Source: a virus (lineage: Duplodnaviria > Caudoviricetes). From it: a DNA stretch of 55,692 nucleotides. The DNA lies in the IMG/VR virus record IMGVR_UViG_3300029787_000058, positions 1 to 55,692 of that record; one strand, 5' to 3'. This document shows positions 1 to 55,692 of the stretch, one piece after another (within the stretch, counting starts at the first letter, position 1; each line of letters starts with the position of its first letter). Made by a program: the position numbers and the translations under genes. The notes beneath the pieces were generated by a model, which saw only the letters and a program-made list of their open reading frames with translations, was not told the origin of the DNA and ran no database searches.

Positions 1-566
1 ACGAAGGTGCTTTAATATTAAGAGACTCTAGTGGAACTCGATTTGCAGTTACAGTAGACGGAGGTGAATTACAAGTAAATCAATTATAATCATGTCTGTA
101 GGTGCTCCATTAATAAAAAATTGGCAAATAGTTCTTTGGTTTGTAATTGCTGTCTTTACGGCTGGTGGTGTTTTTAGTGAATTTACTTCTTTGAAGTCAG
201 AGTTAACAATGGTTCATGAAAGGTTAGACAATAAAGTAATGGTGATTAATAAACTTGAGGATAGAATTATTTCTATAGAAAAACAATTAGAATATGAGCG
301 TGGCCTCCTTGAGGCTACTATAAAATAAATAAGATGGCAACAACGATAAATTGGGATTGTAAAACAGTAGAGTGTTACTCTAGTATGGGTGGCCACACAG
401 ATGTTATATATCAAGTTCATTGGAGGGTAACTGCAACTTCAGATACACTAGATCCTGATGGAGACGCTTACATGGATTCTTCTATAGGTATTCAGGCTTT
501 GGACACAAGTGACCTTAGCGGGTTCACCGCGTTTTCCAATCTAACACATTCCGACATTATTTCTTG
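1..566. repeat. Terminal overlap, left copy (circular genome), carrying a 245-bp insertion
   Basis: 1-90 is identical to 55372-55461; 334-566 matches 55460-55692 except for 4 substitutions (375, 434, 444, 489). Confidence 0.95.
92..328 (+). CDS. Small membrane protein (N-terminal TM helix + coiled coil), paralog of 39269-39511
   Basis: Hydrophobic WQIVLWFVIAVFTAGGVF followed by a heptad-like tail; 63 of 70 aligned residues identical to 39269-39511. Confidence 0.85.
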   Translation: MSVGAPLIKNWQIVLWFVIAVFTAGGVFSEFTSLKSELTMVHERLDNKVMVINKLEDRIISIEKQLEYERGLLEATIK

Positions 567-678
567 GACACAAGCAGCCCTTGGCTCTAGTCAAGTAACA
601 GCGATAGAAACCGATGTGAAGTCAAAAATAAACGATCAGATAAGTCCATCAAAAAAAACTCTTACGGTAAACAATTAA
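334..678 (+). CDS. Tail-fibre-associated/assembly protein
   Basis: 114-aa ORF with W...VHW and F..LT...I..W pattern typical of small genes after phage fibres; follows the collagen fibre on the circle. Confidence 0.6.
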   Translation: MATTINWDCKTVECYSSMGGHTDVIYQVHWRVTATSDTLDPDGDAYMDSSIGIQALDTSDLSGFTAFSNLTHSDIISWTQAALGSSQVTAIETDVKSKINDQISPSKKTLTVNN

Positions 679-689
679 TTTAAACATTG

Positions 690-697
690 TATATTTG
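690..697 (+). promoter_or_regulatory. Bacteroidota -7 promoter element TATATTTG
   Basis: Exact TAnnTTTG match in the intergenic gap upstream of 741. Confidence 0.7.
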
Positions 698-740
698 AAG
701 CAGTTCAATATAATGCAATGAAAATCAACGCTCTAATTAC

Positions 741-3068
741 ATGAATATAGTATTCCATGTAGGCTACTCAGCCTCACCTTGGAATTGTTATACTCCAGGT
801 CTTGGAGGAACTGAACAGTGCGTAAATAAATTATCAGCGTCTCTAGCCATTAGGGGTCATAAGTTGTTTATAGTAGGACAAGTAGAACCTACAACTATAC
901 TTACAGAACATACGGATGAAATTGCTATACAATATTTACCTCTTGAGAGTTTTGACAAACTTCCTCAAAAGATAGATGTCCTTGTAGGCGTTTCTTATTT
1001 ACATTTTTATAAGCATTACAATTGTGCTCAAATAAATAAGGTTTTATTTTGGCTACATAACGAAGAGCCTTTCTATTGGTTTCAAGGAGAACAAATGACA
1101 CAAGAAGAAATCTTGGAGGGATATGATTTGTGCGACAATATAATTTGTTTAACTGATTGGCACAAGCAAGATTTTACATCCAGGGCTCGTAGGTGTCAGG
1201 ATAAAATAAAAATAATAGGTAATGGTATTTCTTTATCAGACATTCAAAAAGCAGAGTATAAAGTTCCTGGAAGTTATTTGTATTCTTCTCATCCAGAAAG
1301 AGGGTTGGATAAACTTTTAAACGAATGGCCAATAATAAAACGAAAACGAGCATACGCCACACTTGCTATTGCCACTCCAGCCTACGGCTTAGACTACTAT
1401 AATGAAAACTTTTCAGCAAGAGTTAAAAGCCTAGAGCATCAAAATGTAACTTTTTTAGGGTCTCTTTCTACAGAAGAACTTTATAAAAGAATGGGAACTA
1501 CAGAGACTTGGTATTACCCAACAGACTATAAAGAGACATATTGTATTACGGCTCTAGAGATGATGGCTCATGGCGTTATAGTAGACACTAATGAGATTGC
1601 TGGATTAAAAGAAACCATCAACGGTTTCAACAAATCTACGGACTGGGAAAGAATTAATAAATACATTCAGACCAGGGATTGGTCTAATGTCACTAACGAA
1701 TGGTTAAATTTAATAGATAACAAAATGAGCGCAGGACCTATACTTTCAAAAAAACAACCAACAGCGAAAACAAAAACATTAACAGTTCCCGAAGATCGGG
1801 ATGCGGACATGACATATGTAATATGTTTAGATCCTACAGAACAAAAAAAAGAAGACATTACTAAAAGATTTAAAGAGTTTGGTTTTAAATCTGAATTAAC
1901 TATATGGGATGCTTGCAATGGTAAGACCGGTAAGAATATGCCACCCGATTATGGAGTTTTTAAAGACTGGATAATACCTACCTCTTCTCATCGTTTTTAC
2001 AATAGGGAAATAACTCCTGGAGAAATAGGTTGTGCCGCGTCTCATCACGCTGTTTGGAAAGACGCTTCTGTTAATAATTATAAAAAAGTTTTAATACTAG
2101 AGGAGGACTTTTATGTTAAAAGAAAATTTGAAGCCAGCGAATTAAAAACTGATCAGCATTGGACTCTAATGTATTTCGCTTGTAATTTTGTTCAGCCTCC
2201 AAAAGGAGTAAATAAATATTTATGTAAGCCTAGGTATGCTTATAACGCTCATGCGTATATGCTTACCGACGAAGGAGTGCAAAGAATACTTGAACAAAAC
2301 TTTCATAATTATCTTTTCCCAGTTGATGAGTTTTTGCCTGCTACCTTCTGTGATCACCCACGAGGTGATCTAGGTTTTATAACTCAAGACACTATTGCTA
2401 TGGCCGTAAAAAATGATTTCTTAGGTCAGTTAAGCACTCGTGAAACCTCTACAACAGAACCAACACCGATTAACTGTTTAGCAGATTATTCTTACAAAGA
2501 GTTTGTGAATAGGTTTGTTCATGAGGCTGCTAAAACAAAAGAGTGGGATCTAGTAGTAGATGAAAATATACAAGATGTTTTTTCTTATCCGCTGTTCACA
2601 GAAGAGTTTTGTAGTTTGGTAATTGACGAAGCCAATAAATTAGACAAGTGGACAAAAGAGCGACATGACTACTACCCAACAACAGACATACTGTTAGAGT
2701 CAATAGGGCTAGACAAAACTTATTCTAAGGTTCTAAAAGAGTTTGTTTATCCCTGTGCTATTCACAAATGGCAGTTGCACGGTAAGCCTTGGCCTGATCT
2801 GTCTAGTGAAAACTTTATGATTAAGTATCAAGAAGACGTACAAGGTCACTTGTCTTTACATCACGACAGCGGATTAATATCTTGCGTCCTGACATTGAAC
2901 AGAGACTTTGAAGGAGGGGGCACTTGGTTCTGGAGACAGCAAAAAGTTCATAAAGGAAATGTCGGAGAGATATCTATACATCCTGCTAAAATTACTCATC
3001 GCCATGGGGGAAGACCTATATCAAAGGGCGAGAGATATATAATCGTTTCATTCTGTTCTAGACCATGA
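741..3068 (+). CDS. Three-domain GT-B glycosyltransferase / GT25 (COLGALT-like) glycosyltransferase / PLOD-like lysyl hydroxylase (2OG-Fe(II) dioxygenase)
   Basis: GT-B: GLGGTEQ, YSSHPERGL, ETYCITALE. GT25: GEIGCAASH, LILEEDF, AHAYML, PVDEFLP..F..HP. Lysyl hydroxylase: PTTDI, HHD, FEGGGTWF, HP..ITHRHGG, RYIIVSF. Confidence 0.88.
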   Translation: MNIVFHVGYSASPWNCYTPGLGGTEQCVNKLSASLAIRGHKLFIVGQVEPTTILTEHTDEIAIQYLPLESFDKLPQKIDVLVGVSYLHFYKHYNCAQINKVLFWLHNEEPFYWFQGEQMTQEEILEGYDLCDNIICLTDWHKQDFTSRARRCQDKIKIIGNGISLSDIQKAEYKVPGSYLYSSHPERGLDKLLNEWPIIKRKRAYATLAIATPAYGLDYYNENFSARVKSLEHQNVTFLGSLSTEELYKRMGTTETWYYPTDYKETYCITALEMMAHGVIVDTNEIAGLKETINGFNKSTDWERINKYIQTRDWSNVTNEWLNLIDNKMSAGPILSKKQPTAKTKTLTVPEDRDADMTYVICLDPTEQKKEDITKRFKEFGFKSELTIWDACNGKTGKNMPPDYGVFKDWIIPTSSHRFYNREITPGEIGCAASHHAVWKDASVNNYKKVLILEEDFYVKRKFEASELKTDQHWTLMYFACNFVQPPKGVNKYLCKPRYAYNAHAYMLTDEGVQRILEQNFHNYLFPVDEFLPATFCDHPRGDLGFITQDTIAMAVKNDFLGQLSTRETSTTEPTPINCLADYSYKEFVNRFVHEAAKTKEWDLVVDENIQDVFSYPLFTEEFCSLVIDEANKLDKWTKERHDYYPTTDILLESIGLDKTYSKVLKEFVYPCAIHKWQLHGKPWPDLSSENFMIKYQEDVQGHLSLHHDSGLISCVLTLNRDFEGGGTWFWRQQKVHKGNVGEISIHPAKITHRHGGRPISKGERYIIVSFCSRP

Positions 3069-3283
3069 GTACCACACCTAAATATTATATTGGAAAACAT
3101 AAACGCATAGAGGCGTTTGATGTTGTCCTAGACTTTCAAGCAGACAACTATAATCTGGGGACTGCTATTACATACCTACTAAGGGCAGGCAAAAAACCAG
3201 ATAACCCAATTACTCAAGATATTCAAAAAGCCATAGCGCACTTAAAGAAGGAACTGGATCATCAAGAAAAAATCAATAGTTAA
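3065..3283 (+). CDS. DUF3310-like small phage protein
   Basis: P.YY....IEAFD...NLGTAITYLLRAGKK...DIQKA pattern. Confidence 0.7.
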   Translation: MSTTPKYYIGKHKRIEAFDVVLDFQADNYNLGTAITYLLRAGKKPDNPITQDIQKAIAHLKKELDHQEKINS

Positions 3284-3321
3284 ATGTTGTATCTTCGTCA
3301 GATACTTTAAACCTAATAAAA

Positions 3322-3870
3322 ATGAAATACTTCATAGAGATAGGATCAAATAGTTTTAACACCTTAATACCGTTAGCAGAACACGGATGGACAGGTGTAA
3401 TTGTTGAGCCTTTATCACAATACTTAGAAGAGTTACCTGTTCATGATAATGTAACTTATGTTAATTCCGCTATATCTACTCACGACGGCTCATGCGTTAT
3501 GAAGGTATATAATGAAGATCTTTGTGAAAGAGATCCAGACTTTAGAGGAATGTCTACTCTTGAAACTGAGGGGCTTGTAGAACAAAATGCTGACCTGGTT
3601 CATGACGAAGAGGTGGAGTGTATGACCTATCAAACTTTACTAGACACGCATTGCTCTGACTTCCCTCATGTGGACTTTTTAAAAATAGACGCGGAAGGTC
3701 ATGATTTAAAAATACTAGAAACTATAGACTTCCATGGTCCTCTTAGACCCAAAGTCATTAAGGTTGAACACGCTCATTGTAATGACATTAAAATGTCTGC
3801 TTTGTTAGAAGAAGCGGGATACTTTAATATGGTTGACAACACTGATATTTACGCCATATCTTACGAATAA
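3322..3870 (+). CDS. FkbM-family SAM-dependent methyltransferase
   Basis: FIEIGSN, GVIVEP, VNSAIS, DFLKIDAEGHD, IKVEH motifs. Confidence 0.85.
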   Translation: MKYFIEIGSNSFNTLIPLAEHGWTGVIVEPLSQYLEELPVHDNVTYVNSAISTHDGSCVMKVYNEDLCERDPDFRGMSTLETEGLVEQNADLVHDEEVECMTYQTLLDTHCSDFPHVDFLKIDAEGHDLKILETIDFHGPLRPKVIKVEHAHCNDIKMSALLEEAGYFNMVDNTDIYAISYE

Positions 3871-3878
3871 AAAGATAC

Positions 3879-3886
3879 TATCTTTG
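3879..3886 (+). promoter_or_regulatory. -7 promoter TATCTTTG, 4 nt before ATG (probably leaderless)
   Basis: TATCTTTG-ttga-ATG(3891). Confidence 0.65.
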
Positions 3887-3890
3887 TTGA

Positions 3891-4181
3891 ATGCCTGACA
3901 AGCCAAAAAAAGATTATCGATTAACTAAGGTTGGGGTTTCTGCTTTTAATAAACCAAAGAGAACTCCATCCCATCCAAAAAAATCACACGTTGTGGTTGC
4001 AAAGGAAGGTAAGAAAATAAAGATAATTCGTTTTGGTCAGCAAGGAGCAGACACGGTAACAGAGGAAAACCCTAGTCCTTCAAGGAAAAAGAAAAGAGCA
4101 TCATTCAAAGCCAGGCACGCAAAGAATATTGCTAAGGGGAAAATGAGCGCTGCATATTGGGCAAATAAAGTAAAGTGGTAA
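3891..4181 (+). CDS. Small basic putative DNA-binding virion protein
   Basis: Lys/Arg-rich; IRFGQQG, SFKARH and SAAYWA..VKW motifs recurrent in aquatic viruses. Confidence 0.65.
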   Translation: MPDKPKKDYRLTKVGVSAFNKPKRTPSHPKKSHVVVAKEGKKIKIIRFGQQGADTVTEENPSPSRKKKRASFKARHAKNIAKGKMSAAYWANKVKW

Positions 4182-4213
4182 TCTCACCCCCTCAGAATAA
4201 TAATCATAATTCG

Positions 4214-4221
4214 TAAATTTG
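4214..4221 (+). promoter_or_regulatory. -7 promoter TAAATTTG
   Basis: Exact consensus match upstream of 4241. Confidence 0.65.
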
Positions 4222-4240
4222 ATAGATTAAATAAATAACT

Positions 4241-5113
4241 ATGTTACAAGGTTACAACAGTAGAGACGACGAGTCAATGGGAGAAAGAGATTATCTCCGG
4301 GGTATTAAGAAAAAGTTTATGCAAGGTCTTAAATCCAGAAGAGACGAGAGTCGTGGAGAAAATAAAGCAGAAGGAATGCGCCCTAATGATTTTGTCAAGG
4401 CAGAAGCCGGAGCAAAACTAAAGCAGATGTACGGAATGGGAGGAACTATGAAGTATCGCAAGGGTGGCGCTAACCTAGCAATGACTAACAGCGAAGCCGT
4501 AAGAAGCGGACGAGCAGGCAGAGGTGCTGGAGAGCAAGAGTATGGTATGGGTGGAAAGATGGAGTACGAAAAAGGCGGTATGCTAAAGGCTCTACTTGAA
4601 GATCCAAAGCAAAGAGATATGGCAAGAGCCATTCTAAGCGACACCAATACAAAAGCAGTAACTGACGGAAAGGCTGGTCGTTATGAGATGGGCGGTGAGG
4701 TTCCTGTAGTAGAAGAAGAAAAGCAGACTTTCATAATGAGAAGTATGCCAAAGTCCACTGAAGACTATCCGGCTGAAATATACAATGCTTCAATGCCTAT
4801 CCTAAAAGATATGCTTAGAGGGTCAAAACTTGCACCTGAAGATGAGCAGATGGTTGCAGAGTACATTGTAGGAACAGAGGATATTGGTTCTGTAAATCCT
4901 AGATTAAGAGATATGGCAAGAGCCGCTAGACAAAGAGGTATGGACTACCTAAGATCAGAAGCCGGTGGTGAATTTATTATGGACAAGTACTTTGACCAAA
5001 AAACTGGAGAAGAAGTATCTGAAGATTTTATTATGGGTCTTCAAGAAAAAGGCGAAAGTTTTAGACCACTTAGCGACACAGGTGAAGGTAGATATGTTTA
5101 TGAAATAAGATAA
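4241..5113 (+). CDS. Hypothetical virion-internal protein with five YxxGG repeats
   Basis: YGMGG x2, YRKGG, YEKGG, YEMGG. Confidence 0.6.
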   Translation: MLQGYNSRDDESMGERDYLRGIKKKFMQGLKSRRDESRGENKAEGMRPNDFVKAEAGAKLKQMYGMGGTMKYRKGGANLAMTNSEAVRSGRAGRGAGEQEYGMGGKMEYEKGGMLKALLEDPKQRDMARAILSDTNTKAVTDGKAGRYEMGGEVPVVEEEKQTFIMRSMPKSTEDYPAEIYNASMPILKDMLRGSKLAPEDEQMVAEYIVGTEDIGSVNPRLRDMARAARQRGMDYLRSEAGGEFIMDKYFDQKTGEEVSEDFIMGLQEKGESFRPLSDTGEGRYVYEIR

Positions 5114-5133
5114 CTTATATATTTATATAAGAA

Positions 5134-5166
5134 TAAAAAAAGGGGGCTTATGGCCCCCTCTTTTAT
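5134..5166. terminator. Bidirectional intrinsic terminator
   Basis: A-tract, AGGGGGC-ttatg-GCCCCCT stem and T-tract between convergent genes. Confidence 0.85.
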
Positions 5167-5183
5167 TATCTGTGTTTAGGAAT

Positions 5184-5588
5184 TTATTGTAACACTCCAT
5201 TGACAACTTTACGTGTAGGCTTGTTTAACCTAACACCTGTTGATCCTGAAGCAAAATAACCAGGAGCCTTACTTCCCTCCTTATTCTCCCAGTAGTTAAC
5301 GTAGTGATCATCTTCAAAGTAGAAGGTGTATCCGTTTGTTACTGTAGGAAAGATGTCAGCATTTTTGATATAAGACTCTGCTTGATTCATTAATACTCCA
5401 AGCAATTCTTGGGCTTTATACTTAGACGCAATATCAAAGTGTCGGCTGCCATTATTACCTAAAGGATATAGTGTGTGTTGTATGCCACATTCGATTAAGG
5501 GCCACATGGACTCTCTTGCTTGTGGTTGATCTTGTGCTTGTACTCCCAAAGAGAGAGCAACGACGAACGATAAAAATAGATGTTTCAT
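5184..5588 (-). CDS. Exported protein with signal peptide (lone antisense gene)
   Basis: Probable start at 5588, MKHLFLSFVVALSLGVQA|Q (SPase I-like site); early-type leader AAACCAAATCTT. Confidence 0.7.
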   Translation of the reverse strand: MKHLFLSFVVALSLGVQAQDQPQARESMWPLIECGIQHTLYPLGNNGSRHFDIASKYKAQELLGVLMNQAESYIKNADIFPTVTNGYTFYFEDDHYVNYWENKEGSKAPGYFASGSTGVRLNKPTRKVVNGVLQ

Positions 5589-5634
5589 TTTATTAAGATT
5601 TGGTTTCACTGCTGTAAACCTAAGCATAATTATT

Positions 5635-5642
5635 TAGATTTG
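5635..5642 (+). promoter_or_regulatory. -7 promoter TAGATTTG for head operon
   Basis: Consensus match upstream of 5670. Confidence 0.65.
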
Positions 5643-5669
5643 CAAGAACAACTATAAAATTTAATTGAT

Positions 5670-6812
5670 ATGAGTACTGAAAGCAACATGGAACAGGCAG
5701 TTAAAGATGCAGGTTTCGAGATAATGAGTGGCCCACCTTCATCAACGGAGCAGGCCCAGACTACAGAAACTCCAGCACCTCAAACGGAAGGAGTTCCTGA
5801 AAACAATACACCGACTGAACCCGCAGTTCAACAAACAGCGGAACCAGTTGAGCAAGCACAACAGGAACCCGCGCCTGTACAAGAGCAAGTGGCACAAGAG
5901 TCACAACCTCAAGTAGAAAGCGGAAGTTCTATGACAACCGAACAATCTGCTACTAAGTTAGATTTTCTAGATAGCCTGGAAACTTCCGAAACGGAAACTC
6001 CCGCTGTTGAAGAGTCTGATGATGTTGCAGAGTTAGCGTCAACTCTAGATCCTAGAATCAAAGTCATTGCTGATTTTGTTGAGAAGACAGGAAGAAACCC
6101 AGAAGATTGGTTTCGTTATCAGTCCTTAGAGCCATCCGAAATGGATGACAGTACTGTAATGCGAGTCCACCTTGCGAGTGAATATCCTTCTTTAGGTAAC
6201 GATGAAATTGATACATTAATCAATTCAAAGTACAAGACAGATGAATCATTGCACAACGATGAAGAGGTGAAGATTGCAAAATTACAATTGAAGATTGACG
6301 CGCAAAAGGCTAGGCAGGCGATTGACACACTCCGTAGTGAGTATGTTGCACCGGCTGTTGAACCGAATAATGATGTGAGTGAAGATGGGTCTAATCCATT
6401 TGATACGTCATGGCTACAAGAAAGCGGACGCTCGCTGGCAGGTTTAGATAAGATATCTTTTGATTTGCCAGGTGGAAAAGAGTTTCACTTTGGTGTGGCG
6501 GAAACGTATCGTAATGAGTTAAACAAATCGAATACGAACATGAATGAGTACTTTGATAAGTACGTAGGTGATGATGGGTCTTGGGATCACGATCTCTGGA
6601 ATATGCACAGGACGGTTACAGATAACCTTCCAAATATTATAGAGAATGTGTATCGACAAGGCATGAGTGACGGTCAAAGAGGCATAGTCGAAAAGGCAGC
6701 CAACATAGATCCAAACGCACCAGCAGCACCTGTACAACGTCAAGACAACTCAGTTGCTAACCAAGTGCTTGACGCATTAGGAAGGCGGCAACCATTTTTG
6801 AAAAATATGTAA
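5670..6812 (+). CDS. Putative capsid scaffolding protein
   Basis: Acidic, E/Q/P-rich disordered N-terminus; immediately precedes the major capsid gene. Confidence 0.6.
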   Translation: MSTESNMEQAVKDAGFEIMSGPPSSTEQAQTTETPAPQTEGVPENNTPTEPAVQQTAEPVEQAQQEPAPVQEQVAQESQPQVESGSSMTTEQSATKLDFLDSLETSETETPAVEESDDVAELASTLDPRIKVIADFVEKTGRNPEDWFRYQSLEPSEMDDSTVMRVHLASEYPSLGNDEIDTLINSKYKTDESLHNDEEVKIAKLQLKIDAQKARQAIDTLRSEYVAPAVEPNNDVSEDGSNPFDTSWLQESGRSLAGLDKISFDLPGGKEFHFGVAETYRNELNKSNTNMNEYFDKYVGDDGSWDHDLWNMHRTVTDNLPNIIENVYRQGMSDGQRGIVEKAANIDPNAPAAPVQRQDNSVANQVLDALGRRQPFLKNM

Positions 6813-6831
6813 ACATTTAAAATAAAAAACA

Positions 6832-8220
6832 ATGGCATTAACATCAAGCCCTCCAACGTATAATGATAGCAAGCCTGCTGTCTTTAGACAACTGGATCCA
6901 GCGAAATACTCTTCTTTAGGAGATTTCATTGACGAAATCAACGCTCCCGATAACAGGGATCAGTTGGTTAAAACTTATGGCTACCAACAAATTTCTGGTG
7001 GCTTAACAGGATTTTTATCCTTAACCGGTGCTATTAGAGCATCCGGAACAGCGGACGAAGTTCAGTACTGGGAAGAGACTAGATTGCATTCAACTGCAAA
7101 CGTATCTCCAACAGCAACTGCTGCAATCGGAGCAACATCTGTAACTGCTACTAAAGCAACAGGAGTCGCTTCAGTTCTTCGTTTGAATGACGTAGTTCTT
7201 GTACAAGGTGAAGATCGTTTCATCGTTGCTGCTATTTCCCCAACAGGAGAGATTGCTTCAACAGCGACAGCAACTTACACGTTTGAATCACTAGCAACTT
7301 CAGGACTTACTGCTACAGGAAGCACTGCTGCTGTTGACATTCCTATTATTGGTAACTTGTTTGGACAAGGAACTGATCAAAACAAAGGTTACTTAGAGAG
7401 TAACGTAATCAAGCGTACTAACCCTTATAATATTATCAAGGAGGTATTCAAGGTTACAGGATCTCAAGCAACTAATATTGGATGGATCAACGTAGGTAAC
7501 GGAGATTACAGATGGTATGTTAAAGGAGAGATGGACACTCGTGCTCGTTTCTTAGACAAGCGTGAAATGATGATGCTTCTCGGTGAGAAGATCGGAAACG
7601 CTGCCAACCTAAATGCAAATGTTTCTACTATCACAGGTGGTGAAGGTTACTTCTCTGCTATTGAGAATAGAGGTATTGTTAATGACGGACAGATAGACAA
7701 CTTTACTGAGATGGATCTTCTTATTGCAGAACTTGACAAGCAAGGCGCTGCTCCTGAGTACGCTATGTATGTTAACACTGCTCAAGGATTAGCCATTGAT
7801 GATATGGTTGCCTCATTGAACGGTGCAGCAGGTTTCGCTAATACTACTAATGGCCTTAGTGCATTTGGTGGACGTGGAAACGAACTCGGTTTTGATTCGT
7901 TTAAGCGTGGAGGATATACTTTCCACAAACACGCTTGGAAACTTCTTAACGACCCAACTTTGTTAGGTCTTAGCGATTCTAAGTACAAAGGTGCTATGAT
8001 TCCTTTGACTACAGTTGTTGATCCAAAGACTGGTGATCGTGCCGCTGCTTTGGAACTTAACTACAAGGATACAAACGGATACAGCCGTGAGATGGAGCAC
8101 TGGATGACTGGTTCTATTTTAGGTGTCAATAACACAAATACTGACGACCTTCAATTTAACTATCGTTCTGAGTGTACTCTAGTTACTCGTGCTGCTAACC
8201 AGCATATCTTAATCAAGTAA
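6832..8220 (+). CDS. Major capsid protein
   Basis: 462 aa; YWEE.RLH, WINV...YRWY.KGE.DTR.RF, LGFDSFKRGGYTFHK and YRSE..L....AN typical of Bacteroidota podovirus capsids; strongly biased codons; followed by a hairpin. Confidence 0.8.
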   Translation: MALTSSPPTYNDSKPAVFRQLDPAKYSSLGDFIDEINAPDNRDQLVKTYGYQQISGGLTGFLSLTGAIRASGTADEVQYWEETRLHSTANVSPTATAAIGATSVTATKATGVASVLRLNDVVLVQGEDRFIVAAISPTGEIASTATATYTFESLATSGLTATGSTAAVDIPIIGNLFGQGTDQNKGYLESNVIKRTNPYNIIKEVFKVTGSQATNIGWINVGNGDYRWYVKGEMDTRARFLDKREMMMLLGEKIGNAANLNANVSTITGGEGYFSAIENRGIVNDGQIDNFTEMDLLIAELDKQGAAPEYAMYVNTAQGLAIDDMVASLNGAAGFANTTNGLSAFGGRGNELGFDSFKRGGYTFHKHAWKLLNDPTLLGLSDSKYKGAMIPLTTVVDPKTGDRAAALELNYKDTNGYSREMEHWMTGSILGVNNTNTDDLQFNYRSECTLVTRAANQHILIK

Positions 8221-8236
8221 TCACTTTAGATTCTTA

Positions 8237-8271
8237 GGGAACGGAGGGGGTTTTGCCCCCTCCTCACTCCC
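8237..8271 (+). terminator. Hairpin after capsid gene (terminator or mRNA stabiliser)
   Basis: GGAGGGGG-ttttg-CCCCCTCC with outer GGGA/TCCC; U-tract is displaced. Confidence 0.6.
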
Positions 8272-8297
8272 AAATAACTTTTTAATTATATTAAATT

Positions 8298-9119
8298 ATG
8301 TCACAATCAAAAACAAAGAGCGCACCTGCTGCGCCAAAAACAACAAAGGCAACAGCGCCTAAGACTTCTTCAAGTCGCTTCACTCCCATTAAGAAAAAAT
8401 CAGTCAGAGATTCATTAGTAATTTTTGAAATTATTAAAGGCGGGGGTATCGTGTGTAAATTAAAATCTGAAATACCTGTGTATGATAGAGAGACTGGTAA
8501 GGTGAGACAGATTCGTTACTGTCCTGGAGAGTCTAGTATTTTTAAAGACGAACAGGGTGAGGCATCCGTTCGTTCACACGTAGTATTTAGAGATGGACTT
8601 TTAAGTGTACCTGAAGAAAAGGCTAACCTAAGAGATTTTTTATACGCACACCCTTCTAATGCTGCCAATGGCGGTGGTTTATTTCGTGTGCTAGATAATA
8701 CTAAACATTATGAGGCTGAAGTCGATAATGAATTTTTGGTTCATGATGCGGTTGCATTAGTTCGTAATAAAGAATTAGACGAAATACTTTCAGTCGCCCT
8801 TGCTTTAAATATTAACATACAGCAAACTACCTTAGAGATAAGAAGAGAACTTCTTAAAGAGGCTAAGAGTAATCCTCAGAACTTCATTAGAATGTTTGAC
8901 GATCCTAGGGTTAAAGTTCGATCGGCTATTATTCAAGCGAAGGACTTTCAAATTATAAGCATGAAAAATGATGGTGCTTACTGGTTTGACAGCGGCAACC
9001 TAATACTCTCTGTTCCACCGGGTCAAGACCCTGTAGACATTTTAGTTAGGTATTGCTTGACTGAAAAAGGAACTACATTATACGAGGAGATCCTTGCGAG
9101 ACTAGAGAAGTTGTCTTAG
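8298..9119 (+). CDS. Conserved structural protein
   Basis: 273-aa ORF after capsid; RQIRY.....SIF.DEQ and L..HP.N motifs. Confidence 0.55.
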   Translation: MSQSKTKSAPAAPKTTKATAPKTSSSRFTPIKKKSVRDSLVIFEIIKGGGIVCKLKSEIPVYDRETGKVRQIRYCPGESSIFKDEQGEASVRSHVVFRDGLLSVPEEKANLRDFLYAHPSNAANGGGLFRVLDNTKHYEAEVDNEFLVHDAVALVRNKELDEILSVALALNINIQQTTLEIRRELLKEAKSNPQNFIRMFDDPRVKVRSAIIQAKDFQIISMKNDGAYWFDSGNLILSVPPGQDPVDILVRYCLTEKGTTLYEEILARLEKLS

Positions 9120-9128
9120 ATTTGTAGT

Positions 9129-9212
9129 ATTCATAATGGATTTTTAGGACGTACAAGGATTTGGTTTTCCACGTTCCAACCAAGGGGGGTTCCGCAAGAA
9201 CCCCCTTTGTTA
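9129..9212 (+). ncRNA. Candidate ~85-nt small RNA
   Basis: Bounded by promoter TAGATTTG (9117-9124) and terminator (9183-9216); no ORF of note; GGACGU/ACGUUCC stem presents AAGGAUUUGGUUUU. Confidence 0.55.
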
Positions 9213-9216
9213 TTTT
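9183..9216 (+). terminator. Intrinsic terminator
   Basis: AGGGGGGTTC-cgcaa-GAACCCCCTT followed by TGTTATTTT. Confidence 0.85.
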
Positions 9217-9218
9217 CG

Positions 9219-9226
9219 TATATTTG
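9219..9226 (+). promoter_or_regulatory. -7 promoter TATATTTG for tail operon
   Basis: Consensus match upstream of 9246. Confidence 0.7.
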
Positions 9227-9245
9227 CTAAAATGCTTAAAAGATT

Positions 9246-10001
9246 ATGGCAAGTGTACAAAGAGTTTTTGACGCAGTAAAAGACATAGCAAATAAAGATC
9301 AACGAGGATTTGTAACTCCCGCTATCTTTAACCAGTTTGCTGGCGTGGCGCAAATGAACGTGTTCAATCGTTTGTTTGGGGAGATAACTATGAGCAATAG
9401 ATTAAGAAGATCTAACATTGATGGACCTAGAATTTTTTCTAGATCTAAAACAGTACAAGAAGACCTTTCTGTTTTTTCTAAAAAAAGCACACTCACTTTG
9501 AGCGCATCAAAAGAGGCCACTAAGCCTACTGATCTAGCGAGAGTGGTATCAATAAATACGATAGGTAAAAAAATATTAGGAGTAGAGGAGCAAGCACAGG
9601 TTCAGTTAGTATACAACGAGGATCATATAGACAGAATAATCAACAGCGATTTATCTGCACCCTCTGACTCGGCCCCTGTTGCTTTAATATCAGAGAAGAT
9701 TGAAATATTTCCAAACACTAATACAAGTATTGGATCAATTGTTTTAAGGTATTATAAGTTACCAGAAGGTCTTGTTCCTACAACCCAGGCAAAGACAACC
9801 TCATCTCCAAAGTTTGGTTACACAACAGCGGTAGCCGGAGTTGAAGTTTATGATGCCACAAATAGTGTAGACTTCGAATTACCAGAACATTATTTTGCTG
9901 AATTAGTAGAAGAAATATTAGTACTAGTTGGAGTCAACCTTAGAGATAAAGATGTTTACGCATACGCAAGCAATGAAGTAACCAAAGAAAATAATTCTTA
10001 A
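9246..10001 (+). CDS. Putative tail tubular/ring protein
   Basis: NKDQRGFVTP..FN..A..AQ and DFELP motifs; position in tail module. Confidence 0.55.
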   Translation: MASVQRVFDAVKDIANKDQRGFVTPAIFNQFAGVAQMNVFNRLFGEITMSNRLRRSNIDGPRIFSRSKTVQEDLSVFSKKSTLTLSASKEATKPTDLARVVSINTIGKKILGVEEQAQVQLVYNEDHIDRIINSDLSAPSDSAPVALISEKIEIFPNTNTSIGSIVLRYYKLPEGLVPTTQAKTTSSPKFGYTTAVAGVEVYDATNSVDFELPEHYFAELVEEILVLVGVNLRDKDVYAYASNEVTKENNS

Positions 10002-10744
10002 TGAGTCAGAATTACATACCAATAGACTACGTTGTCAATGACTATATAATGAGTATTGATGATGATGACTATGGCGCTACCCCTTCGGATTACATGGTTA
10101 GGCAATATGCCTTACGTGGAATTAGAGAGTTTGGCTTTGACATAAGTCATAATATTAAAACAGAAATACTAGATGTTAATTTAAATCTAGGAACTGTAGA
10201 ACTTCCTTGTGACTATGTTGACATGGTTAAGTTAGGACAACTTGGTCCTGATGGCCTGGTGTATGTGTTTGCTAACAATCCAAACATGAACATCTTAAAC
10301 AATCAGCCTGCTGAAACAATGCCTAACTATTTGCTAGGCTTTGACTCCTATGTTTTTCAAAACTTTATGTACGAGTCTACTCAAGGAAGGTTGTACGGAA
10401 TGGGTGGAGGTCAAGGTGCTGGTGAGTATAGAATAAACCTTAATGAGAATCGGATAGAGATTGCAGCGATATCATCAACAAGCAAGGTTGTATTGGAGTA
10501 TATCTCTGACGAAGCAAAGTCTAGCAATCCTTGTGTACCTGTGATGGCAGAGCAGGCATTGAGGGCATACATATATCATAAAATTATAGAAAGAAAATCT
10601 AGTGTTCCTTTGGGAGAAAAGCAAAGGGCACGTGCAGAATATTACAACGAAAGGAGATTAGCCAACTCACGCATGAAGTCCTTTAATAAATTTGATGCGC
10701 TTAGTGTGAGCAGGCAGAACTTTGTCCTTAGCCCTAAATCGTAA
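10001..10744 (+). CDS. Putative tail ring/adaptor protein
   Basis: LPCDYV, VVLEYISD, AEQALRAYI; TAATG coupling to previous gene. Confidence 0.55.
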   Translation: MSQNYIPIDYVVNDYIMSIDDDDYGATPSDYMVRQYALRGIREFGFDISHNIKTEILDVNLNLGTVELPCDYVDMVKLGQLGPDGLVYVFANNPNMNILNNQPAETMPNYLLGFDSYVFQNFMYESTQGRLYGMGGGQGAGEYRINLNENRIEIAAISSTSKVVLEYISDEAKSSNPCVPVMAEQALRAYIYHKIIERKSSVPLGEKQRARAEYYNERRLANSRMKSFNKFDALSVSRQNFVLSPKS

Positions 10745-10746
10745 TC

Positions 10747-13700
10747 ATGCCAAGAATAGACAAGTTAATACCCAGGTATCTAAACACTGACGACGATGAG
10801 CGCCTGATTAAAAAAACAGAGATGACCGATGCTCAAAACATTAGGGTCGCTGTTGATGTTGAGAAGGATTCATTGGTGTTAAAAAACGCCTGGGGAAATA
10901 CTAAAAGGTCTACTACTATTGAGAATGGATCCGCCCTAACAGGAGTAAGCGTTACATTGGGTGTTGTTGCTGATGACAATGCGGGTCAAATATATTACTT
11001 CGTTTATAATTCAAATCTAGATCATACAATATTTAGATACGATCAGAATGCAAAGAAGACATTCATTGTATATCAAAGTTCTATCCTGCAATTTTCAGAG
11101 GATGGGTTTATAGATGCAGACATTATAAGACTAGCAAACAACGACATCCTTCTTTACTTTAATGACGGACGTAGCCAGCCTAAAAAGATTAATGCTACCC
11201 TGTGTGAAGAAAGTGTTAGTGGTGTAGGTGGATATCCTTCACTATTCACCACAGGAACTGTTCAAGAGAGGCTACAATACATAACAGTGGCAAAAGCACC
11301 ACCACTTGTAACCCCTGTTCTTACGTTTGTAAACAACTCATCATTTCCACAGAATGAAATATTTACTAAGAACTTTCAGTTCGCATATCAGTATGAATAC
11401 TTCGATGGAGAGCAGAGTGCGTTAAGTCCATACTCAAGATTATCGGTTGCTCCTAATCAATTAAAGGATGGATTTAATAATGTGGGTGAGCAAAACTTTT
11501 TTAATCAAATCAATATTAGTGTTACCAATAGCCCGGCAGATGTTAGTAAGATTAAAGTCTATGCAAGGCTTGGGGATAAGGATGCTGCATTCTTTTTAGT
11601 CGATACCATTGACAATGTAAGTGGAACAACGACTAGTGTTGTTGAGTTTAGAAACGACAGTAACTATACTGGTTTAAGCGCAACGGTTCAGGATAAAATA
11701 TTCGATAGTGTTCCTCAAGTTGCTGACGCTCAAGCCATATCAAACGGAAGACTTTTTTATGGAGGCTATACGGAGGGATATGATGCAACATCCACAGATC
11801 TTGTAATTCAACCGAACTATAACGCAAAACCACCTACTGAAGATGTAACAGTTCAACTCCATCCAGATACAGATAATGAGTTTACTATAGATACAACCAG
11901 TATTACTACACCTGTTCCAGAAAAAAGTCGTTTGTTTTTATCATTCACCTGGAACGATGGCGCTGTAATAATAAAAAACAATTTAGGAGATAACAATGAC
12001 TATAATTTCTTAGGTGCTCAAGGCAGTAATGAAATAGCAGTACGAAACACTTTAACTTCACGAACTTTAGATACTACTTTTCCTAATGAAATAAAGGCTT
12101 TAGCAGGGTTTAGATATAATAGTGGCGGGTTTGGTGGAATAAATGTAACTGATGGTGTCTTAAACAGCCCACCTAATGTTAGATTTATTGTACAAAAAGG
12201 AACATCGGACACTAATGAAAAAGATATTGGTGTTCGAAAAATAGTAAAAGGTTTACGAGTTATTAGTTCTGGTGTTCAGTTTCGAGAAATCATTGAACTA
12301 GAAGCCGGGGACACTAGATCGACTATTGTTAAGAAAGTTAGAAATGCCATAGCCAAAAACAGGCCCATTAGTTTTGATCCTCAGTCTGGAGAGGCTGGGT
12401 TTAGTGTTTTAAAAACAGGAGGTCAAACAAGTGGTAGTCAAGAGAACGCATCTTTCAAAGGGCAAGGAACAGCCTTTGCTCTCCAGCAAAATCAAAGAGA
12501 ATCCGATACTTCAGGAATTTTAAGATTTAGGGTTAAGATAGAAAAAGTTACCTTCCATATAAATAAATTAACATTTGGAGATAAGGAGTCAGAAATAATA
12601 AACCCTAAAGGTATTGCCTCATCATTTGACATAATTGAAGGCAGCACAAATAGTGTAGGACAAAATAATCAAATTAGAGGTATAACAAGTTTTACTCCTA
12701 CTTTAGGTGGTCAGTTTGTAAAAGCCTCCAATCAAAACGTAGATAAAAGAGCCGCAGTTGTAACAAGAAACGGAGCCTATGTTTCAACAGGAGCGTGTTT
12801 CGTTATTGCTACTAATCAAATGTTTGGAGACAGATGCTTTAAGTCCGGATCAACACATCAGTTTGGTATAGTACATTTCGACAACAGAGGAAGGGCAGGA
12901 ACTGTAGAGCCTGTAGGTGGAGAGGTATTTATTGAACATACAAACAATAGGGCCAATCAAAATGATAATGATGGCTTTGCAAATGTTACCGCACGAATAA
13001 GAGGAACTGCCCCACCATGGGCTGAGAGGTACTCAATAGTATACGCAGGTCAGGGTAGTATTATAAATAAAATACAATACACCATAGGGGGTGCTTACGT
13101 TGCGACTAACGACAATAGTAATGAAGGATCGTTTGGCGCTACAAAGTCCATTTACTTGTCTCTAAACACCCTTCAGAGCAAGGCTAACTCATATGACAAT
13201 CAGTTGGGTGCTGATATTAATTATGGATATGCTTCAGGTGACCTTCTTAGAATCGTTCAATATGGTAATAATCAAAAATCTACCGCAGAGTGGAGGGTGT
13301 CTAAGGTCGTAAGTTTATTAGCAGATCCTTTAACTAATCCTCTTTTAGATCAAAGCAGTAAGGCCGCTATAGAAAACACTACCGGAGACTTTATTGTAAT
13401 AGAAGATAATGGAACTCTTGGTTTTAATTATAATAGCATATCCAATGATAACAGCAACTGGGATAACAAGTGTTTGATTGAAATATATCGTCCATCAAAA
13501 GCATTTGAAGATTTATTCTTTTATGAAATAGGCGTTAACAATTCTATTTCTAGTTCAGGTGTTTATGGAACGTCACGGTCATCTACTACAATGAATATAG
13601 AGTTGTTTGATACTCCTGTTGTTCGACAGCCGTTTAAGTTTTATTCATCACAAAAACTTTATAAGGGTGATACAATAAGAAACGACGGAACTACGAATGA

Positions 13701-15798
13701 CATATTGGTAGGTAATGTTACAGAGGACACGTCAAAGACTGGTTACTCATATATGGTTTATGGAACTAGTATCTCCACATCGTGGGCTACTGGATCAGTA
13801 TATGCCATGACAGTACAGAATCCAGACGCTGTAGTAACAATTGATCAAGGAGACTCTTACTATCGATTAAGGACATTGTTTACAGGTGCGGCCCCAACAG
13901 CGGGAGACACCTGGAAAAATATAGCAACCGCTTTCTCTCAAAACTCTATTATTGAATTCGTTGAAGACCCTAGGGTTAGTGATTTTTTCCCTTCTGACTT
14001 TACGTCATTGGGTCGAAGGTTTGCTTTTTTCCCAAATGCACAAAGAATTAAAAGATTTGGTTCTATAACTTACTCAGATGTTTTTGACATTGACAATATA
14101 ACCCTTGGCTTATCGTCATTTAATGTTACGCTTTTGAATTTTCAGAACTTGTCTTACGATTATGGTTCTATAAAAGCAATGGTATCCTATAATCAAGTTA
14201 TGTATATCATACATGAGCGTAGAGCAGGAATTATTCCAGTAGATAGGAATCTTTTAACAGCGCCTTCAGGAGATACATTGACAGCAACCAACAGGGTACT
14301 TGGTCCAGTAAAATATTATGCGGCTGAATATGGATGTAATAACAATCCAGAGTCAGTAACAACATACAGAGGTAGTGTATTCTTTGTAGACGCAAAAGCA
14401 GGAAAGGTTTGTAAAATAAACTTTGACTCAGGTATTCAAGTGATAAGTGAAAACCTAGTAGACTCTTTCTTCAAACAAAAAATGTTCTCTACATCTACAA
14501 GTGCCATGAATAGAAAGTACATAGGTGGTATGGACAGAGAGAATAACGAATACATTATTAGTTCACCTGCTTTGAGTACTTCTAAAATAACTATCACCGA
14601 CACCCTTGGTTCAGGAACCACTGTTGTTGAGGGATTTGGACGAACTAATAGTGGAGCAAACAGAATAATAGCAACACCTGTATATAATAATGAACTTACT
14701 TTTGACTGGAGTTCTGATCCTAGAACTTTTGAGATTAATCAAGACAAGACAGACAAGTCAGGAGAGGCTGCAATCATTGTTAACCAACTAACGAATACAC
14801 CTATCGTTGCTGTGGCAGAAGACCTAGAGCCATCATCAAGTTCCACTAGCGTTTTAAAAACGGATATAGAATTACCCTTGATGACTACCTCTTACGACTC
14901 ATTTACCATAGGGCAGTTCGATCAAAAAACAGGTGAGGTAAGTATTACTGGTGGAGGGTCAGACTCTTCAGGAACAATAACTAATACAGCGGAAACCCTT
15001 CCTGCTTTTACAATAGCATATGATGTAAGAAGTAACTTTTGGAGTACTAGATATTCTTATATCGCAGAACAGATAACAGGATTATCGGATAGGCTTTACA
15101 CATTTAAGAACGGAGACATATATGAGCATGAGCCTACTGCCACTCGTAACACATTTTATGGAGTAGCAGGTGATTCAGTAGTAGAGGTTGTGTCAAACTT
15201 TAATCCCTCTATGGTTAAGATATATGAAGCGGTAAGCCTAGAAGGAAACAATAGTGCCTGGAGTGTTGACATTAGTAACACAGATCAAAGCAGCGCCTTG
15301 GCTACATCTACATGGGAAGAGAAAGAAGGATTTTATTATGCGCCTATACATCAAGACTCTAAGAACACTGTATCATATACTGCAACAGCGGATATAACTA
15401 GTGTGAGCGGAACGTCAGAAATATTTGGTCTAGGTGTTGTGGACTCTATTGCTACAGATACAATCACATTCAAGAACACTATAAACAATATGTCTTTTCC
15501 ATTGGGTAATAGCACAGCGTTGTTTAAGTATGATACGGCTAACAATAAATTAGTCCCCTTAGTGTTGTATGCAGCGTCAATATCTGGGGAGAAAAAATTA
15601 ACGTGTAATGGTACGGTAAGTGGCCTTGCTCAAGATGATCAGGTAGTGTTGATAGGTAATTCACCTATTGAAGGAGACTCATTGAGAGACTATTATTTGA
15701 AGGCAAAATTCAGTAATAGCACAACAACACCACACGAACTTTACGCTGTTAACTTTATTTATTCTAAGTCTAACCTACACAACCAGCAAGGTCAGTGA
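10747..15798 (+). CDS. Large tail stabilisation/muzzle protein
   Basis: 1683 aa, beta-rich; LN.DDDERL...DAQN start, YGC..NPES, FFVDAK.G and LYTFKNG motifs as in podovirus stabilisation proteins. Confidence 0.7.
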   Translation: MPRIDKLIPRYLNTDDDERLIKKTEMTDAQNIRVAVDVEKDSLVLKNAWGNTKRSTTIENGSALTGVSVTLGVVADDNAGQIYYFVYNSNLDHTIFRYDQNAKKTFIVYQSSILQFSEDGFIDADIIRLANNDILLYFNDGRSQPKKINATLCEESVSGVGGYPSLFTTGTVQERLQYITVAKAPPLVTPVLTFVNNSSFPQNEIFTKNFQFAYQYEYFDGEQSALSPYSRLSVAPNQLKDGFNNVGEQNFFNQINISVTNSPADVSKIKVYARLGDKDAAFFLVDTIDNVSGTTTSVVEFRNDSNYTGLSATVQDKIFDSVPQVADAQAISNGRLFYGGYTEGYDATSTDLVIQPNYNAKPPTEDVTVQLHPDTDNEFTIDTTSITTPVPEKSRLFLSFTWNDGAVIIKNNLGDNNDYNFLGAQGSNEIAVRNTLTSRTLDTTFPNEIKALAGFRYNSGGFGGINVTDGVLNSPPNVRFIVQKGTSDTNEKDIGVRKIVKGLRVISSGVQFREIIELEAGDTRSTIVKKVRNAIAKNRPISFDPQSGEAGFSVLKTGGQTSGSQENASFKGQGTAFALQQNQRESDTSGILRFRVKIEKVTFHINKLTFGDKESEIINPKGIASSFDIIEGSTNSVGQNNQIRGITSFTPTLGGQFVKASNQNVDKRAAVVTRNGAYVSTGACFVIATNQMFGDRCFKSGSTHQFGIVHFDNRGRAGTVEPVGGEVFIEHTNNRANQNDNDGFANVTARIRGTAPPWAERYSIVYAGQGSIINKIQYTIGGAYVATNDNSNEGSFGATKSIYLSLNTLQSKANSYDNQLGADINYGYASGDLLRIVQYGNNQKSTAEWRVSKVVSLLADPLTNPLLDQSSKAAIENTTGDFIVIEDNGTLGFNYNSISNDNSNWDNKCLIEIYRPSKAFEDLFFYEIGVNNSISSSGVYGTSRSSTTMNIELFDTPVVRQPFKFYSSQKLYKGDTIRNDGTTNDILVGNVTEDTSKTGYSYMVYGTSISTSWATGSVYAMTVQNPDAVVTIDQGDSYYRLRTLFTGAAPTAGDTWKNIATAFSQNSIIEFVEDPRVSDFFPSDFTSLGRRFAFFPNAQRIKRFGSITYSDVFDIDNITLGLSSFNVTLLNFQNLSYDYGSIKAMVSYNQVMYIIHERRAGIIPVDRNLLTAPSGDTLTATNRVLGPVKYYAAEYGCNNNPESVTTYRGSVFFVDAKAGKVCKINFDSGIQVISENLVDSFFKQKMFSTSTSAMNRKYIGGMDRENNEYIISSPALSTSKITITDTLGSGTTVVEGFGRTNSGANRIIATPVYNNELTFDWSSDPRTFEINQDKTDKSGEAAIIVNQLTNTPIVAVAEDLEPSSSSTSVLKTDIELPLMTTSYDSFTIGQFDQKTGEVSITGGGSDSSGTITNTAETLPAFTIAYDVRSNFWSTRYSYIAEQITGLSDRLYTFKNGDIYEHEPTATRNTFYGVAGDSVVEVVSNFNPSMVKIYEAVSLEGNNSAWSVDISNTDQSSALATSTWEEKEGFYYAPIHQDSKNTVSYTATADITSVSGTSEIFGLGVVDSIATDTITFKNTINNMSFPLGNSTALFKYDTANNKLVPLVLYAASISGEKKLTCNGTVSGLAQDDQVVLIGNSPIEGDSLRDYYLKAKFSNSTTTPHELYAVNFIYSKSNLHNQQGQ

Positions 15799-15805
15799 TA
15801 ATGAG

Positions 15806-15813
15806 TACTTTTG
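15806..15813 (+). promoter_or_regulatory. -7 promoter TACTTTTG, 4 nt before ATG (probably leaderless)
   Basis: TACTTTTG-tatt-ATG(15818). Confidence 0.65.
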
Positions 15814-15817
15814 TATT

Positions 15818-17317
15818 ATGAACAATTTAAAGAAATTTTGGGTCGGAGGCGCTTTGAACATGGCAGCAGGGGCCTACGGTGCAATATCTGGAGCCGTTCA
15901 AGAAAGAAATGCTAGAAAGAGAATGGCGATGGCTGCTGAAGAAGCGGCTAGTCCTATTAGAAGTCAAGCCGCAAGGCAAAGGGTAGCCCGACAAGAGGGT
16001 GATGCTCAGGCTGCTATCGATTCTGCGTTACGTGCAGAGGCAACAGCGGCTCAACAACTAGCACAGGCTGGCGGGGCAAGAGCATTAGCAGGAAGAACTG
16101 CTGGTCTTCAAAGAGCAACCGGTATGTCTACCGATAGGGCCTTACAAAGATTTGGAGATTATGGTGCACAAGTATCTGCTGCACAAGACGCTGCTCAGGT
16201 CAATCAAATTAATCAAAGGCTTGGAGGTAATCTTGACAGACTAGCAAAGGCTGCTGACGCTGGTCGGGCTCAAATGCTTGGCGGTATTGCTCAAGGTATT
16301 GGAGGAATAGCACAGGTAGCGGGTAGTCTATCAAAGAAAAAAAGAGATAATACAAAAGTAGAAACTGCTGATCCAATTACCGGTCTACAGACAAAGGGCC
16401 CTGCAAACTTAACTGAGGATATTGGTAGTGTTGGAGGTATTCCTCAGCCTGGTGCTGACTTACAAACAAAAGGATTGTCAACATTTTCAAGTCAATCAAA
16501 CATACCTAGCGTAAAGCGTAGACGAGGACTGCCAAGTAGTAGTTTTGAAAATGCTGCTAAAATGGCAAGTGGTTTACAATCGAGACGAGCACCTGAAGTA
16601 AACTTTGAAAGTCTTCGAGATGAACCTTTTGTTCCTCAGATACAAGATGCTACTCCGTTAGAGGATTTATCTATTCTTGGAAAGAACATAACACTTCTTC
16701 CTGAAATGGATCCCATCGATACATCTTTTCCTAGAAACACTTCCAACACAGAAAATCTTATTTTAAATCCCGATGGAGGTTATAACCTTTACGATGATGG
16801 CTCAGACGAATATAAATATAACCTTGCAAGGGGCCCACTTCCAGGAACTGCTAGAACTATGGTTGGGGATGCTCAAGGTTTTCGTATTCCTGGTGGAGTT
16901 AGGCGCTCTCCATATTTTGCAAGTAAAAGAAGTCAAGATGTTCAAGACATTATGATTCCTTTTGATGAGGCTATAGAAGAAGAGTTTATGTACGACAGAG
17001 GAGGTATGCAACCTAAATCTTCAGACGAAGAAGTGGATGCACTAAAGGCAATGATGAGAATGGTATCTCACATTAAAAAAGAAGTGGGACCTCATAGCCT
17101 GGAAGAAGAAGTAGAAGAAACTCCAGGTGAATTTGATCATGATAGTAATCCTATTGACATAGTACAGGATGATGAAAAAATTGGAGAGATGACAGGAGGA
17201 GAATATATATTTAATCCTGAGCAGGCAGAAATGCTAAAGCAACTTTCTGAAGAAGGAGATAGCGAACTACATGACTTCGTACGTAACTTGTTAAGTAAAG
17301 AACAATTCAATGGCTGA
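15818..17317 (+). CDS. Putative internal virion/ejection protein
   Basis: A/Q/G-rich helical N-half with amphipathic GG segments; C-terminal TPGEFDH..NPI...GEMTGGEYI domain. Confidence 0.6.
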   Translation: MNNLKKFWVGGALNMAAGAYGAISGAVQERNARKRMAMAAEEAASPIRSQAARQRVARQEGDAQAAIDSALRAEATAAQQLAQAGGARALAGRTAGLQRATGMSTDRALQRFGDYGAQVSAAQDAAQVNQINQRLGGNLDRLAKAADAGRAQMLGGIAQGIGGIAQVAGSLSKKKRDNTKVETADPITGLQTKGPANLTEDIGSVGGIPQPGADLQTKGLSTFSSQSNIPSVKRRRGLPSSSFENAAKMASGLQSRRAPEVNFESLRDEPFVPQIQDATPLEDLSILGKNITLLPEMDPIDTSFPRNTSNTENLILNPDGGYNLYDDGSDEYKYNLARGPLPGTARTMVGDAQGFRIPGGVRRSPYFASKRSQDVQDIMIPFDEAIEEEFMYDRGGMQPKSSDEEVDALKAMMRMVSHIKKEVGPHSLEEEVEETPGEFDHDSNPIDIVQDDEKIGEMTGGEYIFNPEQAEMLKQLSEEGDSELHDFVRNLLSKEQFNG

Positions 17318-19256
17318 TACTAGATACTTTCAATCAACAGCGACAATGCCACAGGTGGACTATGGTGCTATATATGATAGGGCTGTTGCTCGAAGAGAAC
17401 AAAGGGAACAAAGAGAACTTGATTATCTAAACTCTTTTCAGCAAGTAAGAGGTGCATTAACTCCTGGAGGAAAAAAATTAGGACAAGAATCATTTCAACT
17501 AATACAAGACAGTCTTAATAGTGGAGATATGTCTGTCGAGGCGCAAAGAGAAAGAACTCAGTTGTACAACGAGTACAAAGATATTATGGCTGCTGGACTT
17601 GAGTATAAGAACAAACTTGACGATGTGTCTAAAAGGATATATGCAGATCCATCAAAATACAATAAGCCTGATGAACTTACTGCTCAAATAGATGTACTTA
17701 GAAATCAAGATTTTACAGATATTACGGATGTAGATAACGCTATCTCAAACATTCCTTCTCTTGCACAGTATAAAAGATACTCTGCTCCTGTATACAGTAT
17801 AAATGATGCGGTTCAAGATTATAGAAAAGGTGTTTCTGTGGATCAATTTTATAACATTGAGACAGGGGAACTAGATAACGAAGGCCTTAAACAAAGTATT
17901 GGTGAGTATTTTGATTTTCAAAACTTAGATGATGATGACATTTATGGAATTATAGCCAGCGATTTAAGGAGCAAAGGATTGTTAAGCAACACAGCGGCAG
18001 ACTCTGCTAGAATACTAGAGATTGTTGGTGATGATGAAAGAGCCAAAGCATCAACTGTTAGTTTTATAGAGAAAGTATATAACGCTAGCATGAATTCTTT
18101 TAATACAGATATTCAAACAGCGGCAGAAAAAAAACGACAATCAGATCTACTAGCATCAAGAGGTAATGTCTTTAGTTATGATCTTCCTAGTGTAACAGGT
18201 GTCGGTAATGAAAGCATACCCTTAACACTTATACCAAAACTAGAACTTATAGGAGATGAAAAGGCTTTAAGTAAGGACAATGCAACTGAGGAGGTAGTTC
18301 CTGTAAGCGCTGTTGGAAATATATCAGGAACTAAGCCAACCTATGAGGATAATAAAGGCGTAAAAAGAACTATTGAAAAAGTAGGTCTTGACTTAAAAGG
18401 AAATCCAATTGTAGTTCTATCATATGATCAACCTGTTGAGGGTTTATTAGGTAAAGAAAAGCATAAGGTGACAGAGATAGTTCCATGGAATGATGTTAGT
18501 GAGATAGGTTGGACTGGTGAAAATCAAGTTGAGAGAATTAAAAGTACAATAGAAGATATGCGATCTAATTATCGGCCGCAAACTCAACCTGGAGAAAATA
18601 CAACAGAGATTACAGATGAAACTGTGATTGAAACACCCGGATCAACAACGCAACCTTCTGCTGTTAGTAGCATATTTGGAGATATGTTAGGTGAATTGCC
18701 TAAAGATGTTGATGATCCAACAAACATACCGCCTTCTGAAAGACCAGTAGAAGTAAAAGAAGAAGAAGAAATAACAATGGAACGACCTGATATAACAGGG
18801 GGGTCAGATAGAACAAATGTAAACTTAGGTCCTGAACTTAAAAGTGCAAGTAACGTACAAGAAAATTTAAATGAAAATGAAGTGGTAGTAGAACAACTAC
18901 CTGAGCCTGCTCAAGAAGATGAACCTAAGTCTCTTGTAGAAAGACAAAACGAGGAGCAAGATAAGATGCGATCTTTATCTAACTCTAGGGAGTATTACAA
19001 TGAGTTAGTTGACGTGGCTGAGATAGTAAATGAATTAGATACTGCTGACTTAGATTTTGGGGATATCCTGCCAAGTAGTATTACCGTAATGACAGAAGAA
19101 AATCTTCAAGATTTAGTCTCTCGCAACGAAATTGATTTAGGAAAATATTCAGTTAAAGAATTTAAAGATTTGATAGCAGAGTATGTAGATAATTATCCTC
19201 TTTTCTTTAAGAGTGCTTTAGATCAAGATGGTCAAATGGAATTAGTTGAAGTTTAA
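17310..19256 (+). CDS. Putative internal virion/ejection protein
   Basis: 648-aa acidic ORF between other ejection-type genes. Confidence 0.5.
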   Translation: MADTRYFQSTATMPQVDYGAIYDRAVARREQREQRELDYLNSFQQVRGALTPGGKKLGQESFQLIQDSLNSGDMSVEAQRERTQLYNEYKDIMAAGLEYKNKLDDVSKRIYADPSKYNKPDELTAQIDVLRNQDFTDITDVDNAISNIPSLAQYKRYSAPVYSINDAVQDYRKGVSVDQFYNIETGELDNEGLKQSIGEYFDFQNLDDDDIYGIIASDLRSKGLLSNTAADSARILEIVGDDERAKASTVSFIEKVYNASMNSFNTDIQTAAEKKRQSDLLASRGNVFSYDLPSVTGVGNESIPLTLIPKLELIGDEKALSKDNATEEVVPVSAVGNISGTKPTYEDNKGVKRTIEKVGLDLKGNPIVVLSYDQPVEGLLGKEKHKVTEIVPWNDVSEIGWTGENQVERIKSTIEDMRSNYRPQTQPGENTTEITDETVIETPGSTTQPSAVSSIFGDMLGELPKDVDDPTNIPPSERPVEVKEEEEITMERPDITGGSDRTNVNLGPELKSASNVQENLNENEVVVEQLPEPAQEDEPKSLVERQNEEQDKMRSLSNSREYYNELVDVAEIVNELDTADLDFGDILPSSITVMTEENLQDLVSRNEIDLGKYSVKEFKDLIAEYVDNYPLFFKSALDQDGQMELVEV

Positions 19257-19268
19257 AACTAATAGAAT

Positions 19269-22200
19269 ATGAATGAAGAAGAACTAAAAGAACTACAGCG
19301 ATTGTATGATGGGGGCGTTCAGTTGGACGTTGTCAAAGACCGCCTGGTTGCAGGCGGCCAAGAGCAAGTTATTCCAGAGGTAGAGGAATTCTATCAAAAA
19401 AAAAAAGACTTTGGAGTCGAAGATACAGTCTCCGAATTGGAAGATACTGTCTCTCTTTCGAACTTACCAGTCACTCTCGCGGCTGAACAGTTACCTGAGA
19501 AGTTCAACGAATTTGCTGAAAAGAGTCCTTCGTTTGCCCCTAGAAATGGCATAGTAGAGGATGTTCTTGGAACTGTTTCTGACGACCCTTCGGAAGGTAA
19601 GCGTACTCTTTTAATAATAGATGACAACCCTAGTGAGTTAGGCCGTCTTTGGAATCGTGCTATTTCAAGGGGAAGACTTGCAAGTTTACTGGCAGAACAA
19701 AGAACCACAGGGTACACTAACCTAGAAGATGTTGCTTATTATAGTGATATTGCACAAAGAGATGCTCCAAAAGAATCAGACATTTTAAAGGTAAATCAAG
19801 ACAATCATCCCATTGCTTCTTTTGTTCTAGATCTTGCAACCATGATACCTGAAAGTTTGATCGCAAGTTTTGCTGCCCCTGAAGTAACTGTTCCTGGAGC
19901 GCTTGCCGGTGGCGCTGCGGGTTCAGTTATACCCTTTTTCGGAAACATAGGTGGTGCATTAGCAGGATTCTTTGGTACAGGTTCTGGCGCTCTTGAATAC
20001 GCAGGATCTTTCTTTGACTCTCTTCAAGAAGAGGGCGTGGATGTAACTGATGAGGCACAATTAAGAGAAGTTCTTTTTAAAGAAACTCCAGAGGGCGAAA
20101 AAAAATTACAACAAGCAGCGCTTAGAGGTAGGCAAAAGGGAATTCCTATAGGCATACTTGATGGCATAACAGCGGGACGAGGTGGTCAGTTTTTAAAACA
20201 AGCGATCAAAAAGGGAACATCAAGAAATATTGCGGCATTAAAAGAAATTGGTTTTGACTCAGCACTAGGATCAGGTGGTGAGTTGATTGGACAGGCTGCC
20301 CAGGGTAAGGATATCCAATGGAGAGATGTGTTACTAGAAGGTGCGGCAGGCCCCTTCACAGGAGCCCCAGGTGCTATATATAATTACTATGCTACTGAGG
20401 CGCTAACTCCAGGGGAAAGAAATTATTCTAAATGGGCAGGTACTCAAGATCCTAAAAAATTAAATCAGAGCATGGCGGTGGCTTTGGCATCTGACAATGG
20501 TCGTATAGGTGTTATCGATTCTGATATTAAAAAGATTAAAAGAGATTTAAAAAAGCCTGGTCAAAATCCAACTGTTAGAAAAGCATTAAGTGAAGACCTT
20601 AAAAAACTGACTAATCAAAAATATACTTCTCTTCTAGAAATACAACAACAATTAATAGGCCTGAACAGCGAAACATTTTCAAAGGCAGCAGACATAACTC
20701 AAGAAATATTTGCATCTAACGAAGTGTTAAGAGGTGATGATAGACTTTCTACTACAGAAAGAGCAGCACTTGAGCGACAAATAAATGAAAAAGGAAAGGA
20801 GTTAAATGAACTAACTAAAATACAGAAAGATGATACGCAAAGTCAACAACAAGTACAGAGTGACATCCAAGAAAGGCAAAAATTTAGGGGAATACCAAAG
20901 TCTGAAAGAGGCTCAAAAAAGACTGAAAGTGGTAGAATACTTCAAGAACGCACAGAGGAGATAGAATTAGATAGTGATTTATTAGAAAATTCTAGAAATA
21001 AATATAACGAATTAGGATATCTAAACCTATTAGATCCTAATGATGCCGCTGTATTATCTGAAGAAATAGGAAACCTAAGTCCGGGAGATCGTGTAGAGGT
21101 AGAAAAAATGATATTAGCATCTGAGGCATTTAAATCTTTAAACCCTAAAGCAGAGAATTTTATAATAGGATTCACGGAAGATGGTTATAAAAACGCAGGT
21201 AAATCCATTGGTTTTGAAAACATAGATGGTACTTTGGGTATGACTTCTACCACCAAAGCAGATGGTACTAGAGCAGTTGGTGATAATATTATACAATTAT
21301 TGGGGTCTAAAAGAAAAAGAAAAAGAGCAGACAGGGTTGCGTATAAAACTGCATATCATGAAATTCTTCATAATGTTTTTGCTGATTATTTTGATGCTAA
21401 TCCTGTAGACTTTAATCAGTTTAGAGACTTAATTGTGAATCGACTAAAGCGTTCTGACGTTAAGGAACTTAATGAGTTTGCAGAACTATATGAAGAAAGA
21501 TCTACTGGTTCTTACAAGTCTGAAGAATTTATGGTTGATCTCGGTGCTAAAATAGGAGCAGGTGAAATACAATTTTCTCCTACGTTTTTACAAGAATTAA
21601 AAGCAATTTTAAATAACATCATAAGAAAACTCACTAACGATAAAATACAATTGTTCGAAGACGCTGGACTTGCAAAGGATATAGAGGGTTATCTTACTGG
21701 TGTTACGGAGGCCATACGTACCGGGTCTGATTTAAGGAAAGTTAAAGTAGCAGACAGATTAAAAAGCGATAGATTTAAAAGAACTCCTGAAGGTGTAGAG
21801 GTAAAGATAGACCCTGAAACTCAAGAGGAAACATTTAAAGTTACTGAATCAAGAAATGTAGAAGGACGACCTGATCCCGAAACTTTTGAAAGACAGAAAG
21901 ATGTACTTGAACCTATCACTGATTGGATCAAATCCACTACTGACAAGACGTTAAAAGATTTAGAGAAAAGACTTGGTACAAGATTAAGAGGAGCGAATAG
22001 AAAGGTAGTACAAGCACAAGAGGTTTCTTCTTCTATGGTGTCTCAAATTTTAAATCGTTTATATGTTACTTCTAACCGAATAAAAAAAGCAGTCAACAAA
22101 TTATCTCAAGAAGATCAACAGCGGATAATGGATTTGACAAACGAATATTATTTTTCAAATATTCCCTTTAATCAAAAGAAAGCGCTCCAGGAAATTATAA

Positions 22201-24905
22201 ATCAAGATGAAAATCTAGCACAAGATATTGAGTTACTTAAATTTTTACTTGAAGATCAACAAAATAAAATCCTTAATAATCCTGCTTTTGATTCATTAAG
22301 TGATAATTTATTGGAAAAAATTAAAGATAGTGTGGGTGAATATGGTGTCCGATCATATAGAATATTTACAGACCCTAACTTTAAAATAGATCCTGAGTTA
22401 CGAAAGGCTGCCAAAAAAGATTTAATAGAACAAGCATTGTTTAAACTTCGACAAGAAATATTAGATGGCGAGGCTGAACTAGATGGTCTAGTAAAATATT
22501 ACGAAGCAAAAATCGAAAATGAAAATGTAGATTACACTGTTGAAGATGTAATAGGTGTAATTGAAAATGATCCTACAGGACAAGATGCTATTGATTTTGT
22601 TAATGAGTATGTCAATAGTCAGGTAAAAACTGTACAGCGAGATGTAAATAATACATTAAAGTTTTACGACGATGTAGCAAATAATAGAGCCAAAATAAGA
22701 AAAGGATATACCGGGGATCCTGAGATGGCTCAGGTTAGAGTTAAAGGTAAAAACTTAATGAAAAGAAAAGATCTTCCTGAGTCATTAAGAAAAATGATGG
22801 GTGAAGAAGATAATCCATACATTAGAATGGTAACCTCTGTTAGTAACATAGCACAGATGAACGCAAACTTTACGATGATAAATAAATTCAATGAGATATC
22901 TCGTGAAAGTGGAATGGGTCCTATGATATTACGTCCGGTCGAATACAGTCAAATGAAGAAAGTGTTGGCAGACCCAGAATTAGATTTGGCTCCAGAGGTT
23001 TTAACAAAATTTGCAAGAACTTTAGGATTGATAGATCCTGATGTAGACGTGCAAGTTATCATGGACGAACAAGGATTTGAAAATATTAGGCAGGCTCAAG
23101 ATTTTATTTCTGATTTTTTCCAAGATAATTATACAGTTGTTAACGACAGCAGATCTCCCATGAATGGTAAGGCTGTGTCTAATGAGTTCTTAGATATGGT
23201 TAAACAAACACCTATGTACCAGGCAAAAGGTGAAAGTTTAAAAGATACTTTTCTGCAAGGTTATTTTAATACCCTTTTACAAATGCGAAAGGTTAGGGTT
23301 CTTTACAACCTACCTACCTGGAGAAAAAATATAATGGGTGGGTGGTATTTCCTTGCCGCCAACGGTATGTTTGGTTATAGTCAGGAGCGAGGTGGCCTTA
23401 CTGTAATGAAAGATCTTAAAAATAGATTAAAGAAAATTAAAACTGGAGAGACTGATCCTGACATAGAAGCATTGCTTGACAAGGTTGGTGATTTAGGTTT
23501 GCTAGGGGCTTCATTAAATGCAGCCTTAGTGGGAGACATAAACGAGTCGTATTATGACATGGCATCTGGAGGAGACGCTAATGCTGCGTGGTCTTGGCTG
23601 CCTAAGTACTTGCAAGAGCAACAAAAAAAATTAGGCTCTAAGTCTTCTCGCATTGCTTATCAGTATGGTTTTATAGATGACTATACAAAACTTATTGCCT
23701 ACTTATCTAAAAGAGAAAACTTTGCTCGACGATTAACATCAAATCCTGAAGGTAAATCATACAGCGAATTAACTACACCTCAACAACAAGAAGTTGATCT
23801 TGCTGTGGTAGAAAGGATAAAACAAAATATGCCTACTATGTCTAGGATAAGTCCAATGTTTAGGAATATAATGCAGTTACCATTCGGAGACTTTTTGTCA
23901 TTTAGGATAGAAGCATTTCGAAGTTTCTTTTCAATATATCTGAATGCAATTAACGATATAAAGGAAGGTATAACCAATAATAATCTTTCTAAATCTCAGC
24001 GTAATGCTTTTATACTTGATGGGTTTAGATCTTTTTCTATGGGATTAGCGATGTCTAGTATGTCTGCGGCAGGTTATAAATTTATTGCTAATCAATTCTT
24101 GGATGATGAGGATGACGTAGAATTATCAAATGACGTAAGGGGTGTTAACTATGTTCTCCCGCCTTGGATGGTTGGTTCTAATATCATTCCTGTGTCGATG
24201 AATAAAGATGGAACTATGAGGTTTATAAATATTAGTTCTGAAGACCCTTATGATGAAATGCAAGGTTTGATTTATGGTAGAAAAGGAATATCAAGAAGCC
24301 AAAGTTTAATATCTATAGGTAGAGACTTTACAGACCCCAACCTCGCTGTTAGTTTATTAACTAATCTAATCGAAGGAAAGAACTCGTATGGTGCACCTAT
24401 AGTTCGTAATCAAGATGCAACATGGTTTAACAGGTGGATCATTGGTAGTACGTTAAGCGATTGGTCCAATGCTTATGGCTCATACATATTTAAAGAAATG
24501 TTTATTCCTCCTAATATCAACTACGTATCGAAACAAGTTCGTAAGCGAATTAAGGAAGGGGAAGAAAATCCTGATGCACAATTAGATCCTATCTCAACAG
24601 CGTTACAATTAGGTACATCATTGGTATTCAGGGACTACCCTGTTAATATTAGCAAACAATTTTATTATAACCTAGAGGATCAAAACTTTTTTACTCCGTA
24701 TAAAGATTTGTCTAAACGAGAAAAGTTCAACAGAAAAGTTAGGCTTAATGAAATCAAAACAGCATATGATTTTATAAGAAAATATGGATCTAAATTTGAT
24801 AACCAGGGAATCATTAGATCGGCTTCGAAGAGTATAAAAAATAAGTTCCGAAAGAGTAGAGCAGAACAGTTGTATCTCTTGTATAACATAGACTTGCCGG
24901 AATAA
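19269..24905 (+). CDS. Very large internal virion protein with zincin-like HExxH motif
   Basis: 1878 aa; G/A-rich membrane-active segment; AYHEILH...SEEF metallopeptidase-like motif; last gene of virion operon. Confidence 0.65.
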   Translation: MNEEELKELQRLYDGGVQLDVVKDRLVAGGQEQVIPEVEEFYQKKKDFGVEDTVSELEDTVSLSNLPVTLAAEQLPEKFNEFAEKSPSFAPRNGIVEDVLGTVSDDPSEGKRTLLIIDDNPSELGRLWNRAISRGRLASLLAEQRTTGYTNLEDVAYYSDIAQRDAPKESDILKVNQDNHPIASFVLDLATMIPESLIASFAAPEVTVPGALAGGAAGSVIPFFGNIGGALAGFFGTGSGALEYAGSFFDSLQEEGVDVTDEAQLREVLFKETPEGEKKLQQAALRGRQKGIPIGILDGITAGRGGQFLKQAIKKGTSRNIAALKEIGFDSALGSGGELIGQAAQGKDIQWRDVLLEGAAGPFTGAPGAIYNYYATEALTPGERNYSKWAGTQDPKKLNQSMAVALASDNGRIGVIDSDIKKIKRDLKKPGQNPTVRKALSEDLKKLTNQKYTSLLEIQQQLIGLNSETFSKAADITQEIFASNEVLRGDDRLSTTERAALERQINEKGKELNELTKIQKDDTQSQQQVQSDIQERQKFRGIPKSERGSKKTESGRILQERTEEIELDSDLLENSRNKYNELGYLNLLDPNDAAVLSEEIGNLSPGDRVEVEKMILASEAFKSLNPKAENFIIGFTEDGYKNAGKSIGFENIDGTLGMTSTTKADGTRAVGDNIIQLLGSKRKRKRADRVAYKTAYHEILHNVFADYFDANPVDFNQFRDLIVNRLKRSDVKELNEFAELYEERSTGSYKSEEFMVDLGAKIGAGEIQFSPTFLQELKAILNNIIRKLTNDKIQLFEDAGLAKDIEGYLTGVTEAIRTGSDLRKVKVADRLKSDRFKRTPEGVEVKIDPETQEETFKVTESRNVEGRPDPETFERQKDVLEPITDWIKSTTDKTLKDLEKRLGTRLRGANRKVVQAQEVSSSMVSQILNRLYVTSNRIKKAVNKLSQEDQQRIMDLTNEYYFSNIPFNQKKALQEIINQDENLAQDIELLKFLLEDQQNKILNNPAFDSLSDNLLEKIKDSVGEYGVRSYRIFTDPNFKIDPELRKAAKKDLIEQALFKLRQEILDGEAELDGLVKYYEAKIENENVDYTVEDVIGVIENDPTGQDAIDFVNEYVNSQVKTVQRDVNNTLKFYDDVANNRAKIRKGYTGDPEMAQVRVKGKNLMKRKDLPESLRKMMGEEDNPYIRMVTSVSNIAQMNANFTMINKFNEISRESGMGPMILRPVEYSQMKKVLADPELDLAPEVLTKFARTLGLIDPDVDVQVIMDEQGFENIRQAQDFISDFFQDNYTVVNDSRSPMNGKAVSNEFLDMVKQTPMYQAKGESLKDTFLQGYFNTLLQMRKVRVLYNLPTWRKNIMGGWYFLAANGMFGYSQERGGLTVMKDLKNRLKKIKTGETDPDIEALLDKVGDLGLLGASLNAALVGDINESYYDMASGGDANAAWSWLPKYLQEQQKKLGSKSSRIAYQYGFIDDYTKLIAYLSKRENFARRLTSNPEGKSYSELTTPQQQEVDLAVVERIKQNMPTMSRISPMFRNIMQLPFGDFLSFRIEAFRSFFSIYLNAINDIKEGITNNNLSKSQRNAFILDGFRSFSMGLAMSSMSAAGYKFIANQFLDDEDDVELSNDVRGVNYVLPPWMVGSNIIPVSMNKDGTMRFINISSEDPYDEMQGLIYGRKGISRSQSLISIGRDFTDPNLAVSLLTNLIEGKNSYGAPIVRNQDATWFNRWIIGSTLSDWSNAYGSYIFKEMFIPPNINYVSKQVRKRIKEGEENPDAQLDPISTALQLGTSLVFRDYPVNISKQFYYNLEDQNFFTPYKDLSKREKFNRKVRLNEIKTAYDFIRKYGSKFDNQGIIRSASKSIKNKFRKSRAEQLYLLYNIDLPE
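20830..20964 (+). CDS. Overprinted 44-aa basic protein in the +1 frame
   Basis: MIRKVNNKYRVTSKKGKNLGEYQSLKEAQKRLKVVEYFKNAQRR*; resembles a small phage protein pattern (S.KGKNLG.Y....EA.KRL...EYFK). Confidence 0.55.
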   Translation: MIRKVNNKYRVTSKKGKNLGEYQSLKEAQKRLKVVEYFKNAQRR

Positions 24906-24936
24906 TTTCAGATAATTATTTGTAATTTATAGTCAA

Positions 24937-24944
24937 TACCTTTG
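24937..24944 (+). promoter_or_regulatory. -7 promoter TACCTTTG
   Basis: Consensus match upstream of 24976. Confidence 0.6.
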
Positions 24945-24975
24945 TCACTCAAACTACTAGGTAACATAACATAAC

Positions 24976-25284
24976 ATGGGTAAAAGCAAGTCCGCTATAG
25001 ATAGATTAGATGAGTTCGGTGAAGACCGAGTCTTTGGAATTAGTATTAAGACGTTAGTCGCTATAAGTATGACGGTGGCAATAGCCGCCTCTGGTTATAC
25101 AATGATGACGAACGAGATCCAAATTGCTAAGGAGTTACCTGTTCCCCCTGTTACAGCAGAAGAGTTCAAGTTGCAGACAGAGATCATTGAGAATGCTATA
25201 ATTGAGACTCAGCAAGACATTGAAAATATAAACAGTAGCCTTAAAAAAATTGACGAGCGTCTTTATAATTTGTCTAGGAAATGA
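24976..25284 (+). CDS. Membrane-anchored coiled-coil protein (lysis-related?)
   Basis: One TM segment plus C-terminal heptads. Confidence 0.55.
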   Translation: MGKSKSAIDRLDEFGEDRVFGISIKTLVAISMTVAIAASGYTMMTNEIQIAKELPVPPVTAEEFKLQTEIIENAIIETQQDIENINSSLKKIDERLYNLSRK

Positions 25285-25718
25285 AATGTTCTACGCTAAG
25301 TCTGGCGTTTTTTGTAACTTTACTTCTAGTAATTTTAACTACAAGTTGTAGCACTCAATGGCATCTGAAAAGAGCAATCAAGAAAGACCCAACAATACTA
25401 GTACAGGATACAGCGATTGTTATGGATACGGTTGTCATCGAGAAGACTGCTGTGCTGGATTCGGTCATCACCTCAAAGGTGGATACGATAGAGATAGTGA
25501 AGAACAACTTCCGAGTGAAGATTATGCGCGCTTACGACACCCTCATAATAGATGGAGGCTGTGATGCTGATACAATAGTCAGGACTGTTAGCGTTCCCTT
25601 TGAAAAAATAGTTTATGTTGCCCACGATAAGTGGTATCACAAGATGTATAAAGGATCTTTCTTTCTGTTAACCGCTATTGCTTTATTCGCTTACGGTTAC
25701 CGTTTGACCAGGAACTAA
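25281..25718 (+). CDS. Lipoprotein with C-terminal TM helix (unimolecular-spanin-like)
   Basis: Lipobox LTTS|C, beta-rich DT-repeat middle, C-terminal GSFFLLTAIALFAYGY. Confidence 0.6.
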   Translation: MKCSTLSLAFFVTLLLVILTTSCSTQWHLKRAIKKDPTILVQDTAIVMDTVVIEKTAVLDSVITSKVDTIEIVKNNFRVKIMRAYDTLIIDGGCDADTIVRTVSVPFEKIVYVAHDKWYHKMYKGSFFLLTAIALFAYGYRLTRN

Positions 25719-26219
25719 CTCATGAAATCTTGAGTATGCTCCAAATACTACAGGCCATTCCCGCACCTCTTCAGGTTTATAATGTCCTACAATGTATTCG
25801 TGTTTTGAAGTAAACATAATAAAGACCATCTCATCACAGTCTTCTTTTTGCATTGCTCTTTCATTGGCTTTGAATGAACCTTCAGATGTTTTAATGCTCA
25901 CCTTTCTCACCTGTCCATTATGAACGACCTCAATATCATCGTCATGTTTTATGTCCTTAGTGTTTTTTAGCAATGTGGAAACAGAATAACGAGAATACTG
26001 CGGGGTAATTTCATAATAATATCTAACCAATAACTCTCCTAGAACTCCTACAAATTCAGTGTAGTATTCTCTTGACACCTCTCCTAACAACAGCGACTTC
26101 TTCATCCCTGTTCTTTGTCTGTGCGTTCCGTTATATCTTTCTTTATTAGCCTCTACTCTTCTGTGAGCAATGTCAGCAGCGTATTCCCTAAGATAAGGGG
26201 GAATGTCTACGCGTCTCAT
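25683..26219 (-). CDS. Hypothetical protein, possible PD-(D/E)xK nuclease
   Basis: G.LGE...DDDIEV...VSIKT spacing. Confidence 0.4.
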   Translation of the reverse strand: MRRVDIPPYLREYAADIAHRRVEANKERYNGTHRQRTGMKKSLLLGEVSREYYTEFVGVLGELLVRYYYEITPQYSRYSVSTLLKNTKDIKHDDDIEVVHNGQVRKVSIKTSEGSFKANERAMQKEDCDEMVFIMFTSKHEYIVGHYKPEEVREWPVVFGAYSRFHELVPGQTVTVSE

Positions 26220-27205
26220 GCCAACCCTTTGAGTCTTGTTTCATTAATACCATGAAGATCATACTCTTTTTTGCAATACTCATAAAGATTATTACCAAGA
26301 TCCTCTGCTTGTTCTAGTGTCATCTTACTAACGGCTTCTTTCCATTCGGCAGGAGAGTTGCAAAGCAATCCTGTTTTACCATGAATGATAGACTGCTTGT
26401 AGGGTCTTACATTACTAGCGATGATTGCAGTTTTTGTGAAGCCTGCTTCAACAACCTTTAGATCTGATTTGCATCTGTTAAATTTTGAATCTGCCAAAGG
26501 AGATATAGACACCTCAAACTTTTTATACAGGCTACCATATTCATGAGGTTCTACCGGAGTAATGGGATATTTTGCTCTTAAAAAATCAGAGTATATAGTG
26601 CCTACACCATTGAATGTACCTAGTCTGGTGCAGTATAGTTCATAATCCTCAAACGTCATTCCCAAAACTTTCAAGTCTTCATTGTGTCCGTTGGCTCCCA
26701 GGTATCCAAATCTTACAACACCTTTTGGGTTGTCGTCTTTTTTAATATCTCTCCATTGCTTTTCTTTTTGATAGACCGTATTAGGGACTACGTGAATAGA
26801 AACATCAGGATTAATCATAGCCATTCTGTTCTTTAAATATTCAGAAGGTGTCCATATTTCATCCGCTATTTTTATAGTGTTCAATATGTTTTTCTTTTCT
26901 ACGTTTTCGTAATGTTTTCTAGCAGGATTAGATTTAGGCAGTTCCCAAAAGTCATCATTGTCTAGGATCAATTTAATATTGTTCTTCTTTAAGAACTTTT
27001 TAAACTGTTTGTGATCGGAGACACTACATCTCCTGGAGATTACTAAATTTTTTACCTTACTTAGATCCCATTCTTTAAGTTGATTAAAGTTCTCAAAGTA
27101 ATGGGTGTTCAATCCCTTCTCTTCTTTCATTCTTATGAAAGGAGTAAGTATTCTATGATAATTAATACCGCTTAAACCATCAAGGTATATTAACGTCATC
27201 ATCAT
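26216..27205 (-). CDS. GT-B (GT4-like) glycosyltransferase
   Basis: G.NYHR..P, LDNDDFW, SPL...FNRCKSDLKVVEAG, IIASNV.PY. Confidence 0.85.
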   Translation of the reverse strand: MMMTLIYLDGLSGINYHRILTPFIRMKEEKGLNTHYFENFNQLKEWDLSKVKNLVISRRCSVSDHKQFKKFLKKNNIKLILDNDDFWELPKSNPARKHYENVEKKNILNTIKIADEIWTPSEYLKNRMAMINPDVSIHVVPNTVYQKEKQWRDIKKDDNPKGVVRFGYLGANGHNEDLKVLGMTFEDYELYCTRLGTFNGVGTIYSDFLRAKYPITPVEPHEYGSLYKKFEVSISPLADSKFNRCKSDLKVVEAGFTKTAIIASNVRPYKQSIIHGKTGLLCNSPAEWKEAVSKMTLEQAEDLGNNLYEYCKKEYDLHGINETRLKGLA

Positions 27206-27407
27206 AATACTCTAAGAGAGCCGCACGAATCATGTCAAACTCCATGTCTATGTCTCTCTTATATTTTCGGATTGTATTATGCAGTCTTTCTGCGTCAATC
27301 CTTGGCTTTCCTCCCTCGTCGTGCAGGCTTTCGTACAGGCTCGTTGCCGAGTTGTGTATTCTCGCTGTCGCTAGGAAGTAAGTCTGACTCAACGACTTTG
27401 TATCCAT
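27180..27407 (-). CDS. Hypothetical protein
   Basis: 75-aa helical ORF overlapping both neighbours. Confidence 0.6.
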   Translation of the reverse strand: MDTKSLSQTYFLATARIHNSATSLYESLHDEGGKPRIDAERLHNTIRKYKRDIDMEFDMIRAALLEYYDDDVNIP

Positions 27408-27765
27408 ATCCTTTTATTATTGCTACAAATTGATTCTTATCTAATGTTTCATCGTACCTCGTAGATTGTCCCTCAAAATATTTAGGGGAATCATCAACAA
27501 CGTAACCGTGGTTTCTAAGATAATCAGCCATAAATTTGCAACAACAAATAGCATTGTCAACATCGTAGCGACAATTGTACTTAACATCAATCCTAAACTT
27601 GTCCATAGTGAACCGATCAAATGCATCCATCGCACTCTCGATCTCCTTCCAGTAGTTGGCTTTATGTTTTGTTCGTATCGCGAAATGACCGCCTGCATAA
27701 AACTTGTTAAGTGATACCGGCTTCGGTAAAAATAATGTAATCTCCTGATAACCCTCTTCATCCAC
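27295..27765 (-). CDS. RusA-like Holliday junction resolvase
   Basis: PVSLN, DVDN, K...D.L...G.V.DDS catalytic pattern. Confidence 0.7.
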   Translation of the reverse strand: MDEEGYQEITLFLPKPVSLNKFYAGGHFAIRTKHKANYWKEIESAMDAFDRFTMDKFRIDVKYNCRYDVDNAICCCKFMADYLRNHGYVVDDSPKYFEGQSTRYDETLDKNQFVAIIKGYGYKVVESDLLPSDSENTQLGNEPVRKPARRGRKAKD

Positions 27766-27770
27766 ACTTA

Positions 27771-29585
27771 CTAATGTAAGTCTAAATGCTTGGTATTCAA
27801 AGAAAAAGTAGGAAAACTTTTCTCCCCTGTCCCAACATGAGTGAATCCTGTACGCGTTGAATTCATTCTCATAAGTATCGGTTCATCAAAAGGACTAGGA
27901 GCTCCACCTGTTTCTTGGTTCCTCATTTTTCTAATATGAATCTCTACCGTTCCCCTAATATCATAGTCCGGAGATGCAATTTTACGATGGAACGAGGCAA
28001 AAATATCCGAGCGGTTCACCATCTTGCCACCCCCTTCTGTGTCCTCAGCAAACGGAGCCATCTGTAAACCATCGGGACCCTTTCTTCTTGCTGCCTCTGT
28101 TATGGCGTGAGTGTTAAGCCATACAGCGAGATCGTTTTTATTACTGAACGTAAGCATTTCACTTGCTGCTTGGTAATGATACTCATGACTAGACAACTCA
28201 GCACCTTTGGACATTGTTATTTTCAAAGAATTATATGGATCAATAAAAAACCCATCGTATTTTTCTTGCCTAATTAACTTCTCAGCAAACACAATTAGAT
28301 CAGTGTAACTATAGACCTCATCATTACTTATTATAGTAAAGTGTTTGTTCACCCACTTAAATGCCTGGACTCTCTCTTCGTAATGCATCTGATCAATGGG
28401 TATGTCCATGAGAAATTCCATGAGTCTCATCTTTAATGCCGCTGTTTTATTCTCACTAGAATATATTATCCATCGCCATTGATGCAGTACAGCGGATGCT
28501 ACCATGAGATACAAACCCATAGTTGTTTTACCTACATTACTATGCCCATTAAAAATGGTAAACTCTTTTTTAAATAAGAAGTATTGATCTAACTTCTTAA
28601 TACCGGTGCTTAATCCTTTGGGTATTTCACCCTTAGCAAATTTCTCAATCCATTCTAGGTCACTATCATCCGAAGATATGAATGACATATCTCCATCAAG
28701 AATAAGCATTTCTCTTTTGATGCGCTGCTCATCATCAATCACTTCACGTATGGGCATCATCTTTCCCTGGGCAAGACCATCTGATATAGTCTTTTGCGCC
28801 TGATCCATGTCCTCAACAGTCTCTCTGTTCTCTAATTCACGAAGCATTATCCTGACAGCCTCAGACTCTTCCATCCTTCCTGCTGATATGTATCCACCAC
28901 AAAGAATAGCAGCCCTTAAAAGGATCGTATGTTTCTCCCCTTCTTCTGCCTTACGTAACATATGTGCTACAATGTCTATCTTTTCATAATCAGTTAGAAC
29001 TTTTTGTTGTACCCTTTCCTCTACCTGGGCATTCTCAGATAGCATATGCCCAAACACTTTACAGTCTTCTTTACTAATTAAGTCCGGGTCATAACTTTCA
29101 AAGCAGGCTCTTGCTTCATTAATACCTGATGCATCTACTTCTAATCCATAGTTTTTATCGAAGTATGCCTTTAATCCTCTGAAGTGATCTCTATGTCTTT
29201 CAGGGTTAGTTATTTTAATTAATACTTTAAGACCATCTCCAGAGGGAGAGACCCAACAGGCTCTAACAAAATCATCTGTACCTAATAAAGACTTATATAG
29301 TTCAACATCTATATGATCGAAGTCAAGAATAATGTTTCCACTATGACCTTTGATCTCATCATCTTTTCTCCCTGTAAAGACTCCTGAGAATAAAGCAATA
29401 GGTAATGTCTTCTTTAAAGATGAATCACCTTTCCTAAGTTTATTAATAGTTTTTTTATTCTTACCCTCACGTATACGATCTAACGCAGTTGACAGCGGAA
29501 GGTAATGTGGCTCTGTTGTGTTCGTTATCGATCCGAACATGGTGATCATTTCACTTGAACTCATCTGAATATTTTTCTTCTTCAT
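27771..29585 (-). CDS. Primase-helicase (VirE-N/BT4734-like N-terminal domain + SF4 DnaB-like helicase)
   Basis: K..LP...FSG.F, ILDFDH, SPSGDGLK, RACF.SYDP; Walker A GHSNVGKT; IDPYN; KMRN. Confidence 0.85.
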   Translation of the reverse strand: MKKKNIQMSSSEMITMFGSITNTTEPHYLPLSTALDRIREGKNKKTINKLRKGDSSLKKTLPIALFSGVFTGRKDDEIKGHSGNIILDFDHIDVELYKSLLGTDDFVRACWVSPSGDGLKVLIKITNPERHRDHFRGLKAYFDKNYGLEVDASGINEARACFESYDPDLISKEDCKVFGHMLSENAQVEERVQQKVLTDYEKIDIVAHMLRKAEEGEKHTILLRAAILCGGYISAGRMEESEAVRIMLRELENRETVEDMDQAQKTISDGLAQGKMMPIREVIDDEQRIKREMLILDGDMSFISSDDSDLEWIEKFAKGEIPKGLSTGIKKLDQYFLFKKEFTIFNGHSNVGKTTMGLYLMVASAVLHQWRWIIYSSENKTAALKMRLMEFLMDIPIDQMHYEERVQAFKWVNKHFTIISNDEVYSYTDLIVFAEKLIRQEKYDGFFIDPYNSLKITMSKGAELSSHEYHYQAASEMLTFSNKNDLAVWLNTHAITEAARRKGPDGLQMAPFAEDTEGGGKMVNRSDIFASFHRKIASPDYDIRGTVEIHIRKMRNQETGGAPSPFDEPILMRMNSTRTGFTHVGTGEKSFPTFSLNTKHLDLH

Positions 29586-29835
29586 AGAACCCGGAGGACC
29601 CTATATCTTTTTGACTTTTTATATTACATACACGTAGACTCAAGAAGTTTTTTAGATTTAATCCTTGAGCAATGCTTGTTACAACATCTTTATTTCTGTT
29701 CATGTGTGCCATTGTTTTCGCTCTTGTTACTAGAGAAACATCTGAAACACGATGTGGTATCGGAGGTTTTTTACCTCTGCCTTTCTTTACATAAATCACA
29801 TCAACCAAATAATAATAAATGGTTTGACCGATCAT
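29551..29835 (-). CDS. Hypothetical basic protein
   Basis: Probable start MIGQT at 29835, ATGA-coupled to upstream gene. Confidence 0.55.
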   Translation of the reverse strand: MIGQTIYYYLVDVIYVKKGRGKKPPIPHRVSDVSLVTRAKTMAHMNRNKDVVTSIAQGLNLKNFLSLRVCNIKSQKDIGSSGFYEEEKYSDEFK

Positions 29836-30320
29836 AAAACTCTTTCTTTTTCTATGACCTTGAAGTTGGACCAATCAGGATACGAGTCTACCATTAACAC
29901 TACCCTCCACTTCATTCCACTCATATCAGATTCATTGGGGATGTCAAAGAAGTGATTTAAAATATTCTTCCCATTAGAATAAGTAATAGCATACAATTCG
30001 TTTACCCTTGCTTGAGATCTTTTATTTACCGTTTCTAAATAAGTGTTGTGATTATTTATGTGGTGCTGTACCGTACAATGACTCATGTTAAATCTTTCTC
30101 CTAACTCCATGTATGTCAAGTGAGTCCTTTCCCTGGCATACTTCCATATCATAGACCTGGCTTCGACTACTGCCCTCTTCCTAGTTCCTGTATATAGATC
30201 ATTAGAATCTATTTTGTTTACCGCTGAAAATATTTCTATTGCTTTGCTCAATAAGTGTTGAGCCTCTATGTGTCGATGCATTTTCTTTTCCTGCATGACA
30301 GAACTTATTTTTTGTGTCAT
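29832..30320 (-). CDS. DnaA C-terminal-like HTH DNA-binding protein
   Basis: TRKR.VVEAR....Y..RE...LTY.ELG..FN..H.TV.H matches the Bac_DnaA_C pattern. Confidence 0.75.
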   Translation of the reverse strand: MTQKISSVMQEKKMHRHIEAQHLLSKAIEIFSAVNKIDSNDLYTGTRKRAVVEARSMIWKYARERTHLTYMELGERFNMSHCTVQHHINNHNTYLETVNKRSQARVNELYAITYSNGKNILNHFFDIPNESDMSGMKWRVVLMVDSYPDWSNFKVIEKERVL

Positions 30321-30331
30321 TTAAAATTGGA

Positions 30332-30508
30332 TTAAAACATTGGGTTATTTGGAAGTATTATTTTTTCGTACCAATGATTGACACCTTCTTTAGTGCCTGA
30401 GAATACCGGTACTCCTCTTCTTAAAAGCCTCCATTCATTTTTTTTCTTGTGATAAATGATAGTATAGTTCCTGTGTATACTATCTCTTTTGTGTTCGAGA
30501 TATGGCAT
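30332..30508 (-). CDS. Small hypothetical protein (58 aa, not in ORF track)
   Basis: MPYLEHKRDS...PMF*, translated by hand. Confidence 0.45.
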   Translation of the reverse strand: MPYLEHKRDSIHRNYTIIYHKKKNEWRLLRRGVPVFSGTKEGVNHWYEKIILPNNPMF

Positions 30509-30635
30509 TTCTTTTTTTTCGATTGAGCCATCTCACATACATCTTACTAGTAACAGCCAGGCGTTGCGGAGCGTATCGAATTTTATTCTTCAATTGAGCG
30601 TTGGCAATTCGCATGAATGTTTCTAAATCTCTCAT
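30480..30635 (-). CDS. Small basic protein (51 aa, not in ORF track)
   Basis: MRDLETFMRIANAQLKNKIRYAPQRLAVTSKMYVRW... Confidence 0.55.
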   Translation of the reverse strand: MRDLETFMRIANAQLKNKIRYAPQRLAVTSKMYVRWLNRKKRNAISRTQKR

Positions 30636-30669
30636 GTGTATAGCGTGAATTTACGTTTTGATAAAATAT

Positions 30670-30751
30670 AATCTATACCCCAAAGACTTCACACCATAGA
30701 CCAAACCATAACACATTCCTAGACGTGGTGATCTATCTTCGGGATAAGATT
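30670..30751 (-). ncRNA. Long RNA hairpin downstream of SSB gene
   Basis: AAUCU-UAUCCCGAAGA pairs with UCUUUGGGGUA-U-AGAUU using G-U pairs available only on the minus strand; inner UCACCA/UGGUGUGA. Confidence 0.55.
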
Positions 30752-30758
30752 ATTTCAT

Positions 30759-31043
30759 TTAGAATGGCATCTCTGTAGAGCCATCAGCAACGGTCTTAGC
30801 CGCAGCGTTCTTTGCATACTTAGCATTGTCAGGATGACGTGGATTAAACACAGAGATAAACGCATCACCATCTGTCTTCATCACTAAATCCATATTGACA
30901 TTCCCTGCTTCACTAGCAAACTTCTTCATTTCTTCGAGTTGTTCTACACGAAATGAGATTGGGTATTTAGATACACCACTATCATAGGTTTTTTTATCGC
31001 CTACATATCCAATATAGACATCCTTTTTCTGTTGATTTTCCAT
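30759..31043 (-). CDS. Putative single-stranded DNA-binding protein
   Basis: Small beta-rich ORF with C-terminal ...EMPF tail, downstream of exonuclease/SSAP pair. Confidence 0.6.
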   Translation of the reverse strand: MENQQKKDVYIGYVGDKKTYDSGVSKYPISFRVEQLEEMKKFASEAGNVNMDLVMKTDGDAFISVFNPRHPDNAKYAKNAAAKTVADGSTEMPF

Positions 31044-31051
31044 AATAAAAA

Positions 31052-31834
31052 TTAAATTTCCCCTTGAATATAAAAATGATTAGAAGGTTTATCGCTCTCA
31101 GCATATTTTTTAATTATGTCTAATGCACGATGCACCTTCTTCCTGCCTGAGTCAAGAGTTTCCTCAGAACATTTTAATGCCATTGGTAAATATGGGTAAA
31201 ATTTGTTTTGGGCTACCCAATAGTAACTATCTATGCCAAATGCCTTACCATATAGATAGCATTGTATATCATATCCCATAGACTTAACGTCTCTTTTGAA
31301 CGCCCACATTGACGACGCTCTGGTCGATTTAAGGTCGGTTATGAAGCCATCACCCAACACATCTAGAAATCCCCGGAAAGGAATAACATGACCATTGATC
31401 TCAAGTTCCTTGTTAAATTCTACCTGATATTCTCCGCTTAAATAAATATCTCTTACTCCGCTATCCTCTAATCTTGTGATCATATCTATTGCTTGTTGAT
31501 GTTCCTCAACTGATAGATGTCTTTTACCTGCGGATGCTTCTTCCTGTTCTTTGAGCCATTCCTTATAGGCTTTTGTTCCTCTAGGATTCTTGCCACCTAT
31601 CTCCGCAAGTATTTCCTCCTCTTCCAAGACAAAGAATTGTTCATCAAATTTATCAGGAGTGAATAGCATAACGTCATACGCAGCACCAAAAGTAAAAGCC
31701 TGTGAGTCCTTCTTTAGTTTACCCTGAAGATACATCTCTCCCTTTACTACATCATCTAGAAAATGTTTAATAGAAGAGTAAGACAGATATTTCTTTTGAG
31801 TCTTTTGAATTACCTTCTCAAACCAGGGACTCAT
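31052..31834 (-). CDS. RecE/exonuclease VIII-like PD-(D/E)xK nuclease
   Basis: LSYSSIK.F, FG.A, RGFLD, ITDLKST, GYDIQ..LY. Confidence 0.85.
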   Translation of the reverse strand: MSPWFEKVIQKTQKKYLSYSSIKHFLDDVVKGEMYLQGKLKKDSQAFTFGAAYDVMLFTPDKFDEQFFVLEEEEILAEIGGKNPRGTKAYKEWLKEQEEASAGKRHLSVEEHQQAIDMITRLEDSGVRDIYLSGEYQVEFNKELEINGHVIPFRGFLDVLGDGFITDLKSTRASSMWAFKRDVKSMGYDIQCYLYGKAFGIDSYYWVAQNKFYPYLPMALKCSEETLDSGRKKVHRALDIIKKYAESDKPSNHFYIQGEI

Positions 31835-32454
31835 TTTTTCGCAGGCTTAACAGCATTATCAAGAAGACTCTTATGTCTATCACCTAATTTAAACATATCC
31901 TCAAGCCTAACGATCGCCTTTGTTCTAAGTTCATTCCTTTCAGGAACATTCTTTCCTTTGATTATATAATCAACTGCTTTAATAACCAACTTCATCTTTT
32001 CATTTTCAGGCATATCCTCTTCAACAGCGATATCCTTAGCGACAGGTGATTTCTTTTTGGCAGGTTTAGATGCAGTCTTTTTACCTGTAATACCTGCTTC
32101 ATCTTTAGCAATAGCAATCTCTACTTCATCTGCCGATGCCATAGATGTGTCGATACCAATAGCCAACATAGCCAATGCTCTACCTACTGCTGATGTTTCG
32201 CAGTTCTCTATATAGGAAGTCTTATTAATATAAGATGCTTCCTGAACTTCATGTGCTAATCCTGTAGATTTAATGATTCCTTCGGAGTTTTTTATAGTAG
32301 TCTTCATTACTACTTCTCCACCATCCATAGAAATTATTTCTGTATCTATCGACCATCCTTTATATTCAGGACTAATTCTAAAATACTTTACTCTCTCAGT
32401 TACTTCAACGTATTGTTTTCCTTTTACGTTGGTGGTTTTAAATTGGTACGCCAT
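31831..32454 (-). CDS. Single-strand annealing protein (Rad52/Sak-like)
   Basis: GKQYVEV.ERV..FR and ENCETSAVGRALA motifs; adjacent to exonuclease. Confidence 0.65.
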   Translation of the reverse strand: MAYQFKTTNVKGKQYVEVTERVKYFRISPEYKGWSIDTEIISMDGGEVVMKTTIKNSEGIIKSTGLAHEVQEASYINKTSYIENCETSAVGRALAMLAIGIDTSMASADEVEIAIAKDEAGITGKKTASKPAKKKSPVAKDIAVEEDMPENEKMKLVIKAVDYIIKGKNVPERNELRTKAIVRLEDMFKLGDRHKSLLDNAVKPAKK

Positions 32455-32496
32455 GGTTTTTATTTTTATAAATTAAAGTTGATACAAGTTACAATG

Positions 32497-32625
32497 TTAA
32501 TTTCTTTTAAACAAATTATACTCTAAATCTTTTGCTATTCCTAAATCTAATTTATCAGGATCGCTGTAATAATTACTCTTAATATGTAACATCCATTCTA
32601 CATAGGACTTTTTTTTCTTTTTCAT
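32497..32625 (-). CDS. Small hypothetical protein
   Basis: Probable start MKKKKKSYVEW at 32625 (ATGA-coupled). Confidence 0.45.
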   Translation of the reverse strand: MKKKKKSYVEWMLHIKSNYYSDPDKLDLGIAKDLEYNLFKRN

Positions 32626-32783
32626 TCTAATAATGATGTAATGAAATTTACTATTGTGTACATTATAAAAAATGGCACACCATATATAACAAGAAATGCG
32701 AAACATTCTAGTAACAGCGATGGCTTTTTACGTGGTTCAAACCTATCAGGTGTATACTCTCTTCCTTTCCAATCTTTTTCCAT
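32622..32783 (-). CDS. Small membrane protein (53 aa, not in track)
   Basis: MEKDWKG...CFAFLVIYGVPFFIMYTIVNFITSLLE*; TAATG/ATGA coupled on both sides. Confidence 0.55.
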   Translation of the reverse strand: MEKDWKGREYTPDRFEPRKKPSLLLECFAFLVIYGVPFFIMYTIVNFITSLLE

Positions 32784-32974
32784 TATGCTATTGTATTAGT
32801 GATAGTATTTACTATCGGTTGATTAAACTTTTTATCTATGAAACGTAACCGCTTCTGCACGTTGTGAACTTCTCCACGAACGATTGCTGAATTCATTGCG
32901 CCTGATAAGGTATAAATAAATTCTAAATCTCGGTTAATGTCCTTGATTATTTCCTCCAATGATTCTTTTTCCAT
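32783..32974 (-). CDS. Hypothetical protein
   Basis: Probable start MEKESLEE at 32974. Confidence 0.55.
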   Translation of the reverse strand: MEKESLEEIIKDINRDLEFIYTLSGAMNSAIVRGEVHNVQKRLRFIDKKFNQPIVNTITNTIA

Positions 32975-32975
32975 G

Positions 32976-33191
32976 TCAAATAGATTTTTTCTTTTCGTAT
33001 TCTCTCTCCCAACATAGAGCAAGGTGTTTCACTTCTCTATTATCTAGCATCAGGGATAACCCATTTGCTTTAATGTATACCGATCCACCTGAATGATGTG
33101 CCGGTATTTTTCTATCCTTTAAATAGACTACTGCTTTTACAGGATGATGGTTTACTTTCCTTTCGGTATGTGTACTTGTGAACTTTTTCAT
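32976..33191 (-). CDS. Hypothetical protein
   Basis: 71-aa ORF in tightly packed early operon. Confidence 0.55.
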   Translation of the reverse strand: MKKFTSTHTERKVNHHPVKAVVYLKDRKIPAHHSGGSVYIKANGLSLMLDNREVKHLALCWEREYEKKKSI

Positions 33192-33193
33192 GC

Positions 33194-33346
33194 CTAATCA
33201 AGTTTATCGTCTAATATGTAGTTAAACTTATTATAGCATTCCTTAGAACAAAACAAGGTGTTTGTTTCCTCTTCACATTCTAAGCAGTAACCGCTAGTGT
33301 CTTCTGTCCAAGGATTTCCTTGGTCTAATCCTTCGTCGTGGTTCAT
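33194..33346 (-). CDS. Small zinc-finger protein (50 aa, not in track)
   Basis: ...YCLECEEETNTLFCSKECY... gives CxxC-x8-CxxxC. Confidence 0.6.
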   Translation of the reverse strand: MNHDEGLDQGNPWTEDTSGYCLECEEETNTLFCSKECYNKFNYILDDKLD

Positions 33347-33348
33347 AA

Positions 33349-33930
33349 TTAATTTCTTACTATTCCCCAAACGATTGCTTGGAATTCATACCCTCGTACA
33401 CCTACCATCTCTGCACATTTTAGTGTTAATTGTTCTAACTGCTTGTACCTGAGTGGTGTCAATCCTGATTCAATAGTCTTGCCGAAGCAGGCTCTTAGAT
33501 GCCATACATCTATGGTCACTTTGCTAGCATCTAGTTCAGCAATGTTTTTTACAAAAGAATAGGTCTTGGGTGATGCCTGATCGATCCCTCTCTCACCTTT
33601 AGCAATCTCAAATGCTTTGTTCTTATTGCTATGGAATGTAGATACCTTGACATCTTCGGGATTCTTACCCTCATTAACCGCTTTTAGAACTGTTCTAGTG
33701 TCAATGATATTTCTCTCCCATTTGTTTCTAGGACTTAGTGCGCTGATTACTTGTGCAACAACAGCGGGATCATAGTCTAATTGCTTTCCCATGTCTATAC
33801 AGATTTGGTTAGCATTCTTGTACCATTGCATACCTTCTTGTGTATGTTGGTCTGTACGTTTTTCGTACATCTCTAGAAGATTCTTTTTTATCTTCCTCTT
33901 GTGATAAGGTGATAGTGATTTGATTTTCAT
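33349..33930 (-). CDS. HhH-glycosylase-like phage protein
   Basis: G..WY, ALSP...W..N, KT.SF..N, VTIDVWH.R, QA..W motifs. Confidence 0.55.
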   Translation of the reverse strand: MKIKSLSPYHKRKIKKNLLEMYEKRTDQHTQEGMQWYKNANQICIDMGKQLDYDPAVVAQVISALSPRNKWERNIIDTRTVLKAVNEGKNPEDVKVSTFHSNKNKAFEIAKGERGIDQASPKTYSFVKNIAELDASKVTIDVWHLRACFGKTIESGLTPLRYKQLEQLTLKCAEMVGVRGYEFQAIVWGIVRN

Positions 33931-33975
33931 AATTAAGGATTTGGTTTTGGTTTCTCGTACGTATATAATATAGGG

Positions 33976-34179
33976 CTAACTTGTCAGTTCATGCAATTCT
34001 GAAGGATTAGTAGTGCCATATCTCTTCTCGTATGTTTTTAACATAGCCATTATTGTATCGTATAGGGCTGAGTCTTCAGGAAGGGACATCCCCTCGTTAC
34101 TTCTCTTTTTCAGAGCAAATAGTTCTTTGTTTAGAACAATCAATGTTTGAATTTCATTTAAATTTTTAGATAAAATCAT
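33976..34179 (-). CDS. Hypothetical early protein
   Basis: 67-aa ORF in operon. Confidence 0.5.
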   Translation of the reverse strand: MILSKNLNEIQTLIVLNKELFALKKRSNEGMSLPEDSALYDTIMAMLKTYEKRYGTTNPSELHELTS

Positions 34180-34286
34180 GATATTATAAGTTTAATTATT
34201 GTATAAATTACTGCAAAGTAAGCAAGAAACATAACAACAATTCCTAAAATACCTACAGCGATCGTCATTCTCGGTCTCAATCTCAT
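34176..34286 (-). CDS. Single-TM micropeptide (36 aa, not in track)
   Basis: MRLRPRMTIAVGILGIVVMFLAYFAVIYTIIKLIIS*; ATGA overlap at both ends. Confidence 0.5.
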   Translation of the reverse strand: MRLRPRMTIAVGILGIVVMFLAYFAVIYTIIKLIIS

Positions 34287-34453
34287 GCATTCATGGCTTT
34301 AACATATTCGTCATACTCTGCAAGAAATTTTTCTTTGTACTTAGGATCAGTCATTGCTAGTGCTAATTCTCTGATCCAATCTTCATCATGCATAAGGCAA
34401 TTATTTCGGTCAACTTCATACATATAGGTTAGCATCTCTTCGATATCCTTCAT
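34283..34453 (-). CDS. Hypothetical early protein (56 aa, not in track)
   Basis: MKDIEEMLTYMYEVDRNN...; ATGA coupled. Confidence 0.55.
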   Translation of the reverse strand: MKDIEEMLTYMYEVDRNNCLMHDEDWIRELALAMTDPKYKEKFLAEYDEYVKAMNA

Positions 34454-34689
34454 AACCCTAAGTGATATTTAAGTGTTCCTATTGCCATCTCATCCTGATA
34501 CATTTCTCTCGCTTGATCTTCAATAGATCTCAGCGTGTACGGCTCAACATCCTCTACTCTATCTAGTAGTTCATTAAAGTAGTCTTGGGCCTCTTCGGTA
34601 TAAGAGCCGTTTAAACGTGCTTTACCTTGGAAGTGTTGATCGACATACTTGCCAACCGCCTCTATGATTTCAATTTGTCTGTCTGTCAT
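34450..34689 (-). CDS. Hypothetical early protein
   Basis: ATGA-coupled ORF. Confidence 0.6.
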   Translation of the reverse strand: MTDRQIEIIEAVGKYVDQHFQGKARLNGSYTEEAQDYFNELLDRVEDVEPYTLRSIEDQAREMYQDEMAIGTLKYHLGL

Positions 34690-34919
34690 GATTTAAAACT
34701 TTTGTTGTATTCATAGTCATCAATTAGACTTTCCAATTGATTTTTATCCTCTAACTCGTATAGATTTAACTGCTTTGCTTCTAGACATCTTCCGATGTAT
34801 GTGCTAGTGCCATTGCCATCATTCCAAATTGTTACGTTAGGAATGTTTGTTTTGCATTCGTATCCGACTCCTCTTCGAGTATCGAAATACCTTACTGAAA
34901 TTACTTTTAAGTCCTTCAT
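34686..34919 (-). CDS. Hypothetical early protein
   Basis: VRYFDTRRGVGYECKT..IWNDGNG; ATGA coupled. Confidence 0.65.
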   Translation of the reverse strand: MKDLKVISVRYFDTRRGVGYECKTNIPNVTIWNDGNGTSTYIGRCLEAKQLNLYELEDKNQLESLIDDYEYNKSFKS

Positions 34920-35224
34920 AAGTTCTGCGCTTTAATAAATTTAACTACGCTATCGTATGCATCAATATTATCGTGGTTTAAGATTGCTAAATCAATAGCC
35001 CCCATTAAACTCCTCCATTCGTTTGATTCCGGATATCGCCTTCTCGACTTTCGACATTTCCATATCACCGGCATAATCCAATCCCATGAAGTATCCCACA
35101 TTGGGTCTTCTGTTACATAATCATCCACTTCTGTGGAGTAACATACTCTGCCATCATCATAGAATTCGCATTCCATGAACTTAGCAATTAACATATCGGT
35201 TTTATCTAAACTAACTGAATTCAT
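34916..35224 (-). CDS. Hypothetical early protein
   Basis: LIAKFM...SWDWIMPV..K...VVKFI pattern. Confidence 0.65.
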   Translation of the reverse strand: MNSVSLDKTDMLIAKFMECEFYDDGRVCYSTEVDDYVTEDPMWDTSWDWIMPVIWKCRKSRRRYPESNEWRSLMGAIDLAILNHDNIDAYDSVVKFIKAQNL

Positions 35225-35227
35225 AAT

Positions 35228-35494
35228 CTATTTAACTTTAAAATTGAATGTTCGCACTTTGCGGAACGTGTTATCAGGATTAATACTCGTCAACTTGACT
35301 ACCTGTAATCCGGCACAGGTCATTCTCTTCTCTGCAATCTCTTCTCCACCAAAACAGCGGAAGAATTCTTGCGTATCTAGATTAGTAATTTTATCGAAAG
35401 TATCCCAATCAATGGTACTTACTTTTCTTTTCTCGGACATCTCGCCAATGGTTTGGCTTGTCTCGATCATCTCAATATCAAAATTTTGTTTCAT
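35228..35494 (-). CDS. Hypothetical early protein
   Basis: 88-aa ORF with early leader CCAAATCCAAACC-ATG. Confidence 0.65.
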   Translation of the reverse strand: MKQNFDIEMIETSQTIGEMSEKRKVSTIDWDTFDKITNLDTQEFFRCFGGEEIAEKRMTCAGLQVVKLTSINPDNTFRKVRTFNFKVK

Positions 35495-35570
35495 GGTTTG
35501 GATTTGGTTTTTGGTTCATGTACGTATATAAATTAGCAAACATTTTTTTGCATTCCAACAATTATTTTTT
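35495..35570 (-). promoter_or_regulatory. Repeated early promoter/leader (also 33931-33975 and 37670-37745)
   Basis: Minus strand TA..TT.TATACGTAC...AACC..AAATCC...ATG in three places; two copies have an upstream TTGGAA...GCAAAAAA. Confidence 0.65.
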
Positions 35571-35593
35571 TTCCCATAGGGAACTTTTTAAGG

Positions 35594-35779
35594 TTAACCT
35601 AGGTCGAACGTATAATGTAAGTCTTCAGCCATTCCGCTAACTTTTTCCAGTAAATAAATGGCATCTTCCGCAGGCCGGATAAGTTCTTCCCGAATATTTA
35701 AATCGGCTAGTGTTATTTTTTCGTCTTCTAATTTTTCAAGTAGTTCGACTAAGGTTGCAAGATCAGATGTAGTATTCAT
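35594..35779 (-). CDS. Acidic early protein, tandem paralog A
   Basis: LVELLEKLEDEKITLADL.I...I.P...AI.LL.KV shared with 35883-36062. Confidence 0.7.
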   Translation of the reverse strand: MNTTSDLATLVELLEKLEDEKITLADLNIREELIRPAEDAIYLLEKVSGMAEDLHYTFDLG

Positions 35780-35799
35780 AATTAATTTATTTAAGGTTT

Positions 35800-35847
35800 C
35801 CGTTTCATCCTTTTGGAATCGTCAGCCAAGGTTGCACCTTGATACGG
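35800..35847 (-). ncRNA. Type III hammerhead ribozyme
   Basis: CCGU-A^-UCAAGGU GCA ACCUUGG-CUGACGA-U UCC AAAA GGA U-GAAACGG. Confidence 0.85.
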
Positions 35848-35882
35848 TAGCAGTTTAATATCATGCTCAGGATAAGAAATAC

Positions 35883-36062
35883 TTATTTAAGGTTAACTTT
35901 TTGAAGTAAAGTGATGGCCTCTTGTACAGGGTCAATAATGTCATGCTGAATATCTAAATCGGCTATTGTTATTTCACCATCATCTAATTTTTCAAGTAGA
36001 TCAACTAAGTTGTCAAGATCTGTTATTCCTAATTCTAAATTTCCAAAATCAATAGTATTCAT
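35883..36062 (-). CDS. Acidic early protein, tandem paralog B
   Basis: Probable start MNTIDF at 36062; the track's start at 36101 lies inside the ribozyme. Confidence 0.7.
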   Translation of the reverse strand: MNTIDFGNLELGITDLDNLVDLLEKLDDGEITIADLDIQHDIIDPVQEAITLLQKVNLK

Positions 36063-36080
36063 AATAAATTTATTTAAGAT

Positions 36081-36132
36081 TTCCGTTTCATGCTTTTGCA
36101 ATCATCAGTTAAGGTTACACCTTAATACGGAA
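36081..36132 (-). ncRNA. Type III hammerhead ribozyme
   Basis: UUCCGU-A^-UUAAGGU GUA ACCUUAA-CUGAUGA-U UGC AAAA GCA U-GAAACGGAA; compensatory changes relative to the 35800 copy. Confidence 0.88.
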
Positions 36133-36163
36133 GCAGTTTTACATCTTGCTTAGGATAGATGGT

Positions 36164-36469
36164 CTATGACCAGACTCTCATTCCGCTTTGCTTGAACCAT
36201 TCATCATCCGTTAGGATGTCTTCGGGGTCTTTTAGTTGTTCCCACATTGACTTTAAATCGGAAACATCCTTTTGATTCTGCGTAAAGTTGTCGACAAAGT
36301 CAGATCGGTAACCATACCAAGACTCTGCAACGTGAATTTGAGAACATTCTGAATAAACACTAACATATGGTTCTTTTAGACTGCACCACCATCCGTTATC
36401 TTCTTCATCCCATAAGTCTTCGACTAGAGGATGATTTTCTATCAATTGAATTAATTTTGCTTTTCTCAT
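36164..36469 (-). CDS. Hypothetical early protein
   Basis: 101-aa acidic, Trp-rich ORF. Confidence 0.6.
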   Translation of the reverse strand: MRKAKLIQLIENHPLVEDLWDEEDNGWWCSLKEPYVSVYSECSQIHVAESWYGYRSDFVDNFTQNQKDVSDLKSMWEQLKDPEDILTDDEWFKQSGMRVWS

Positions 36470-36480
36470 GATTTAATAAA

Positions 36481-36927
36481 TTAAAGGTTAATTGAACTTA
36501 AAGGTTTCATCTCTTCTTGATAATCAAATGCTATAAAGGCTTTTATAGTTGAATCCTCTACACAGCGATAACCAAGATATATCAGATGCAAAGCCATATG
36601 GTTATAATAATTTTCAATTATTTTGTCCTCTAGGTCTTCGGACAAATTGTCTGTCTCTAAAAGAGATTTAGCCAATGAAAGTACATCACCATTATAGATT
36701 GGTAAATCAATAATACTTGGTAAGCCACTTAGCCATTCGGCTAGATTCTTTTGAATTGGAAGGTGGCAGTTATTCTTATGAATAAATTCCTTTAGGAATG
36801 TCGTGAACAAAAACTCCATCTTTTCAGATGGTGTATCTGTCTTCACTTGGTACTCTGTACCATCGATCTTGTCTAGTAAATAAGTATAGATATTATTCCT
36901 ATACTGCGAAGAATTTGTCTTTAACAT
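36481..36927 (-). CDS. Hypothetical early protein
   Basis: EWLSGLPS.I.LP.YN pattern. Confidence 0.65.
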   Translation of the reverse strand: MLKTNSSQYRNNIYTYLLDKIDGTEYQVKTDTPSEKMEFLFTTFLKEFIHKNNCHLPIQKNLAEWLSGLPSIIDLPIYNGDVLSLAKSLLETDNLSEDLEDKIIENYYNHMALHLIYLGYRCVEDSTIKAFIAFDYQEEMKPLSSINL

Positions 36928-36947
36928 GGTTATGGATTTTTAAGTTT

Positions 36948-37001
36948 AACCTGACCTCCTAAAGGAGGTTTCGTCCCATCTCAGGGTACTCATCAGAGGT
37001 T
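36948..37001 (-). ncRNA. Type I hammerhead ribozyme
   Basis: AACCU-CUGAUGA-GUACCC UGAGAU GGGAC-GAAA-CCUCC UUUA GGAGG-UC^-AGGUU; canonical core and GUC triplet. Confidence 0.92.
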
Positions 37002-37316
37002 TTATGAATTGCTTATCCTAATTTTTATCGGCAAATTATAGAGATCTTTATATTCAGAATCATTGAGTATATAGTCAAGTAATATTTGTCTGTGTCTATG
37101 AGATAATGAAGCATAGAATCTCATAAATCCTAGAGTATTATCATCTGATTCATCACAGAACTGATTGAACTTTTTTAGGAAGTGATCGGTATTAAAGCAT
37201 ATTCCAGTTGATCCAACATTTCCGTATCTTGGGAAGGCTTTCTCTATGAAATCATACTCATAGTTAAAAGCATACATTAAGACTAGATTATAGTTATCGA
37301 AGGTTTTCTTTGTCAT
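37002..37316 (-). CDS. Hypothetical early protein
   Basis: 104-aa ORF ending at the ribozyme. Confidence 0.6.
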   Translation of the reverse strand: MTKKTFDNYNLVLMYAFNYEYDFIEKAFPRYGNVGSTGICFNTDHFLKKFNQFCDESDDNTLGFMRFYASLSHRHRQILLDYILNDSEYKDLYNLPIKIRISNS

Positions 37317-37342
37317 GATATTTAATTTTACAGGTTATTAAT

Positions 37343-37669
37343 TTACTTGAGATTATTTTTTAGAAACCTTTTCAAGGTTCTAGAGATTAGAGTGAGATCA
37401 TATTTTAACTCGTCAAGTTCAGAGAACTTATTTACGTTATATCTTTTTCTGAATGAAAAATTGTCCATACCTCCTTCGGAGTCTATGTAAACAAATTGGT
37501 TATTCGTTCGAATAAGGTTTACTTCTAAGTAAGAGGGCCAAGTTGATCCTCCGTAGGAGCAAGGAATTTCACTAAAGGAGTCTTCGTGTTCTTTATATAC
37601 TCTTACTAATTCTTTAGCAGTGTTAACTCTCTTGAGTAATGTAGTAGATATGGTTCTTTTGTTTTTCAT
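37343..37669 (-). CDS. Hypothetical early protein (first of early operon)
   Basis: 108-aa ORF downstream of early promoter at about 37700-37745. Confidence 0.6.
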   Translation of the reverse strand: MKNKRTISTTLLKRVNTAKELVRVYKEHEDSFSEIPCSYGGSTWPSYLEVNLIRTNNQFVYIDSEGGMDNFSFRKRYNVNKFSELDELKYDLTLISRTLKRFLKNNLK

Positions 37670-37955
37670 GGTTTGGATTTTGTGGTTCGTCTTTCGTACG
37701 TATACAATTTAGCACCGCTTTTTTGCCATTTCCAAAAAAAATTTGCAAATAATTTTCTTACGTAGTAAAAAAGTTTTTCATCCAGTTTTGGGGCAGTCTT
37801 GAGCCTCGTACGTAATCAATATCACTTTGAAGAATGATCAAGTCTAGACACAATCTTGATTCATGACACGTACCTCTAACTTGTTAAACAAGTCAAACAA
37901 TGTGTCCCCTCCTCTGGAGGGATAGGTGTTTTCGGTTTGGTGGGAGGTTGATTGT

Positions 37956-38021
37956 TCGCACCCTCCTCAGGACTGGTCGAATTTTTCAGGCTGTCTTCGA
38001 CAGGTGGTGTCGCACCCTCCT
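37956..38021. repeat. 12-bp direct repeat TCGCACCCTCCT in GC-rich non-coding island
   Basis: Copies at 37956-37967 and 38010-38021. Confidence 0.8.
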
Positions 38022-38160
38022 ACGTGGATACCCACTGCCTTCGCGGGGAAACGCCTAAACCTTGCGCGCGTTTCGGCAGGAAAGGCACCCCCCATCGAAC
38101 TGGTTTGGGTTTCGGATCTCTCGGCTGACCGCGTGTATATATATATAATCCCCCCGCTGC

Positions 38161-38385
38161 TTATTTCTGAGAAATTTTGTGGACTTCTCTGAGTTGTTTA
38201 AGTTCTTCTTTTTTTTCTTTGTACTTCTTTTTAAGTGTTGAGTACTTCCGCTGTAAAATCAATATTTGGGAATATTGCTTTTTAAGCCATGGGGACATAC
38301 TAACGACACCGAGCGCAAAAAATAAAGAACACACTGTGATCATAATAAGGAACTCAGGGTTTTCGTTTATTTGCTCCAGGGTCAT
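38161..38385 (-). CDS. TM + basic coiled-coil protein
   Basis: N-terminal hydrophobic helix and Lys-rich tail. Confidence 0.55.
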   Translation of the reverse strand: MTLEQINENPEFLIMITVCSLFFALGVVSMSPWLKKQYSQILILQRKYSTLKKKYKEKKEELKQLREVHKISQK

Positions 38386-38615
38386 TTGTCCTGGTGTAGT
38401 AAAAGTGATTTACCTAGGGTGGGGTTTATCTTGGATATTGCCCGATAGATTATCCGGCTTCTTTTCTTTACTTCTGCCTTTTCTGTTTTGGTGCTGTCTT
38501 GTCCAAGGTTCTGATATTGTACAGCGTCCATGTACAGAAGTTTGTCTACTCTATACTTATCTGACTGGTGTATACAGTTCACGGTTTTCTCTATAAGTTG
38601 TTCATTAAATTTCAT
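38382..38615 (-). CDS. Hypothetical protein
   Basis: D.LL..DA..Y.NLG.DST..E...VK..SR.IY.AI pattern. Confidence 0.65.
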   Translation of the reverse strand: MKFNEQLIEKTVNCIHQSDKYRVDKLLYMDAVQYQNLGQDSTKTEKAEVKKRSRIIYRAISKINPTLGKSLLLHQDK

Positions 38616-38848
38616 AAGTCCTCTGTCAATTAATTACACTAAAAAAAATTATGCAAAGTAATGGCCCTTGCACACTGAGTTTCGTCTTTTGATTGTCGAG
38701 ATGTTCGTCGTTGAACGACATAATCTATAATATGCCTTTGGCTTATAGATGTAGTCTCTGTTCGTATTGTCTACACAAAGACGTGTCTGAAGGTACAACA
38801 AAAAAAGTTAAGATGCAACACTTGTTACAACATACAATACCAACTCTT

Positions 38849-39004
38849 CTAGAACGGTAACTTGCTGTCTCTGTTGAGATAGATTCCTAAAACAACACAT
38901 ATGATACCTAACAGCGACTTCATGTCGTGACACATAAAGAGCATCCCGCCAAAAATCATAAGTGCTTCGGGAAGTATTTTTTTAATTTCATCTAGTATAC
39001 TCAT
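38849..39004 (-). CDS. Small two-TM protein (51 aa, not in track)
   Basis: MSILDEIKKILPEALMIFGGMLFMCHDMKSLLGIICVVLGIYLNRDSKLPF*. Confidence 0.5.
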   Translation of the reverse strand: MSILDEIKKILPEALMIFGGMLFMCHDMKSLLGIICVVLGIYLNRDSKLPF

Positions 39005-39084
39005 TCTTTATCTATATTAAGTATAATAAAAAAGAAAGCGACTGACGCTACTACCAGGCCCCAAACAAAGCCCAGGAAAAACAT
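39001..39084 (-). CDS. Single-TM micropeptide (27 aa, not in track)
   Basis: MFFLGFVWGLVVASVAFFFIILNIDKE*; TAATG and ATGA coupling. Confidence 0.5.
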   Translation of the reverse strand: MFFLGFVWGLVVASVAFFFIILNIDKE

Positions 39085-39263
39085 TAGGCTGTTCTTGCGG
39101 CCTTTCTTCCGGCAGCAGCCTTCTTAGCCATCCCTGCCTTTCCGTATTTTTTAACGCCAGCAGTGTAAGCAATCTTTTGTGCTGCTTCTTTCGATTGACC
39201 TTTCTTCATAAGTTGAGCAACTAACTTTTTAAATGCTCCACCTTTATCAAACATCTTTTTCAT
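39084..39263 (-). CDS. Small K/A-rich basic protein (59 aa, not in track)
   Basis: MKKMFDKGGAFKKLVAQL...KKYGKAGMAKKAAAGRKAARTA*. Confidence 0.7.
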   Translation of the reverse strand: MKKMFDKGGAFKKLVAQLMKKGQSKEAAQKIAYTAGVKKYGKAGMAKKAAAGRKAARTA

Positions 39264-39268
39264 AATTA

Positions 39269-39511
39269 TTATTTTATTGTAGCCTCAAGGAGTCCACGTT
39301 CGTATTCTAGTTGTTTCTCTATGGATATTATTCTATCCTCAAGCCTGTTTATAACCTGAACCTTGTTGTCAAGTCTTTCATGTACCATAGTTAACTCTGT
39401 TTTCAAAGAGGTGAACTCAGCGAATAGACCTCCCGCTGTAAATATTGCGATGACAAACCATAAAAAGATCTGCCAGTTTTTCACAAAGGGGTTATATGCT
39501 GTGTTACTCAT
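39269..39511 (-). CDS. Small membrane protein, paralog of 92-328
   Basis: 63/70 amino-acid identity with many synonymous differences. Confidence 0.85.
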   Translation of the reverse strand: MSNTAYNPFVKNWQIFLWFVIAIFTAGGLFAEFTSLKTELTMVHERLDNKVQVINRLEDRIISIEKQLEYERGLLEATIK

Positions 39512-40139
39512 TTCCTTTAGGATACATATTCATATCTGGATCTGACATACCGTCAGGTAATATCCCTGCGAAACTTAACTCTGTTACAATCTCTTCTGCA
39601 TCTCCTGGCTTTAGATTAGGGAGAACACCTAGAATAGATCCAACAAAGTTATTTGCTACGTCTTCTCCTGTAGTTCTTAGTGCATCATAGACTCCACGCA
39701 GCCCATTTTTTTCATATCCTTCTTTTAAGGATGAAGGTAAATGTTTTACTTCGTGACCAGCACCCAATATATTTGCGGCAGCCACCCCTGCGGCATCTCC
39801 AACTATGTTTGTTATGATGTTAGGATTATAACCTCCGGTAATCATATTACTTACGTTCTGTGCTGTATAAGTACCAGCCAATGCGTGACGTATGTTATCA
39901 GGCTGATCACCATCTATACTACCAGACTCAACTAAACTCTCAGCAAAGTTGAATGCTTTCTCTTTGGGTTTACCTAAAAATTGATTTACTTGTTCTTCAC
40001 GAGTGGGTGCTCCTTCAGGAGGAGATATAAAATCCCCTATCCTATCTACGACCTTAGATGGAGTCCGGTACTTTTTTATTTCTCTTTTTACAGCGGAAAG
40101 TTTACCGCCATCTTGAAGGGGTCTAAACCTGTAGTTCAT
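39504..40139 (-). CDS. Protein with D..RH / HE / D..NN..G toxin-like domain
   Basis: DNIRHALAG, GAGHE, EDVANNFVG; N-terminal LQDGG. Confidence 0.5.
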   Translation of the reverse strand: MNYRFRPLQDGGKLSAVKREIKKYRTPSKVVDRIGDFISPPEGAPTREEQVNQFLGKPKEKAFNFAESLVESGSIDGDQPDNIRHALAGTYTAQNVSNMITGGYNPNIITNIVGDAAGVAAANILGAGHEVKHLPSSLKEGYEKNGLRGVYDALRTTGEDVANNFVGSILGVLPNLKPGDAEEIVTELSFAGILPDGMSDPDMNMYPKGNE

Positions 40140-40147
40140 TAATCTCC

Positions 40148-40321
40148 TTATCCACGAGTTTCAAAGGCGATGCCATTCAATACTAATAACTCTCTTCCGT
40201 CTCTACTTTTTAATACTTGAGAAAAAGCAGGAACATCTTTAGCCATGGGAGCGAATACTTCTTTACCAGAAGATAAATTTTTATTCTCTGCAAATGGAAC
40301 TTGCTTACGATACTTTGCCAT
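40148..40321 (-). CDS. Small hypothetical protein (57 aa, not in track)
   Basis: MAKYRKQVPFAENK...GIAFETRG*; TAATG-coupled to endolysin. Confidence 0.55.
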   Translation of the reverse strand: MAKYRKQVPFAENKNLSSGKEVFAPMAKDVPAFSQVLKSRDGRELLVLNGIAFETRG

Positions 40322-40989
40322 TATAACAATTTTAACATTTCTATTATCTCTGGTTGAGGGAATATATCTGACTTATCCTTTCGCACAGAGTTGTGTGTAA
40401 AGATACCACTTTCTCCTCGTAATGCTTTCTTTGAAACTCCCCACATATCTCTAGCATTGTATGTTTTATCAATACCATAATGATCTATCCAATAACGCAA
40501 TAGGTTTTCTACGCTACGTATTTGCTCATCTGAATATCTATGATAATGTCGCTTTCCTTTGTAAGGTTCTTCCAGGCTACACACCTCTTCTTTTGGAACC
40601 TCCCTGTTTACGTAGTTAAAAAACTTACCACTCTTTTCTTCTAAACCACCCCATGCACAGAGTTCTATACCTATAGACTTTTTATCTAATGGCATATAGT
40701 CGAGGTTGTAAGATTCGAATACCTCTCTTTTTATTCCAAGATGGTATGCCCAGTATTTACTAGAAAACGCCTGAACAATTTTACCATCCCCTTCTTTGGC
40801 TCCGGTGTTTGATATGCACACACAAGTAGCGATCCTACCTCTGCTATCATTGTTCCAGTGATTTACTGTGTTTACACCACTAGCATTTCCTGCTGTATGG
40901 TGTAGGTATACCTGATTCTTCTCCTGGGCATCTTTAATATATTCATTAGAAGAAAGTTTAACCTGTAATATGTCGTCAAGAAAACTCAT
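40321..40989 (-). CDS. Endolysin, N-acetylmuramoyl-L-alanine amidase (Amidase_2)
   Basis: YLHHTAG, WAYHLG, SIGIEL, THNSVRKDKSD..P. Confidence 0.88.
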   Translation of the reverse strand: MSFLDDILQVKLSSNEYIKDAQEKNQVYLHHTAGNASGVNTVNHWNNDSRGRIATCVCISNTGAKEGDGKIVQAFSSKYWAYHLGIKREVFESYNLDYMPLDKKSIGIELCAWGGLEEKSGKFFNYVNREVPKEEVCSLEEPYKGKRHYHRYSDEQIRSVENLLRYWIDHYGIDKTYNARDMWGVSKKALRGESGIFTHNSVRKDKSDIFPQPEIIEMLKLL

Positions 40990-41015
40990 AGTGTCTCATT
41001 TGGTTTTATAATGAT

Positions 41016-41032
41016 CAAATCTATTAACTTTG
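41016..41032. promoter_or_regulatory. Back-to-back divergent -7 promoters
   Basis: TAGATTTG on - strand (41016-41023) and TAACTTTG on + strand (41025-41032). Confidence 0.65.
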
Positions 41033-41053
41033 TTTATACATACACATACTGAA

Positions 41054-41278
41054 ATGAGCCTAATAGATATTTTTAAAGACAACAACGATTATAACGAGAA
41101 GACCATAATAGGTTTTTTGTCATTCGCTGTTATGATAATTGTAATGATAGTAGATCTAGTAACAGGATGGATAGGTAAAGACCTGGTAGTCAATGAGTTC
41201 ATCTATAATTCTTTTCTATTTGTAACCCTTGGATCATTTGGGATTGCAGGATTAGAAAAATTCTCACAAAGAAAATGA
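41054..41278 (+). CDS. Two-TM holin-like protein
   Basis: Two hydrophobic helices and charged C-terminus; divergent from endolysin. Confidence 0.55.
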   Translation: MSLIDIFKDNNDYNEKTIIGFLSFAVMIIVMIVDLVTGWIGKDLVVNEFIYNSFLFVTLGSFGIAGLEKFSQRK

Positions 41279-41703
41279 AGTTAAAGAAAACAAAAGCCAG
41301 TAAGAAGGTAGACGCCCCTGAAGGATTTCACTGGATGACAGAGAATGGAAGACACTTTTTAATGAAGGGAGACTATAAGCCACACGCAGGCGCTAGTCCA
41401 TCTGCTCCATTTAGAGTTGTTACCCATGACAAAGACATGAAGGCTGACATGGGAATGAAGGTAAAGGCCGCTAAAGAAGCAAAGAGCCGACTCAAGACTA
41501 TGGAATACGAAAAGGGAGGCAAAGTAAAAAAAAAGTCCAAAGTAAACGAGGCAGGAAACTATACTAAGCCTAGTCTTCGCAAAAGAATATTCAACAGAAT
41601 CAAGGCTGGAACTAAGGGTGGCAACGCAGGACAATGGTCTGCAAGGAAAGCCCAGATGTTAGCCAAAGCATATAAAGCCGCTGGAGGTGGATACACAAGT
41701 TAA
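41275..41703 (+). CDS. Basic protein with DUF5872-like C-terminal half
   Basis: NYTKP.LR..I...IKAG.KGG..GQWSARKAQMLA..YK.AGGGY; N-terminal AP.GFHWM; MEYEKGG. Confidence 0.6.
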   Translation: MKLKKTKASKKVDAPEGFHWMTENGRHFLMKGDYKPHAGASPSAPFRVVTHDKDMKADMGMKVKAAKEAKSRLKTMEYEKGGKVKKKSKVNEAGNYTKPSLRKRIFNRIKAGTKGGNAGQWSARKAQMLAKAYKAAGGGYTS

Positions 41704-41948
41704 TGGCACTAAAGAAATCACAAAAATCATTAAAGAACTGGACCAGTCAGAAGTGGAGAACTAAGTCTGGGAAAAAGTCATCAGAGACCGGAGAGAGGTA
41801 TCTCCCTGAAGCAGCAATAGAAAGCCTGAGCGACGAAGAGTACGCTGCAACCACTAGGGCTAAAAGAGCAGGATCTAAAAAAGGAAAGCAATTTGTTGCT
41901 CAACCTAAGAAGATCGCAAAGAAAACTAAGAGGTACAGAACTAACTAA
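41703..41948 (+). CDS. Basic protein (continuation of DUF5872-like module)
   Basis: Q.SL..WT.QKW.T...ERYLP..A...LS..E.AAT..AKR. Confidence 0.6.
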   Translation: MALKKSQKSLKNWTSQKWRTKSGKKSSETGERYLPEAAIESLSDEEYAATTRAKRAGSKKGKQFVAQPKKIAKKTKRYRTN

Positions 41949-42375
41949 AGGCTTCCTCTCCATTCATTTTTCTATATAAACGAGTAACGACTAGACGACC
42001 TCTTTGGGTTATAGCATATCTAACCCTGTAGTTATACTTAGTCTCCTCTCTAAAGAAAGATTCATCTACAGATCCACTGGGAGTTAATTTATCAAAGTGT
42101 TTATACACCCATCCATCACTCACCATCTTATGTATAAGTCTCTTTCGCATTCGTGACTCGCTCTTATTCAACGCTTTAGCAATATGTGCTATAGTAAAAA
42201 ACTCATAGTCATAAATAAACATTAAGAAATCAAGTTCTGCTCTGCCGAGTTGATGATTCTCTTTTGCATCTATATACAGAAAATGTAGGTTCTTTAGATT
42301 AGTATACAAAACCTCCTTAGATTCTTTTTTAGAAAACTCTCTAAATAGTTTCTTTCGGCTTGTGTAACTTTTCAT
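41941..42375 (-). CDS. Winged-helix (MarR-like) transcription regulator
   Basis: ELDFLMFIY...TIAHIAKAL...KMVSDGWV...YAITQRGR. Confidence 0.65.
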   Translation of the reverse strand: MKSYTSRKKLFREFSKKESKEVLYTNLKNLHFLYIDAKENHQLGRAELDFLMFIYDYEFFTIAHIAKALNKSESRMRKRLIHKMVSDGWVYKHFDKLTPSGSVDESFFREETKYNYRVRYAITQRGRLVVTRLYRKMNGEEAFS

Positions 42376-42383
42376 GATATAGG

Positions 42384-42391
42384 TATCTTTG
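42384..42391 (+). promoter_or_regulatory. -7 promoter TATCTTTG
   Basis: Consensus match upstream of 42408. Confidence 0.6.
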
Positions 42392-42407
42392 TTTCAAAAG
42401 TAATAAT

Positions 42408-43343
42408 ATGGGAAGTCTTAGCGGTGTAAAAATTAAAGATACGTTTGGTCTACTATTAAAGATGGCCACTTCACAGTTGTCAGCCACGGAAGAGGTTGTA
42501 CAGGATGGAGCCGGAAACAATAGTGCATTAAAGATATCTACAGATACAGTAGAAACAACTGGTACATTAAAGATAGGTTCAGCAGCAGCATCAACTACTG
42601 AAGAGAATGCATTGATGTTAAACTCATCAGGTGTAGTAGTAAAAAGAGATCTGAGCACCAACCCTATAGGTACAGCGAGTATTACAGCGAATAGTCCTAT
42701 CGTGGCTACAGGAAGTACGGTAGGTTTGACTGATCCATCTGCACTTACTGCACTAGCCGCATTAAATGTTGCCAATGATGACAAGTACCTAATATGGGAC
42801 GAGTCAACCTCATCCTATAAGTCTATAACTGTATCAGACGTAGCAACCTCTGTTGAGAGCAGAATAGCAGCAAACATAAACGTATTTACCGCAAGGGTGT
42901 CAGCACAAAATATTGCATCATCTGGAGCAGACATATCTTTTGCTCAAACTTTTGGACTTAACGATGACACAGGAACAACTGTTGCAACATCATCTACCGC
43001 TATAGGAACTGCTACGGCTGATGTGACATTGATGGATGGTACAGGAATAAGGACAGATATTCAAATAAACACAACAAGCCAGTATAGATTTGAAGTAGAT
43101 CTAGAAGTAACAACAGGAGGATCTCAGGGCGTTACTGTAGAACTTAGACATGACTCTGGAACCATAATGAAATTCTCAGAGACACTAGCCACAGGAACAA
43201 GTACGGTATCATTAAGCAGATCGTTATATGCTACTGGTGGACTAACCTATCAAGTAAAGGTATCTGGAACCGACACAGTTACAGTTACAGCGAATAGTAC
43301 AGTAAGAGTTTTAAGAGAAGGCGCTCCAAATACAGCGTTCTAG
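42408..43343 (+). CDS. Virion fibre/spike-like structural protein
   Basis: T/S/A-rich; LSG.KIKDT...LLK and DGAGN.S.L start; beta-sandwich-like C-terminus. Confidence 0.55.
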   Translation: MGSLSGVKIKDTFGLLLKMATSQLSATEEVVQDGAGNNSALKISTDTVETTGTLKIGSAAASTTEENALMLNSSGVVVKRDLSTNPIGTASITANSPIVATGSTVGLTDPSALTALAALNVANDDKYLIWDESTSSYKSITVSDVATSVESRIAANINVFTARVSAQNIASSGADISFAQTFGLNDDTGTTVATSSTAIGTATADVTLMDGTGIRTDIQINTTSQYRFEVDLEVTTGGSQGVTVELRHDSGTIMKFSETLATGTSTVSLSRSLYATGGLTYQVKVSGTDTVTVTANSTVRVLREGAPNTAF

Positions 43344-43360
43344 TAATAAGTAAAATCAAA

Positions 43361-43669
43361 ATGGATACTAAAAAAAGAGTAGAACTCTTTCTTTTGCTGA
43401 AGGTAAAGATGGAAGAGGTGATGGCGATTATAGATGAGCATGGAGCACGTGATGAGTTCCTAGCATCCTATTGCTTTGGCCTATCTACAGACACTCCTTT
43501 AGATAAAGCATTTACACACGACACATCGTATGAGTTTCTCGCAGGGTTTACAGCAGATAACTTAGACGAAATAGACGCAATGTTTGAAGCCATGCAGCGC
43601 GTCTATGATCAGAATGAGGATCTTAAAGGACCCTCTGATTCAATCGATTATTGGCTTAACATAAACTAA
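43361..43669 (+). CDS. Hypothetical acidic protein
   Basis: 102-aa ORF. Confidence 0.6.
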   Translation: MDTKKRVELFLLLKVKMEEVMAIIDEHGARDEFLASYCFGLSTDTPLDKAFTHDTSYEFLAGFTADNLDEIDAMFEAMQRVYDQNEDLKGPSDSIDYWLNIN

Positions 43670-43680
43670 CAAAAACCACG

Positions 43681-43794
43681 ATGGCAGAAAGCGCGAAGGA
43701 CTCACTAAGTTCTTTTATTAACGAATTAGAAGAGGTTCCTGTAGACCCTTCATGTAGCATAGACAACCCTGAATGCGAAGCCTGTGGTAGTTAG
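43681..43794 (+). CDS. 37-aa peptide resembling RNR alpha-subunit C-terminal redox tail (not in track)
   Basis: MAESAKDSLSSFINELEEVPVDPSCSIDNPECEACGS*; fills the intergenic gap exactly; A-rich upstream region. Confidence 0.75.
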   Translation: MAESAKDSLSSFINELEEVPVDPSCSIDNPECEACGS

Positions 43795-43813
43795 ATGAAA
43801 TAAAAATAAATTA

Positions 43814-44053
43814 ATGGAATTAATTAGAAAAATTGTTATTGGACAAAACCCAAAAGATGCAATGGCTTACTTTGTAGGTCAACGTGCTGGAGGAGCAACA
43901 GTTGACTCTATCGTTTTAGACGACAGATTATTTGCTAAACACGGAATTCGTCGCTACCTTGTATACTTATTTGATAAGGAAAAAGGTATTACTCTATGGA
44001 AGACCATAGACGATATGCCATGTTTAATTGAACACGACTGTGACTTTGAATGA
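43814..44053 (+). CDS. Conserved hypothetical protein
   Basis: IRKI.IG...KDAM.Y.VGQ...WK....MP..IE pattern, upstream of GroES-like gene. Confidence 0.65.
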   Translation: MELIRKIVIGQNPKDAMAYFVGQRAGGATVDSIVLDDRLFAKHGIRRYLVYLFDKEKGITLWKTIDDMPCLIEHDCDFE

Positions 44054-44700
44054 AATCTCTTAGATTTTTTATTGTTGATATCCCCAAAGTAAGCCGGGAT
44101 ACATTTATGATGGGTGATAAAGAATATTATCTAGACCCAAAGTATAACGAGTTTGAACATAGGGCCATGGAAGGCATTGTACACTCTGCTCCTATAAAAT
44201 ATAATACAGGAGTAGAAGAAGGAGATACATTATACTTTCATCACCACGTAACTTTAGGAGGTAATCATTTAACCCTTCCAGAGAACAAAAACAAATTAGA
44301 GGTTGCAGAAAGAAGAGGGCAATATGTTCACGGATACAAAGACCTTTATTATGTTACATATGATGGAGGCTATGACCCATTCTTTTGTCAAGCATATGCA
44401 TACAAAAGCAAAAAGACAGGAGAGATTAAACTGTTGGGAGAATGGATATTCTTAACTCCAGCAGAACAAGAAGAAGAACTCAAGAGCAACATTATACACT
44501 TGATGCCACAAAAGAAACCTGACTCTAATCAGTACGGATATGTAAGGTGGGGATCAGAAAAACTTAAAGAACTTGGACTATACGTTGGTGATAAAGTTTA
44601 CATAAAAAAGAATATGGACTATGTCATGTATATAAATGGAGAGAAATTATTTAGAACTTATTTAAATCATATAGATGCCAAAGTCGAAAAAGAAGTATGA
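44050..44700 (+). CDS. GroES-like co-chaperonin (tandem domains)
   Basis: G.V..P.....V..GDTLYFHH and G.V......GL.VGDKV......Y...I.GEKL. Confidence 0.65.
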   Translation: MKSLRFFIVDIPKVSRDTFMMGDKEYYLDPKYNEFEHRAMEGIVHSAPIKYNTGVEEGDTLYFHHHVTLGGNHLTLPENKNKLEVAERRGQYVHGYKDLYYVTYDGGYDPFFCQAYAYKSKKTGEIKLLGEWIFLTPAEQEEELKSNIIHLMPQKKPDSNQYGYVRWGSEKLKELGLYVGDKVYIKKNMDYVMYINGEKLFRTYLNHIDAKVEKEV

Positions 44701-44971
44701 TAATGTAACCACCGCTGTTAGATTAAAAGAGTCTATGCAAATCGCCATAGAACACATGATCAACGAAATACAAAAGCCTGTAGATCAGGAGTTAAGCGGT
44801 TCTCAACGTAAAGCAGAGTTGCAAGCAATCAAACAAACAGCGGTTGATGCCAAGGAACTAATCATAGAAAGAGAACGCCTAGAACAATTAATAAAAACGC
44901 TACAGGATAAAGGTGAGTTAAAAGAAGAGCAGGACTACTCAGGTGGCTTTGCAGAAAAATATTCAAAATGA
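44675..44971 (+). CDS. Putative terminase small subunit
   Basis: Helical 98-aa protein ending GFAE, upstream of large terminase. Confidence 0.5.
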   Translation: MPKSKKKYDNVTTAVRLKESMQIAIEHMINEIQKPVDQELSGSQRKAELQAIKQTAVDAKELIIERERLEQLIKTLQDKGELKEEQDYSGGFAEKYSK

Positions 44972-45525
44972 TTATAGTAGATAATTTTATAAAAGACAAA
45001 ACACTTTTAGACAGCATAGCCAACGATAAAAAATTCTTTGATAATAATGGTCAGTACTATTGGTATGATGGATGGTGGGTCGAAGAGCCGAACACGCTGA
45101 AGAAAAAACTTATAGAAAAGATCTGGGGACATAATTCTCCCTATCATGATGTCAGTGTGTGCGGATTTGAATACTGGACAGGACAGTTAGGTCCACAAAT
45201 AACGCATCAAGAATTACCGGCACACATAGATAAAGACGAAGCCGAATATGAAAAAACTGGGAAACATATAACGCCAACAATAGGAACTGTTTTTTATCCA
45301 GTACCCTTGGACATAGAAGGTGGTGAATTAGTTATATATTCAGAAGAAGAAAAAGCACCTGAGATTGTAAAGCCTGTGTTTAATCGGTTAGTCATATTTC
45401 CAGCGGGTCAACACAGACACAAAGTAAACATTGTAAATCAAGGAGTTAGGTCTGCTATAGCAATAAATTTATGGAAGCAAAAACCATCGGGGGAATTTTT
45501 AAAAGAACCTATACAGTTTATGTAA
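44968..45525 (+). CDS. 2OG-Fe(II) dioxygenase (prolyl-hydroxylase-like)
   Basis: HIDKD, EGGEL, P.FNRLVIF, H.V, R.AIAIN. Confidence 0.8.
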   Translation: MIIVDNFIKDKTLLDSIANDKKFFDNNGQYYWYDGWWVEEPNTLKKKLIEKIWGHNSPYHDVSVCGFEYWTGQLGPQITHQELPAHIDKDEAEYEKTGKHITPTIGTVFYPVPLDIEGGELVIYSEEEKAPEIVKPVFNRLVIFPAGQHRHKVNIVNQGVRSAIAINLWKQKPSGEFLKEPIQFM

Positions 45526-45526
45526 T

Positions 45527-47623
45527 ATGGCTGGACTAATTACAATTGATGAAGACATTCTGGTAAACATTTGCCCAGACAATTCATCGGGCAAAAATGT
45601 AGTCATAGCAGAACTAGATATCCAACTTCCCAAGCAGCCTCCTAAGAATAAAATATTATTTAATGACTTGCCAAAAGCAGAACAGCGATGGCAGCGAACC
45701 CCTTTACCAGAGGACTTAAAAAAAGTAACATCCATGGAAGAGTGGATGACTATGCCAGAATCATTTCGTAAATTACATACTAACTATATTGCTCAAGAAT
45801 ATGAAAGACGACGCAGCGGTGTGTGGTTCTATAACAATGGAGTACCCACCTATATCACAGGCAACCACTACTTCTTTTTACAGTGGTCTAAAATTGACAT
45901 CGGATATCCAGACTATCTGGAGTTCCAACGAGAACTTTATATACACCTTGAAGCCTGCTCAGTAGACCCAAGATGTCTAGGGCAGATTTATGTAAAGTGT
46001 AGACGATCTGGATATACCAATATGTCCGCATCTATACTTGTTAACGAAGGCACTCAAGTAAAAGAAAAACTCTTAGGCTTAATGTCTAAGACCGGAGCAG
46101 ATGCTCAGGAAAACATCTTTATGAAAAAAGTAGTTCCAATCTATAAAAGTCTGCCATTCTTTTTTAAACCGATACAAGATGGAACAACAAACCCAAGAAT
46201 GGAACTAGCATTTAGGGAGCCATCAAAAAGAATTACCAAAAAGAATAAGACATCAAAAAGCGGAGAGGCTTTGAATACAGTTATAAACTGGAAGAGCACA
46301 ACAAACAATGCTTATGATGGTGAGAAACTTCACATACTTTATTTAGACGAGGCAGGGAAATGGGAAAAGCCTACAGACATTAGAGAGTCCTGGAGAATAC
46401 ACAGAACCTGTTTATTAGTGGGAAGAAAGATTGTAGGCAAATCACTTGTAGGTAGCACAGTAAATCCCCTGGACAAAGGCGGCAGGCAATTTAGAGACTT
46501 GTATGATTCAAGTAACCCATTAGAACGAAACGAAAACGGAAGAACTAAGAGTGGTTTATATTCTATATTCATACCATCATACGATGCTCTGGAAGGGTTC
46601 TTTGATATATACGGAATCCCTGTCTCTGAAGACCCACCAAAACCAACAGCGTCTAATGATGGTGAATTAATAACTATCGGAGCCAGAACTTTTTTAAAGA
46701 ACGAAAGAAAGGCTCTGGTAGGAGATTCCTATGAACTCAATGAGGTTATACGACAATTCCCTTTTACGGTAGCAGAGGCTTTTAGAGACAGCGCTAAGGC
46801 ATCATTGTTTAATGTACAGAAGATATACGAACAGGTTCAGCACAATCAAGAAATGTTTCCCTCTCCTATTGTCGTAGGCAATTTTGTTTGGCAGGATGGT
46901 GTTCTTGACACTCAAGTTATCTTCAAGCCAGACCCAAACGGAAGATGGCGAATAGCATGGTTACCTCCTGACGAATTAAGAAACAAGATTAAGCCTGAAA
47001 ACGATTGGCTTGGATGTGGGGGTGTTGACTCATATGATATAGATGCCACTGTTGATGGGAGAGGTTCTAAGGGTGCGTGTCATTTATATAATAAATTTAA
47101 TATGGCGCATCCATCAAATATGTTTGTTGCCGAGTATGCATCACGACCTCCATTAGCAAAGATCTTTTATGAGGATGTTTTAATGGCATCTAAATACTAT
47201 GGATACCCAATACTCATAGAGAATAATAAATATGGAATTGCCAGGCATTTTGAGACTAGAGGCTACTCTGATTGGTTGATGGATAGACCTACTCATATTG
47301 GATCTGGTTTTGGCACTAAGACAAAAACTAAAGGTATACCATCTAATTCTCAAGACATTATACAGTCTCACGCCCAAGCCATTGAGTCATATGTTCATAA
47401 TTATGTAGGGCTAAATGAAGAGTCGTTAGAGTTTGGAACTATGTATTTTGAAAGGACACTAGAGGATTGGGTAAACTTCAAGGTTGATGATAGAACTAAG
47501 TTTGACCTTTCTATATCTAGTGGATTAGCATTGCTTGCATCTCAAAGTACAACCAAACAAAAACCTAAATCTGACATGAACTTAAAGAAATTCTTTAGGA
47601 AGGGTCAGATAATTATACGATAA
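45527..47623 (+). CDS. Terminase large subunit
   Basis: KCRRSGYT, YDGEKL, LDEAGKW (Walker B), GVDSYD, IENNK, FD.SISSGLA. Confidence 0.9.
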   Translation: MAGLITIDEDILVNICPDNSSGKNVVIAELDIQLPKQPPKNKILFNDLPKAEQRWQRTPLPEDLKKVTSMEEWMTMPESFRKLHTNYIAQEYERRRSGVWFYNNGVPTYITGNHYFFLQWSKIDIGYPDYLEFQRELYIHLEACSVDPRCLGQIYVKCRRSGYTNMSASILVNEGTQVKEKLLGLMSKTGADAQENIFMKKVVPIYKSLPFFFKPIQDGTTNPRMELAFREPSKRITKKNKTSKSGEALNTVINWKSTTNNAYDGEKLHILYLDEAGKWEKPTDIRESWRIHRTCLLVGRKIVGKSLVGSTVNPLDKGGRQFRDLYDSSNPLERNENGRTKSGLYSIFIPSYDALEGFFDIYGIPVSEDPPKPTASNDGELITIGARTFLKNERKALVGDSYELNEVIRQFPFTVAEAFRDSAKASLFNVQKIYEQVQHNQEMFPSPIVVGNFVWQDGVLDTQVIFKPDPNGRWRIAWLPPDELRNKIKPENDWLGCGGVDSYDIDATVDGRGSKGACHLYNKFNMAHPSNMFVAEYASRPPLAKIFYEDVLMASKYYGYPILIENNKYGIARHFETRGYSDWLMDRPTHIGSGFGTKTKTKGIPSNSQDIIQSHAQAIESYVHNYVGLNEESLEFGTMYFERTLEDWVNFKVDDRTKFDLSISSGLALLASQSTTKQKPKSDMNLKKFFRKGQIIIR

Positions 47624-47633
47624 TTAATTGAAG

Positions 47634-47641
47634 TATATTTG
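47634..47641 (+). promoter_or_regulatory. -7 promoter TATATTTG
   Basis: Consensus match upstream of portal. Confidence 0.65.
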
Positions 47642-47661
47642 CAATATTACCCTCTTTGAGT

Positions 47662-50097
47662 ATGAACAATCAATATAACAAGGGACAGTCATCTTTCCCG
47701 GATCCATTAGCAAGCACAGAAGAGAAGTTGGAGAATTCTTATGGTCTTCAATATGCGAAGGCTATGTTTGCTCAGTGGGTAGGTAGTGACTATTCTAATT
47801 CTCTTTATGGCAGAAGAAATGCTGAGATAGAAAGGTGCAGAGATTATGCACAAGGAACACAAGACACTTCTATTTATAGAAAAATATTAAACTCTTTAGA
47901 TCCTAATGGAGGAGGAGGAACTCTTCTTACTTTGGACTATACTCCTGTACCTATTGTTCCGAAGTTTGTTAAGATAGTGGTTAACAAGATTTTATCTAGA
48001 GCGCCATACCCAAATATCGAAGCGGTAGATCCATTGTCTAAATCAGAAAAAGACAAGAAGAAAAATGCTACTATATTAAAAATAGAAAACAAAGACATAC
48101 TTCAAGAGGCTAAAGATCTTGGTCTAGATGTAGATGTTGATCCTGCTCAACTTCCTGATACTCCAGAAGAAACAGAAATATTTATTGACACAAATGTAAA
48201 GACGGACGCAGAGATAGCAGCCCAACTCGGAACAGAGATGACGTTAAAGTGGAATGACTTTAACCAGGCAATATATCGAAGATGCGTAGAAGATTTATCT
48301 GTTACAGGAATAGGAATAGCCAGACGTTCCAATGATCCTAACTATGGAATCAAAGAAGAATATGTTGATCCAGCAAAGTTCATACACAACTGGACTGATG
48401 ATCCTAACTTTACAGACCTTACTTACGCAGGTAGTTTCCGTCTTATAACCATAATGGAACTCAAAAGAATTGCAGGTGATCAATTTACTGAAACGCAATA
48501 TGAAGAGATTGCAAAGACAGTAATGAATAAGTACGGTAATCAGCCTGATCAATTCTCGACATCGACTCAGTCTGGTTATAGCAGGGCAAACAAAAGATTT
48601 CAACAGGGGTATGATGAGTATAAGGTTGAGGTTCTAGATTTTGAATTCATGTCTGTTGATGATGTGATATTTGAAAAGAAAGAGTCAGCCTATGGAAACA
48701 TTGGCTTTTATTATAAAGGAACCGAATACAACGCACCTCAACAATCTGTATATAATAGGGAAGCGGTATACATGAGCAATGCCACAGTATACGGAGGAAC
48801 TTTAATAGTAGGTACGGATCATATATATAACTATGGCCCCCAAAAGAACATACCTAAAAACGTACACGATATAAGCAGAGCAAGACTCTCTTACAGTATA
48901 GTTGCTACGAATATTCGAGGAATGATTCCTAAGTCGATGGTTTCTTCTGTGATTGGTTTTGCTGATATGCTACAAATCACTCACCTTAAAATTCAACAAG
49001 CAATCGCGAAGGCAAAGCCCGATGGTTTAATTATAGACATTGAGGGACTAGAGAATGTGCAACTTGGAAAAGGTGGTTCATTAGAGCCATTAGAAATACA
49101 AGACATTTACGAGCAAACAGGTGTGTTCTATTACCGGTCTAAGAATCCAGAGGGAGGATTCCAAAACCCTCCAGTTAGAGAGATAGGAAATGCTATAAGA
49201 AACATCACCGAACTAGTAGCAATATATAATCACTATCTAAGGATGATTAGAGACGCTACAGGCATCAATGAAGTAATGGATGGCACAACACCTAAAGGCG
49301 ATGCGTTAGTTGGCGTTAGAGAGCAAGCAATGGCCGCGGGCAACAATGCTATATATGACATAACAAACGCTGCACACGTTCTTTATAAAAAGGTGTGTGA
49401 TGATATCGTTCGCTGTTTGCAGATTATTCCAAAGGATAGTATTCTTTATAATGTATATACGAATGCAGTAGGAGAAACTAACATGGCAGTTCTTACTTCG
49501 TTTGACAATTTAGCGATGTATAATTTCGGAGTGATGGTAGTCACTGAAATGAATGATACAGACAAAGCATATCTCGAACAAAATATTCAAATAGCACTAG
49601 GTCAAAAAGAGATAGACTTAGAGGATGCTATTGCCATCAGACAACTAAAGGACGTAGAGCAAGCCGAAAGATTACTCGTTGTAAGAAGAGCAAAAAGAAT
49701 AAAGGCTCAGCAACAACAAGCGGCACAACAGGCGCAGGTTCAGTCTCAGTTAAACGCTCAGTCTCAACAAATTGCAGCCCAGGCTGAAATGGAAAAAGAT
49801 CAGGTAAGATCACAACTAGAGATACAGCGGATGCAGTTGGAGGGTCAAATCAAATCTCAACTGATGCAATTAGAGTATCAGTATAAAATGCAGATTGAAC
49901 AACTCAAAGGGCAGTATGATATTACCGAACAAGAAATAGAAAGTGGAGTCAGGCAGGCTGAAAACATGGAATCTGAAAATCGAAAGGATGAAAGAATTGA
50001 CAGACAAGCCATGGCTCAAAGTAAACTCATAGCACAGAGAAAAGGAGATCGTCCACCTATGGATGAAACTTTGTCTGGCGCATTAACTAATATATAA
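47662..50097 (+). CDS. Portal protein
   Basis: About 810 aa after terminase; PVPIVPKFV.IVVN, IRD.TG.NE..DG, Q-rich coiled C-terminus. Confidence 0.88.
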   Translation: MNNQYNKGQSSFPDPLASTEEKLENSYGLQYAKAMFAQWVGSDYSNSLYGRRNAEIERCRDYAQGTQDTSIYRKILNSLDPNGGGGTLLTLDYTPVPIVPKFVKIVVNKILSRAPYPNIEAVDPLSKSEKDKKKNATILKIENKDILQEAKDLGLDVDVDPAQLPDTPEETEIFIDTNVKTDAEIAAQLGTEMTLKWNDFNQAIYRRCVEDLSVTGIGIARRSNDPNYGIKEEYVDPAKFIHNWTDDPNFTDLTYAGSFRLITIMELKRIAGDQFTETQYEEIAKTVMNKYGNQPDQFSTSTQSGYSRANKRFQQGYDEYKVEVLDFEFMSVDDVIFEKKESAYGNIGFYYKGTEYNAPQQSVYNREAVYMSNATVYGGTLIVGTDHIYNYGPQKNIPKNVHDISRARLSYSIVATNIRGMIPKSMVSSVIGFADMLQITHLKIQQAIAKAKPDGLIIDIEGLENVQLGKGGSLEPLEIQDIYEQTGVFYYRSKNPEGGFQNPPVREIGNAIRNITELVAIYNHYLRMIRDATGINEVMDGTTPKGDALVGVREQAMAAGNNAIYDITNAAHVLYKKVCDDIVRCLQIIPKDSILYNVYTNAVGETNMAVLTSFDNLAMYNFGVMVVTEMNDTDKAYLEQNIQIALGQKEIDLEDAIAIRQLKDVEQAERLLVVRRAKRIKAQQQQAAQQAQVQSQLNAQSQQIAAQAEMEKDQVRSQLEIQRMQLEGQIKSQLMQLEYQYKMQIEQLKGQYDITEQEIESGVRQAENMESENRKDERIDRQAMAQSKLIAQRKGDRPPMDETLSGALTNI

Positions 50098-50102
50098 TAA
50101 CA

Positions 50103-50510
50103 ATGGCCTGTAACTCATGTAATCAATCGTCTTCTGCTTGCAGATGTCAAACCCCTAAAAATGTTGACCTGTCCGCTGCTACACAATTAAATATTTGTTG
50201 TAGACGTGCGAATACATTTATACTTAAAGCCAATGTAAAAGACTCGACCGGAACGGCTATTGATTTAACCCTTTACACTTACGAGATGCAAGTAAGGGAG
50301 TATGACAACGGCCCATTAATTATATCTAATTCAAACATAACTATAACCGGAACTGCCGCTGGTCTTCTTACCATTACAATTACCGACACTAACATGACTG
50401 TAGATGCTGGTACATATGTGTATGGAGTAGAGTTTACTCTAACAGCGACTGGGGAAAAAGAAACGTGGTTCTACGGAACATTCGATGTACAGCAAAATAT
50501 TGTAAACTAA
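50103..50510 (+). CDS. Fibre attachment/BppU-like structural protein
   Basis: IDLT.Y...MQVR, G.L.I.I, AGTYVY, G.F.V..N; Cys-rich N-terminus. Confidence 0.55.
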   Translation: MACNSCNQSSSACRCQTPKNVDLSAATQLNICCRRANTFILKANVKDSTGTAIDLTLYTYEMQVREYDNGPLIISNSNITITGTAAGLLTITITDTNMTVDAGTYVYGVEFTLTATGEKETWFYGTFDVQQNIVN

Positions 50511-50513
50511 ATT

Positions 50514-53500
50514 ATGTCAGACACAGGACCTATAGAGATTATTGTAACTGATCAGCCTGGAGATGTAATAACTATTACTCAACCTAGCCCTATATCTATT
50601 GACATTAATAATGGAGCCGTAGAACAACTCGTTGGATCAAAAGGTCAAAAAGGCGAGAAGGGCGAGAAGGGCCAGAAAGGTGAGATAGGTGTTAAAGGAC
50701 AAAAGGGGGATCAGGGAGAGCAAGGTATAAAAGGAGACAAGGGACAAAAAGGTCTTGATGGAGATGGAGTCAAAGGACAAAAGGGTGAAGTCGGTGAGAA
50801 AGGTCAAAAAGGAGAACAAGGAGTTAAAGGTGACAAAGGAGTTAAAGGTGAGGTTGGAGACAAAGGACAAAAAGGAGAGGTTGCTGAAAAGGGATCCAAG
50901 GGTGAAGTAGGTGAAAAGGGACAGAAAGGAGAACAAGGCGACAAAGGCCAGAAAGGTGAAGTAGGCGATAAAGGTCAGAAAGGTGAGGTCGCTGAAAAAG
51001 GATCTAAAGGTGAGGTTGGTGAAAAAGGTCAAAAGGGTGAAGTAGGGGAGAAAGGAACTAAAGGTGAAGTAGGCGAGAAAGGACAGAAGGGCGAAGTCGG
51101 AGAGAAAGGACAGAAAGGTGAAGTCGGAGAGAAGGGACAAAAAGGCGAGAAGGGAGAAAAGGGTGAGAAAGGCGAAAAGGGTGAGAAAGGTCAGAAGGGC
51201 CAGAAAGGACAACAGGGTCCATTACCTGCTGCAACCTATGAGTACGCTTTCAGCACCGCTATAACAGGAAGTCCTGCTACTGGCATTGCTAGGTTTAACA
51301 ATGAGACTCAGAACACATCTACATCGGTCGTTATAAACTCTACCGATAAAAACGGAGACACTATACCCACCCCAAGCGCAGGATCAGTATTGGTTAGATC
51401 TGTAAGTACATCCACAGACTTTATAAACTTTAACATAGATAGTGTTGCTCTTGACACAGGAATAATAACCTGTACTGTCACTGTACAAGGTAGTAGTGGA
51501 AACAGTCCATTTAGTGATGGAGAAGAAATAACTTTATCCTTTGCCGAAGGTGGAGCCAAGGGGCAGAAGGGTGAGAAAGGCGAGAAAGGAGAAAAGGGTG
51601 AAAAAGGACAGAAGGGTGATAAAGGCGAGAAGGGAGAAAAAGGCGAGAAAGGTCAGAAAGGAGACAAGGGCCAAAAAGGTGAAAAAGGAACTAGAGGTCA
51701 AAACTCTGCGAACAGTTACCCCTATAATTTTAGAACAGACACTACAGGAAATCCAGCATCAGGAGACCTGAGAGGAAACGAAACAGATCAAAATACTTCT
51801 ACAAGGATCGTTCTCAATCAAGTCGATGGGGATGGTTTAACTATTCCTGCGGTGGGTGCTACTCAGGCAGGAACTATAACTATAAGGGCCGTAGAGACTC
51901 AATCTAATTTCTTGACGTTTGATTTTAGCGGAGGAGATACCGATTCTGGAGAGATAGAACTTACTGGTTCTATTTCCGCTTCAAGTGCCACCAGTCCTTT
52001 TACTGACAATACAGCAGTCACTGTTTCTTTTGTGTTTGATGGCGCTAAAGGAGATAAAGGACAGAAAGGCGAAAAAGGAGAGAAGGGAGAAAAGGGAGAG
52101 AAAGGACAGAAAGGAGACAAAGGTCAAAAGGGAGAGAAAGGAACCAGGGGTCAGAACTCTGCCAATAGTTATCCTTACAATTTTAGAACTGCCACAAGTG
52201 GAAGTGTTGCTAACGGTGACATGAGAGGTAATGAGTCTACTCAGAATACTTCTACACGAATTGTTCTTAGCCAAGTAGACAGCGATGGATTAACAATTCC
52301 TTCTGTAGCCGCAGATCAAAATGGTTCGGTTACAATACGAGAAGTTGAGAACCAGGCTAACTTTATAACATTTGCTTTTACAGGTGGTGATACATCTGGA
52401 GGTGAGATTGAACTTACTGGTTCTGTAAGCGCCTCAAGCGCGGCTAACCCATTCAGCGATAGTGATGCTGTAATTGTTTCATTTCAGAATGATGGAACTA
52501 AAGGTCAAAAAGGCGTTAAAGGAGAAAAGGGTGAGAAGGGAGAAAAAGGCGAAAAAGGAGAGAAGGGCGAAAAGGGACAGAAGGGAGACAAAGGACAGAA
52601 AGGTGAAAAAGGAACTAGAGGTCAGTCGGCTGCTAACATCTACCCTTATGTGTTTAGCACAGCAACCTCTGGTAATCCAGTCAGCGGAGAACTAAGAGGT
52701 AATGAATCTACACAAAACGCTTCTACACGAATTGTTATTAACCAGTCCGATAGCGACGGCTTAACCATCCCTGCGGTTGGTGCAAATGATGTTGGTACTG
52801 TTACCATAAGAGAAGTAGAGAACCAAACAAACTTTATTACTTTCGACTTTACTTCTGGGGATACTGGTTCAGGAGAAATAGAACTAACAGGGTCTGTAAC
52901 TGCATCCAGTGCAAGTAATCCGTTTAGTGATCAAGACGCTGTTAATATATCTTTTGTATTTGATGGTGCTAAAGGACAAAAAGGAGAAGCAGGTGCTTCA
53001 GTCAAAGGACAAAAAGGTGAGAAAGGCGAGAAGGGTGAAAAAGGACAGAAGGGTGATAAAGGTCAAAAAGGAGAGCGTGGCGTAAATGCTGGAAACGTAT
53101 ACAACTTTACCTTTAAGACAGACACAAGTGGGGATATGCCCGCTGGAGAAGTAAGAGGTAATGAATCTACACAGAATAGTACCACTCGACTGAATTTCAA
53201 TAATCAAGATTCAGACAACGAATCTGTAGTTACTCCAACAGCGCCAGGTATTGTTACTGTTAGAGAAGTGGAAACTACAAGTAACTTTTATAAGTTTTCT
53301 TATACCTCTGTTGGAACAACTGGTGATCAAATAGAATTAGAAGGATCGGTTAGCGCCTCAAGCGCGTCTAACCCTTTTAGTGACAATGACAGTGTGACAT
53401 TATCTTTTCAGTTTAATGGCTCTGATGGATCCAAAGGACAGAAAGGTCAAGATGGTACTTCAGTAAAAGGTCAGAAAGGAGAGAAGGGCGAGAAGGGCGA

Positions 53501-55460
53501 GAAGGGTCAGAAAGGCCAAGATGGTGCTTCAGTAAAAGGTCAGAAGGGTCAAGCAGGAGCAGATGGAGCAGCGGCCACTGTTCAGGTTGGATCTACTACA
53601 ACGCTCTCTGCTGGAGAAGATGCTACTGTTGAGAACAGCGGTAGTACGGAGGACGCTACTTTTGATTTTGGAATACCTCAAGGTATTGCTGGCGCTAAGG
53701 GTCAAAAGGGTCAAGATGGTTCTTCAGTAAAAGGACAGAAGGGTGAAGCCGGTTCTTCTGTTAAAGGACAAAAAGGAGAAGCAGGAACCAATGGATCTGA
53801 TGGATCTAAAGGTCAGAAGGGTCAAGAAGGAGAACCTGGTACTTCTATAAAAGGACAAAAAGGAGAAGCAGGTACTAACGGATCAGACGGATCGAAAGGA
53901 CAGAAGGGTCAAGACGGTGCTTCAGTAAAGGGTCAAAAAGGTCAAGCAGGAACAAATGGTTCTGATGGTTCGAAGGGACAAAAGGGTGAATTAGGAGAAC
54001 CTGGTGATTCAGTCAAGGGTCAAAAAGGTCAGGCAGGAACTAATGGGTCTGATGGTTCTAAAGGTCAGAAAGGTGAAGCGGGAACAAATGGATCAGATGG
54101 TTCTAAAGGACAAAAGGGTCAAGCGGGTACTAACGGTAGTAATGGTTCTAAAGGTCAGAAAGGTCAGTCGGGATCTAATGGAGTTGCTGCTACTATTCAG
54201 GTTGGGACTACTTCAACATTAGGCGCTGGAGAAAATGCTACTGTTGAAAACACTGGAGATGATCAAGACGCTACTTTTGACTTTGGTATACCCACAGGTG
54301 CTACTGGCGCAAAAGGACAAAAAGGTCAGGCTGGATCTAACGGTTCTTCAGTTAAAGGACAGAAAGGAGAACCAGGATCGAATGGTTCTAACGGATCGAA
54401 TGGGTCTAAAGGTCAGAAAGGTCAAGCGGGTACTAACGGATCGAATGGTTCTAACGGATCAGACGGTGCGAAAGGTCAGAAAGGACAAGCAGGATCTAAC
54501 GGATCGAACGGTTCTAACGGATCAGATGGTGCGAAAGGTCAGAAGGGACAAGCGGGATCTAACGGATCCTCTGTTAAAGGACAGAAAGGTGAACCTGGAA
54601 CTAATGGTTCTAATGGTTCTAACGGATCGGATGGTTCTAAAGGTCAGAAAGGTCAGGCGGGATCTAATGGTTCTTCAGTAAAAGGACAAAAAGGACAAGC
54701 AGGTGCTGATGGATCAAATGGATCGAATGGATCAAACGGTTCGAAAGGACAAAAAGGTCAAGCAGGAACTAATGGTTCTAACGGATCAAATGGATCGGAT
54801 GGTTCGAAGGGTCAGAAAGGTCAAGCAGGTGCTGATGGATCAAATGGATCGAATGGATCGAATGGATCAGACGGTTCTAAAGGACAAAAAGGACAGGCGG
54901 GTACTAATGGATCAAATGGATCTAATGGATCAAACGGTTCTAAAGGTCAGAAGGGTCAAAAAGGAGCAGAGTCATCTGCCTCTGTTACAGGTTCAGGAAG
55001 CGCAACAAGAGTTGCTTTCTGGTCAGGATCTCAAGCGTTAAGTAGTAATGCAGATCTTTACTGGAACAATGTTAGTGGAACTTCTGGAACTGGTTTAGGA
55101 ATTGGAACCACTTCAGTAGGAACGATAAACGGTACTGCTTTCGGAGGAATGAGACTTCATGTTGTTGGTAGTGGAAACATAGGAAGATTATGTTTACAAG
55201 GAGCCGTACAGGGAACTATGTTAATGAACGCTTCTGGAGGTACTTCCAACCAGAGAATTAAGTTTATACAGAGTAAGCAAAGTGAATTTAGAATGGGTAA
55301 GGTTTCAGATTCTGGAACAGAAACTACTCAATTCTCTATAGACAATAGTGGTAACTGTGAAATAGATACTAACGAAGGTGCTTTAATATTAAGAGACTCT
55401 AGTGGAACTCGATTTGCAGTTACAGTAGACGGAGGTGAATTACAAGTAAATCAATTATAA
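50514..55460 (+). CDS. Collagen-like tail fibre (Gly-X-Lys rich)
   Basis: Long GQK/GEK/GDK runs separated by five ~110-aa globular repeats, then GSN/GSD/GQK repeats and a beta-rich tip. Confidence 0.9.
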   Translation: MSDTGPIEIIVTDQPGDVITITQPSPISIDINNGAVEQLVGSKGQKGEKGEKGQKGEIGVKGQKGDQGEQGIKGDKGQKGLDGDGVKGQKGEVGEKGQKGEQGVKGDKGVKGEVGDKGQKGEVAEKGSKGEVGEKGQKGEQGDKGQKGEVGDKGQKGEVAEKGSKGEVGEKGQKGEVGEKGTKGEVGEKGQKGEVGEKGQKGEVGEKGQKGEKGEKGEKGEKGEKGQKGQKGQQGPLPAATYEYAFSTAITGSPATGIARFNNETQNTSTSVVINSTDKNGDTIPTPSAGSVLVRSVSTSTDFINFNIDSVALDTGIITCTVTVQGSSGNSPFSDGEEITLSFAEGGAKGQKGEKGEKGEKGEKGQKGDKGEKGEKGEKGQKGDKGQKGEKGTRGQNSANSYPYNFRTDTTGNPASGDLRGNETDQNTSTRIVLNQVDGDGLTIPAVGATQAGTITIRAVETQSNFLTFDFSGGDTDSGEIELTGSISASSATSPFTDNTAVTVSFVFDGAKGDKGQKGEKGEKGEKGEKGQKGDKGQKGEKGTRGQNSANSYPYNFRTATSGSVANGDMRGNESTQNTSTRIVLSQVDSDGLTIPSVAADQNGSVTIREVENQANFITFAFTGGDTSGGEIELTGSVSASSAANPFSDSDAVIVSFQNDGTKGQKGVKGEKGEKGEKGEKGEKGEKGQKGDKGQKGEKGTRGQSAANIYPYVFSTATSGNPVSGELRGNESTQNASTRIVINQSDSDGLTIPAVGANDVGTVTIREVENQTNFITFDFTSGDTGSGEIELTGSVTASSASNPFSDQDAVNISFVFDGAKGQKGEAGASVKGQKGEKGEKGEKGQKGDKGQKGERGVNAGNVYNFTFKTDTSGDMPAGEVRGNESTQNSTTRLNFNNQDSDNESVVTPTAPGIVTVREVETTSNFYKFSYTSVGTTGDQIELEGSVSASSASNPFSDNDSVTLSFQFNGSDGSKGQKGQDGTSVKGQKGEKGEKGEKGQKGQDGASVKGQKGQAGADGAAATVQVGSTTTLSAGEDATVENSGSTEDATFDFGIPQGIAGAKGQKGQDGSSVKGQKGEAGSSVKGQKGEAGTNGSDGSKGQKGQEGEPGTSIKGQKGEAGTNGSDGSKGQKGQDGASVKGQKGQAGTNGSDGSKGQKGELGEPGDSVKGQKGQAGTNGSDGSKGQKGEAGTNGSDGSKGQKGQAGTNGSNGSKGQKGQSGSNGVAATIQVGTTSTLGAGENATVENTGDDQDATFDFGIPTGATGAKGQKGQAGSNGSSVKGQKGEPGSNGSNGSNGSKGQKGQAGTNGSNGSNGSDGAKGQKGQAGSNGSNGSNGSDGAKGQKGQAGSNGSSVKGQKGEPGTNGSNGSNGSDGSKGQKGQAGSNGSSVKGQKGQAGADGSNGSNGSNGSKGQKGQAGTNGSNGSNGSDGSKGQKGQAGADGSNGSNGSNGSDGSKGQKGQAGTNGSNGSNGSNGSKGQKGQKGAESSASVTGSGSATRVAFWSGSQALSSNADLYWNNVSGTSGTGLGIGTTSVGTINGTAFGGMRLHVVGSGNIGRLCLQGAVQGTMLMNASGGTSNQRIKFIQSKQSEFRMGKVSDSGTETTQFSIDNSGNCEIDTNEGALILRDSSGTRFAVTVDGGELQVNQL

Positions 55461-55692
55461 TGGCAACAACGATAAATTGGGATTGTAAAACAGTAGAGTG
55501 CTACTCTAGTATGGGTGGCCACACAGATGTTATATATCAAGTTCATTGGAGGGTAACTGGAACTTCAGACACACTAGATCCTGATGGAGACGCTTACATG
55601 GATTCTTCTATAGGGATTCAGGCTTTGGACACAAGTGACCTTAGCGGGTTCACCGCGTTTTCCAATCTAACACATTCCGACATTATTTCTTG
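55460..55692 (+). CDS. Partial second allele of 334-678, directly TAATG-coupled to fibre gene
   Basis: MATTINWDCK...; truncated by window end. Confidence 0.85.
   Translation, partial: MATTINWDCKTVECYSSMGGHTDVIYQVHWRVTGTSDTLDPDGDAYMDSSIGIQALDTSDLSGFTAFSNLTHSDIIS

Follow-up and report, generated by a model that had tools for sequence, protein, structure and literature searches.

The locus described here spans both ends of a viral DNA record of 55,692 nucleotides (Caudoviricetes; IMG/VR record IMGVR_UViG_3300029787_000058), which is called the window below. It contains a gene for a protein in which two glycosyltransferase domains are joined to a lysyl hydroxylase domain, and a gene for a collagen-like fibre. 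The features are:

741..3068, + strand: three-domain enzyme gene (GT4-type GT-B + GT25 + lysyl hydroxylase), 775 aa, ATG start
741..1724, + strand: GT-B domain, GT4 type, residues 1-328 (PF13692, PF00534, EX7E motif E265...E273, Foldseek)
1725..1790, + strand: disordered linker, residues 329-350 (pLDDT <50)
1791..2450, + strand: GT25 domain, residues 351 to ~570 (PF01755; resembles the C-terminal catalytic domain of COLGALT1/GLT25D1)
2493..3065, + strand: collagen-type lysyl hydroxylase domain (Fe(II)/2-oxoglutarate dioxygenase), residues ~585-775 (matches to L230 and LH3)
50514..55460, + strand: collagen-like fibre gene, 1648 aa, proposed substrate (PF01391, E 1.9e-115, 17 stretches)
50103..50510, + strand: 135-aa protein, phrog_1084, before the fibre gene (PHROGs match; 48 of 80 related loci)
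92..328, + strand: 78-aa ORF, an insertion/deletion variant in one of the two overlapping ends (4 of 80 loci)
334..678, + strand: 114-aa DUF7936 protein between the fibre and enzyme genes (PF25590, E 7.6e-20; second partial copy at 55460-55692)
3322..3870, + strand: FkbM-family methyltransferase, directly downstream of the enzyme gene (PF05050, E 8e-15)
3891..4181, + strand: 96-aa basic protein, phrog_7595, downstream of the enzyme gene (PHROGs match; 48 of 80 loci)

The fibre protein has 260 Gly-X-Y triplets and 160 lysines, 139 of them at Y and none at X; 154 of the 160 precede glycine, in the order X-Lys-Gly. Window positions 1-88 are a copy of the fibre gene's final 88 bases, and positions 55460-55692 are a copy of 334-566 with 4 mismatches. 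These terminal repeats indicate that the record overlaps itself at its two ends, which represent two variants, one with and one without the ORF at 92..328. From the fibre stop to the enzyme start the distance is 652 nt with this ORF and about 409 nt without it, which bears out an earlier, sequence-only reading that had placed the enzyme about 0.4-0.65 kb after a Gly-X-Lys collagen fibre gene. The form without the ORF was also seen in contigs from two other samples: in run X18 base 88 continues straight into base 334 on one contig, and run X6 has loose ends consistent with this.

The neighbouring genes are kept to different degrees among the related loci. Throughout this phage group the fibre gene is preceded by the phrog_1084 gene, whose 48 loci are every portal-bearing locus plus one more. 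The phrog_7595 gene is likewise found throughout the group. The DUF7936 gene occurs at 10 of the 80 loci and thus is no constant part of the set. The FkbM-family methyltransferase gene is limited to close relatives (7 of 80 loci), and its product could be an accessory modifier that works with the enzyme.

Predicted transcription signals in positions 1-4300 were at background: 15 promoter-like sites against 14.3 expected, from a tool that has no Bacteroidota promoter model, and 4 terminator-like sites against 2.3 expected. Three RNA-library runs hold contigs covering 864-1440, 2209-3070 and 2743-3007 of the gene at 90-99% likeness. Because RNA libraries can hold DNA and the contigs stem from relatives, they do not show expression. 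Seawater metagenomes carry near-identical DNA (15 runs with at least half of the sampled words; the 20 rows with any sampled words come from 13 studies), so the phage is no rarity. A near-identity DNA search of window positions 1-20000 against deposited phages gave no match.

Domains and active sites of the enzyme

The open reading frame at 741..3068 is present as the sequence-only reading had claimed, and the domain limits that it gave (~355-570 and ~600-775) lie near the computed ones. The motifs it named are readable in the translation: DVFSYPLFTEEFC, YPTTDI, ENFMIKY, LHHDS, FEGGGTWF, IHPAKITHRHGG and ERYIIVSF for the hydroxylase, and GEIGCAASHHAVW, LILEED and PVDEFLPATFCDHP for the COLGALT-type domain. 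Its observation of three domains in one protein also holds: Pfam, a sequence search of solved structures and Foldseek agree, far above chance. In the predicted structure the three domains fold confidently (mean pLDDT 89.7), and the comparison of each fold, set beforehand as a check, favours a PLOD/L230 hydroxylase, a COLGALT1-like GT25 and a GT-B domain. The linker at residues 329-350 differs in length between relatives. The protein collection searched holds 236 relatives of the enzyme, and residue conservation was scored over 74 related sequences. No NCBIfam model matched the 775-aa protein at its cut-off.

The C-terminal domain is a PLOD-like lysyl hydroxylase. Residues 592-772 match the hydroxylase domain of mimivirus L230 (E 3e-21) and residues 588-772 match human LH3 (E 1.9e-19) in the sequence search of solved structures. 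Foldseek of the predicted structure ranks LH3 entries first (E 5e-22) and places the domain on L230 (6ax6_B) with a TM score of 0.86 by target length, an rmsd of 1.8 A and 30% identity. In L230, H825, D827 and H877 form the Fe(II) triad, and Y814 and R887 hold 2-oxoglutarate (PMC5802723). In a sequence alignment these residues correspond to H707, D709, H755, Y696 and R765 of the phage protein, all five of which are invariant in the 74 relatives. The hydroxylase of L230 is described as a tail-to-tail dimer formed by L873 and an aromatic pocket of Y798, Y801 and Y831. Counted on a gapped alignment, the counterpart of L873 is I751, a residue conserved in at least 90% of sequences. W677, H680 and I713 occupy the pocket positions by a manual count where the alignment is gapped, and judged from this alignment the aromatic pocket does not appear to be clearly kept. 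A full-length PLOD consists of a GT-A domain, an accessory domain and the hydroxylase. No PLOD glycosyltransferase or accessory domain (PF25342) matches in the 775-aa protein at E <= 0.1 (Pfam). Thus, the protein as a whole is not a PLOD orthologue; it shares the hydroxylase domain alone.

The middle domain is a COLGALT-like GT25. PF01755 matches residues 358-468 with 68.8 bits against a cut-off of 24 (E 7e-19), residues 350-543 match COLGALT1 in the search of solved structures (E ~1e-12), a sequence alignment gives E 4e-13 over residues 410-542, and Foldseek of the predicted structure against COLGALT1 gives E 1.5e-15. GLT25D1 is described as having an 'EDD' metal motif (D437) and a 'DE' motif with the catalytic base (D522) (PMC12987934). 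In the phage protein, LILEED (E454-E455-D456) aligns with LVFEDD of COLGALT1, the metal motif, and PVDEFLP (D529-E530), the catalytic-base motif, is identical in the two proteins. E454 and D529 are invariant among the 74 sequences, and D456 is present in at least 90% of them.

The N-terminal domain resembles retaining GT-B enzymes, namely MshA, tll1591, PimA, BshA and glycogen synthase (Foldseek). The Pfam matches, at residues 185-308, are barely above their cut-offs (PF13692, 30 bits against 27; PF00534, 27.1 bits against 26.4), and PF13439 falls under its own. An EX7E motif in the C-terminal half of the GT-B fold (E265-x7-E273), which we take to be the motif of GT4-type retaining GT-B glycosyltransferases, is invariant in the 74 sequences. 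MshA, PimA, BshA and tll1591 give TM scores of 0.6-0.68 by target length, and these structural neighbours of the predicted domain point to no particular acceptor. The likeness to tll1591, an alpha-1,2-glucosyltransferase, was considered as a hint to the Glc-alpha-1,2-Gal linkage of collagen and rejected, since GT4 enzymes with unrelated acceptors score equally.

Association with lysine-rich collagens

Co-occurrence of the enzyme with Gly-X-Lys collagens had been set beforehand as a check on the sequence-only reading, and it was found in several unrelated phage groups. At all 51 loci of this phage group with at least 3 kb of upstream DNA, a collagen ORF on the same strand ends 41-1712 nt before the enzyme gene. 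Many of these loci are near-identical, so that they do not count as independent cases, and a conserved gene order is expected inside one phage group. The composition of the collagens is distinctive. In 36 distinct collagen ORFs linked to the enzyme, lysine takes 4609 of 11490 Y positions (40%) and 31 X positions, compared with 96 of 1969 Y positions (4.9%) and 47 X positions in 43 unselected control records, which are those searched out of 68 collagen-bearing viral contigs. Five of the 43 control collagens have lysine at 20% or more of Y positions, and their mostly fragmentary records contain no hydroxylase. One control record has a hydroxylase-like match, and its collagen has more lysine at X than at Y.

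Fibre and enzyme are jointly present or absent. In this phage the fibre gene is situated between those for portal and scaffold, which makes a fibre of the head or neck possible. In two podovirus relatives without the enzyme, the portal gene is followed directly by the scaffold gene, and these genomes have neither a collagen match over the Pfam cut-off nor a hydroxylase. The spacing differs in other groups. In the T4-like clade no collagen gene was found at 10 loci within 7-10 kb of upstream DNA, and one lies about 11.5 kb upstream of the enzyme in all three whole records. None of three loci of a two-domain clade has a collagen gene in the upstream DNA covered, and a collagen match is missing altogether from one of five whole records, which is 39% complete.

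The sequence-only reading had named a lack of linkage between homologues and lysine-rich collagens as evidence against itself, and outside phages such a lack was partly seen. The bacterial relatives, at nine loci, are GT4 + hydroxylase proteins, GT25 + hydroxylase proteins or single domains, and no collagen-like ORF was found within up to 10 kb on each side of any of the nine. With one or two loci sampled per genome, two of five bacterial genomes with relatives carry a collagen rich in lysine at Y. Among cultured phages, 15 records match the enzyme and none over 80% of the query, so the full three-domain protein was not found there. A relative of the GT-B domain alone, in spring podovirus MW202524.1, belongs to a cluster of glycosyltransferases that follows the capsid gene; it is uninformative on collagen.

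Possible functions and their implications

From the homologies, the predicted structure and the linkage to lysine-rich collagens, we think it probable that the phage enzyme hydroxylates lysines of the fibre and adds at least one sugar to them. We propose that, within the infected cell, it completes the collagen-like fibre of the phage's own virion. The C-terminal Fe(II)/2-oxoglutarate domain, of the PLOD/L230 type, would hydroxylate the Y-position lysines of the Gly-X-Lys repeats. The GT25 domain, an inverting, metal-dependent transferase of the kind found in COLGALT1 and at the N-terminus of L230, would then add a first hexose, either galactose or glucose. The N-terminal GT4-type domain, probably retaining, would probably add a second sugar. 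The complete series of three steps is close to an even call, and we lean slightly against it. The sequence-only reading had described the protein as the animal pathway fused into one enzyme. The hydroxylase and the GT25 domain are homologous to the animal enzymes, but for the second sugar the description is an analogy, because the enzyme that performs that step in animals shares no homology with the N-terminal GT-B domain.

The GT4 domain could have a different job. The GT25 and hydroxylase core alone might act on the fibre and leave a single sugar on hydroxylysine, while the GT4 domain glycosylates some other target, for example serine and threonine in the non-collagen modules of the fibre, a different virion protein or a glycan of the host envelope. 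Stand-alone proteins of GT25 + hydroxylase (about 430-500 aa) exist, so the core can do without the GT4 domain, and L230 is reported to put glucose alone on hydroxylysine (PMC9614988). The fibre is also rich in serine and threonine (180 S and 127 T), and the structural neighbours of the GT4 domain use very different acceptors (Foldseek). However, podovirus-like and T4-like phages, two unrelated groups, both carry the GT4 fusion with the same domain order, and some cyanophages have a different second transferase (PF25342) in the same protein, which suggests a recurrent need for two. Moreover, in bacteria the GT4 domain is joined directly to the hydroxylase in proteins that have no GT25, which argues that GT4 works on the hydroxylase product. 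We consider this division of labour unlikely, if worth keeping in mind.

Targets other than the fibre fit the evidence less well. The enzyme might act on the host surface and remodel its lipopolysaccharide, its capsule or a host protein, perhaps as a block to superinfection, with the fibre next to it by accident of a variable region. Pelagimyophage glycosyltransferases near tail-fibre genes have been read as modifiers of the host O-chain (PMC7029224). Relatives of the phage enzyme carry names such as 'GR25 family glycosyltransferase involved in LPS biosynthesis' or 'involved in cell wall biosynthesis', and the bacterial ones sit amid ordinary chromosomal genes. A lysyl hydroxylase is not known to take part in LPS synthesis, however, and the nearest characterised proteins for two of the domains are specific to collagen rather than LPS enzymes. 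The strong and specific enrichment of lysine at Y in the linked collagens, together with the gain or loss of fibre and enzyme as a pair, also speaks against the host surface, which we regard as a very improbable target. DNA modification is a known function of phage 2-oxoglutarate dioxygenases and glycosyltransferases, and residues 615-769 weakly match a PHROGs family labelled 'DNA endonuclease' (1e-8), so base hydroxylation followed by glycosylation of the phage DNA was weighed as well. Both the fold and the active site are specifically lysyl-hydroxylase-like, no TET/JBP- or AlkB-type entry is among the best 50 Foldseek matches listed, and the PHROGs annotation of the phage places the enzyme gene within the virion module, outside the replication module. 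A role in DNA modification is thus scarcely credible.

If the enzyme does modify the fibre, collagen lysine chemistry would have a wider distribution than the available literature indicates. Hydroxylation of collagen lysines and glycosylation of hydroxylysine are documented there for animals and mimivirus, and prokaryotic collagens, per reviews, mostly lack such modifications (PMC8968730). The phage enzymes would extend this chemistry to bacterial viruses and, by way of the GT4 + hydroxylase relatives, to bacteria. They would also change the reading of many fibre-adjacent glycosyltransferases of marine phages, now taken as host-surface modifiers (PMC7029224), and would bear on the origin of the animal collagen-modifying enzymes. 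A single soluble enzyme from a bacterial context, able to hydroxylate and glycosylate Gly-X-Lys repeats, could aid the production in E. coli of recombinant collagen with these modifications, a need described as unmet (PMC9546862).

We speculate, at odds a little below even, that one polypeptide runs a complete animal-type collagen lysine pathway in the bacterial cytoplasm, that about 140 sites per fibre chain would become a dense coat of hydroxylysine-linked disaccharides, and that fibre and enzyme form a cassette mobile between podovirus-like phages, T4-like phages and bacteria. In that case, collagen lysine modification would be rooted in phages and bacteria rather than in animals.

Comparison with known systems

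In our search of the literature, we found no description of a collagen lysine hydroxylase-glycosyltransferase fusion in phages. A related prediction is that of Iyer et al. 2010, in which prokaryotic collagen-like and tail-collar proteins are modified by adjacently encoded dioxygenases (PMC2938197). The bacterial systems described there do not involve PLOD-type lysyl hydroxylases with glycosyltransferases.

The human enzymes LH3/PLOD3 and COLGALT1/GLT25D1 (PDB 6fxk, 8zgc, 9evj, 9u7h) have hydroxylase and GT25 catalytic domains homologous to those of the phage protein, and their substrate motif, X-Lys-Gly, fits the phage fibre. They differ in arrangement. In animals these activities belong to separate proteins of the ER, whereas the phage has a single protein. 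In animals the GT-A domain of LH3 supplies the second sugar, and in its place the phage has an unrelated GT-B domain of GT4 type.

Mimivirus has several related enzymes. L230 (PDB 6ax6/9nev), like the phage enzyme, joins a PLOD-type hydroxylase to a GT25-like transferase on its N-terminal side and is encoded alongside collagen-like protein(s) of its own virus. L230 acts on collagen lysines as both hydroxylase and glucosyltransferase, and it is functional on co-expression in E. coli (PMC9614988, PMC9546862). Its activity has thus been measured, whereas the phage enzyme is known here from sequence and predicted structure. L230 is a protein of 895 aa with a long middle region, from a giant virus of amoebae (PMC9614988); the phage enzyme lacks the middle region, has the extra N-terminal GT4-type domain and comes from a virus with a bacterial host. 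R699, a galactosylhydroxylysyl glucosyltransferase, and R655, a GT25-like protein (PDB 9crz) that weakly matches the phage GT25 domain (E 0.0024 and 0.00037), are also viral collagen glycosyltransferases, but they are separate proteins with single functions. R699 is homologous to the glycosyltransferase domain of LH3 and not to the phage GT4 domain, going by the published description (PMC9546862).

The nearest counterparts in cultured phages are proteins of cyanophages S-CAM9 (YP_009322466.1) and S-PRM1 (YP_010097865.1), both annotated 'hypothetical protein', in which GT25 and hydroxylase domains are 27-28% identical to the phage enzyme over residues 404-774. In contrast to that enzyme, these proteins have 613 aa, no GT4 domain and a PLOD glycosyltransferase domain between GT25 and hydroxylase (in the S-CAM9 relative, PF25342 at E 7.5e-47). 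They are encoded by T4-like cyanomyoviruses, in which two PF13640 oxygenase genes precede the enzyme gene. As in the phage described here, the enzyme gene follows a collagen gene: a gene for a tail fibre with collagen (gp222 in S-CAM9), which has 22-23 lysines at Y and none at X, precedes it by about 1.5 kb.

A three-domain enzyme

The gene at 741..3068 (+) begins with an ATG codon and its translation is a protein of 775 aa. Every PLOD- and COLGALT-type motif that the sequence-only reading had claimed can be read in this translation, and the fusion it proposed, of a GT-B domain, a COLGALT-like GT25 domain and a PLOD-like hydroxylase, is borne out by Pfam, by a search of all solved structures and by Foldseek. 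The three-domain feature is real. In Pfam, PF01755 (GT25) matches residues 358-468 with 68.8 bits against a cut-off of 24, PF13692 and PF00534 (GT-B families) match residues 185-308 barely above their cut-offs, and PF25238, the OGFOD2-like N-terminal part of lysyl hydroxylase domains, matches residues 592-672. The sequence search of solved structures aligned residues 592-772 with the hydroxylase domain of mimivirus L230 (E 3e-21), 588-772 with human LH3 (E 1.9e-19) and 350-543 with human COLGALT1 (E about 1e-12).

An AlphaFold2 model made with an alignment of 74 relatives has a mean pLDDT of 89.7 and a pTM of 0.47. It contains three compact domains and a disordered linker (residues 329-350), and the low pTM fits domains that may have no fixed mutual position. 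The top PDB match of the model in Foldseek is LH3 (E 5e-22); the L230 hydroxylase domain matches with a TM of 0.86 by target length (rmsd 1.8 A, 30% identity) and COLGALT1 with E 1.5e-15. The N-terminal domain resembles retaining GT-B enzymes (glycogen synthase, MshA, the alpha-1,2-glucosyltransferase tll1591, PimA/PimB and BshA). The model's closest counterpart among predicted viral structures is a Megavirus courdo11 'procollagen-lysine 5-dioxygenase' (E 2e-25).

The EX7E motif is a mark of retaining GT4 enzymes, and in the GT-B domain it is formed by E265 and E273, invariant in the 74 sequences. The iron ligands (H825, D827, H877) and 2-oxoglutarate binders (Y814, R887) reported for L230 (PMC5802723) align with H707, D709, H755, Y696 and R765 of the enzyme, all invariant across the same alignment. 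In GLT25D1, D437 of the 'EDD' motif is described as a metal ligand and D522 of the 'DE' motif as the catalytic base (PMC12987934); these motifs align with E454-E455-D456 and D529-E530, of which E454 and D529 are invariant and D456 is present in at least 90% of the sequences. The L230 dimer residue L873 aligns with I751, and the aromatic pocket of the L230 dimer has no clear alignment with the enzyme (W677, H680 and I713 there).

The fibre, its gene and the record ends

The proposed substrate, a 1648-aa collagen-like fibre encoded at 50514..55460 (+), has 260 Gly-X-Y triplets in 21 runs. They are separated by five non-collagen modules that resemble one another, each about 110 aa long:

residues 238-346
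residues 398-509
residues 549-660
residues 706-817
residues 859-968

Collagen segments and modules alternate like beads on a string, and a non-collagen domain of about 160 aa forms the C-terminus. Collagen lysyl hydroxylases act at X-Lys-Gly. The fibre has 160 lysines, 139 at Y and none at X, and Gly comes next after 154; hydroxylysine is described at the Yaa position (PMC12987934). Proline is scarce (31 of 1648 residues, one at X).

The phage genome is roughly 55 kb. Podoviruses of Flavobacterium, Cellulophaga, Maribacter and Tenacibaculum have large terminases with 40-48% identity to its own. In order, the genes encode the terminase, the portal, a 135-aa protein (phrog_1084), the fibre and the enzyme; small genes come next, and then genes for scaffold-like and capsid-like proteins. 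Because its gene is located between the portal and scaffold genes, the fibre may belong to the head or neck and not to the tail.

The end of the fibre gene recurs at window 1-88, and window 55460-55692 copies 334-566 with 4 mismatches, which fall in the DUF7936 gene. The record ends (window 1-333 and 55373-55692) therefore represent two overlapping variants, distinguished by a 245-nt insertion that contains a 78-aa ORF (92..328), whose product has one predicted membrane helix and a coiled-coil-like tail. The genome is circular or circularly permuted, and the assembly has merged two of its population variants. Base 88 is joined to 334 in a contig from sequencing run X18 and loose ends in run X6 are concordant, so the form without this ORF is present in other samples. 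Across the two variants, 409-652 nt separate the fibre gene from the enzyme gene, in agreement with the 0.4-0.65 kb first estimated.

Linkage of the enzyme to collagen genes

The protein collection holds 236 relatives of the enzyme, many of them full-length three-domain proteins on 40-65-kb contigs; the fullest source name of the three-domain forms is 'GR25 family glycosyltransferase involved in LPS biosynthesis'. In IMG/VR, a relative is encoded on 276 stretches, and 80 loci were retained for comparison. In the podovirus-like group (57 loci), a same-strand collagen-like ORF ends 41-1712 nt upstream of the enzyme gene in 51 of the 51 loci with at least 3 kb upstream, the other six having too little upstream DNA to be counted. 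T4-like phages, with a Gp23 capsid protein, account for 14 of the 80 loci. No collagen gene lies within 7-10 kb upstream in the 10 of these with enough DNA, and all three whole records have a large same-strand collagen ORF about 11.5 kb upstream. For the two-domain form (GT25 and hydroxylase), one of two whole records has a 1453-aa collagen ORF, and none was found in the second (39% complete).

A 613-aa 'hypothetical protein' of two cultured cyanophages, S-CAM9 and S-PRM1, joins GT25, a PLOD GT domain and a hydroxylase:

L091 8845-10686, S-CAM9 613-aa protein YP_009322466.1, PF25342 (PLOD GT domain) E 7.5e-47

In both phages the gene follows genes for two oxygenases and for a tail fibre (about 1830 aa, 59 triplets) in which Lys is at Y 22-23 times and never at X. 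In S-CAM9 both oxygenases belong to PF13640 and the tail fibre is collagen-bearing. S-CAM9 is a culturable system in which the chemistry could be examined.

Two relatives of the podovirus-like group lack the enzyme, namely a complete spring podovirus genome and Flavobacterium phage elemoE 6-9C. In both, the portal gene directly adjoins the scaffold gene, and neither has a collagen above the Pfam cut-off or a hydroxylase match. Fibre and enzyme therefore constitute one inserted block; in 48 loci this block always includes phrog_1084 and a gene for a 96-aa basic protein besides the collagen and enzyme genes.

Other genes of the window encode a methyltransferase, a glycosyltransferase and an oxygenase:

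3322-3870 (+), FkbM-type methyltransferase, downstream of the enzyme gene
26216-27205 (-), further GT-B glycosyltransferase (phrog_7162, E 3e-47), in the replication-side genome arm
44968-45525 (+), PF13640 2-oxoglutarate/Fe(II) oxygenase (prolyl-hydroxylase-like family, E 1.3e-9), directly before the terminase gene

The phrog_7162 protein is in none of the 80 loci, which comprise the enzyme neighbourhood only. The FkbM methyltransferase occurs in close relatives only (7 of 80 loci) and is at most accessory to the enzyme. In locus L003, DUF7936 and the enzyme are separated by an extra 249-aa protein (9255-10004) that has a weak O-methyltransferase match. Methyltransferases beside the enzyme gene in close relatives may methylate the glycan. 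In a sister clade whose enzyme is about 50% identical (L013), a DUF6445 protein and a PF13640 oxygenase flank the enzyme gene (9450-10004, 12331-12930). Since the linked collagen is proline-rich at X (Gly-Pro-Lys, Gly-Pro-Thr, Gly-Pro-Gln), this oxygenase is a candidate phage prolyl hydroxylase.

The linkage to Lys-rich collagens that the sequence-only reading proposed to examine is seen in phages and not in bacteria, where no collagen-like ORF was found up to 10 kb on each side of relatives at nine genomic loci. An Aliishimia genome, a Granulosicoccaceae genome and a Chromatiales symbiont of Bugula neritina encode GT4-hydroxylase proteins of 561-581 aa. Such genes in marine Alpha- and Gammaproteobacteria, without a GT25 domain, are:

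L238 9977-11659
L239 9905-11647
L242 9938-11677

Two further loci, in a Rhodobacteraceae and a second Granulosicoccaceae genome, match the query alike by sequence, a Flavobacteriaceae genome has a GT25-hydroxylase protein followed by a PF13640 oxygenase, and the remaining loci have single domains. The Aliishimia gene is surrounded by ordinary chromosomal genes. Collagen-like ORFs occur elsewhere in 5 of 5 bacterial genomes with relatives, compared with 4 of 14 control genomes. A 785-aa ORF of Aliishimia, 1.3 Mb from the enzyme gene, has Lys at Y in 64 of 158 triplets and once at X; this and two Chromatiales ORFs (8-9 of about 40 triplets) are the only Lys-rich ones among the few bacterial collagen loci sampled. 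Thus, physical linkage is a phage feature.

Controls came from a pattern scan of viral contigs for any run of 12 Gly-codon triplets, with 80 loci found on 68 contigs; 50 contigs were taken forward and 43 records searched. The hydroxylase profile matches one of the 43. Lys occupies 96 of 1969 Y positions (4.9%) and 47 X positions in the control collagens, and five records reach at least 20% at Y. The 36 distinct enzyme-linked ORFs have Lys at 4609 of 11490 Y positions, or 40%, with a median of 36% and a minimum of 18%; Lys is at X 31 times, and a single ORF accounts for 25 of these. The enzyme-linked ORFs are mutually related, so the contrast is descriptive and carries no probability. The sole control match (L232 in record G022, 21006-21410, E 6.8e-12) is a hydroxylase-like 208-aa open frame that may be a stand-alone form, and the collagen sampled there has Lys four times at X and twice at Y.

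Predicted modification and known systems

Every computational check run upheld the collagen-modification interpretation first proposed, which is supported as a predicted function. Most likely, the hydroxylase domain would hydroxylate Y-position lysines of nascent fibre chains, the inverting GT25 domain would transfer a first hexose, and the GT4 domain would add a second sugar. Two sugar steps are supported by three observations: two unrelated phage groups share the order of the GT4 fusion, the cyanophage protein has a different second transferase, and bacteria pair GT4 directly with the hydroxylase. The L230 hydroxylase is reported to function in E. coli (PMC9546862). L230 adds glucose, whereas animals add galactose at that place (PMC9614988), so the sugars of the window enzyme are not to be guessed.

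In the literature covered, with subscription journals and bioRxiv supplements outside it, no PLOD-type hydroxylase and no glycosylation of hydroxylysine is described for a phage. For bacterial collagen-like proteins, Iyer et al. 2010 predicted dioxygenases of other families (PMC2938197), and a review describes bacterial collagens as mostly without such modifications (PMC8968730). Glycosyltransferases adjoining fibre genes were interpreted as host O-chain modifiers in a pelagimyophage study (PMC7029224). The nearest characterised system is L230, and the nearest pathway is that of animal LH3 with COLGALT1. The enzyme has the hydroxylase and GT25 domains in common with both. It differs from PLOD/LH3, and has no Pfam match to PF25342, the PLOD GT domain; in place of that domain and the accessory region it carries a GT4 domain.

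Follow-up and report, generated by a model that had tools for sequence, protein, structure and literature searches.

A small unit between two phage structural genes as a candidate antisense RNA to early translation starts

A gap of 126 nt separates two structural genes, 8298-9119 and 9246-10001, in the genome of a tailed marine Flavobacteriia phage (Duplodnaviria; Caudoviricetes) recovered as IMG/VR record IMGVR_UViG_3300029787_000058, whose full 55,692 nucleotides are here called the window. The gap holds a promoter-like box, a hairpin and a strong terminator. The question raised by this locus is whether it is an ordinary junction between two structural transcripts or the gene of a small RNA, and, if the latter, what such an RNA would act on. 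The original prediction was that one trans-acting RNA from this gap pairs with the leaders of several early mRNAs and shuts down their translation.

Anatomy of the unit

The features of the gap are as follows.

9117-9124, plus strand: -7 box TAGATTTG (TAnnTTTG, Bacteroidetes sigma-A type); putative promoter P1 of the small unit
9129-9146, plus strand: predicted RNA 5' arm, antisense to the end of a leader, the AUG and the first codons (AUUCAUAAUGGAUUUUUA)
9147-9176, plus strand: hairpin 1, stem 9147-9152 with 9171-9176 and an inner 3-bp helix
9181-9218, plus strand: intrinsic terminator (stem-loop 9181-9209) with its U-rich tail
9219-9226, plus strand: second -7 box TATATTTG, promoter P2 of structural gene 9246-10001, bounding the predicted RNA and lying outside it

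Both the promoter box and the terminator that the original prediction saw as enclosing a small unit are present (9117-9124 and 9181-9209), and the box overlaps the TAG stop codon of gene 8298-9119. P1 fits a Bacteroidetes sigma-A promoter by its -7 box TAnnTTTG, the box alone having been scored. By eye, a TTG lies about 21 nt upstream of the box, and this upstream part is coding sequence. The consensus of the -7 box, its place at -12 to -5 and, for a flavobacterium, a median 5' UTR of 24 nt are reported in PMC9723704; judged by the position of the box, an RNA from P1 would start near 9129.

The terminator stem-loop has 12 pairs, seven of them G-C, with a 5-nt loop and the tail TTATTTTCGT, and is included in the minimum-energy fold. 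Eight terminator-like sites lie in 8000-10500, against 1.5 +/- 1.5 in shuffled sequences. The segment 9125-9218 folds to -28.7 kcal/mol, whereas its shuffles reach -19.5 +/- 3.0 (z -3.03) and none of 200 folds as low. The 5' arm (9129-9146) is weakly structured in the predicted fold; a G/U-rich 14-mer, AAGGAUUUGGUUUU (9155-9168), lies in and around the loop of hairpin 1, with much of it in the loop itself.

No Rfam 15 family reaches its gathering score in 8900-9400, where the best matches are RAGATH-22 (17.2 bits; gathering 120.3) and MIR856 (9.8 bits; gathering 297). The early-promoter motif TATACGTACGA is absent from the small unit and is not common to groups A, B and C of the relatives discussed later in the text. 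A coding role for the minus strand was rejected for want of a conserved frame: on reading the sequences, the minus-strand ATG in the unit opens 10 codons in the window, one in relatives L002-L007, six in G008 and three in G009. Two oligo-dT metatranscriptome runs contain 0.12 and 0.08 of the sampled words; on 6800-10800 their contigs cover 9401-9581, 9759-10028 and 10336-10528 only, and such contigs cannot show RNA ends. The X9 and X12 DNA contigs have no variant within 9117-9245, so they offer no natural seed variation to exploit.

Complementary sites at gene starts

The candidate sites for the loop and the 5' arm lie at the starts of the following genes.

5589-5606, minus strand: leader of an isolated gene, start taken as 5588; exact 10-nt site at 5597-5606
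33931-33973, minus strand: cassette with the leader and promoter of gene 33349-33930 (DUF7178), belonging to repeat family D16
35495-35536, minus strand: second cassette copy (family D16), leader of gene 35228-35494, a gene backed by phrog_16226
35767-35785, minus strand: start region of the paralogous small gene 35594-35779; exact 13-nt site across the ATG
36050-36068, minus strand: start region of small gene 35883-36062; 19-nt alignment with two mismatches to the 5' arm antisense, ATGs in register
36928-36942, minus strand: leader of gene 36481-36927; 11-nt site for the 5' arm
37670-37712, minus strand: third, more diverged cassette copy, leader of gene 37343-37669; 8-nt site only (AAAATCCA)
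40990-41007, minus strand: leader of endolysin gene 40321-40989

The individual matches listed in the original prediction are all there. The loop 14-mer at 9155-9168 recurs exactly at 33935-33948, 4 nt upstream of the ATG of gene 33349-33930; 12 nt of it recur without mismatch at 35500-35511, 5 nt ahead of the ATG at 35494; and 10 nt are exact at the 5588 leader and at the endolysin leader. Position 5588 is an internal ATG, and the equivalent ATG is the start in the relative G001. For the second segment, the 11-mer ATGGATTTTTA is exact at 9136-9146 and at 36932-36942, 4 nt upstream of the ATG at 36927, and the 8-nt match to the 37669 leader was also found in the sequence. To these can be added a site that was not listed: 13 nt at 9125-9137 are identical to 35770-35782 and 36053-36065, which span the ATGs of two small genes whose paralogy (35883-36062 and 35594-35779) corresponds to repeat families D13 and D14. 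Exact sites of 14, 13, 13, 12, 11, 10 and 10 nt thus lie at, or not more than 20 nt from, seven minus-strand starts, and the loop and 5' arm that carry them are largely unpaired in the predicted fold. The endolysin, so identified because gene 40321-40989 has a Pfam Amidase_2 match, is the doubtful member of the set. Its site (40998-41007, 8 nt upstream of the gene) is exact. Endolysin is normally a late gene, and its presence among the targets counts against the early-gene interpretation; this weakest of the matches may be of chance origin.

Short matches of this kind are to be expected in number. In the window, TAnnTTTG occurs 59 times against 61.3 +/- 7.7 expected, which is chance level; the 14-mer with at most three mismatches occurs 18 times against 13.05 +/- 3.34, a count reached by 12 of 100 shuffles, and the 11-mer with at most one mismatch five times against 3.0 +/- 1.73. 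Some leader is matched over 10 nt by 767 of 2418 genome windows of 92 nt, although only 17 of the 2418 reach a 14-nt leader match and 15 hit at least four leaders with at least 10 nt; a random 56-nt window hits, on average, 0.25 start regions at 10 nt.

The bare counts are therefore not beyond chance, but the placement is not random. Seven of the 11 same-strand exact matches of at least 10 nt fall at minus-strand gene starts, against none of three in the other orientation. Scored by local alignment to start regions, with the five best alignments summed, the reverse complement of the unit ranks at P = 0.006 among 5564 windows. Those that outscore it are nearly all real early start regions, and apart from such regions it is the closest likeness to an early translation start. 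Only one of 400 dinucleotide shuffles reaches the observed score in the window, and none of 400 in G008, G009 or G011. On whether the matches exceed an AT-rich background, then, the placement, the rank and the shuffles point one way, and the pattern counts and the folding energies given next the other. The region in the window was chosen after the fact by a reader looking for repeats, and the unbiased tests come from the relatives only, several of which belong to one lineage.

Folding energies are less favorable. The best ddG in the window, -15.8, compares with -13.2 +/- 2.3 for shuffles (seven of 60 as good), and the sum of the top five, -60.7, with -54.6 +/- 7.9 (13 of 60 as good); neither is significant. 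The same test is marginal in G008, where three to four of 50 shuffles are as good. This check had been proposed with the original prediction and goes against it in the window: any G/U-rich body of such composition pairs nearly equally well with A/C-rich leaders. RNAduplex on the full-length RNA was dropped, as it gave long, implausible structures.

Conservation and change among relatives

The equivalent locus was compared in 87 cases, 38 with a long gap (110-132 nt) and 49 others. Of the 38 long-gap loci, 36 have TAnnTTTG at the stop codon of the upstream gene, with an offset of 0 or +5, and none of the 49 others does; L034 and L068 are without the exact box. The stop-codon box strictly co-occurs with an extra 35-50 nt ahead of the terminator. 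It takes the forms TAGATTTG, TAAGTTTG, TAATTTTG, TAAATTTG and TATATTTG: across several diverged lineages TA and TTTG are fixed, the two N positions take five forms and the next 8 nt vary freely. The second box (P2), after the terminator, was found in nearly all 87 loci. It serves the downstream gene, and the first box therefore needs another purpose. The terminator itself is at the equivalent position in all relatives examined, including phi38:1, elemoA and Panino, and these last three have a short gap without the unit. The protein search of the cultured-phage collection returned distant relatives only, all 83 of them below 60% identity, and the DNA search of this collection with 8298-10001 gave no match.

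Within the unit, hairpin 1 is the conserved element. It is identical at 29 of 30 positions between the window and G001, whose flanking genes are only 75-78% identical, and in L002-L007 it is invariant except for one loop base. The 5' arm is not conserved in the closest relatives (G001 is identical at 19 of 31 positions), nor is the second segment, 9136-9146. G001 keeps the 33930 site and leader, with an 8-nt insertion, and its homologue of the 5588 gene has a 14-nt site with one mismatch; genes 36062 and 35779 are absent from G001, and its 5' arm differs. In group B, three pairs of a 10-pair stem are changed on both sides, with the loop TCTGGTTGGTATC invariant in seven of seven sequences, and in a group A variant (L036) the stem is kept with a different sequence. 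All lineages have a GGUU core in common, located either in the loop or in the unpaired stretch ahead of the terminator.

The likeness to start regions was scored in the same way across the window and its relatives. Against genome windows, the five-best sum has P = 0.006 (G000, the window), 0.017 (G001), 0.003 (G008), 0.002 (G009), 0.006 (G011), 0.022 (G013) and 0.021 (G014), and the corresponding dinucleotide-shuffle z values are 3.3, 3.4, 4.5, 6.7, 5.2, 2.6 and 3.5. These z values are for trimmed units, with which six of 12 genomes fall at 3.3-6.7. With whole segments, z exceeds 3.4 in five of the 12 long-gap genomes and in none of five short-gap controls, where the same segment gives 0.1, 0.4, 2.0, -0.05 and 0.8. 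Between zero and two of 400 shuffles reach the observed score in G001, G011, G008, G009 and G013. The sense-strand control is lower in 10 of the 12 genomes; by best single alignment it ties in G014 and is one point higher in G012.

This likeness follows the lineage. In the window lineage, L034 and group C, each with sequences of its own, the unit's body copies early start regions in antisense and takes in the start codon; in G008 and G009 the antisense of the unit can be aligned colinearly with several early start regions for 26-31 nt, keeping the ATG in register. Units of the window lineage score 101-117 on their own start regions and 82-100 on others, and those of group C 112-133 on their own and 81-111 elsewhere. 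G011, which shares none of 10 tested early proteins with the window, has a different unit that matches G011 start regions. No base-by-base compensatory pair between loop and leader was seen in close relatives because both are invariant there. The sequence features, their conservation, the covariation of the stem and the lineage-specific complementarity are matters of observation.

Groups A and B depart from this pattern. By the shuffle test there is no clear phage target in group A (G010 z 0.3, G012 z 0.4) or in group B (G006 z 0.2, with G007 at 2.0 and G015 at 1.9 both marginal), although the hairpins of both groups are conserved. Two partners of the group B loop TCTGGTTGGTATC in G006 were considered, a 13-of-13 same-strand copy with one mismatch inside a plus-strand gene and a two-mismatch site just after the ATG of gene 33982-34509; both were rejected because neither recurs in G007. 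On the covariation of seed and leader that had been proposed as a check, the own-lineage matches speak for it at the level of lineages, as does the change of the 5' arm where its target genes are absent; the low scores of groups A and B and the unconserved 9136-9146 speak against it.

Proposed action, alternatives and known systems

We give even chances to the proposal that the unit encodes a trans-acting antisense RNA of about 88 nt that blocks the start regions of genes in the opposite arm. The gap in the late arm would then hold a small, independently transcribed non-coding RNA gene. Transcription would start near 9129 from the host-type -7 box TAGATTTG and end near 9214-9218 at the terminator 9181-9209, and the body of the RNA would comprise the loose 5' arm (9129-9146) and the hairpin (9147-9176) with its G/U-rich loop, both being reverse complements of the translation start regions of small opposite-strand genes. 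The loop would pair with the shared A/C-rich leader of the three-copy cassette (33930, 35494 and, weakly, 37669) and with the 5588 leader; the 5' arm would pair with the leader end and AUG of 36062 and 35779 and with the 36927 leader. The duplex would cover the AUG or the 5-20 nt ahead of it and so keep the 30S subunit off the mRNA. Bacteroidetes mRNAs are described as being without Shine-Dalgarno sequences, with mRNA structure tuning initiation (PMC6847099), and in a host without Shine-Dalgarno pairing the target mRNAs would need open leaders. Translation of the gene set would fall whenever the structural-gene promoter class is active. We infer transcription, the RNA ends, timing, pairing in the cell and repression from the features described earlier in the text; the putative early and late classes are assigned from gene order and promoter class only. 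What the conserved box, the covarying stem and the lineage-matched antisense lend to the originally predicted early-to-late RNA is partly taken back by the energy test and by groups A and B.

The same stretch could instead be the 3' untranslated end of gene 8298-9119, with no separate RNA, and the start-region likeness a property of the DNA; we consider this unlikely. The hairpin would stabilize or process the transcript and the terminator would set the ratio of upstream to downstream structural genes, while the likeness would go back either to an early gene start that was captured and persists as an inverted relic, or to a common site at which a phage regulator would bind, blocking early units and acting on the late promoter P2. 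Terminator first and TAnnTTTG promoter next is indeed the ordinary layout in all relatives, the cultured phi38:1, elemoA and Panino among them; the antisense of the unit resembles a complete start region with its ATG, as an inverted duplicate would; and the 14-mer core recurs at four leaders, as the consensus of a protein site might. This leaves unexplained, however, both the tie between the stop-codon box and the extra 35-50 nt (36 of 38 against 0 of 49) and the compensatory changes in the stem. The minus-strand ATG opens no conserved frame, a relic in decay would be expected to lose its match to its own lineage, and the window unit is a mosaic of pieces matching different genes rather than a single consensus site.

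A real small RNA whose main job is other than silencing phage early mRNAs is, in our judgment, quite improbable. Its partners might be host mRNAs or other RNAs of the host, or a protein that recognizes the conserved G/U-rich (UGGUU) loop, and the likeness to start regions would then be partial and limited to some lineages. Groups A and B, which keep the box, the covarying hairpin and an invariant loop and have no significant phage target, are what it would lead one to expect, as are the GGUU core of all lineages and the little specificity that the energy test shows for the window's own start regions; yet the likeness, with the ATG in register, is strong in three to four lineages and specific to each. 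Least probable of all is chance, a T/G-rich spacer beside a terminator sharing short words with the A/C-rich leaders of an AT-rich 55.7-kb genome. The abundance of exact matches of 10-14 nt, the pattern counts, the energy test and the selection of the region after the fact are all in its favor, but the property recurs in units of relatives defined by synteny alone (zero to two of 400 shuffles in five genomes) and is absent from the five short-gap controls, and the hairpin is conserved above the neighboring genes. Given the own-lineage matches, the shuffle tests and the short-gap controls, chance is already unlikely.

A more specific form of the antisense proposal, for which taken as a whole the balance tips slightly against, makes the unit the RNA counterpart of T4 RegA in a clade of marine Flavobacteriia podoviruses. 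In this version a promoter of the structural-gene type would give an RNA of about 85-90 nt, and the body of that RNA would copy the start-region consensus of the early genes in inverted orientation and co-evolve with it; this one RNA would silence the translation of many early mRNAs in a host that would lack Shine-Dalgarno pairing, and the unit would have arisen by reverse-orientation capture of an early gene start beside a pre-existing terminator. RegA is likewise one phage product that competes with the ribosome at about 30 early and middle mRNA starts, and the logic proposed here resembles that of its sites, which are A/U-rich and unstructured and overlap the AUG or lie just 5' of it (PMC3014915). 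RegA is a 122-aa protein, whereas the proposed recognizer here is a base-pairing RNA; this is therefore analogy, not membership.

Among phage RNAs, c4 of P1 and P7 is close in form. Its single target is the ant mRNA of its own operon, and it functions in temperate phage immunity. It is a short structured RNA that prevents translation of a phage mRNA by pairing, through its loops, with complementary sequence in the region of the ribosome binding site (PMC12197685). The present unit differs in having several candidate target genes on the opposite strand, at 33.9-41.0 kb (24-31 kb away) and at 5.6 kb, and a host without Shine-Dalgarno-based initiation; unlike the c4 phages, this phage has no lysogeny genes among its scanned proteins. 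No sequence or Rfam relationship between c4 and the unit was found. VpdS of VP882 and PreS of lambda are phage sRNAs of about 50-90 nt that act in trans on several mRNAs (PMC12197685), but they require Hfq, come from temperate phages that infect Proteobacteria, and mostly adjust host genes or the choice between lysis and lysogeny. The terms 'early genes', 'lytic phage' and 'Bacteroid' do not occur in that review. The Cellulophaga phi38:1-like and Flavobacterium elemo-like podoviruses share with this phage the gene order, the terminator position and the TAnnTTTG before the next structural gene, but have a short gap (83-137 nt between annotated genes) with neither stop-codon box nor extra hairpin. 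No known case of such an RNA was found in the literature searched.

The timing of gene expression in virulent phages is usually credited to promoters, sigma factors and protein repressors. If the rival explanations hold, the locus is an ordinary terminator-promoter junction with a conserved 3' hairpin. If the antisense proposal is true, a single RNA that recognizes a start region common to many early mRNAs would be a switch of another kind, and a very economical one. It would also open a first way into post-transcriptional control in Bacteroidetes phages, where translation proceeds without Shine-Dalgarno pairing. The proposal also supplies a testable rule, that the RNA body reads as the reverse complement of early start regions in the same phage, and this rule could find such RNAs and mark the early genes in the genomes of uncultured phages.

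A candidate transcription unit at a structural gene junction

Structural genes, PHROG virion proteins among them, lie on the plus-strand arms of the window, an entire IMG/VR virus record of 55,692 bases with an estimated completeness of 98%. Protein searches place the distant kin of the structural module among Flavobacteriia podoviruses (Cellulophaga phi38:1 and phi40:1, the Flavobacterium elemo phages and Maribacter phage Panino), with 83 of 83 matches below 60% identity. One plus-strand arm protein has a crAss muzzle domain and another, a giant with collagen repeats (50514-55460; 1648 aa, 17 matched stretches of collagen triple-helix repeat), is probably a fibre; its gene holds many 9-nt-phased DNA repeats (families D1-D9). 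Gene 741-3068 encodes a 775-aa protein in which PHROG matches mark glycosyltransferase-like and 2OG-Fe(II) oxygenase-like parts; it may be an enzyme for DNA or surface modification. Replication functions (a DnaB-like helicase, a PDDEXK nuclease and a DnaA-like HTH protein) are encoded on the long minus-strand arm (25.7-41.0 kb), along with about thirty small genes of unknown function.

The ends of the record, classed as 'linear' in the database, repeat each other: 1-90 equals 55372-55461 (100% over 90 nt) and 321-566 matches 55447-55692 (96% over 246 nt); the repeat families are D15 and D10. The right-end copy lacks 230 nt holding gene 92-328, so the record wraps round on itself and holds both versions of a presence/absence variant. 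Gene 92-328 (+) and gene 39269-39511 (-) are paralogues with similar start regions downstream of both, and form an inverted pair (107-328/39269-39490; 222 nt, 77% complementary).

The candidate unit lies in a 126-nt gap between gene 8298-9119 (273 aa, phrog_34748, function unknown) and structural gene 9246-10001. The box, hairpin and strong terminator of the original prediction are all in place:

9117-9124, plus strand: promoter-like box TAGATTTG, overlapping the TAG stop of gene 8298-9119
9147-9176, plus strand: hairpin, present in sequence and fold
9181-9209, plus strand: terminator of 12 pairs, present in sequence and fold

The fold of the unit has z = -3.03, and none of 200 shuffles folds equally well.

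The same junction was collected from 86 related viral contigs and compared with the window. The gap is short (60-92 nt) at 47 loci and long (110-132 nt) at 38, two more loci being anomalous. In the short form a terminator is followed by a TAnnTTTG promoter that serves the next gene, an arrangement also seen in the cultured phages phi38:1, elemoA and Panino. The long form, with 26 distinct sequences, has 35-50 extra nt before the terminator, and TAnnTTTG lies on the upstream stop codon or 5 nt after it in 36 of 38 cases, against 0 of 49 others. The TA and TTTG of this box never change; five versions of its NN pair occur, and the bases beyond it are free to vary. Presence of the box thus goes with presence of the extra RNA-like body, and a separate promoter beyond the terminator serves the downstream gene: the layout of a small transcription unit. 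As the available part of one source puts the box at -12 to -5 (PMC9723704), the predicted start is near 9129 and the predicted RNA about 88 nt. One IMG/VR relative has a different gene (210 codons, 35-nt gap) upstream of the junction; its sequence suggests an additional gene inserted between the two structural genes.

Complementarity to start regions of minus-strand genes

All the complementarities claimed for the unit exist, namely those to the leaders of minus-strand genes (named by start coordinate) 33930 (14 nt), 35494 (12 nt), 36927 (11 nt), 37669 (8 nt), and 5588 and the endolysin 40989 (10 nt each). A further match of 13 nt (9125-9137), absent from that prediction, runs across the ATGs of the paralogues 35779 and 36062. 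Counted alone, the words of the box and of the complementary segments are at chance level, but their placement is non-random: of 11 same-strand matches of at least 10 nt, 7 fall at minus-strand gene starts, and none of the 3 opposite-orientation matches does. The shared early leader also proposed is real and takes the form of a 37-nt cassette (repeat families D16, D19), present upstream of three small genes:

33937-33973, minus-strand sense: cassette copy
35500-35536, minus-strand sense: cassette copy
37676-37712, minus-strand sense: cassette copy

In minus-strand order, each copy comprises a TAnnTT(G/A)T box, ATACGTACGA, an A/C-rich leader and ATG; the cassette is kept, with an 8-nt insertion, in the close relative G001. 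The antisense of the window's unit reads as a mosaic, in which AAAACCAAATCCTT equals the cassette leader and TAAAAATCCATTATGAATACTA equals the leader end, ATG and codons of 36927, 36062 and 35779.

A tandem duplication (35594-36157; families D13, D14) has given two small acidic paralogues, 35594-35779 (MNTT) and 35883-36062 (MNTI), neither of which is in G001. Gene 5184-5627 is the lone minus-strand gene within the plus-strand structural arm and a conserved candidate target. Read at full length, its frame begins at 5627; the homologue in G001 uses the ATG corresponding to 5588, a start that gives a signal-peptide-like N-terminus, MKHLFLSFVVALSLG.

About eleven plus-strand genes, and the two minus-strand genes at 41-42 kb, have a TAnnTTTG box in the 60 nt ahead of them. 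The minus-strand cluster at 25.7-40.3 kb has a single gene with such a box and uses other motifs. It is on gene layout and this distribution that we read the unit as 'late' and its targets as 'early'. In the 37669 copy the box, TAAATTGT, agrees with TAnnTTGY, a variant that the available part of PMC9723704 describes for an alternative promoter class in F. psychrophilum. Allowing at most two mismatches, TATACGTACGA occurs 21 times (9.67 +/- 3.59 expected). A second motif, AACCTT(T)AA, precedes several small minus-strand genes by 15-30 nt, both in the window and in groups B and C (sites upstream of 36164-36469, at 35560-35600, and in G006 and G008), and may be another early-class promoter or leader element.

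Comparison across lineages

Synteny was used to define the unit in 12 genomes, complete or nearly so, and its reverse complement was compared with all start regions (-40 to +15). Scores added the five best local alignments together, with all genome windows as the null.

Antisense likeness of the unit to start regions: genome-window P; dinucleotide-shuffle z
Window: 0.006; 3.3
G001: 0.017; 3.4
G008 (group C): 0.003; 6.7
G009 (group C): 0.002; 5.2
G014: 0.021; 2.6
G011 (= L034): 0.006; 4.5
G013: 0.022; 3.5
Group B, three genomes: 0.49, 0.11, 0.18; 0.2, 2.0, 1.9
Group A, two genomes: 0.33, 0.26; 0.3, 0.4

Almost every genome window that outscored the unit is a true early start region. The sense-strand control fell below antisense in 10 of the 12 genomes, the exceptions being, by best single alignment, a tie in G014 and a score one point higher in G012. 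The equivalent segment of five short-gap genomes gave z values of 0.1, 0.4, 2.0, -0.05 and 0.8. In G008 and G009 of group C, the antisense of the unit is colinear with several early start regions for 26-31 nt, their ATGs being in register. As to structure, the seven distinct group B sequences share a 10-pair stem with three pairs changed on both sides and an invariant 13-nt loop core; a group A variant (L036) keeps a stem of another sequence.

For the window lineage and group C, setting units against start-region sets gives a block-diagonal matrix. None of ten early proteins tested is common to G011 and the window, and the G011 unit differs from the window's and matches the start regions of G011. 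The two genes that the window's 5' arm matches are missing from G001, whose own 5' arm differs (19 of 31 positions identical, as against 29 of 30 in the hairpin; flanking genes 75% and 78%). Any co-variation of seed and leader shows at the level of lineages, in the window lineage and group C; base-by-base compensation is not visible, since neither loop nor leader has changed among the close relatives.

Readings of the unit

A small trans-acting antisense RNA, aimed at the start regions of small genes on the opposite arm, is the most likely reading, to which we give about an even chance. Comparison across lineages supports this core of the original prediction and adds an arm directed against start codons; the weak outcome of the pairing-energy check proposed with it, and groups A and B, whose units have no clear phage target, count against it. 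With the terminator retained and the body shuffled, the best ddG in the window (-15.8 kcal/mol, to 33930) was reached by 7 of 60 shuffles and the top-five sum by 13 of 60; in G008, 4 of 50 and 3 of 50 reached the observed values. A G/U-rich body of such composition therefore pairs with A/C-rich leaders nearly equally well in any order.

The segment could instead be a plain 3' end, its likeness to start regions a DNA-level relic or operator, which we consider unlikely given the upstream box that accompanies the long form. That the RNA is real and has another main partner seems quite unlikely, although groups A and B have conserved hairpins, yet no clear phage target. The group B loop, TCTGGTTGGTATC, is identical in 7/7 sequences on its covarying stem; as the three group B genomes contain no conserved site complementary to this loop, its partner may be a host molecule. 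Chance is very improbable.

The unit matches no Rfam family and is neither of the c4 RNA type nor a T4 RegA. As an antisense RNA it can be likened in working to P1 c4 RNA, which pairs at a ribosome binding site (available part of PMC12197685), and in logic to T4 RegA, a single repressor that acts at some 30 start regions (available part of PMC3014915).

Follow-up and report, generated by a model that had tools for sequence, protein, structure and literature searches.

In the early mRNA of phage T7, RNase III cuts between genes and the upstream product keeps a stabilising 3'-terminal structure, and in mitochondria tRNAs punctuate polycistronic transcripts by marking the processing sites. Closest to the present case are the hammerhead ribozymes of prophages: the text of Perreault et al. 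2011 (PMC3088659) describes clustered hammerheads that flank genes, shows that polycistronic constructs of ~2 kb are cleaved in vitro, documents U10.1-U11.1 as a natural mismatch with retained activity, and proposes the processing of polycistronic mRNA for such clusters. Two hammerheads that delimit a unit of a few hundred nucleotides with ligatable ends are also known, from viroid-like circles and retrozymes as outlined in PMC7761336 and from the ribozyme pairs of RNA viruses as outlined in PMC13725137. In RiboJ-type synthetic insulators, as presented in PMC6206723, a hammerhead in the 5' UTR strips off what lies upstream and remains at the 5' end of the mRNA, before the ribosome-binding region. 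In T4-type phages, PeSL cassettes made of a stem-loop and a promoter (PMC2839356, PMC4122927) bracket small ORFs and lie where close relatives differ by insertions, deletions, or replacements.

The window, i.e., the whole stretch of 55,692 bases that was analysed, is the nearly complete genome of an uncultured aquatic podophage of the Flavobacteriia-phage type; a similarity search with positions 33000-39000 gave no GenBank phage DNA match. Two of its intergenic regions, within a block of small genes where all features of the locus lie on the minus strand, carry one shared composite RNA module. This consists, in order, of the upstream stop codon, 6-8 nt, a 27-nt H-type pseudoknot, directly after it a type III hammerhead whose predicted cut lies 5 nt downstream of the pseudoknot, and an A/U-rich leader of 22 nt that runs up to the ATG of the next gene.

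The hammerheads share with the type III family of Rfam (RF00008) the junction open at stem III, the CUGANGA/GAAA core, the A15.1-U16.1 pair, and the GUH triplet; they differ from it by U.U instead of G-C at 10.1/11.1, and the Rfam family leaves the window copies unmatched and their relatives below the gathering score. [quoted passage not shown] 2011 (PMC3088659). Since clustered phage hammerheads and the U.U variant were published in 2011, the window hammerheads belong to a known kind; tandem hammerheads flanking phage genes are not new (PMC3088659), and the new element is the pseudoknot. The likeness to T7 is that a polycistronic phage transcript would be cut between genes with a 3' structure left upstream, whereas here the cutter would be the RNA itself, the ends would be 5'-OH and cyclic phosphate, and cutter and 3' structure are distinct elements. 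The likeness to tRNA punctuation is that tRNAs also begin 2-10 nt past the pseudoknot, where an RNase P cut would fall at the place of the hammerhead cut; here, however, the context is a phage, and tRNA and ribozyme look like interchangeable cutters after one conserved structure. Unlike the RiboJ-type insulators described in PMC6206723, the window element occurs naturally between cistrons, together with a 3' structure upstream of it, and the leaders of its phage lack a Shine-Dalgarno-like motif. It resembles the PeSL cassettes in being a composite intergenic motif around small ORFs, but these are described (PMC2839356, PMC4122927) as acting at the level of DNA and transcription, whereas the second half of the window motif is a ribozyme and would act after transcription. 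Finally, in contrast to the circles covered in PMC7761336 and PMC13725137, the window is from a DNA phage, and its unit is protein-coding and not rod-like.

A duplicated module and its two acidic genes

The first-pass annotation had seen a tandem duplication of a ~283-bp unit, each copy with a hammerhead upstream of a paralogous acidic ORF of ~60 aa, and this description holds. A 105-nt block at 35770-35874 recurs at 36053-36157, with a spacing of 283 nt and 87% identity; this ribozyme block is more similar between copies than the 127-nt coding block (76%), and the mean column identity of the two aligned units is 82%. On the minus strand the series starts with an upstream ORF to which no family could be assigned (36164..36469, 101 aa, pI 4.38) and whose stop lies 6 nt before pseudoknot A (36131..36157). 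Then come hammerhead A (36079..36136), ORF A (35883..36062), pseudoknot B (35848..35874, starting 8 nt past the stop of ORF A), hammerhead B (35796..35853), and ORF B (35594..35779). ORFs A and B have 59 and 61 aa, pI values of 4.05 and 4.13, and 55% identity over 44 aa. The module was duplicated together with its gene, which gave the two paralogs. Promoter-like sites in 34800-37200 are at chance level (10 found vs 10.2 expected), and the leaders of the window phage contain no Shine-Dalgarno-like motif.

The two proteins have few relatives. Neither matches a Pfam family, and PHROGs returned nothing for ORF B and one weak match of unknown function for ORF A (E 0.0027). Homolog searches with the pair gave 4 close homologs and 1 viral locus; 10 proteins were found at E ≤ 1e-3, 6 of them long multi-stretch proteins. 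The AF2 model of the near-orphan ORF B predicts a two-helix hairpin (mean pLDDT 81.8).

The window hammerheads and their family

Judged by core sequence, topology, and family-wide covariation, both window motifs are bona fide type III hammerheads. Each paralog is preceded by a full core in which stems I and II are capped and stem III is open. Hammerhead A (36136-36079) reads CCGUA, UUAAGG-loop-CCUUAA, CUGAUGA, U-UGC-AAAA-GCA-U, GAAACGG, and hammerhead B (35853-35796) reads CCGUA, UCAAGG-loop-CCUUGG, CUGACGA, U-UCC-AAAA-GGA-U, GAAACGG. Both have the CUGANGA and GAAA elements, the A15.1-U16.1 pair, and an A at H17; stem I is a hairpin of 6-7 bp, and stem II has three Watson-Crick pairs under an NAAA loop. 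The details given by the first-pass annotation were borne out: the copies differ in stem I by C-G to U-A and by U.G to U-A, and in stem II by C-G to G-C, all of which preserve pairing; both have a GUA cleavage triplet and a U.U replacing G-C at the base of stem II (10.1/11.1); and a recount placed the predicted cuts 63 nt upstream of the two start codons, at 36126/36125 (ATG at 36062) and 35843/35842 (ATG at 35779). The G10.1-C11.1 pair used as a membership criterion is absent from both copies, but U10.1-U11.1 is a natural variant documented as active in the text of PMC3088659, so that they can still be counted among the hammerheads.

On the 55,692-base record, the core pattern matches at exactly two sites and the reversed control pattern at none. 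The covariance model scores 68.2 bits for hammerhead A and 62.5 bits for hammerhead B, and a leave-out model built without the window group still gives them 65.1 and 59.4 bits; these are its only matches at E ≤ 1, and the next-best score is 8.5 bits. The check with Rfam hammerhead models suggested by the first-pass annotation came out negative: neither copy was detected even at E ≤ 10 in 91-nt searches; the scans at this threshold returned a spurious 10.6-bit Hammerhead_1 fragment and no hammerhead_3 match, and the whole window had 0 matches at the gathering level. Folding of the single sequences gives the hammerheads no significant advantage over shuffles (z from -0.43 to -1.75), and the minimum-energy fold of copy B in its 91-nt context is a competing structure. 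With U.U instead of G10.1, a stem II of three pairs, and this weak folding, the predicted cleavage by the window ribozymes could be slow or conditional.

The covariance model has 157 matches in 82 IMG/VR loci. The loci used to train it were retrieved with patterns derived from the core of the window copies. Core identity is thus partly there by design, and only the stems count as independent evidence; the core columns, invariant in 72/72 aligned relatives, are those that the retrieval pattern had fixed. Among 130 matches to the loose core pattern in IMG/VR loci, 87 have a stem I of at least 6 bp together with a stem II of at least 3 bp, when the chance expectation is estimated to be far below one. 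Across the 131 distinct matches of the covariance model, 91.3% of the cells are paired; shuffles reach 68.5%, and slid partners give 48.4% or less. This alignment had been fitted to the model, and one made with MAFFT gives 89.7%. Pairing reaches 99.9% in stem I, 87.7% in stem II, and 83.7% in stem III, double changes occur in 15 of 17 pairs, and 0/500 shuffles reach the observed score. All 131 have the A15.1-U16.1 pair, and their cleavage triplets are GUA (91), GUC (34), GUU (5), and AUA (1). Position 10.1/11.1 is G-C in 66, G.U in 2, and something else, mostly U.U, in 63; near-identical ribozymes, for example L111/L105 and L110/L108, differ only by G-C vs U.U at this position. One relative, L001, aligns end to end and with the same stems to Rfam Hammerhead_3 (34.2 bits, E 2e-6, 91-nt search), and 16 relative loci gave 0 matches at the gathering level (48.5 bits for RF00008). 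This is a large hammerhead family invisible to standard Rfam annotation.

Its genomic placement is regular. An ATG-initiated ORF lies within 200 nt in 130 of the 131 distinct contexts, with the ATG 62-72 nt past the cut in 103 of the 130; the hammerhead body would stay at the new 5' end, 21-31 nt before the start codon. The upstream ORF ends within 150 nt of the cut in 122/131. A stable upstream structure (≤ -8 kcal/mol) is found in 101/128 contexts and ends 5-6 nt before the cut in 94 of these 101. Besides the window, 39 loci have 2-5 same-strand copies of the hammerhead; the spacings begin at 283, 301, 301, 309, 314, 334, 335, and 335 nt and extend to 3966 nt, most being of 0.5-4 kb, and some hammerheads are solitary in a 5' UTR. 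The family has a member in the cultured Flavobacterium phage vB_FspP_elemoE_10-3D (MT497078.1, 28911-28971, minus strand). A search of genome contigs with the window-type stem II pattern gave 4 matches, 2 without stem I, and the two real-looking hammerheads among them are on Patescibacteria and Saccharibacteria MAG contigs.

A conserved pseudoknot upstream of the predicted cut

The first-pass annotation also noted a conserved AGCA...UGCU hairpin upstream of each hammerhead. The element is present in both copies, but not as a stable hairpin: folded as such, the copies have -2.7 and -3.6 kcal/mol, and shuffles do as well. Covariation in the relatives identifies it instead as helix 2 of a 27-nt H-type pseudoknot. 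In pseudoknot A, helix 1 is UAUC/GAUG, helix 2 is AAGCA/UGCUU, and the loops are CU, A, and UAAAAC; in pseudoknot B, helix 1 is UAUC/GAUA, and helix 2 (AGCA/UGCU) has a mismatched outer pair, G.A. Helix 1 is paired at 4/4 positions in 175/185 matches of a structural descriptor, against ~5% by chance, and occurs in 19 variants; it covaries freely, whereas helix 2 and the loops are invariant. The descriptor finds up to 5 copies per locus, and 0/38 multi-copy loci have copies on both strands. A count of one pseudoknot per genome (5/5 records, ≤3 mismatches) proved wrong, with differences between helix-1 variants at as many as 8 positions.

The gap between the upstream stop and the pseudoknot is of 5-8 nt in 74/123 cases, and what follows the pseudoknot varies. 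A tRNA begins 2-10 nt later in 25/140 (mode 4-5), a hammerhead with its cut 5-6 nt downstream follows in 9/140, 35 contexts are of other kinds, and 71/140 lead into an ATG-initiated ORF with neither a tRNA nor a hammerhead. Most of 397 contexts with a GUGUC...GACAC hairpin are likewise followed by neither. With so many contexts devoid of a cutter, these structures must have a role independent of a nearby one. Scans of both copies against Rfam 15 at E ≤ 10 gave only unrelated weak matches, blastn of a 41-nt consensus stretch against named phages gave only marginal, partial ones, and a literature text search with 11-mers of the motif had nothing relevant among the matches listed (20 of 58). The pseudoknot thereby adds a well-supported RNA motif that matches no Rfam family.

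Two roles were considered for this element and ruled out. A general promoter is incompatible with covarying helices and with tRNAs that begin 2-10 nt after it. A stimulator of readthrough or frameshifting, considered for the 5-8-nt spacing, is rejected because readthrough of the stop that precedes copy A would reach a new stop 13 codons later and because tRNAs or ribozymes follow. An invariant helix 2 with invariant loops next to a covarying helix 1 is the mode of conservation seen in catalytic cores or specific protein sites, so the pseudoknot itself could be a very small self-cleaving or nuclease-recruiting element. We put forward, tentatively and with more doubt than confidence, that it may represent an undescribed class of phage RNA that defines mRNA 3' ends, with interchangeable cutters (the hammerhead, tRNA/RNase P, or, where neither follows, another activity). 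Pseudoknot and cutters ~5 nt later would then form a self-contained RNA punctuation system.

Probable processing of the transcript and competing readings

In the window, the 3'-end structure and the cutter probably serve to punctuate the polycistronic phage mRNA into stable single-gene messages. The transcript would cut itself at both hammerheads during synthesis. The upstream piece, ending in the compact pseudoknot and a 5-nt tail with a 2',3'-cyclic phosphate, would by general enzymology be a poor substrate for 3' exonucleases. The downstream piece would start with a 5'-OH, the folded hammerhead body, an unstructured leader, and the start codon, and the outcome would be separate, stable single-gene mRNAs. 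The module would be an RNA-only counterpart of a terminator plus a promoter, or of RNase III processing. The conserved module is also a seam at which related phages recombine. Sequence, core, covariation, architecture, and fixed spacings are demonstrated; that the RNA is cleaved in vivo, that its ends are protected, and that expression is affected are inferences.

If both ribozymes cleave, the cuts would release a 283-nt RNA (36125-35843, minus strand) with the 59-aa ORF, composed from 5' to 3' of the hammerhead A body, the 22-nt leader, ORF A, pseudoknot B, and CCGUA>p. By hammerhead chemistry, its ends would be 5'-OH and 2',3'-cyclic phosphate. The first-pass annotation went further and suggested that this unit could be circularised, which the analysis did not support. 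The ends would be held by a re-formed hammerhead and joined by the ribozyme or by an RtcB-type ligase, so that the 59-aa protein would be encoded by a circular mRNA. In its centroid fold, the excised RNA does keep stems I and II and pairs its 5'-proximal ACGG with its 3'-terminal CCGU as stem III, thereby juxtaposing the ends; the CCGUA 5' strand is common to both copies; spacings of ~300-335 nt recur in 7 other loci; and eukaryotic RNA viruses have tandem ribozyme pairs around 186-399-nt segments, as outlined in PMC13725137. Yet the minimum free energy of the excised RNA (-37.8 kcal/mol) is above the shuffle mean (-42.6 kcal/mol, z = +1.05), so that it is neither rod-like nor more structured than shuffles, unlike viroid-like circles, and the wide spacings and solitary hammerheads of the family, like the single cassette kept by the close relative L010, also speak against a circle. 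The pseudoknot at the 3' end of the unit, which precedes tRNAs elsewhere, suits a linear end better than a circle, and circular or spliced products of clustered phage hammerheads were sought and not detected, according to the text of Perreault et al. 2011 (PMC3088659). Circularisation of the unit is very improbable.

The remaining alternatives concern what the hammerheads are for, or whether they are functional RNAs at all. They might be negative or conditional switches that tune down the small acidic proteins, either because the 5'-OH marks the downstream message for decay or because cleavage uncouples it from upstream translation, with the U.U core making the rate dependent on conditions. 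The U.U variant and the short AU-rich stems do suggest sub-maximal activity, the G-C vs U.U swaps between near-identical ribozymes look like rate tuning, and regulated cleavage was raised for slow phage variants in the text of Perreault et al. 2011 (PMC3088659). We nevertheless find this unlikely: the design is constant, a protective-looking structure lies 5-6 nt before the cut, a folded ribozyme is kept on the downstream 5' end, and a ligand-binding extension was not seen; moreover, the copies front different, mostly small genes in 130/131 contexts, which general processing fits better than gene-specific repression. It is likewise unlikely that the module is mainly a recombination seam by which small genes are swapped, duplicated, or lost, its catalysis being incidental or decayed. 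Precedent exists in the PeSL cassettes as described in PMC2839356 and PMC4122927, and the exchange is visible: module and gene are duplicated in tandem in the window, L010, 89-97% identical to the window, has one cassette instead of two, the module of L014 is 96% identical to copy A over 111 nt and then leads into a different, unrelated ORF, and a single locus can have as many as 5 modules, which separate small ORFs that are unrelated to one another. A seam, however, needs sequence identity and not covariation, yet stems I, II, and III covary around an invariant catalytic core; such a role is compatible with the punctuation model rather than an alternative to it. That the motifs are chance matches to a loose hammerhead consensus in a duplicated intergenic region, devoid of any RNA function, would agree with the lack of an Rfam match and with the weak single-sequence folding statistics. 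It is hardly credible, being already contradicted by the family-wide covariation, by leave-out scores far above the next-best one, by the presence of both stems in 87/130 pattern matches, and by the fixed genomic placement.

The roles of bacterial ribozymes were called "largely elusive" in the words of a 2019 review, and the purpose of phage hammerhead and twister arrays has been open since 2011. With this locus and its ~130 relatives, the fixed design replaces the vague notion of "processing" by a precise model that pairs cutting with protection of the 3' end, and in which the same pseudoknot stands at the same distance before tRNAs as before hammerhead cuts. If the pseudoknot is truly an RNA class that defines 3' ends, this would provide the first concrete, testable function for phage hammerhead arrays.

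The duplicated unit and its hammerheads

Reading the minus strand bore out all sequence statements of the first-pass annotation, which had described tandem type III hammerheads, each upstream of a gene for a small acidic protein. The unit is duplicated, with a 105-nt block recurring at a spacing of 283 nt (87% identity) and a coding block of 127 nt (76%), as given by a repeat finder. On this strand each unit reads CCGUA, stem I hairpin, CUGAYGA, stem II hairpin with an AAAA loop, and GAAACGG (copy A, 36079-36136; copy B, 35796-35853), and both copies have U.U at the base of stem II. The differences between copies preserve pairing: C-G and U.G in stem I both become U-A, and C-G in stem II becomes G-C. 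An ATG stands 63 nt downstream of each predicted cut (36126/36125 and 35843/35842). The ORFs that follow (A, 35883-36062; B, 35594-35779; both minus) encode 59 and 61 residues with pI 4.05 and 4.13, are 55% identical over 44 residues and are predicted to form two-helix hairpins (mean pLDDT 81.8). No protein family was found for either, and homology searches gave almost no relatives; they are small acidic phage proteins, and our claim goes no further. At 10 nt beyond the stop codon of ORF B there is a 5-bp GC-rich hairpin (35571-35583, UUCCC-loop-GGGAA), with A-runs on both sides on the minus strand and a terminator-like score only on the gene-free plus strand.

The interpretation of both motifs as ribozymes is supported, and the decisive evidence is comparative. 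Rfam hammerhead models, the check proposed at first pass, detected neither copy: the whole window had no match at gathering level, and searches at E<=10, some narrowed to 91 nt, gave no hammerhead_3 match to either copy. Single-sequence folding of copy A recovered the three stems, at an energy not significantly better than that of shuffles. The comparison of relatives nevertheless backs hammerheads. The window-type stem II pattern was found in 18 IMG/VR loci, with a complete hammerhead and a differing stem I in all but a truncated one, and a looser pattern (CCGUA, core, GAAACGG) in at least 119 IMG/VR stretches. Among the 130 looser-pattern matches listed, which include the window's two, 87 have a stem I of at least 6 bp and a stem II of at least 3 bp (the rest, 0-2 bp), with chance passes estimated at well below one. 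Because loci were fetched using the window's own core, only the stems are independent evidence. Paired cells reach 89.7% in an alignment of 72 distinct sequences (A2), versus 69.7% in shuffles. A covariance model (R1) gave 157 matches in 82 loci, and the 131 distinct ones have 91.3% paired cells (shuffles 68.5%, slid partners at most 48.4%), double changes at 15 of 17 pairs, stem III included, and A15.1-U16.1 without exception (131/131). A second model, R2, built without the window and the loci L010 and L022, gave the window copies scores of 65.1 and 59.4 bits, with no other match in the window at E<=1. Family-wide covariation and these leave-out scores uphold the type III assignment. One relative aligned to Rfam Hammerhead_3 with identical stem assignment, at 34.2 bits, below the 48.5-bit threshold. 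The pair at the base of stem II (10.1/11.1) is G-C in 66 of the 131 distinct matches, G.U in 2 and something else, mostly U.U, in 63; near-identical ribozymes exist that differ at this pair only. Judged by such comparison, selection on the two intact hammerhead motifs is shown to be both purifying and compensatory; each motif is joined to a conserved 3' structure, and both sit in spacers between co-directional genes.

The pseudoknot upstream of the cut sites

The AGCA...UGCU element upstream of each hammerhead (36131-36157 and 35848-35874, minus) had been described as a hairpin. It is conserved, but as a simple hairpin it is energetically negligible. Exact copies of the 25-nt element are present in 102 IMG/VR stretches, most of which have no hammerhead. 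In a fuzzy search, positions 1-4 and 13-16 vary jointly, and a descriptor leaving them free gave 185 matches (19 helix-1 variants, at most 5 copies per locus), 175 of which pair 4/4, versus about 5% by chance. Positions 7 and 27 covary (G-C 54/85, A-U 22/85). Pairs were counted in 64 distinct sequences, pre-filtered for helix-1 pairing and with one 28-nt variant dropped: 1-16 (AU 24, UA 17, CG 12, UG 9, GC 1, GU 1), 2-15 (AU 37, GC 9, UA 8, CG 7, UG 3), 3-14 (UA 46, AU 18) and 10-24 (CG 48, UG 14, UA 1). These joint changes and pair counts show a compact H-type pseudoknot, with an invariant helix 2, invariant loops (CU, W, UWAAAC) and a helix 1 that covaries freely. None of 38 loci has copies on both strands. 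Rfam scans covering both window copies gave no matching family, a text search of the published literature nothing relevant among the papers listed, and GenBank phages no clear copy.

The 27-nt pseudoknot was seen in 105 loci examined (L137-L235; e.g., L168:5428-5452, L160, L165, L174, L179, L213), on contigs of 2-160 kb, mostly without a hammerhead and often with a tRNA gene 2-10 nt on. Across 140 distinct contexts, the pseudoknot is followed by a tRNA after 2-10 nt in 25 (mode 4-5), by a hammerhead in 9, with the cut 5-6 nt past it, by an ATG-ORF within 100 nt in 71 and by something else in 35. Its distance from the upstream stop codon is 5-8 nt in 74 of 123 cases (mode 5, seen in 40). In the window, the stop codons stand 6 and 8 nt ahead of the pseudoknots, and the predicted cuts fall 5 nt beyond them. 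From these distances, a hammerhead or an RNase P cut would each leave a tail of about 5 nt. Words like TTATCCACA, which presumably resemble DnaA boxes, are repeated 40-70 nt past several pseudoknots (L143, L160, L162, L168, L193, L213, L229) and could indicate an origin or a regulated promoter.

Genomic organisation of the family

The window, a virus record of 55,692 bases with an estimated completeness of 98%, encodes a large terminase, portal, virion proteins and primase/helicase. In its terminase it shares 40-48% identity with podophages of Flavobacterium, Cellulophaga and Maribacter and with an uncultured phage from spring water; GenBank phages gave no DNA-level match. The cassettes lie on the minus strand within a run of small co-directional ORFs. 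An ORF-free GC-rich island (37900-38150; up to 62% GC versus about 35% around), between two minus-strand ORFs and conserved in L010, has no Rfam family at E<=1, and its fold does not surpass those of shuffles (z = -0.65); it is possibly a DNA site or a non-coding RNA yet to be characterised.

By our own descriptor, 39 other loci carry 2-5 same-strand hammerheads. No spacing is shorter than the 283 nt of the window; seven fall at 301-335 nt, and all others between 547 and 3966 nt. The densest array seen, in L002, has five covariance-model hammerhead matches in about 2.1 kb (546-606, 1013-1071, 1499-1558, 2058-2116 and 2544-2601, minus) at spacings of about 470-560 nt. An ATG-ORF follows in 130 of 131 distinct contexts, its ATG 62-72 nt past the cut in 103 of the 130, and in 122 of the 131 another ORF terminates a short way upstream of the ribozyme. 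The 36 nt upstream hold a stable structure in 101 of 128 contexts, ending 5-6 nt before the cut in 94 of them. In 72 of the 128 there is a GUGUC-loop-GACAC hairpin, which the window group lacks. This hairpin is a general intergenic element, with a hammerhead after only 70 of its 397 distinct contexts (both strands counted). As the palindrome GUGUC-UUCAAA-GACAC it stands in many intergenic spacers of the hammerhead-bearing phages (L001-L126; e.g., L001:258, 1173, 3226, 3795 and 5018, plus strand), and such conservation of sequence hints at a partner that binds it specifically.

One family member (L130, MT497078.1 28911-28971, minus; 48.8 bits) is present in the cultured Flavobacterium phage vB_FspP_elemoE_10-3D, without annotation in the record; it has a canonical G-C at 10.1/11.1 and stands in the divergent region that precedes the first gene of a leftward-running block. 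Window-type U.U hammerheads with an upstream hairpin also occur in L133 and L135, contigs assigned to MAGs of Patescibacteria and Saccharibacteria, which may come from phages or be prophages.

In L010, which matches the window at 89-97% identity, there is only one cassette, and its ORF is B-like; the duplication predates the split of L010 and the window, since the coding DNA of A and B is only 76% identical. In L014, a module with 96% identity to copy A is followed by an unrelated ORF. Given these differences, the module also behaves like the PeSLs, reportedly recombination seams of T4-type phages.

Proposed transcript processing and the question of circular RNA

We propose that the hammerheads self-cleave during transcription, so that upstream mRNAs would end in the pseudoknot and CCGUA>p; 3' exonucleases generally require a longer single-stranded tail than these 5 nt. 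Downstream mRNAs would start with a 5'-OH and the folded ribozyme, then a 22-nt A/U-rich leader. Since this length fits the gap most often seen after ribozyme-less pseudoknots (20-37 nt), the constant 63 nt would reflect a standard leader and no special ribozyme-to-ATG coupling. Close functional parallels would be the RNase III cuts in T7 early mRNA, tRNA punctuation and the synthetic RiboJ insulators (PMC6206723).

The first-pass annotation had suggested that two cuts release a 283-nt RNA for circularisation. A closed hammerhead can re-form across the ends of this RNA in its centroid fold, which makes ligation chemically conceivable. As the purpose of the unit, circles are nonetheless very improbable: the excised RNA shows no unusual degree of structure (z = +1.05), solitary hammerheads and the spacings within the family count against them, and in other phage clusters circular or spliced products were considered and none detected, according to Perreault et al. 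2011 (PMC3088659).

The 2011 study put forward processing into gene-length mRNAs as the likely role. It describes prophages in which single genes or short blocks are often flanked by multiple hammerheads, and cleavage at all sites in polycistronic constructs of about 2 kb; a 2019 review still called the function elusive. As clustered phage hammerheads were described in the 2011 study, those of the window join an already known kind. What is new and testable is their fixed pairing with a 3' structure, above all the 27-nt pseudoknot common to tRNA-preceding sites.

Follow-up and report, generated by a model that had tools for sequence, protein, structure and literature searches.

A genuine type I hammerhead ribozyme lies on the minus strand of a phage genome at 36948..37001, and we put at roughly three in four the probability that it forms part of a transcript of small genes and cuts itself after C36953 without the help of a protein. 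The window analysed here is an entire virus record of 55,692 bases with a completeness rating of 98%, and all coordinates refer to it. A first-pass annotation of the same DNA had proposed three self-cleaving RNAs in this region, with the type I element differing in topology from the other two and having been acquired separately. Motifs of three hammerheads are present, the other two being type III copies at 36130..36083 (copy A) and 35847..35800 (copy B) on the same strand, and the difference in topology is borne out. Separate acquisition fits as well, in that the type I element is a member of one widely spread phage family and the type III elements are members of another.

The CUGAUGA/GAAA core, the three stems and the GUC triplet named in the first-pass annotation were all located at 37001..36948 on the minus strand. 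Stem I is open and consists of five base pairs (37001-36997 with 36952-36948), and the TAA stop codon (37004-37002) of the upstream ORF, which encodes 104 aa (37002..37316, minus strand) and has no family match, abuts it directly, so that a terminating ribosome would cover part of the ribozyme. The core segment CUGAUGA (C3-A9, 36996-36990) is canonical and leads into the stem II hairpin (36989-36973), made up of a G-C pair, a U-A pair, a bulged A, three C-G pairs and a loop of six nucleotides; its closing pair G10.1-C11.1 (G36989-C36973) is the one that the class requires. The GAAA segment follows at 36972-36969 (G12, A13 and A14 with A15.1), and A36969 pairs with U36954 (A15.1-U16.1) as one of the six base pairs of the stem III hairpin (36969-36954), which is closed by a loop of four nucleotides. 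C17 of the GUC cleavage triplet (N-U-H) is at 36953, and the predicted cut between 36953 and 36952 leaves an A-rich leader of 25 nt (36928..36952), its first 5 nt being the 3' strand of stem I, directly ahead of the ATG (36927-36925) of the downstream ORF of 148 aa (36481..36927, minus strand; PHROG 11100, unknown function). The element fills the gap between stop codon and leader, and the leader has the length, as had been claimed. Stem I is open and stems II and III are loop-closed, which is the type I topology, and all hammerhead core positions are canonical; judged from its sequence by the defining features of the class, this is a genuine hammerhead.

The pattern CTGANGA..CGAAA occurs three times in the window compared with 0.83 expected, and when the full descriptor with stems of at least 5, 2 and 6 bp was applied to the whole window on both strands, an equal motif was obtained in 1 of 300 dinucleotide-preserving shuffles. 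The minimum free energy fold of the isolated 54-nt RNA is the hammerhead secondary structure, at -15.9 kcal/mol; with 45 nt of flank on each side, the minimum free energy fold differs from the hammerhead. Inspection by eye for a tertiary contact between loop II and stem I revealed no conserved pairing of loop II with the flank, and in many members of the type I family stem I is bordered by A-rich sequence on both sides. Three further formal matches on the window were rejected. The first, at 37974..37891 (minus strand), would be a fourth hammerhead with stems of 4, 2 and 4 bp, and only 5% of shuffles contain an equal; its CUGAGGA core and its GAAA are mutated in the related contigs L002 and L028 amid conserved surroundings. 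The weak matches at 5015-5102 (plus strand) and 35568-35654 (minus strand) are at chance level, relaxed thresholds giving on average 1.3 matches per shuffle.

Two viral contigs reached through the downstream 148-aa protein, L001 and L002, supplied the first relatives of the type I element. The ribozyme of L001 is identical to that of the window. L002 is about 79% identical to the window over the surrounding DNA and carries CUGAAGA (N7 changed from U to A), a stem II pair swapped from C-G to U-A, and a stem III rebuilt as 4 bp closed by a GAAA loop; the element of L028 resembles it in the N7 change, the stem II swap and the rebuilt stem III. In L004, where the genes flanking the element are unrelated to those of the window, the core reads CUGACGA, stem III is an unrelated helix of 7 bp, and three pairs of stem II show compensated changes that are compatible only with the bulged-A register. 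A search pattern in which just the core and 4 bp of stem I were fixed matched 28 stretches of IMG/VR, and covariance model R1 was built from 18 of the sequences found in this way, the window element among them. On the window with filters off, R1 scores the type I element at 70.3 bits and the next match at 14.7 bits, and it gave 52 matches in 32 sources.

The family alignment has 39 distinct rows; it was fitted to the structure of the model, and most of its members were gathered by the pattern of core and 4-bp stem I. In it, 95.7% of the cells pair compared with 68.1% after shuffling; pairing drops to 21-39% when the partners are slid by 1-3 columns, and 14 of the 16 pairs show changes on both sides. 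Positions C3-A9 except N7 are invariant in all 38 rows with letters there and G12-A15.1 in all 39, a conservation that is, as for stem I, partly by construction because the pattern used to gather the members fixes those positions. Since the alignment is model-fitted and its members are partly core-selected, the covariation in stems II and III is given most weight. The G10.1-C11.1 pair is GC in 38 of 38 rows, N7 is U in 27, A in 4, C in 4 and G in 3, and H17 is C in 35, U in 3, A in 1 and never G; as read from the aligned sequences, variation in the family is confined to positions where hammerheads tolerate change. A search of one genome each for 185,579 bacterial and archaeal species gave no match to the type I pattern, and R1 had none in the Flavobacterium phage vB_FspP_elemoE_6-9C; neither R1 nor the type III model R2 described below matched MW202828 or Maribacter phage Panino. 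Three short IMG/VR contigs of 3.0-3.7 kb (L006, L007 and L008) carry a type I element with the stem II of the window and a different, G+C-rich stem I. A circular or concatemeric nature is suggested for L006 and L007, each of which starts with a partial copy of its own ribozyme.

Rfam reports none of the three hammerheads, there being no match in the window at gathering score. For the type I element the best sub-threshold match is the RAGATH-1 hammerhead RF03152 (26.7 bits against a cut-off of 56.3), followed by a partial match to Hammerhead_3, RF00008 (19.4 bits against 48.5); it scores below the gathering threshold of all the hammerhead families RF00163, RF00008, RF02275-7 and RF03152, and is by Rfam's own criterion a member of no Rfam family. 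It shares with RF03152 the type I topology, the open stem I of 5 bp and the CUGAUGAG..CGAAAC..GUC core. However, the sole counterpart of the 5' hairpin of RF03152 is a weak stem of 4 bp within the upstream ORF, the sequence of this stem is not kept in L001 or L002, and the sequence of stem I differs from that of RF03152. The type III copies had no Rfam hammerhead match even at E up to 10 (411 nt), and searches at E up to 10 with the whole window, 32400-42400 and 37650-38200 gave no twister, pistol, hatchet, HDV-like or other ribozyme. A chance look-alike or a decayed, inactive relic could also go without an Rfam match at gathering score, and the match at 37974..37891 demonstrates that formal hits in this DNA can be spurious; such an origin of the type I element is nevertheless very unlikely, considering that an equal motif appeared in just one of the 300 shuffles, that the relatives show compensatory changes, and that R1 separates the element, itself one of the 18 sequences in the model, from the next match by 70 against 14.7 bits.

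The gene string that contains the type I element also contains the two type III copies, at distances of about 0.8 and 1.1 kb further downstream. Copy A (36083..36130, minus strand; CUGAUGA, GUA) has its predicted cut at 36126/36125 and copy B (35800..35847, minus strand; CUGACGA) at 35843/35842. Both have a 4-bp stem III, the GUA triplet, a stem I hairpin of 7 bp, GAAA and a 3-bp stem II with an AAAA loop, in which a U10.1/U11.1 mismatch takes the place of the G-C pair; between the two copies, stems I and II show compensated changes. Both escaped the initial descriptor on account of the U-U mismatch at the opening of stem II and were found by reading the intergenic gaps. A short hairpin of 5 bp (36131..36151, minus strand) is placed directly upstream of stem III of copy A, and relatives have a stronger, G+C-rich hairpin at this position. 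The type III core pattern was found in 20 IMG/VR stretches. In a MAFFT alignment of 19 type III sequences 99.2% of the cells pair and 8 of the 14 pairs change on both sides; model R2, built from this alignment with both window copies included, scores copy A at 74.8 bits and copy B at 72.0 bits, finds only these two in the window, and gives 9.2 bits to the next match. Among bacterial and archaeal species genomes the type III pattern had four matches, all in metagenome-assembled bins, and both subfamilies look essentially phage-borne. A canonical type III hammerhead, unannotated, is present in the cultured Flavobacterium phage vB_FspP_elemoE_6-9C (NC_055854.1, 18097-18153, minus strand), in the gap between the divergent genes gp58 and gp59 and 19 nt before the ATG of gp59.

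The U-U opening of stem II, which is expected to weaken the type III neighbours, is one of several features that could speak for ribozymes that are slow, or are switched by Mg2+, upstream translation, a factor of phage or host, or an antisense RNA, and that tune the ratio of gene products. Stem I of the type I element is short and open and has no recognisable tertiary contact, and translation of the upstream ORF, whose stop codon abuts the ribozyme, should compete with folding; regulated cleavage has been raised for slower phage variants in the compared part of Perreault et al. 2011 (PLoS Comput Biol, PMC3088659). A ligand-binding or switch structure is not visible, however, and the isolated element folds directly into the hammerhead, and we regard conditional cleavage as quite unlikely. 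Unaided self-cleavage of a transcript continues to be the reading that we prefer.

The window encodes a large terminase, a portal protein, a tail fibre, a primase/helicase and an exonuclease. The large terminase shares 40-48% identity with the terminases of Flavobacterium, Cellulophaga and Maribacter phages and with that of an uncultured podovirus, and marine and seawater metagenome runs from several studies hold DNA near-identical to the window. Megablast of 34000-40000 against deposited genomes gave no close phage relatives, nor did blastn with either ribozyme return a hit, which is to be expected of queries as short as 60 nt. Elsewhere in the genome, a 775-aa protein (741-3068, plus strand) combines glycosyltransferase-like and 2OG-Fe(II) oxygenase-like parts, and together with a separate glycosyltransferase gene (26216-27205, minus strand) may constitute a DNA-modification module. 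At 5128-5171, following the ORF 4241-5113, a strong G+C hairpin between an A-run and a T-run gave several Rfam matches below threshold on both strands; it resembles an intrinsic terminator that acts in both directions. Gene orientation is minus-strand from about 42375 down to 25355. Small ORFs, the majority without a family match, form a string from about 42400 to 33000, with replication and recombination genes following; the string probably comprises early or accessory genes, and 'early' is, as we infer, a reasonable label for it. Among 24 listed runs, the only RNA-library ones with DNA of the window are two that contain about 5% of the sampled words, and they gave three assembled contig pieces on the window; the ribozyme sites are outside all three pieces.

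Going down the minus strand, the order is the 104-aa ORF, the type I hammerhead, the 148-aa ORF, an ORF of 101 aa (36164..36469, no family match) as the last gene before copy A, the hairpin with copy A, an ORF of 59 aa (35883..36062) with its ATG 20 nt after copy A, copy B, and an ORF of 61 aa (35594..35779) with its ATG 20 nt after copy B; next comes a gap that contains a promoter-like motif on the same strand. The three co-oriented hammerheads within 35800-37001 bound a two-gene block and a one-gene block. The 59-aa and 61-aa proteins are paralogs, indicating that ribozyme and gene were duplicated as a unit, and the tandem duplication (35594-36130, minus strand) comprises hairpin, type III ribozyme, 20-nt leader and small gene. 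A TTG at 36101, called by program as the start of the 59-aa ORF (35883-36101), falls inside copy A; this call is probably wrong and the ATG at 36062, which fits the spacing of the family, the true start.

The motif in the gap after the 61-aa ORF is one of three copies of TATATACGTAC on the minus strand (37696-37706, 35520-35530 and 33957-33967; two exact, one with a single mismatch). Each is located about 25-30 nt before an ATG and is followed by an A/C-rich leader resembling those left by the ribozymes, and the copy at 37696-37706 is kept in relatives; the motif looks like a phage promoter or transcript start. Three promoter-like motifs within the gene string count against the preferred explanation as regards the extent of a single transcript. 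The copies at 37696-37706 and 35520-35530 lie outside the stretch with the three ribozymes.

The region 37670-38160 (minus strand), between the ORFs 38161-38385 and 37343-37669, consists of 491 nt without a convincing ORF. The first 260 nt or so are rich in G+C and contain an AT run and an 11-mer that is repeated twice. In L001, L002 and L028 the region is clearly more conserved than the genes on either side, and inspection by eye showed no codon periodicity. No Rfam family matches it, its fold z-score is -0.14, and a repeat-based scan with it returned only close relatives and two unrelated tandem repeats. An RNA-library contig of 268 nt covers 37954-38221. It may represent a replication origin, a regulatory region or an RNA of unknown kind.

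A survey of ribozyme positions in related genomes, which the first-pass annotation had put forward as a check, brought out a regular order of stop codon, ribozyme, leader and ATG and arrays of up to five copies. Counting ORFs of 35 codons or more, an ATG-led ORF begins 10-40 nt after 26 of the 42 distinct type I and 36 of the 39 distinct type III ribozymes, compared with 577 of 5000 random positions in the same DNA. The median distance from ribozyme to ATG is 22 nt for type I and 21 nt for type III (interquartile range 20-23). Where an upstream ORF was found, its stop codon lies at -8 to +10 nt of the type I element in 20 of 35 cases; for type III the median is 35 nt upstream of the ribozyme, and a G+C-rich hairpin abutting stem III usually occupies this space. 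Most leaders are A/U-rich and lack a Shine-Dalgarno sequence, with AGGAGG seen in a few contigs. Both families thus have a fixed layout of stop codon, ribozyme, A/U-rich leader of about 20 nt and ATG, and this stop and start spacing is a matter of direct observation, as are the motif, its covariation and its strand. Type III arrays have five copies each in L039 and L036 and type I arrays four copies each in L022 and L013; mixed arrays are found in L004 (three type I and one type III) and in L051 (one type III and four type I). The copies within each contig are co-oriented and a few hundred bases apart.

It is precisely at the ribozymes that close relatives differ in gene content: the two type III copies of the window correspond to one in L001, in L002 one type III copy is followed by an unrelated 62-aa gene and the 101-aa ORF is absent, and in L028 an unrelated 59-aa gene stands upstream of the type I element. 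Taken with the tandem duplication of type III ribozyme and small gene that produced the 59-aa and 61-aa paralogs, and with the unrelated genes that adjoin both ribozyme families in many contigs, this might mean that the elements persist by travelling with, or marking the joints of, cassettes of accessory genes, RNA cleavage being incidental. We hold this to be unlikely. A recombination joint needs no intact catalytic core, while the invariant core and covarying stems point to selection on the folded RNA and the constant distance to the start codon speaks for a function in expression. An association with cassette boundaries is in any case compatible with transcript processing, which we retain as the main reading and which is supported, as far as sequence can tell, by the agreement in strand between the ribozymes and the flanking genes.

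From the anatomy of the elements and what is established for the hammerhead class, we infer that the RNA is cut in vivo, that the genes are co-transcribed, and that stability and translation are affected, as follows. Once made, the type I RNA would fold into a three-helix junction and cut after C36953, so that a polycistronic early transcript would be divided into gene-sized pieces independently of protein. The upstream fragment with the ORF 37002-37316 would end in a 2',3'-cyclic phosphate and keep nearly the whole folded ribozyme as a 3' cap, and the downstream fragment would begin with a 5'-OH and the unstructured, A-rich 25-nt leader ahead of the 148-aa ORF. Type III geometry is the opposite: the ribozyme would be retained as a 5' structure of the downstream piece, 20 nt before the ATG, and the upstream piece would have the hairpin and four paired nucleotides at its 3' end. 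Three cuts would yield one piece with two genes (148 and 101 aa), one with a single gene (59 aa) and one starting with the 61-aa gene. Irrespective of what precedes it, every downstream gene would be given a short leader of standard form, and each piece could decay independently of the others. In phage T7, sites for RNase III, a host protein, lie between the cistrons of the early mRNA, and cutting there gives separate mRNAs with defined ends; RiboJ is a synthetic, engineered ribozyme insulator. By analogy, the arrangement in the window may likewise provide separate mRNAs and a 5' leader independent of the upstream sequence, but the element here is natural and self-contained.

Clustered phage hammerheads have previously been proposed to cut long transcripts into gene-length mRNAs, and three tandem arrangements gave the expected products on in vitro transcription, as described in the part of Perreault et al. 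2011 (PMC3088659) that was compared with the window. The processing idea is therefore already published, and the arrangement described here adds nothing new in kind. As in those clusters, hammerheads of mixed type flank single genes or short, varied gene blocks on the coding strand, and the natural stem II variant with U10.1-U11.1 described there is that of the two type III copies of the window. The examples in the compared text, however, are mostly prophages of cultured bacteria, whereas the window is from an uncultured marine phage, and the ATG spacing of about 20 nt and the abutting stop codon of the type I family are absent from that text. The fixed spacing and the two marine-phage families were not found in the literature searched, outside of which many journals lie, and the supplementary alignments of Perreault et al. 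2011 may hold the families. According to the portion of a 2019 review (PMC6765202) considered here, the purpose of bacterial and phage hammerheads is still undefined.

The fixed spacing allows a further, tentative suggestion, namely that the ribozymes act as insulators of expression gene by gene, placed such that each gene has an unstructured A/U leader of about 20-25 nt, with cleavage needed for efficient translation. The standard leader would be set by cleavage in type I and by the 3' edge of the ribozyme in type III. Many of the phages concerned apparently infect Bacteroidota and have leaders without a Shine-Dalgarno sequence. Type I hammerheads have been reported in the 5' UTRs of fungal and plant RNA viruses, where self-cleavage is essential for translation initiation, according to the section of Lopez-Galiano et al. 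2026 (NAR, PMC13725137) considered here. As in the viruses described in that section, a type I hammerhead is found just upstream of an ORF; the hosts there are eukaryotic, translation is cap-independent and the genomes are RNA, in contrast to the DNA genome and bacterial host here. This report and the fixed spacing to the ATG make a role linked to translation worth testing, even if we consider dependence of translation on cleavage possible rather than probable.

Our results present a clean and compact case, with three ribozymes of two topologies within 1.2 kb, each between a stop codon and a short leader, and assign them to two large, phage-restricted families of hammerheads, neither of which Rfam reports at any of these sites. 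The functional interpretation is plausible. The regularity of the layout turns the purpose of phage hammerheads into a concrete question about translation start and mRNA ends, and the related type III element in a cultured Flavobacterium phage makes the question of their role testable at the bench. If the ribozymes do insulate the expression of individual genes, ribozyme, leader and gene would together be a portable unit whose expression survives duplication or exchange between phages, and the arrangement would be a bacterial counterpart of the ribozyme-dependent translation of RNA mycoviruses.
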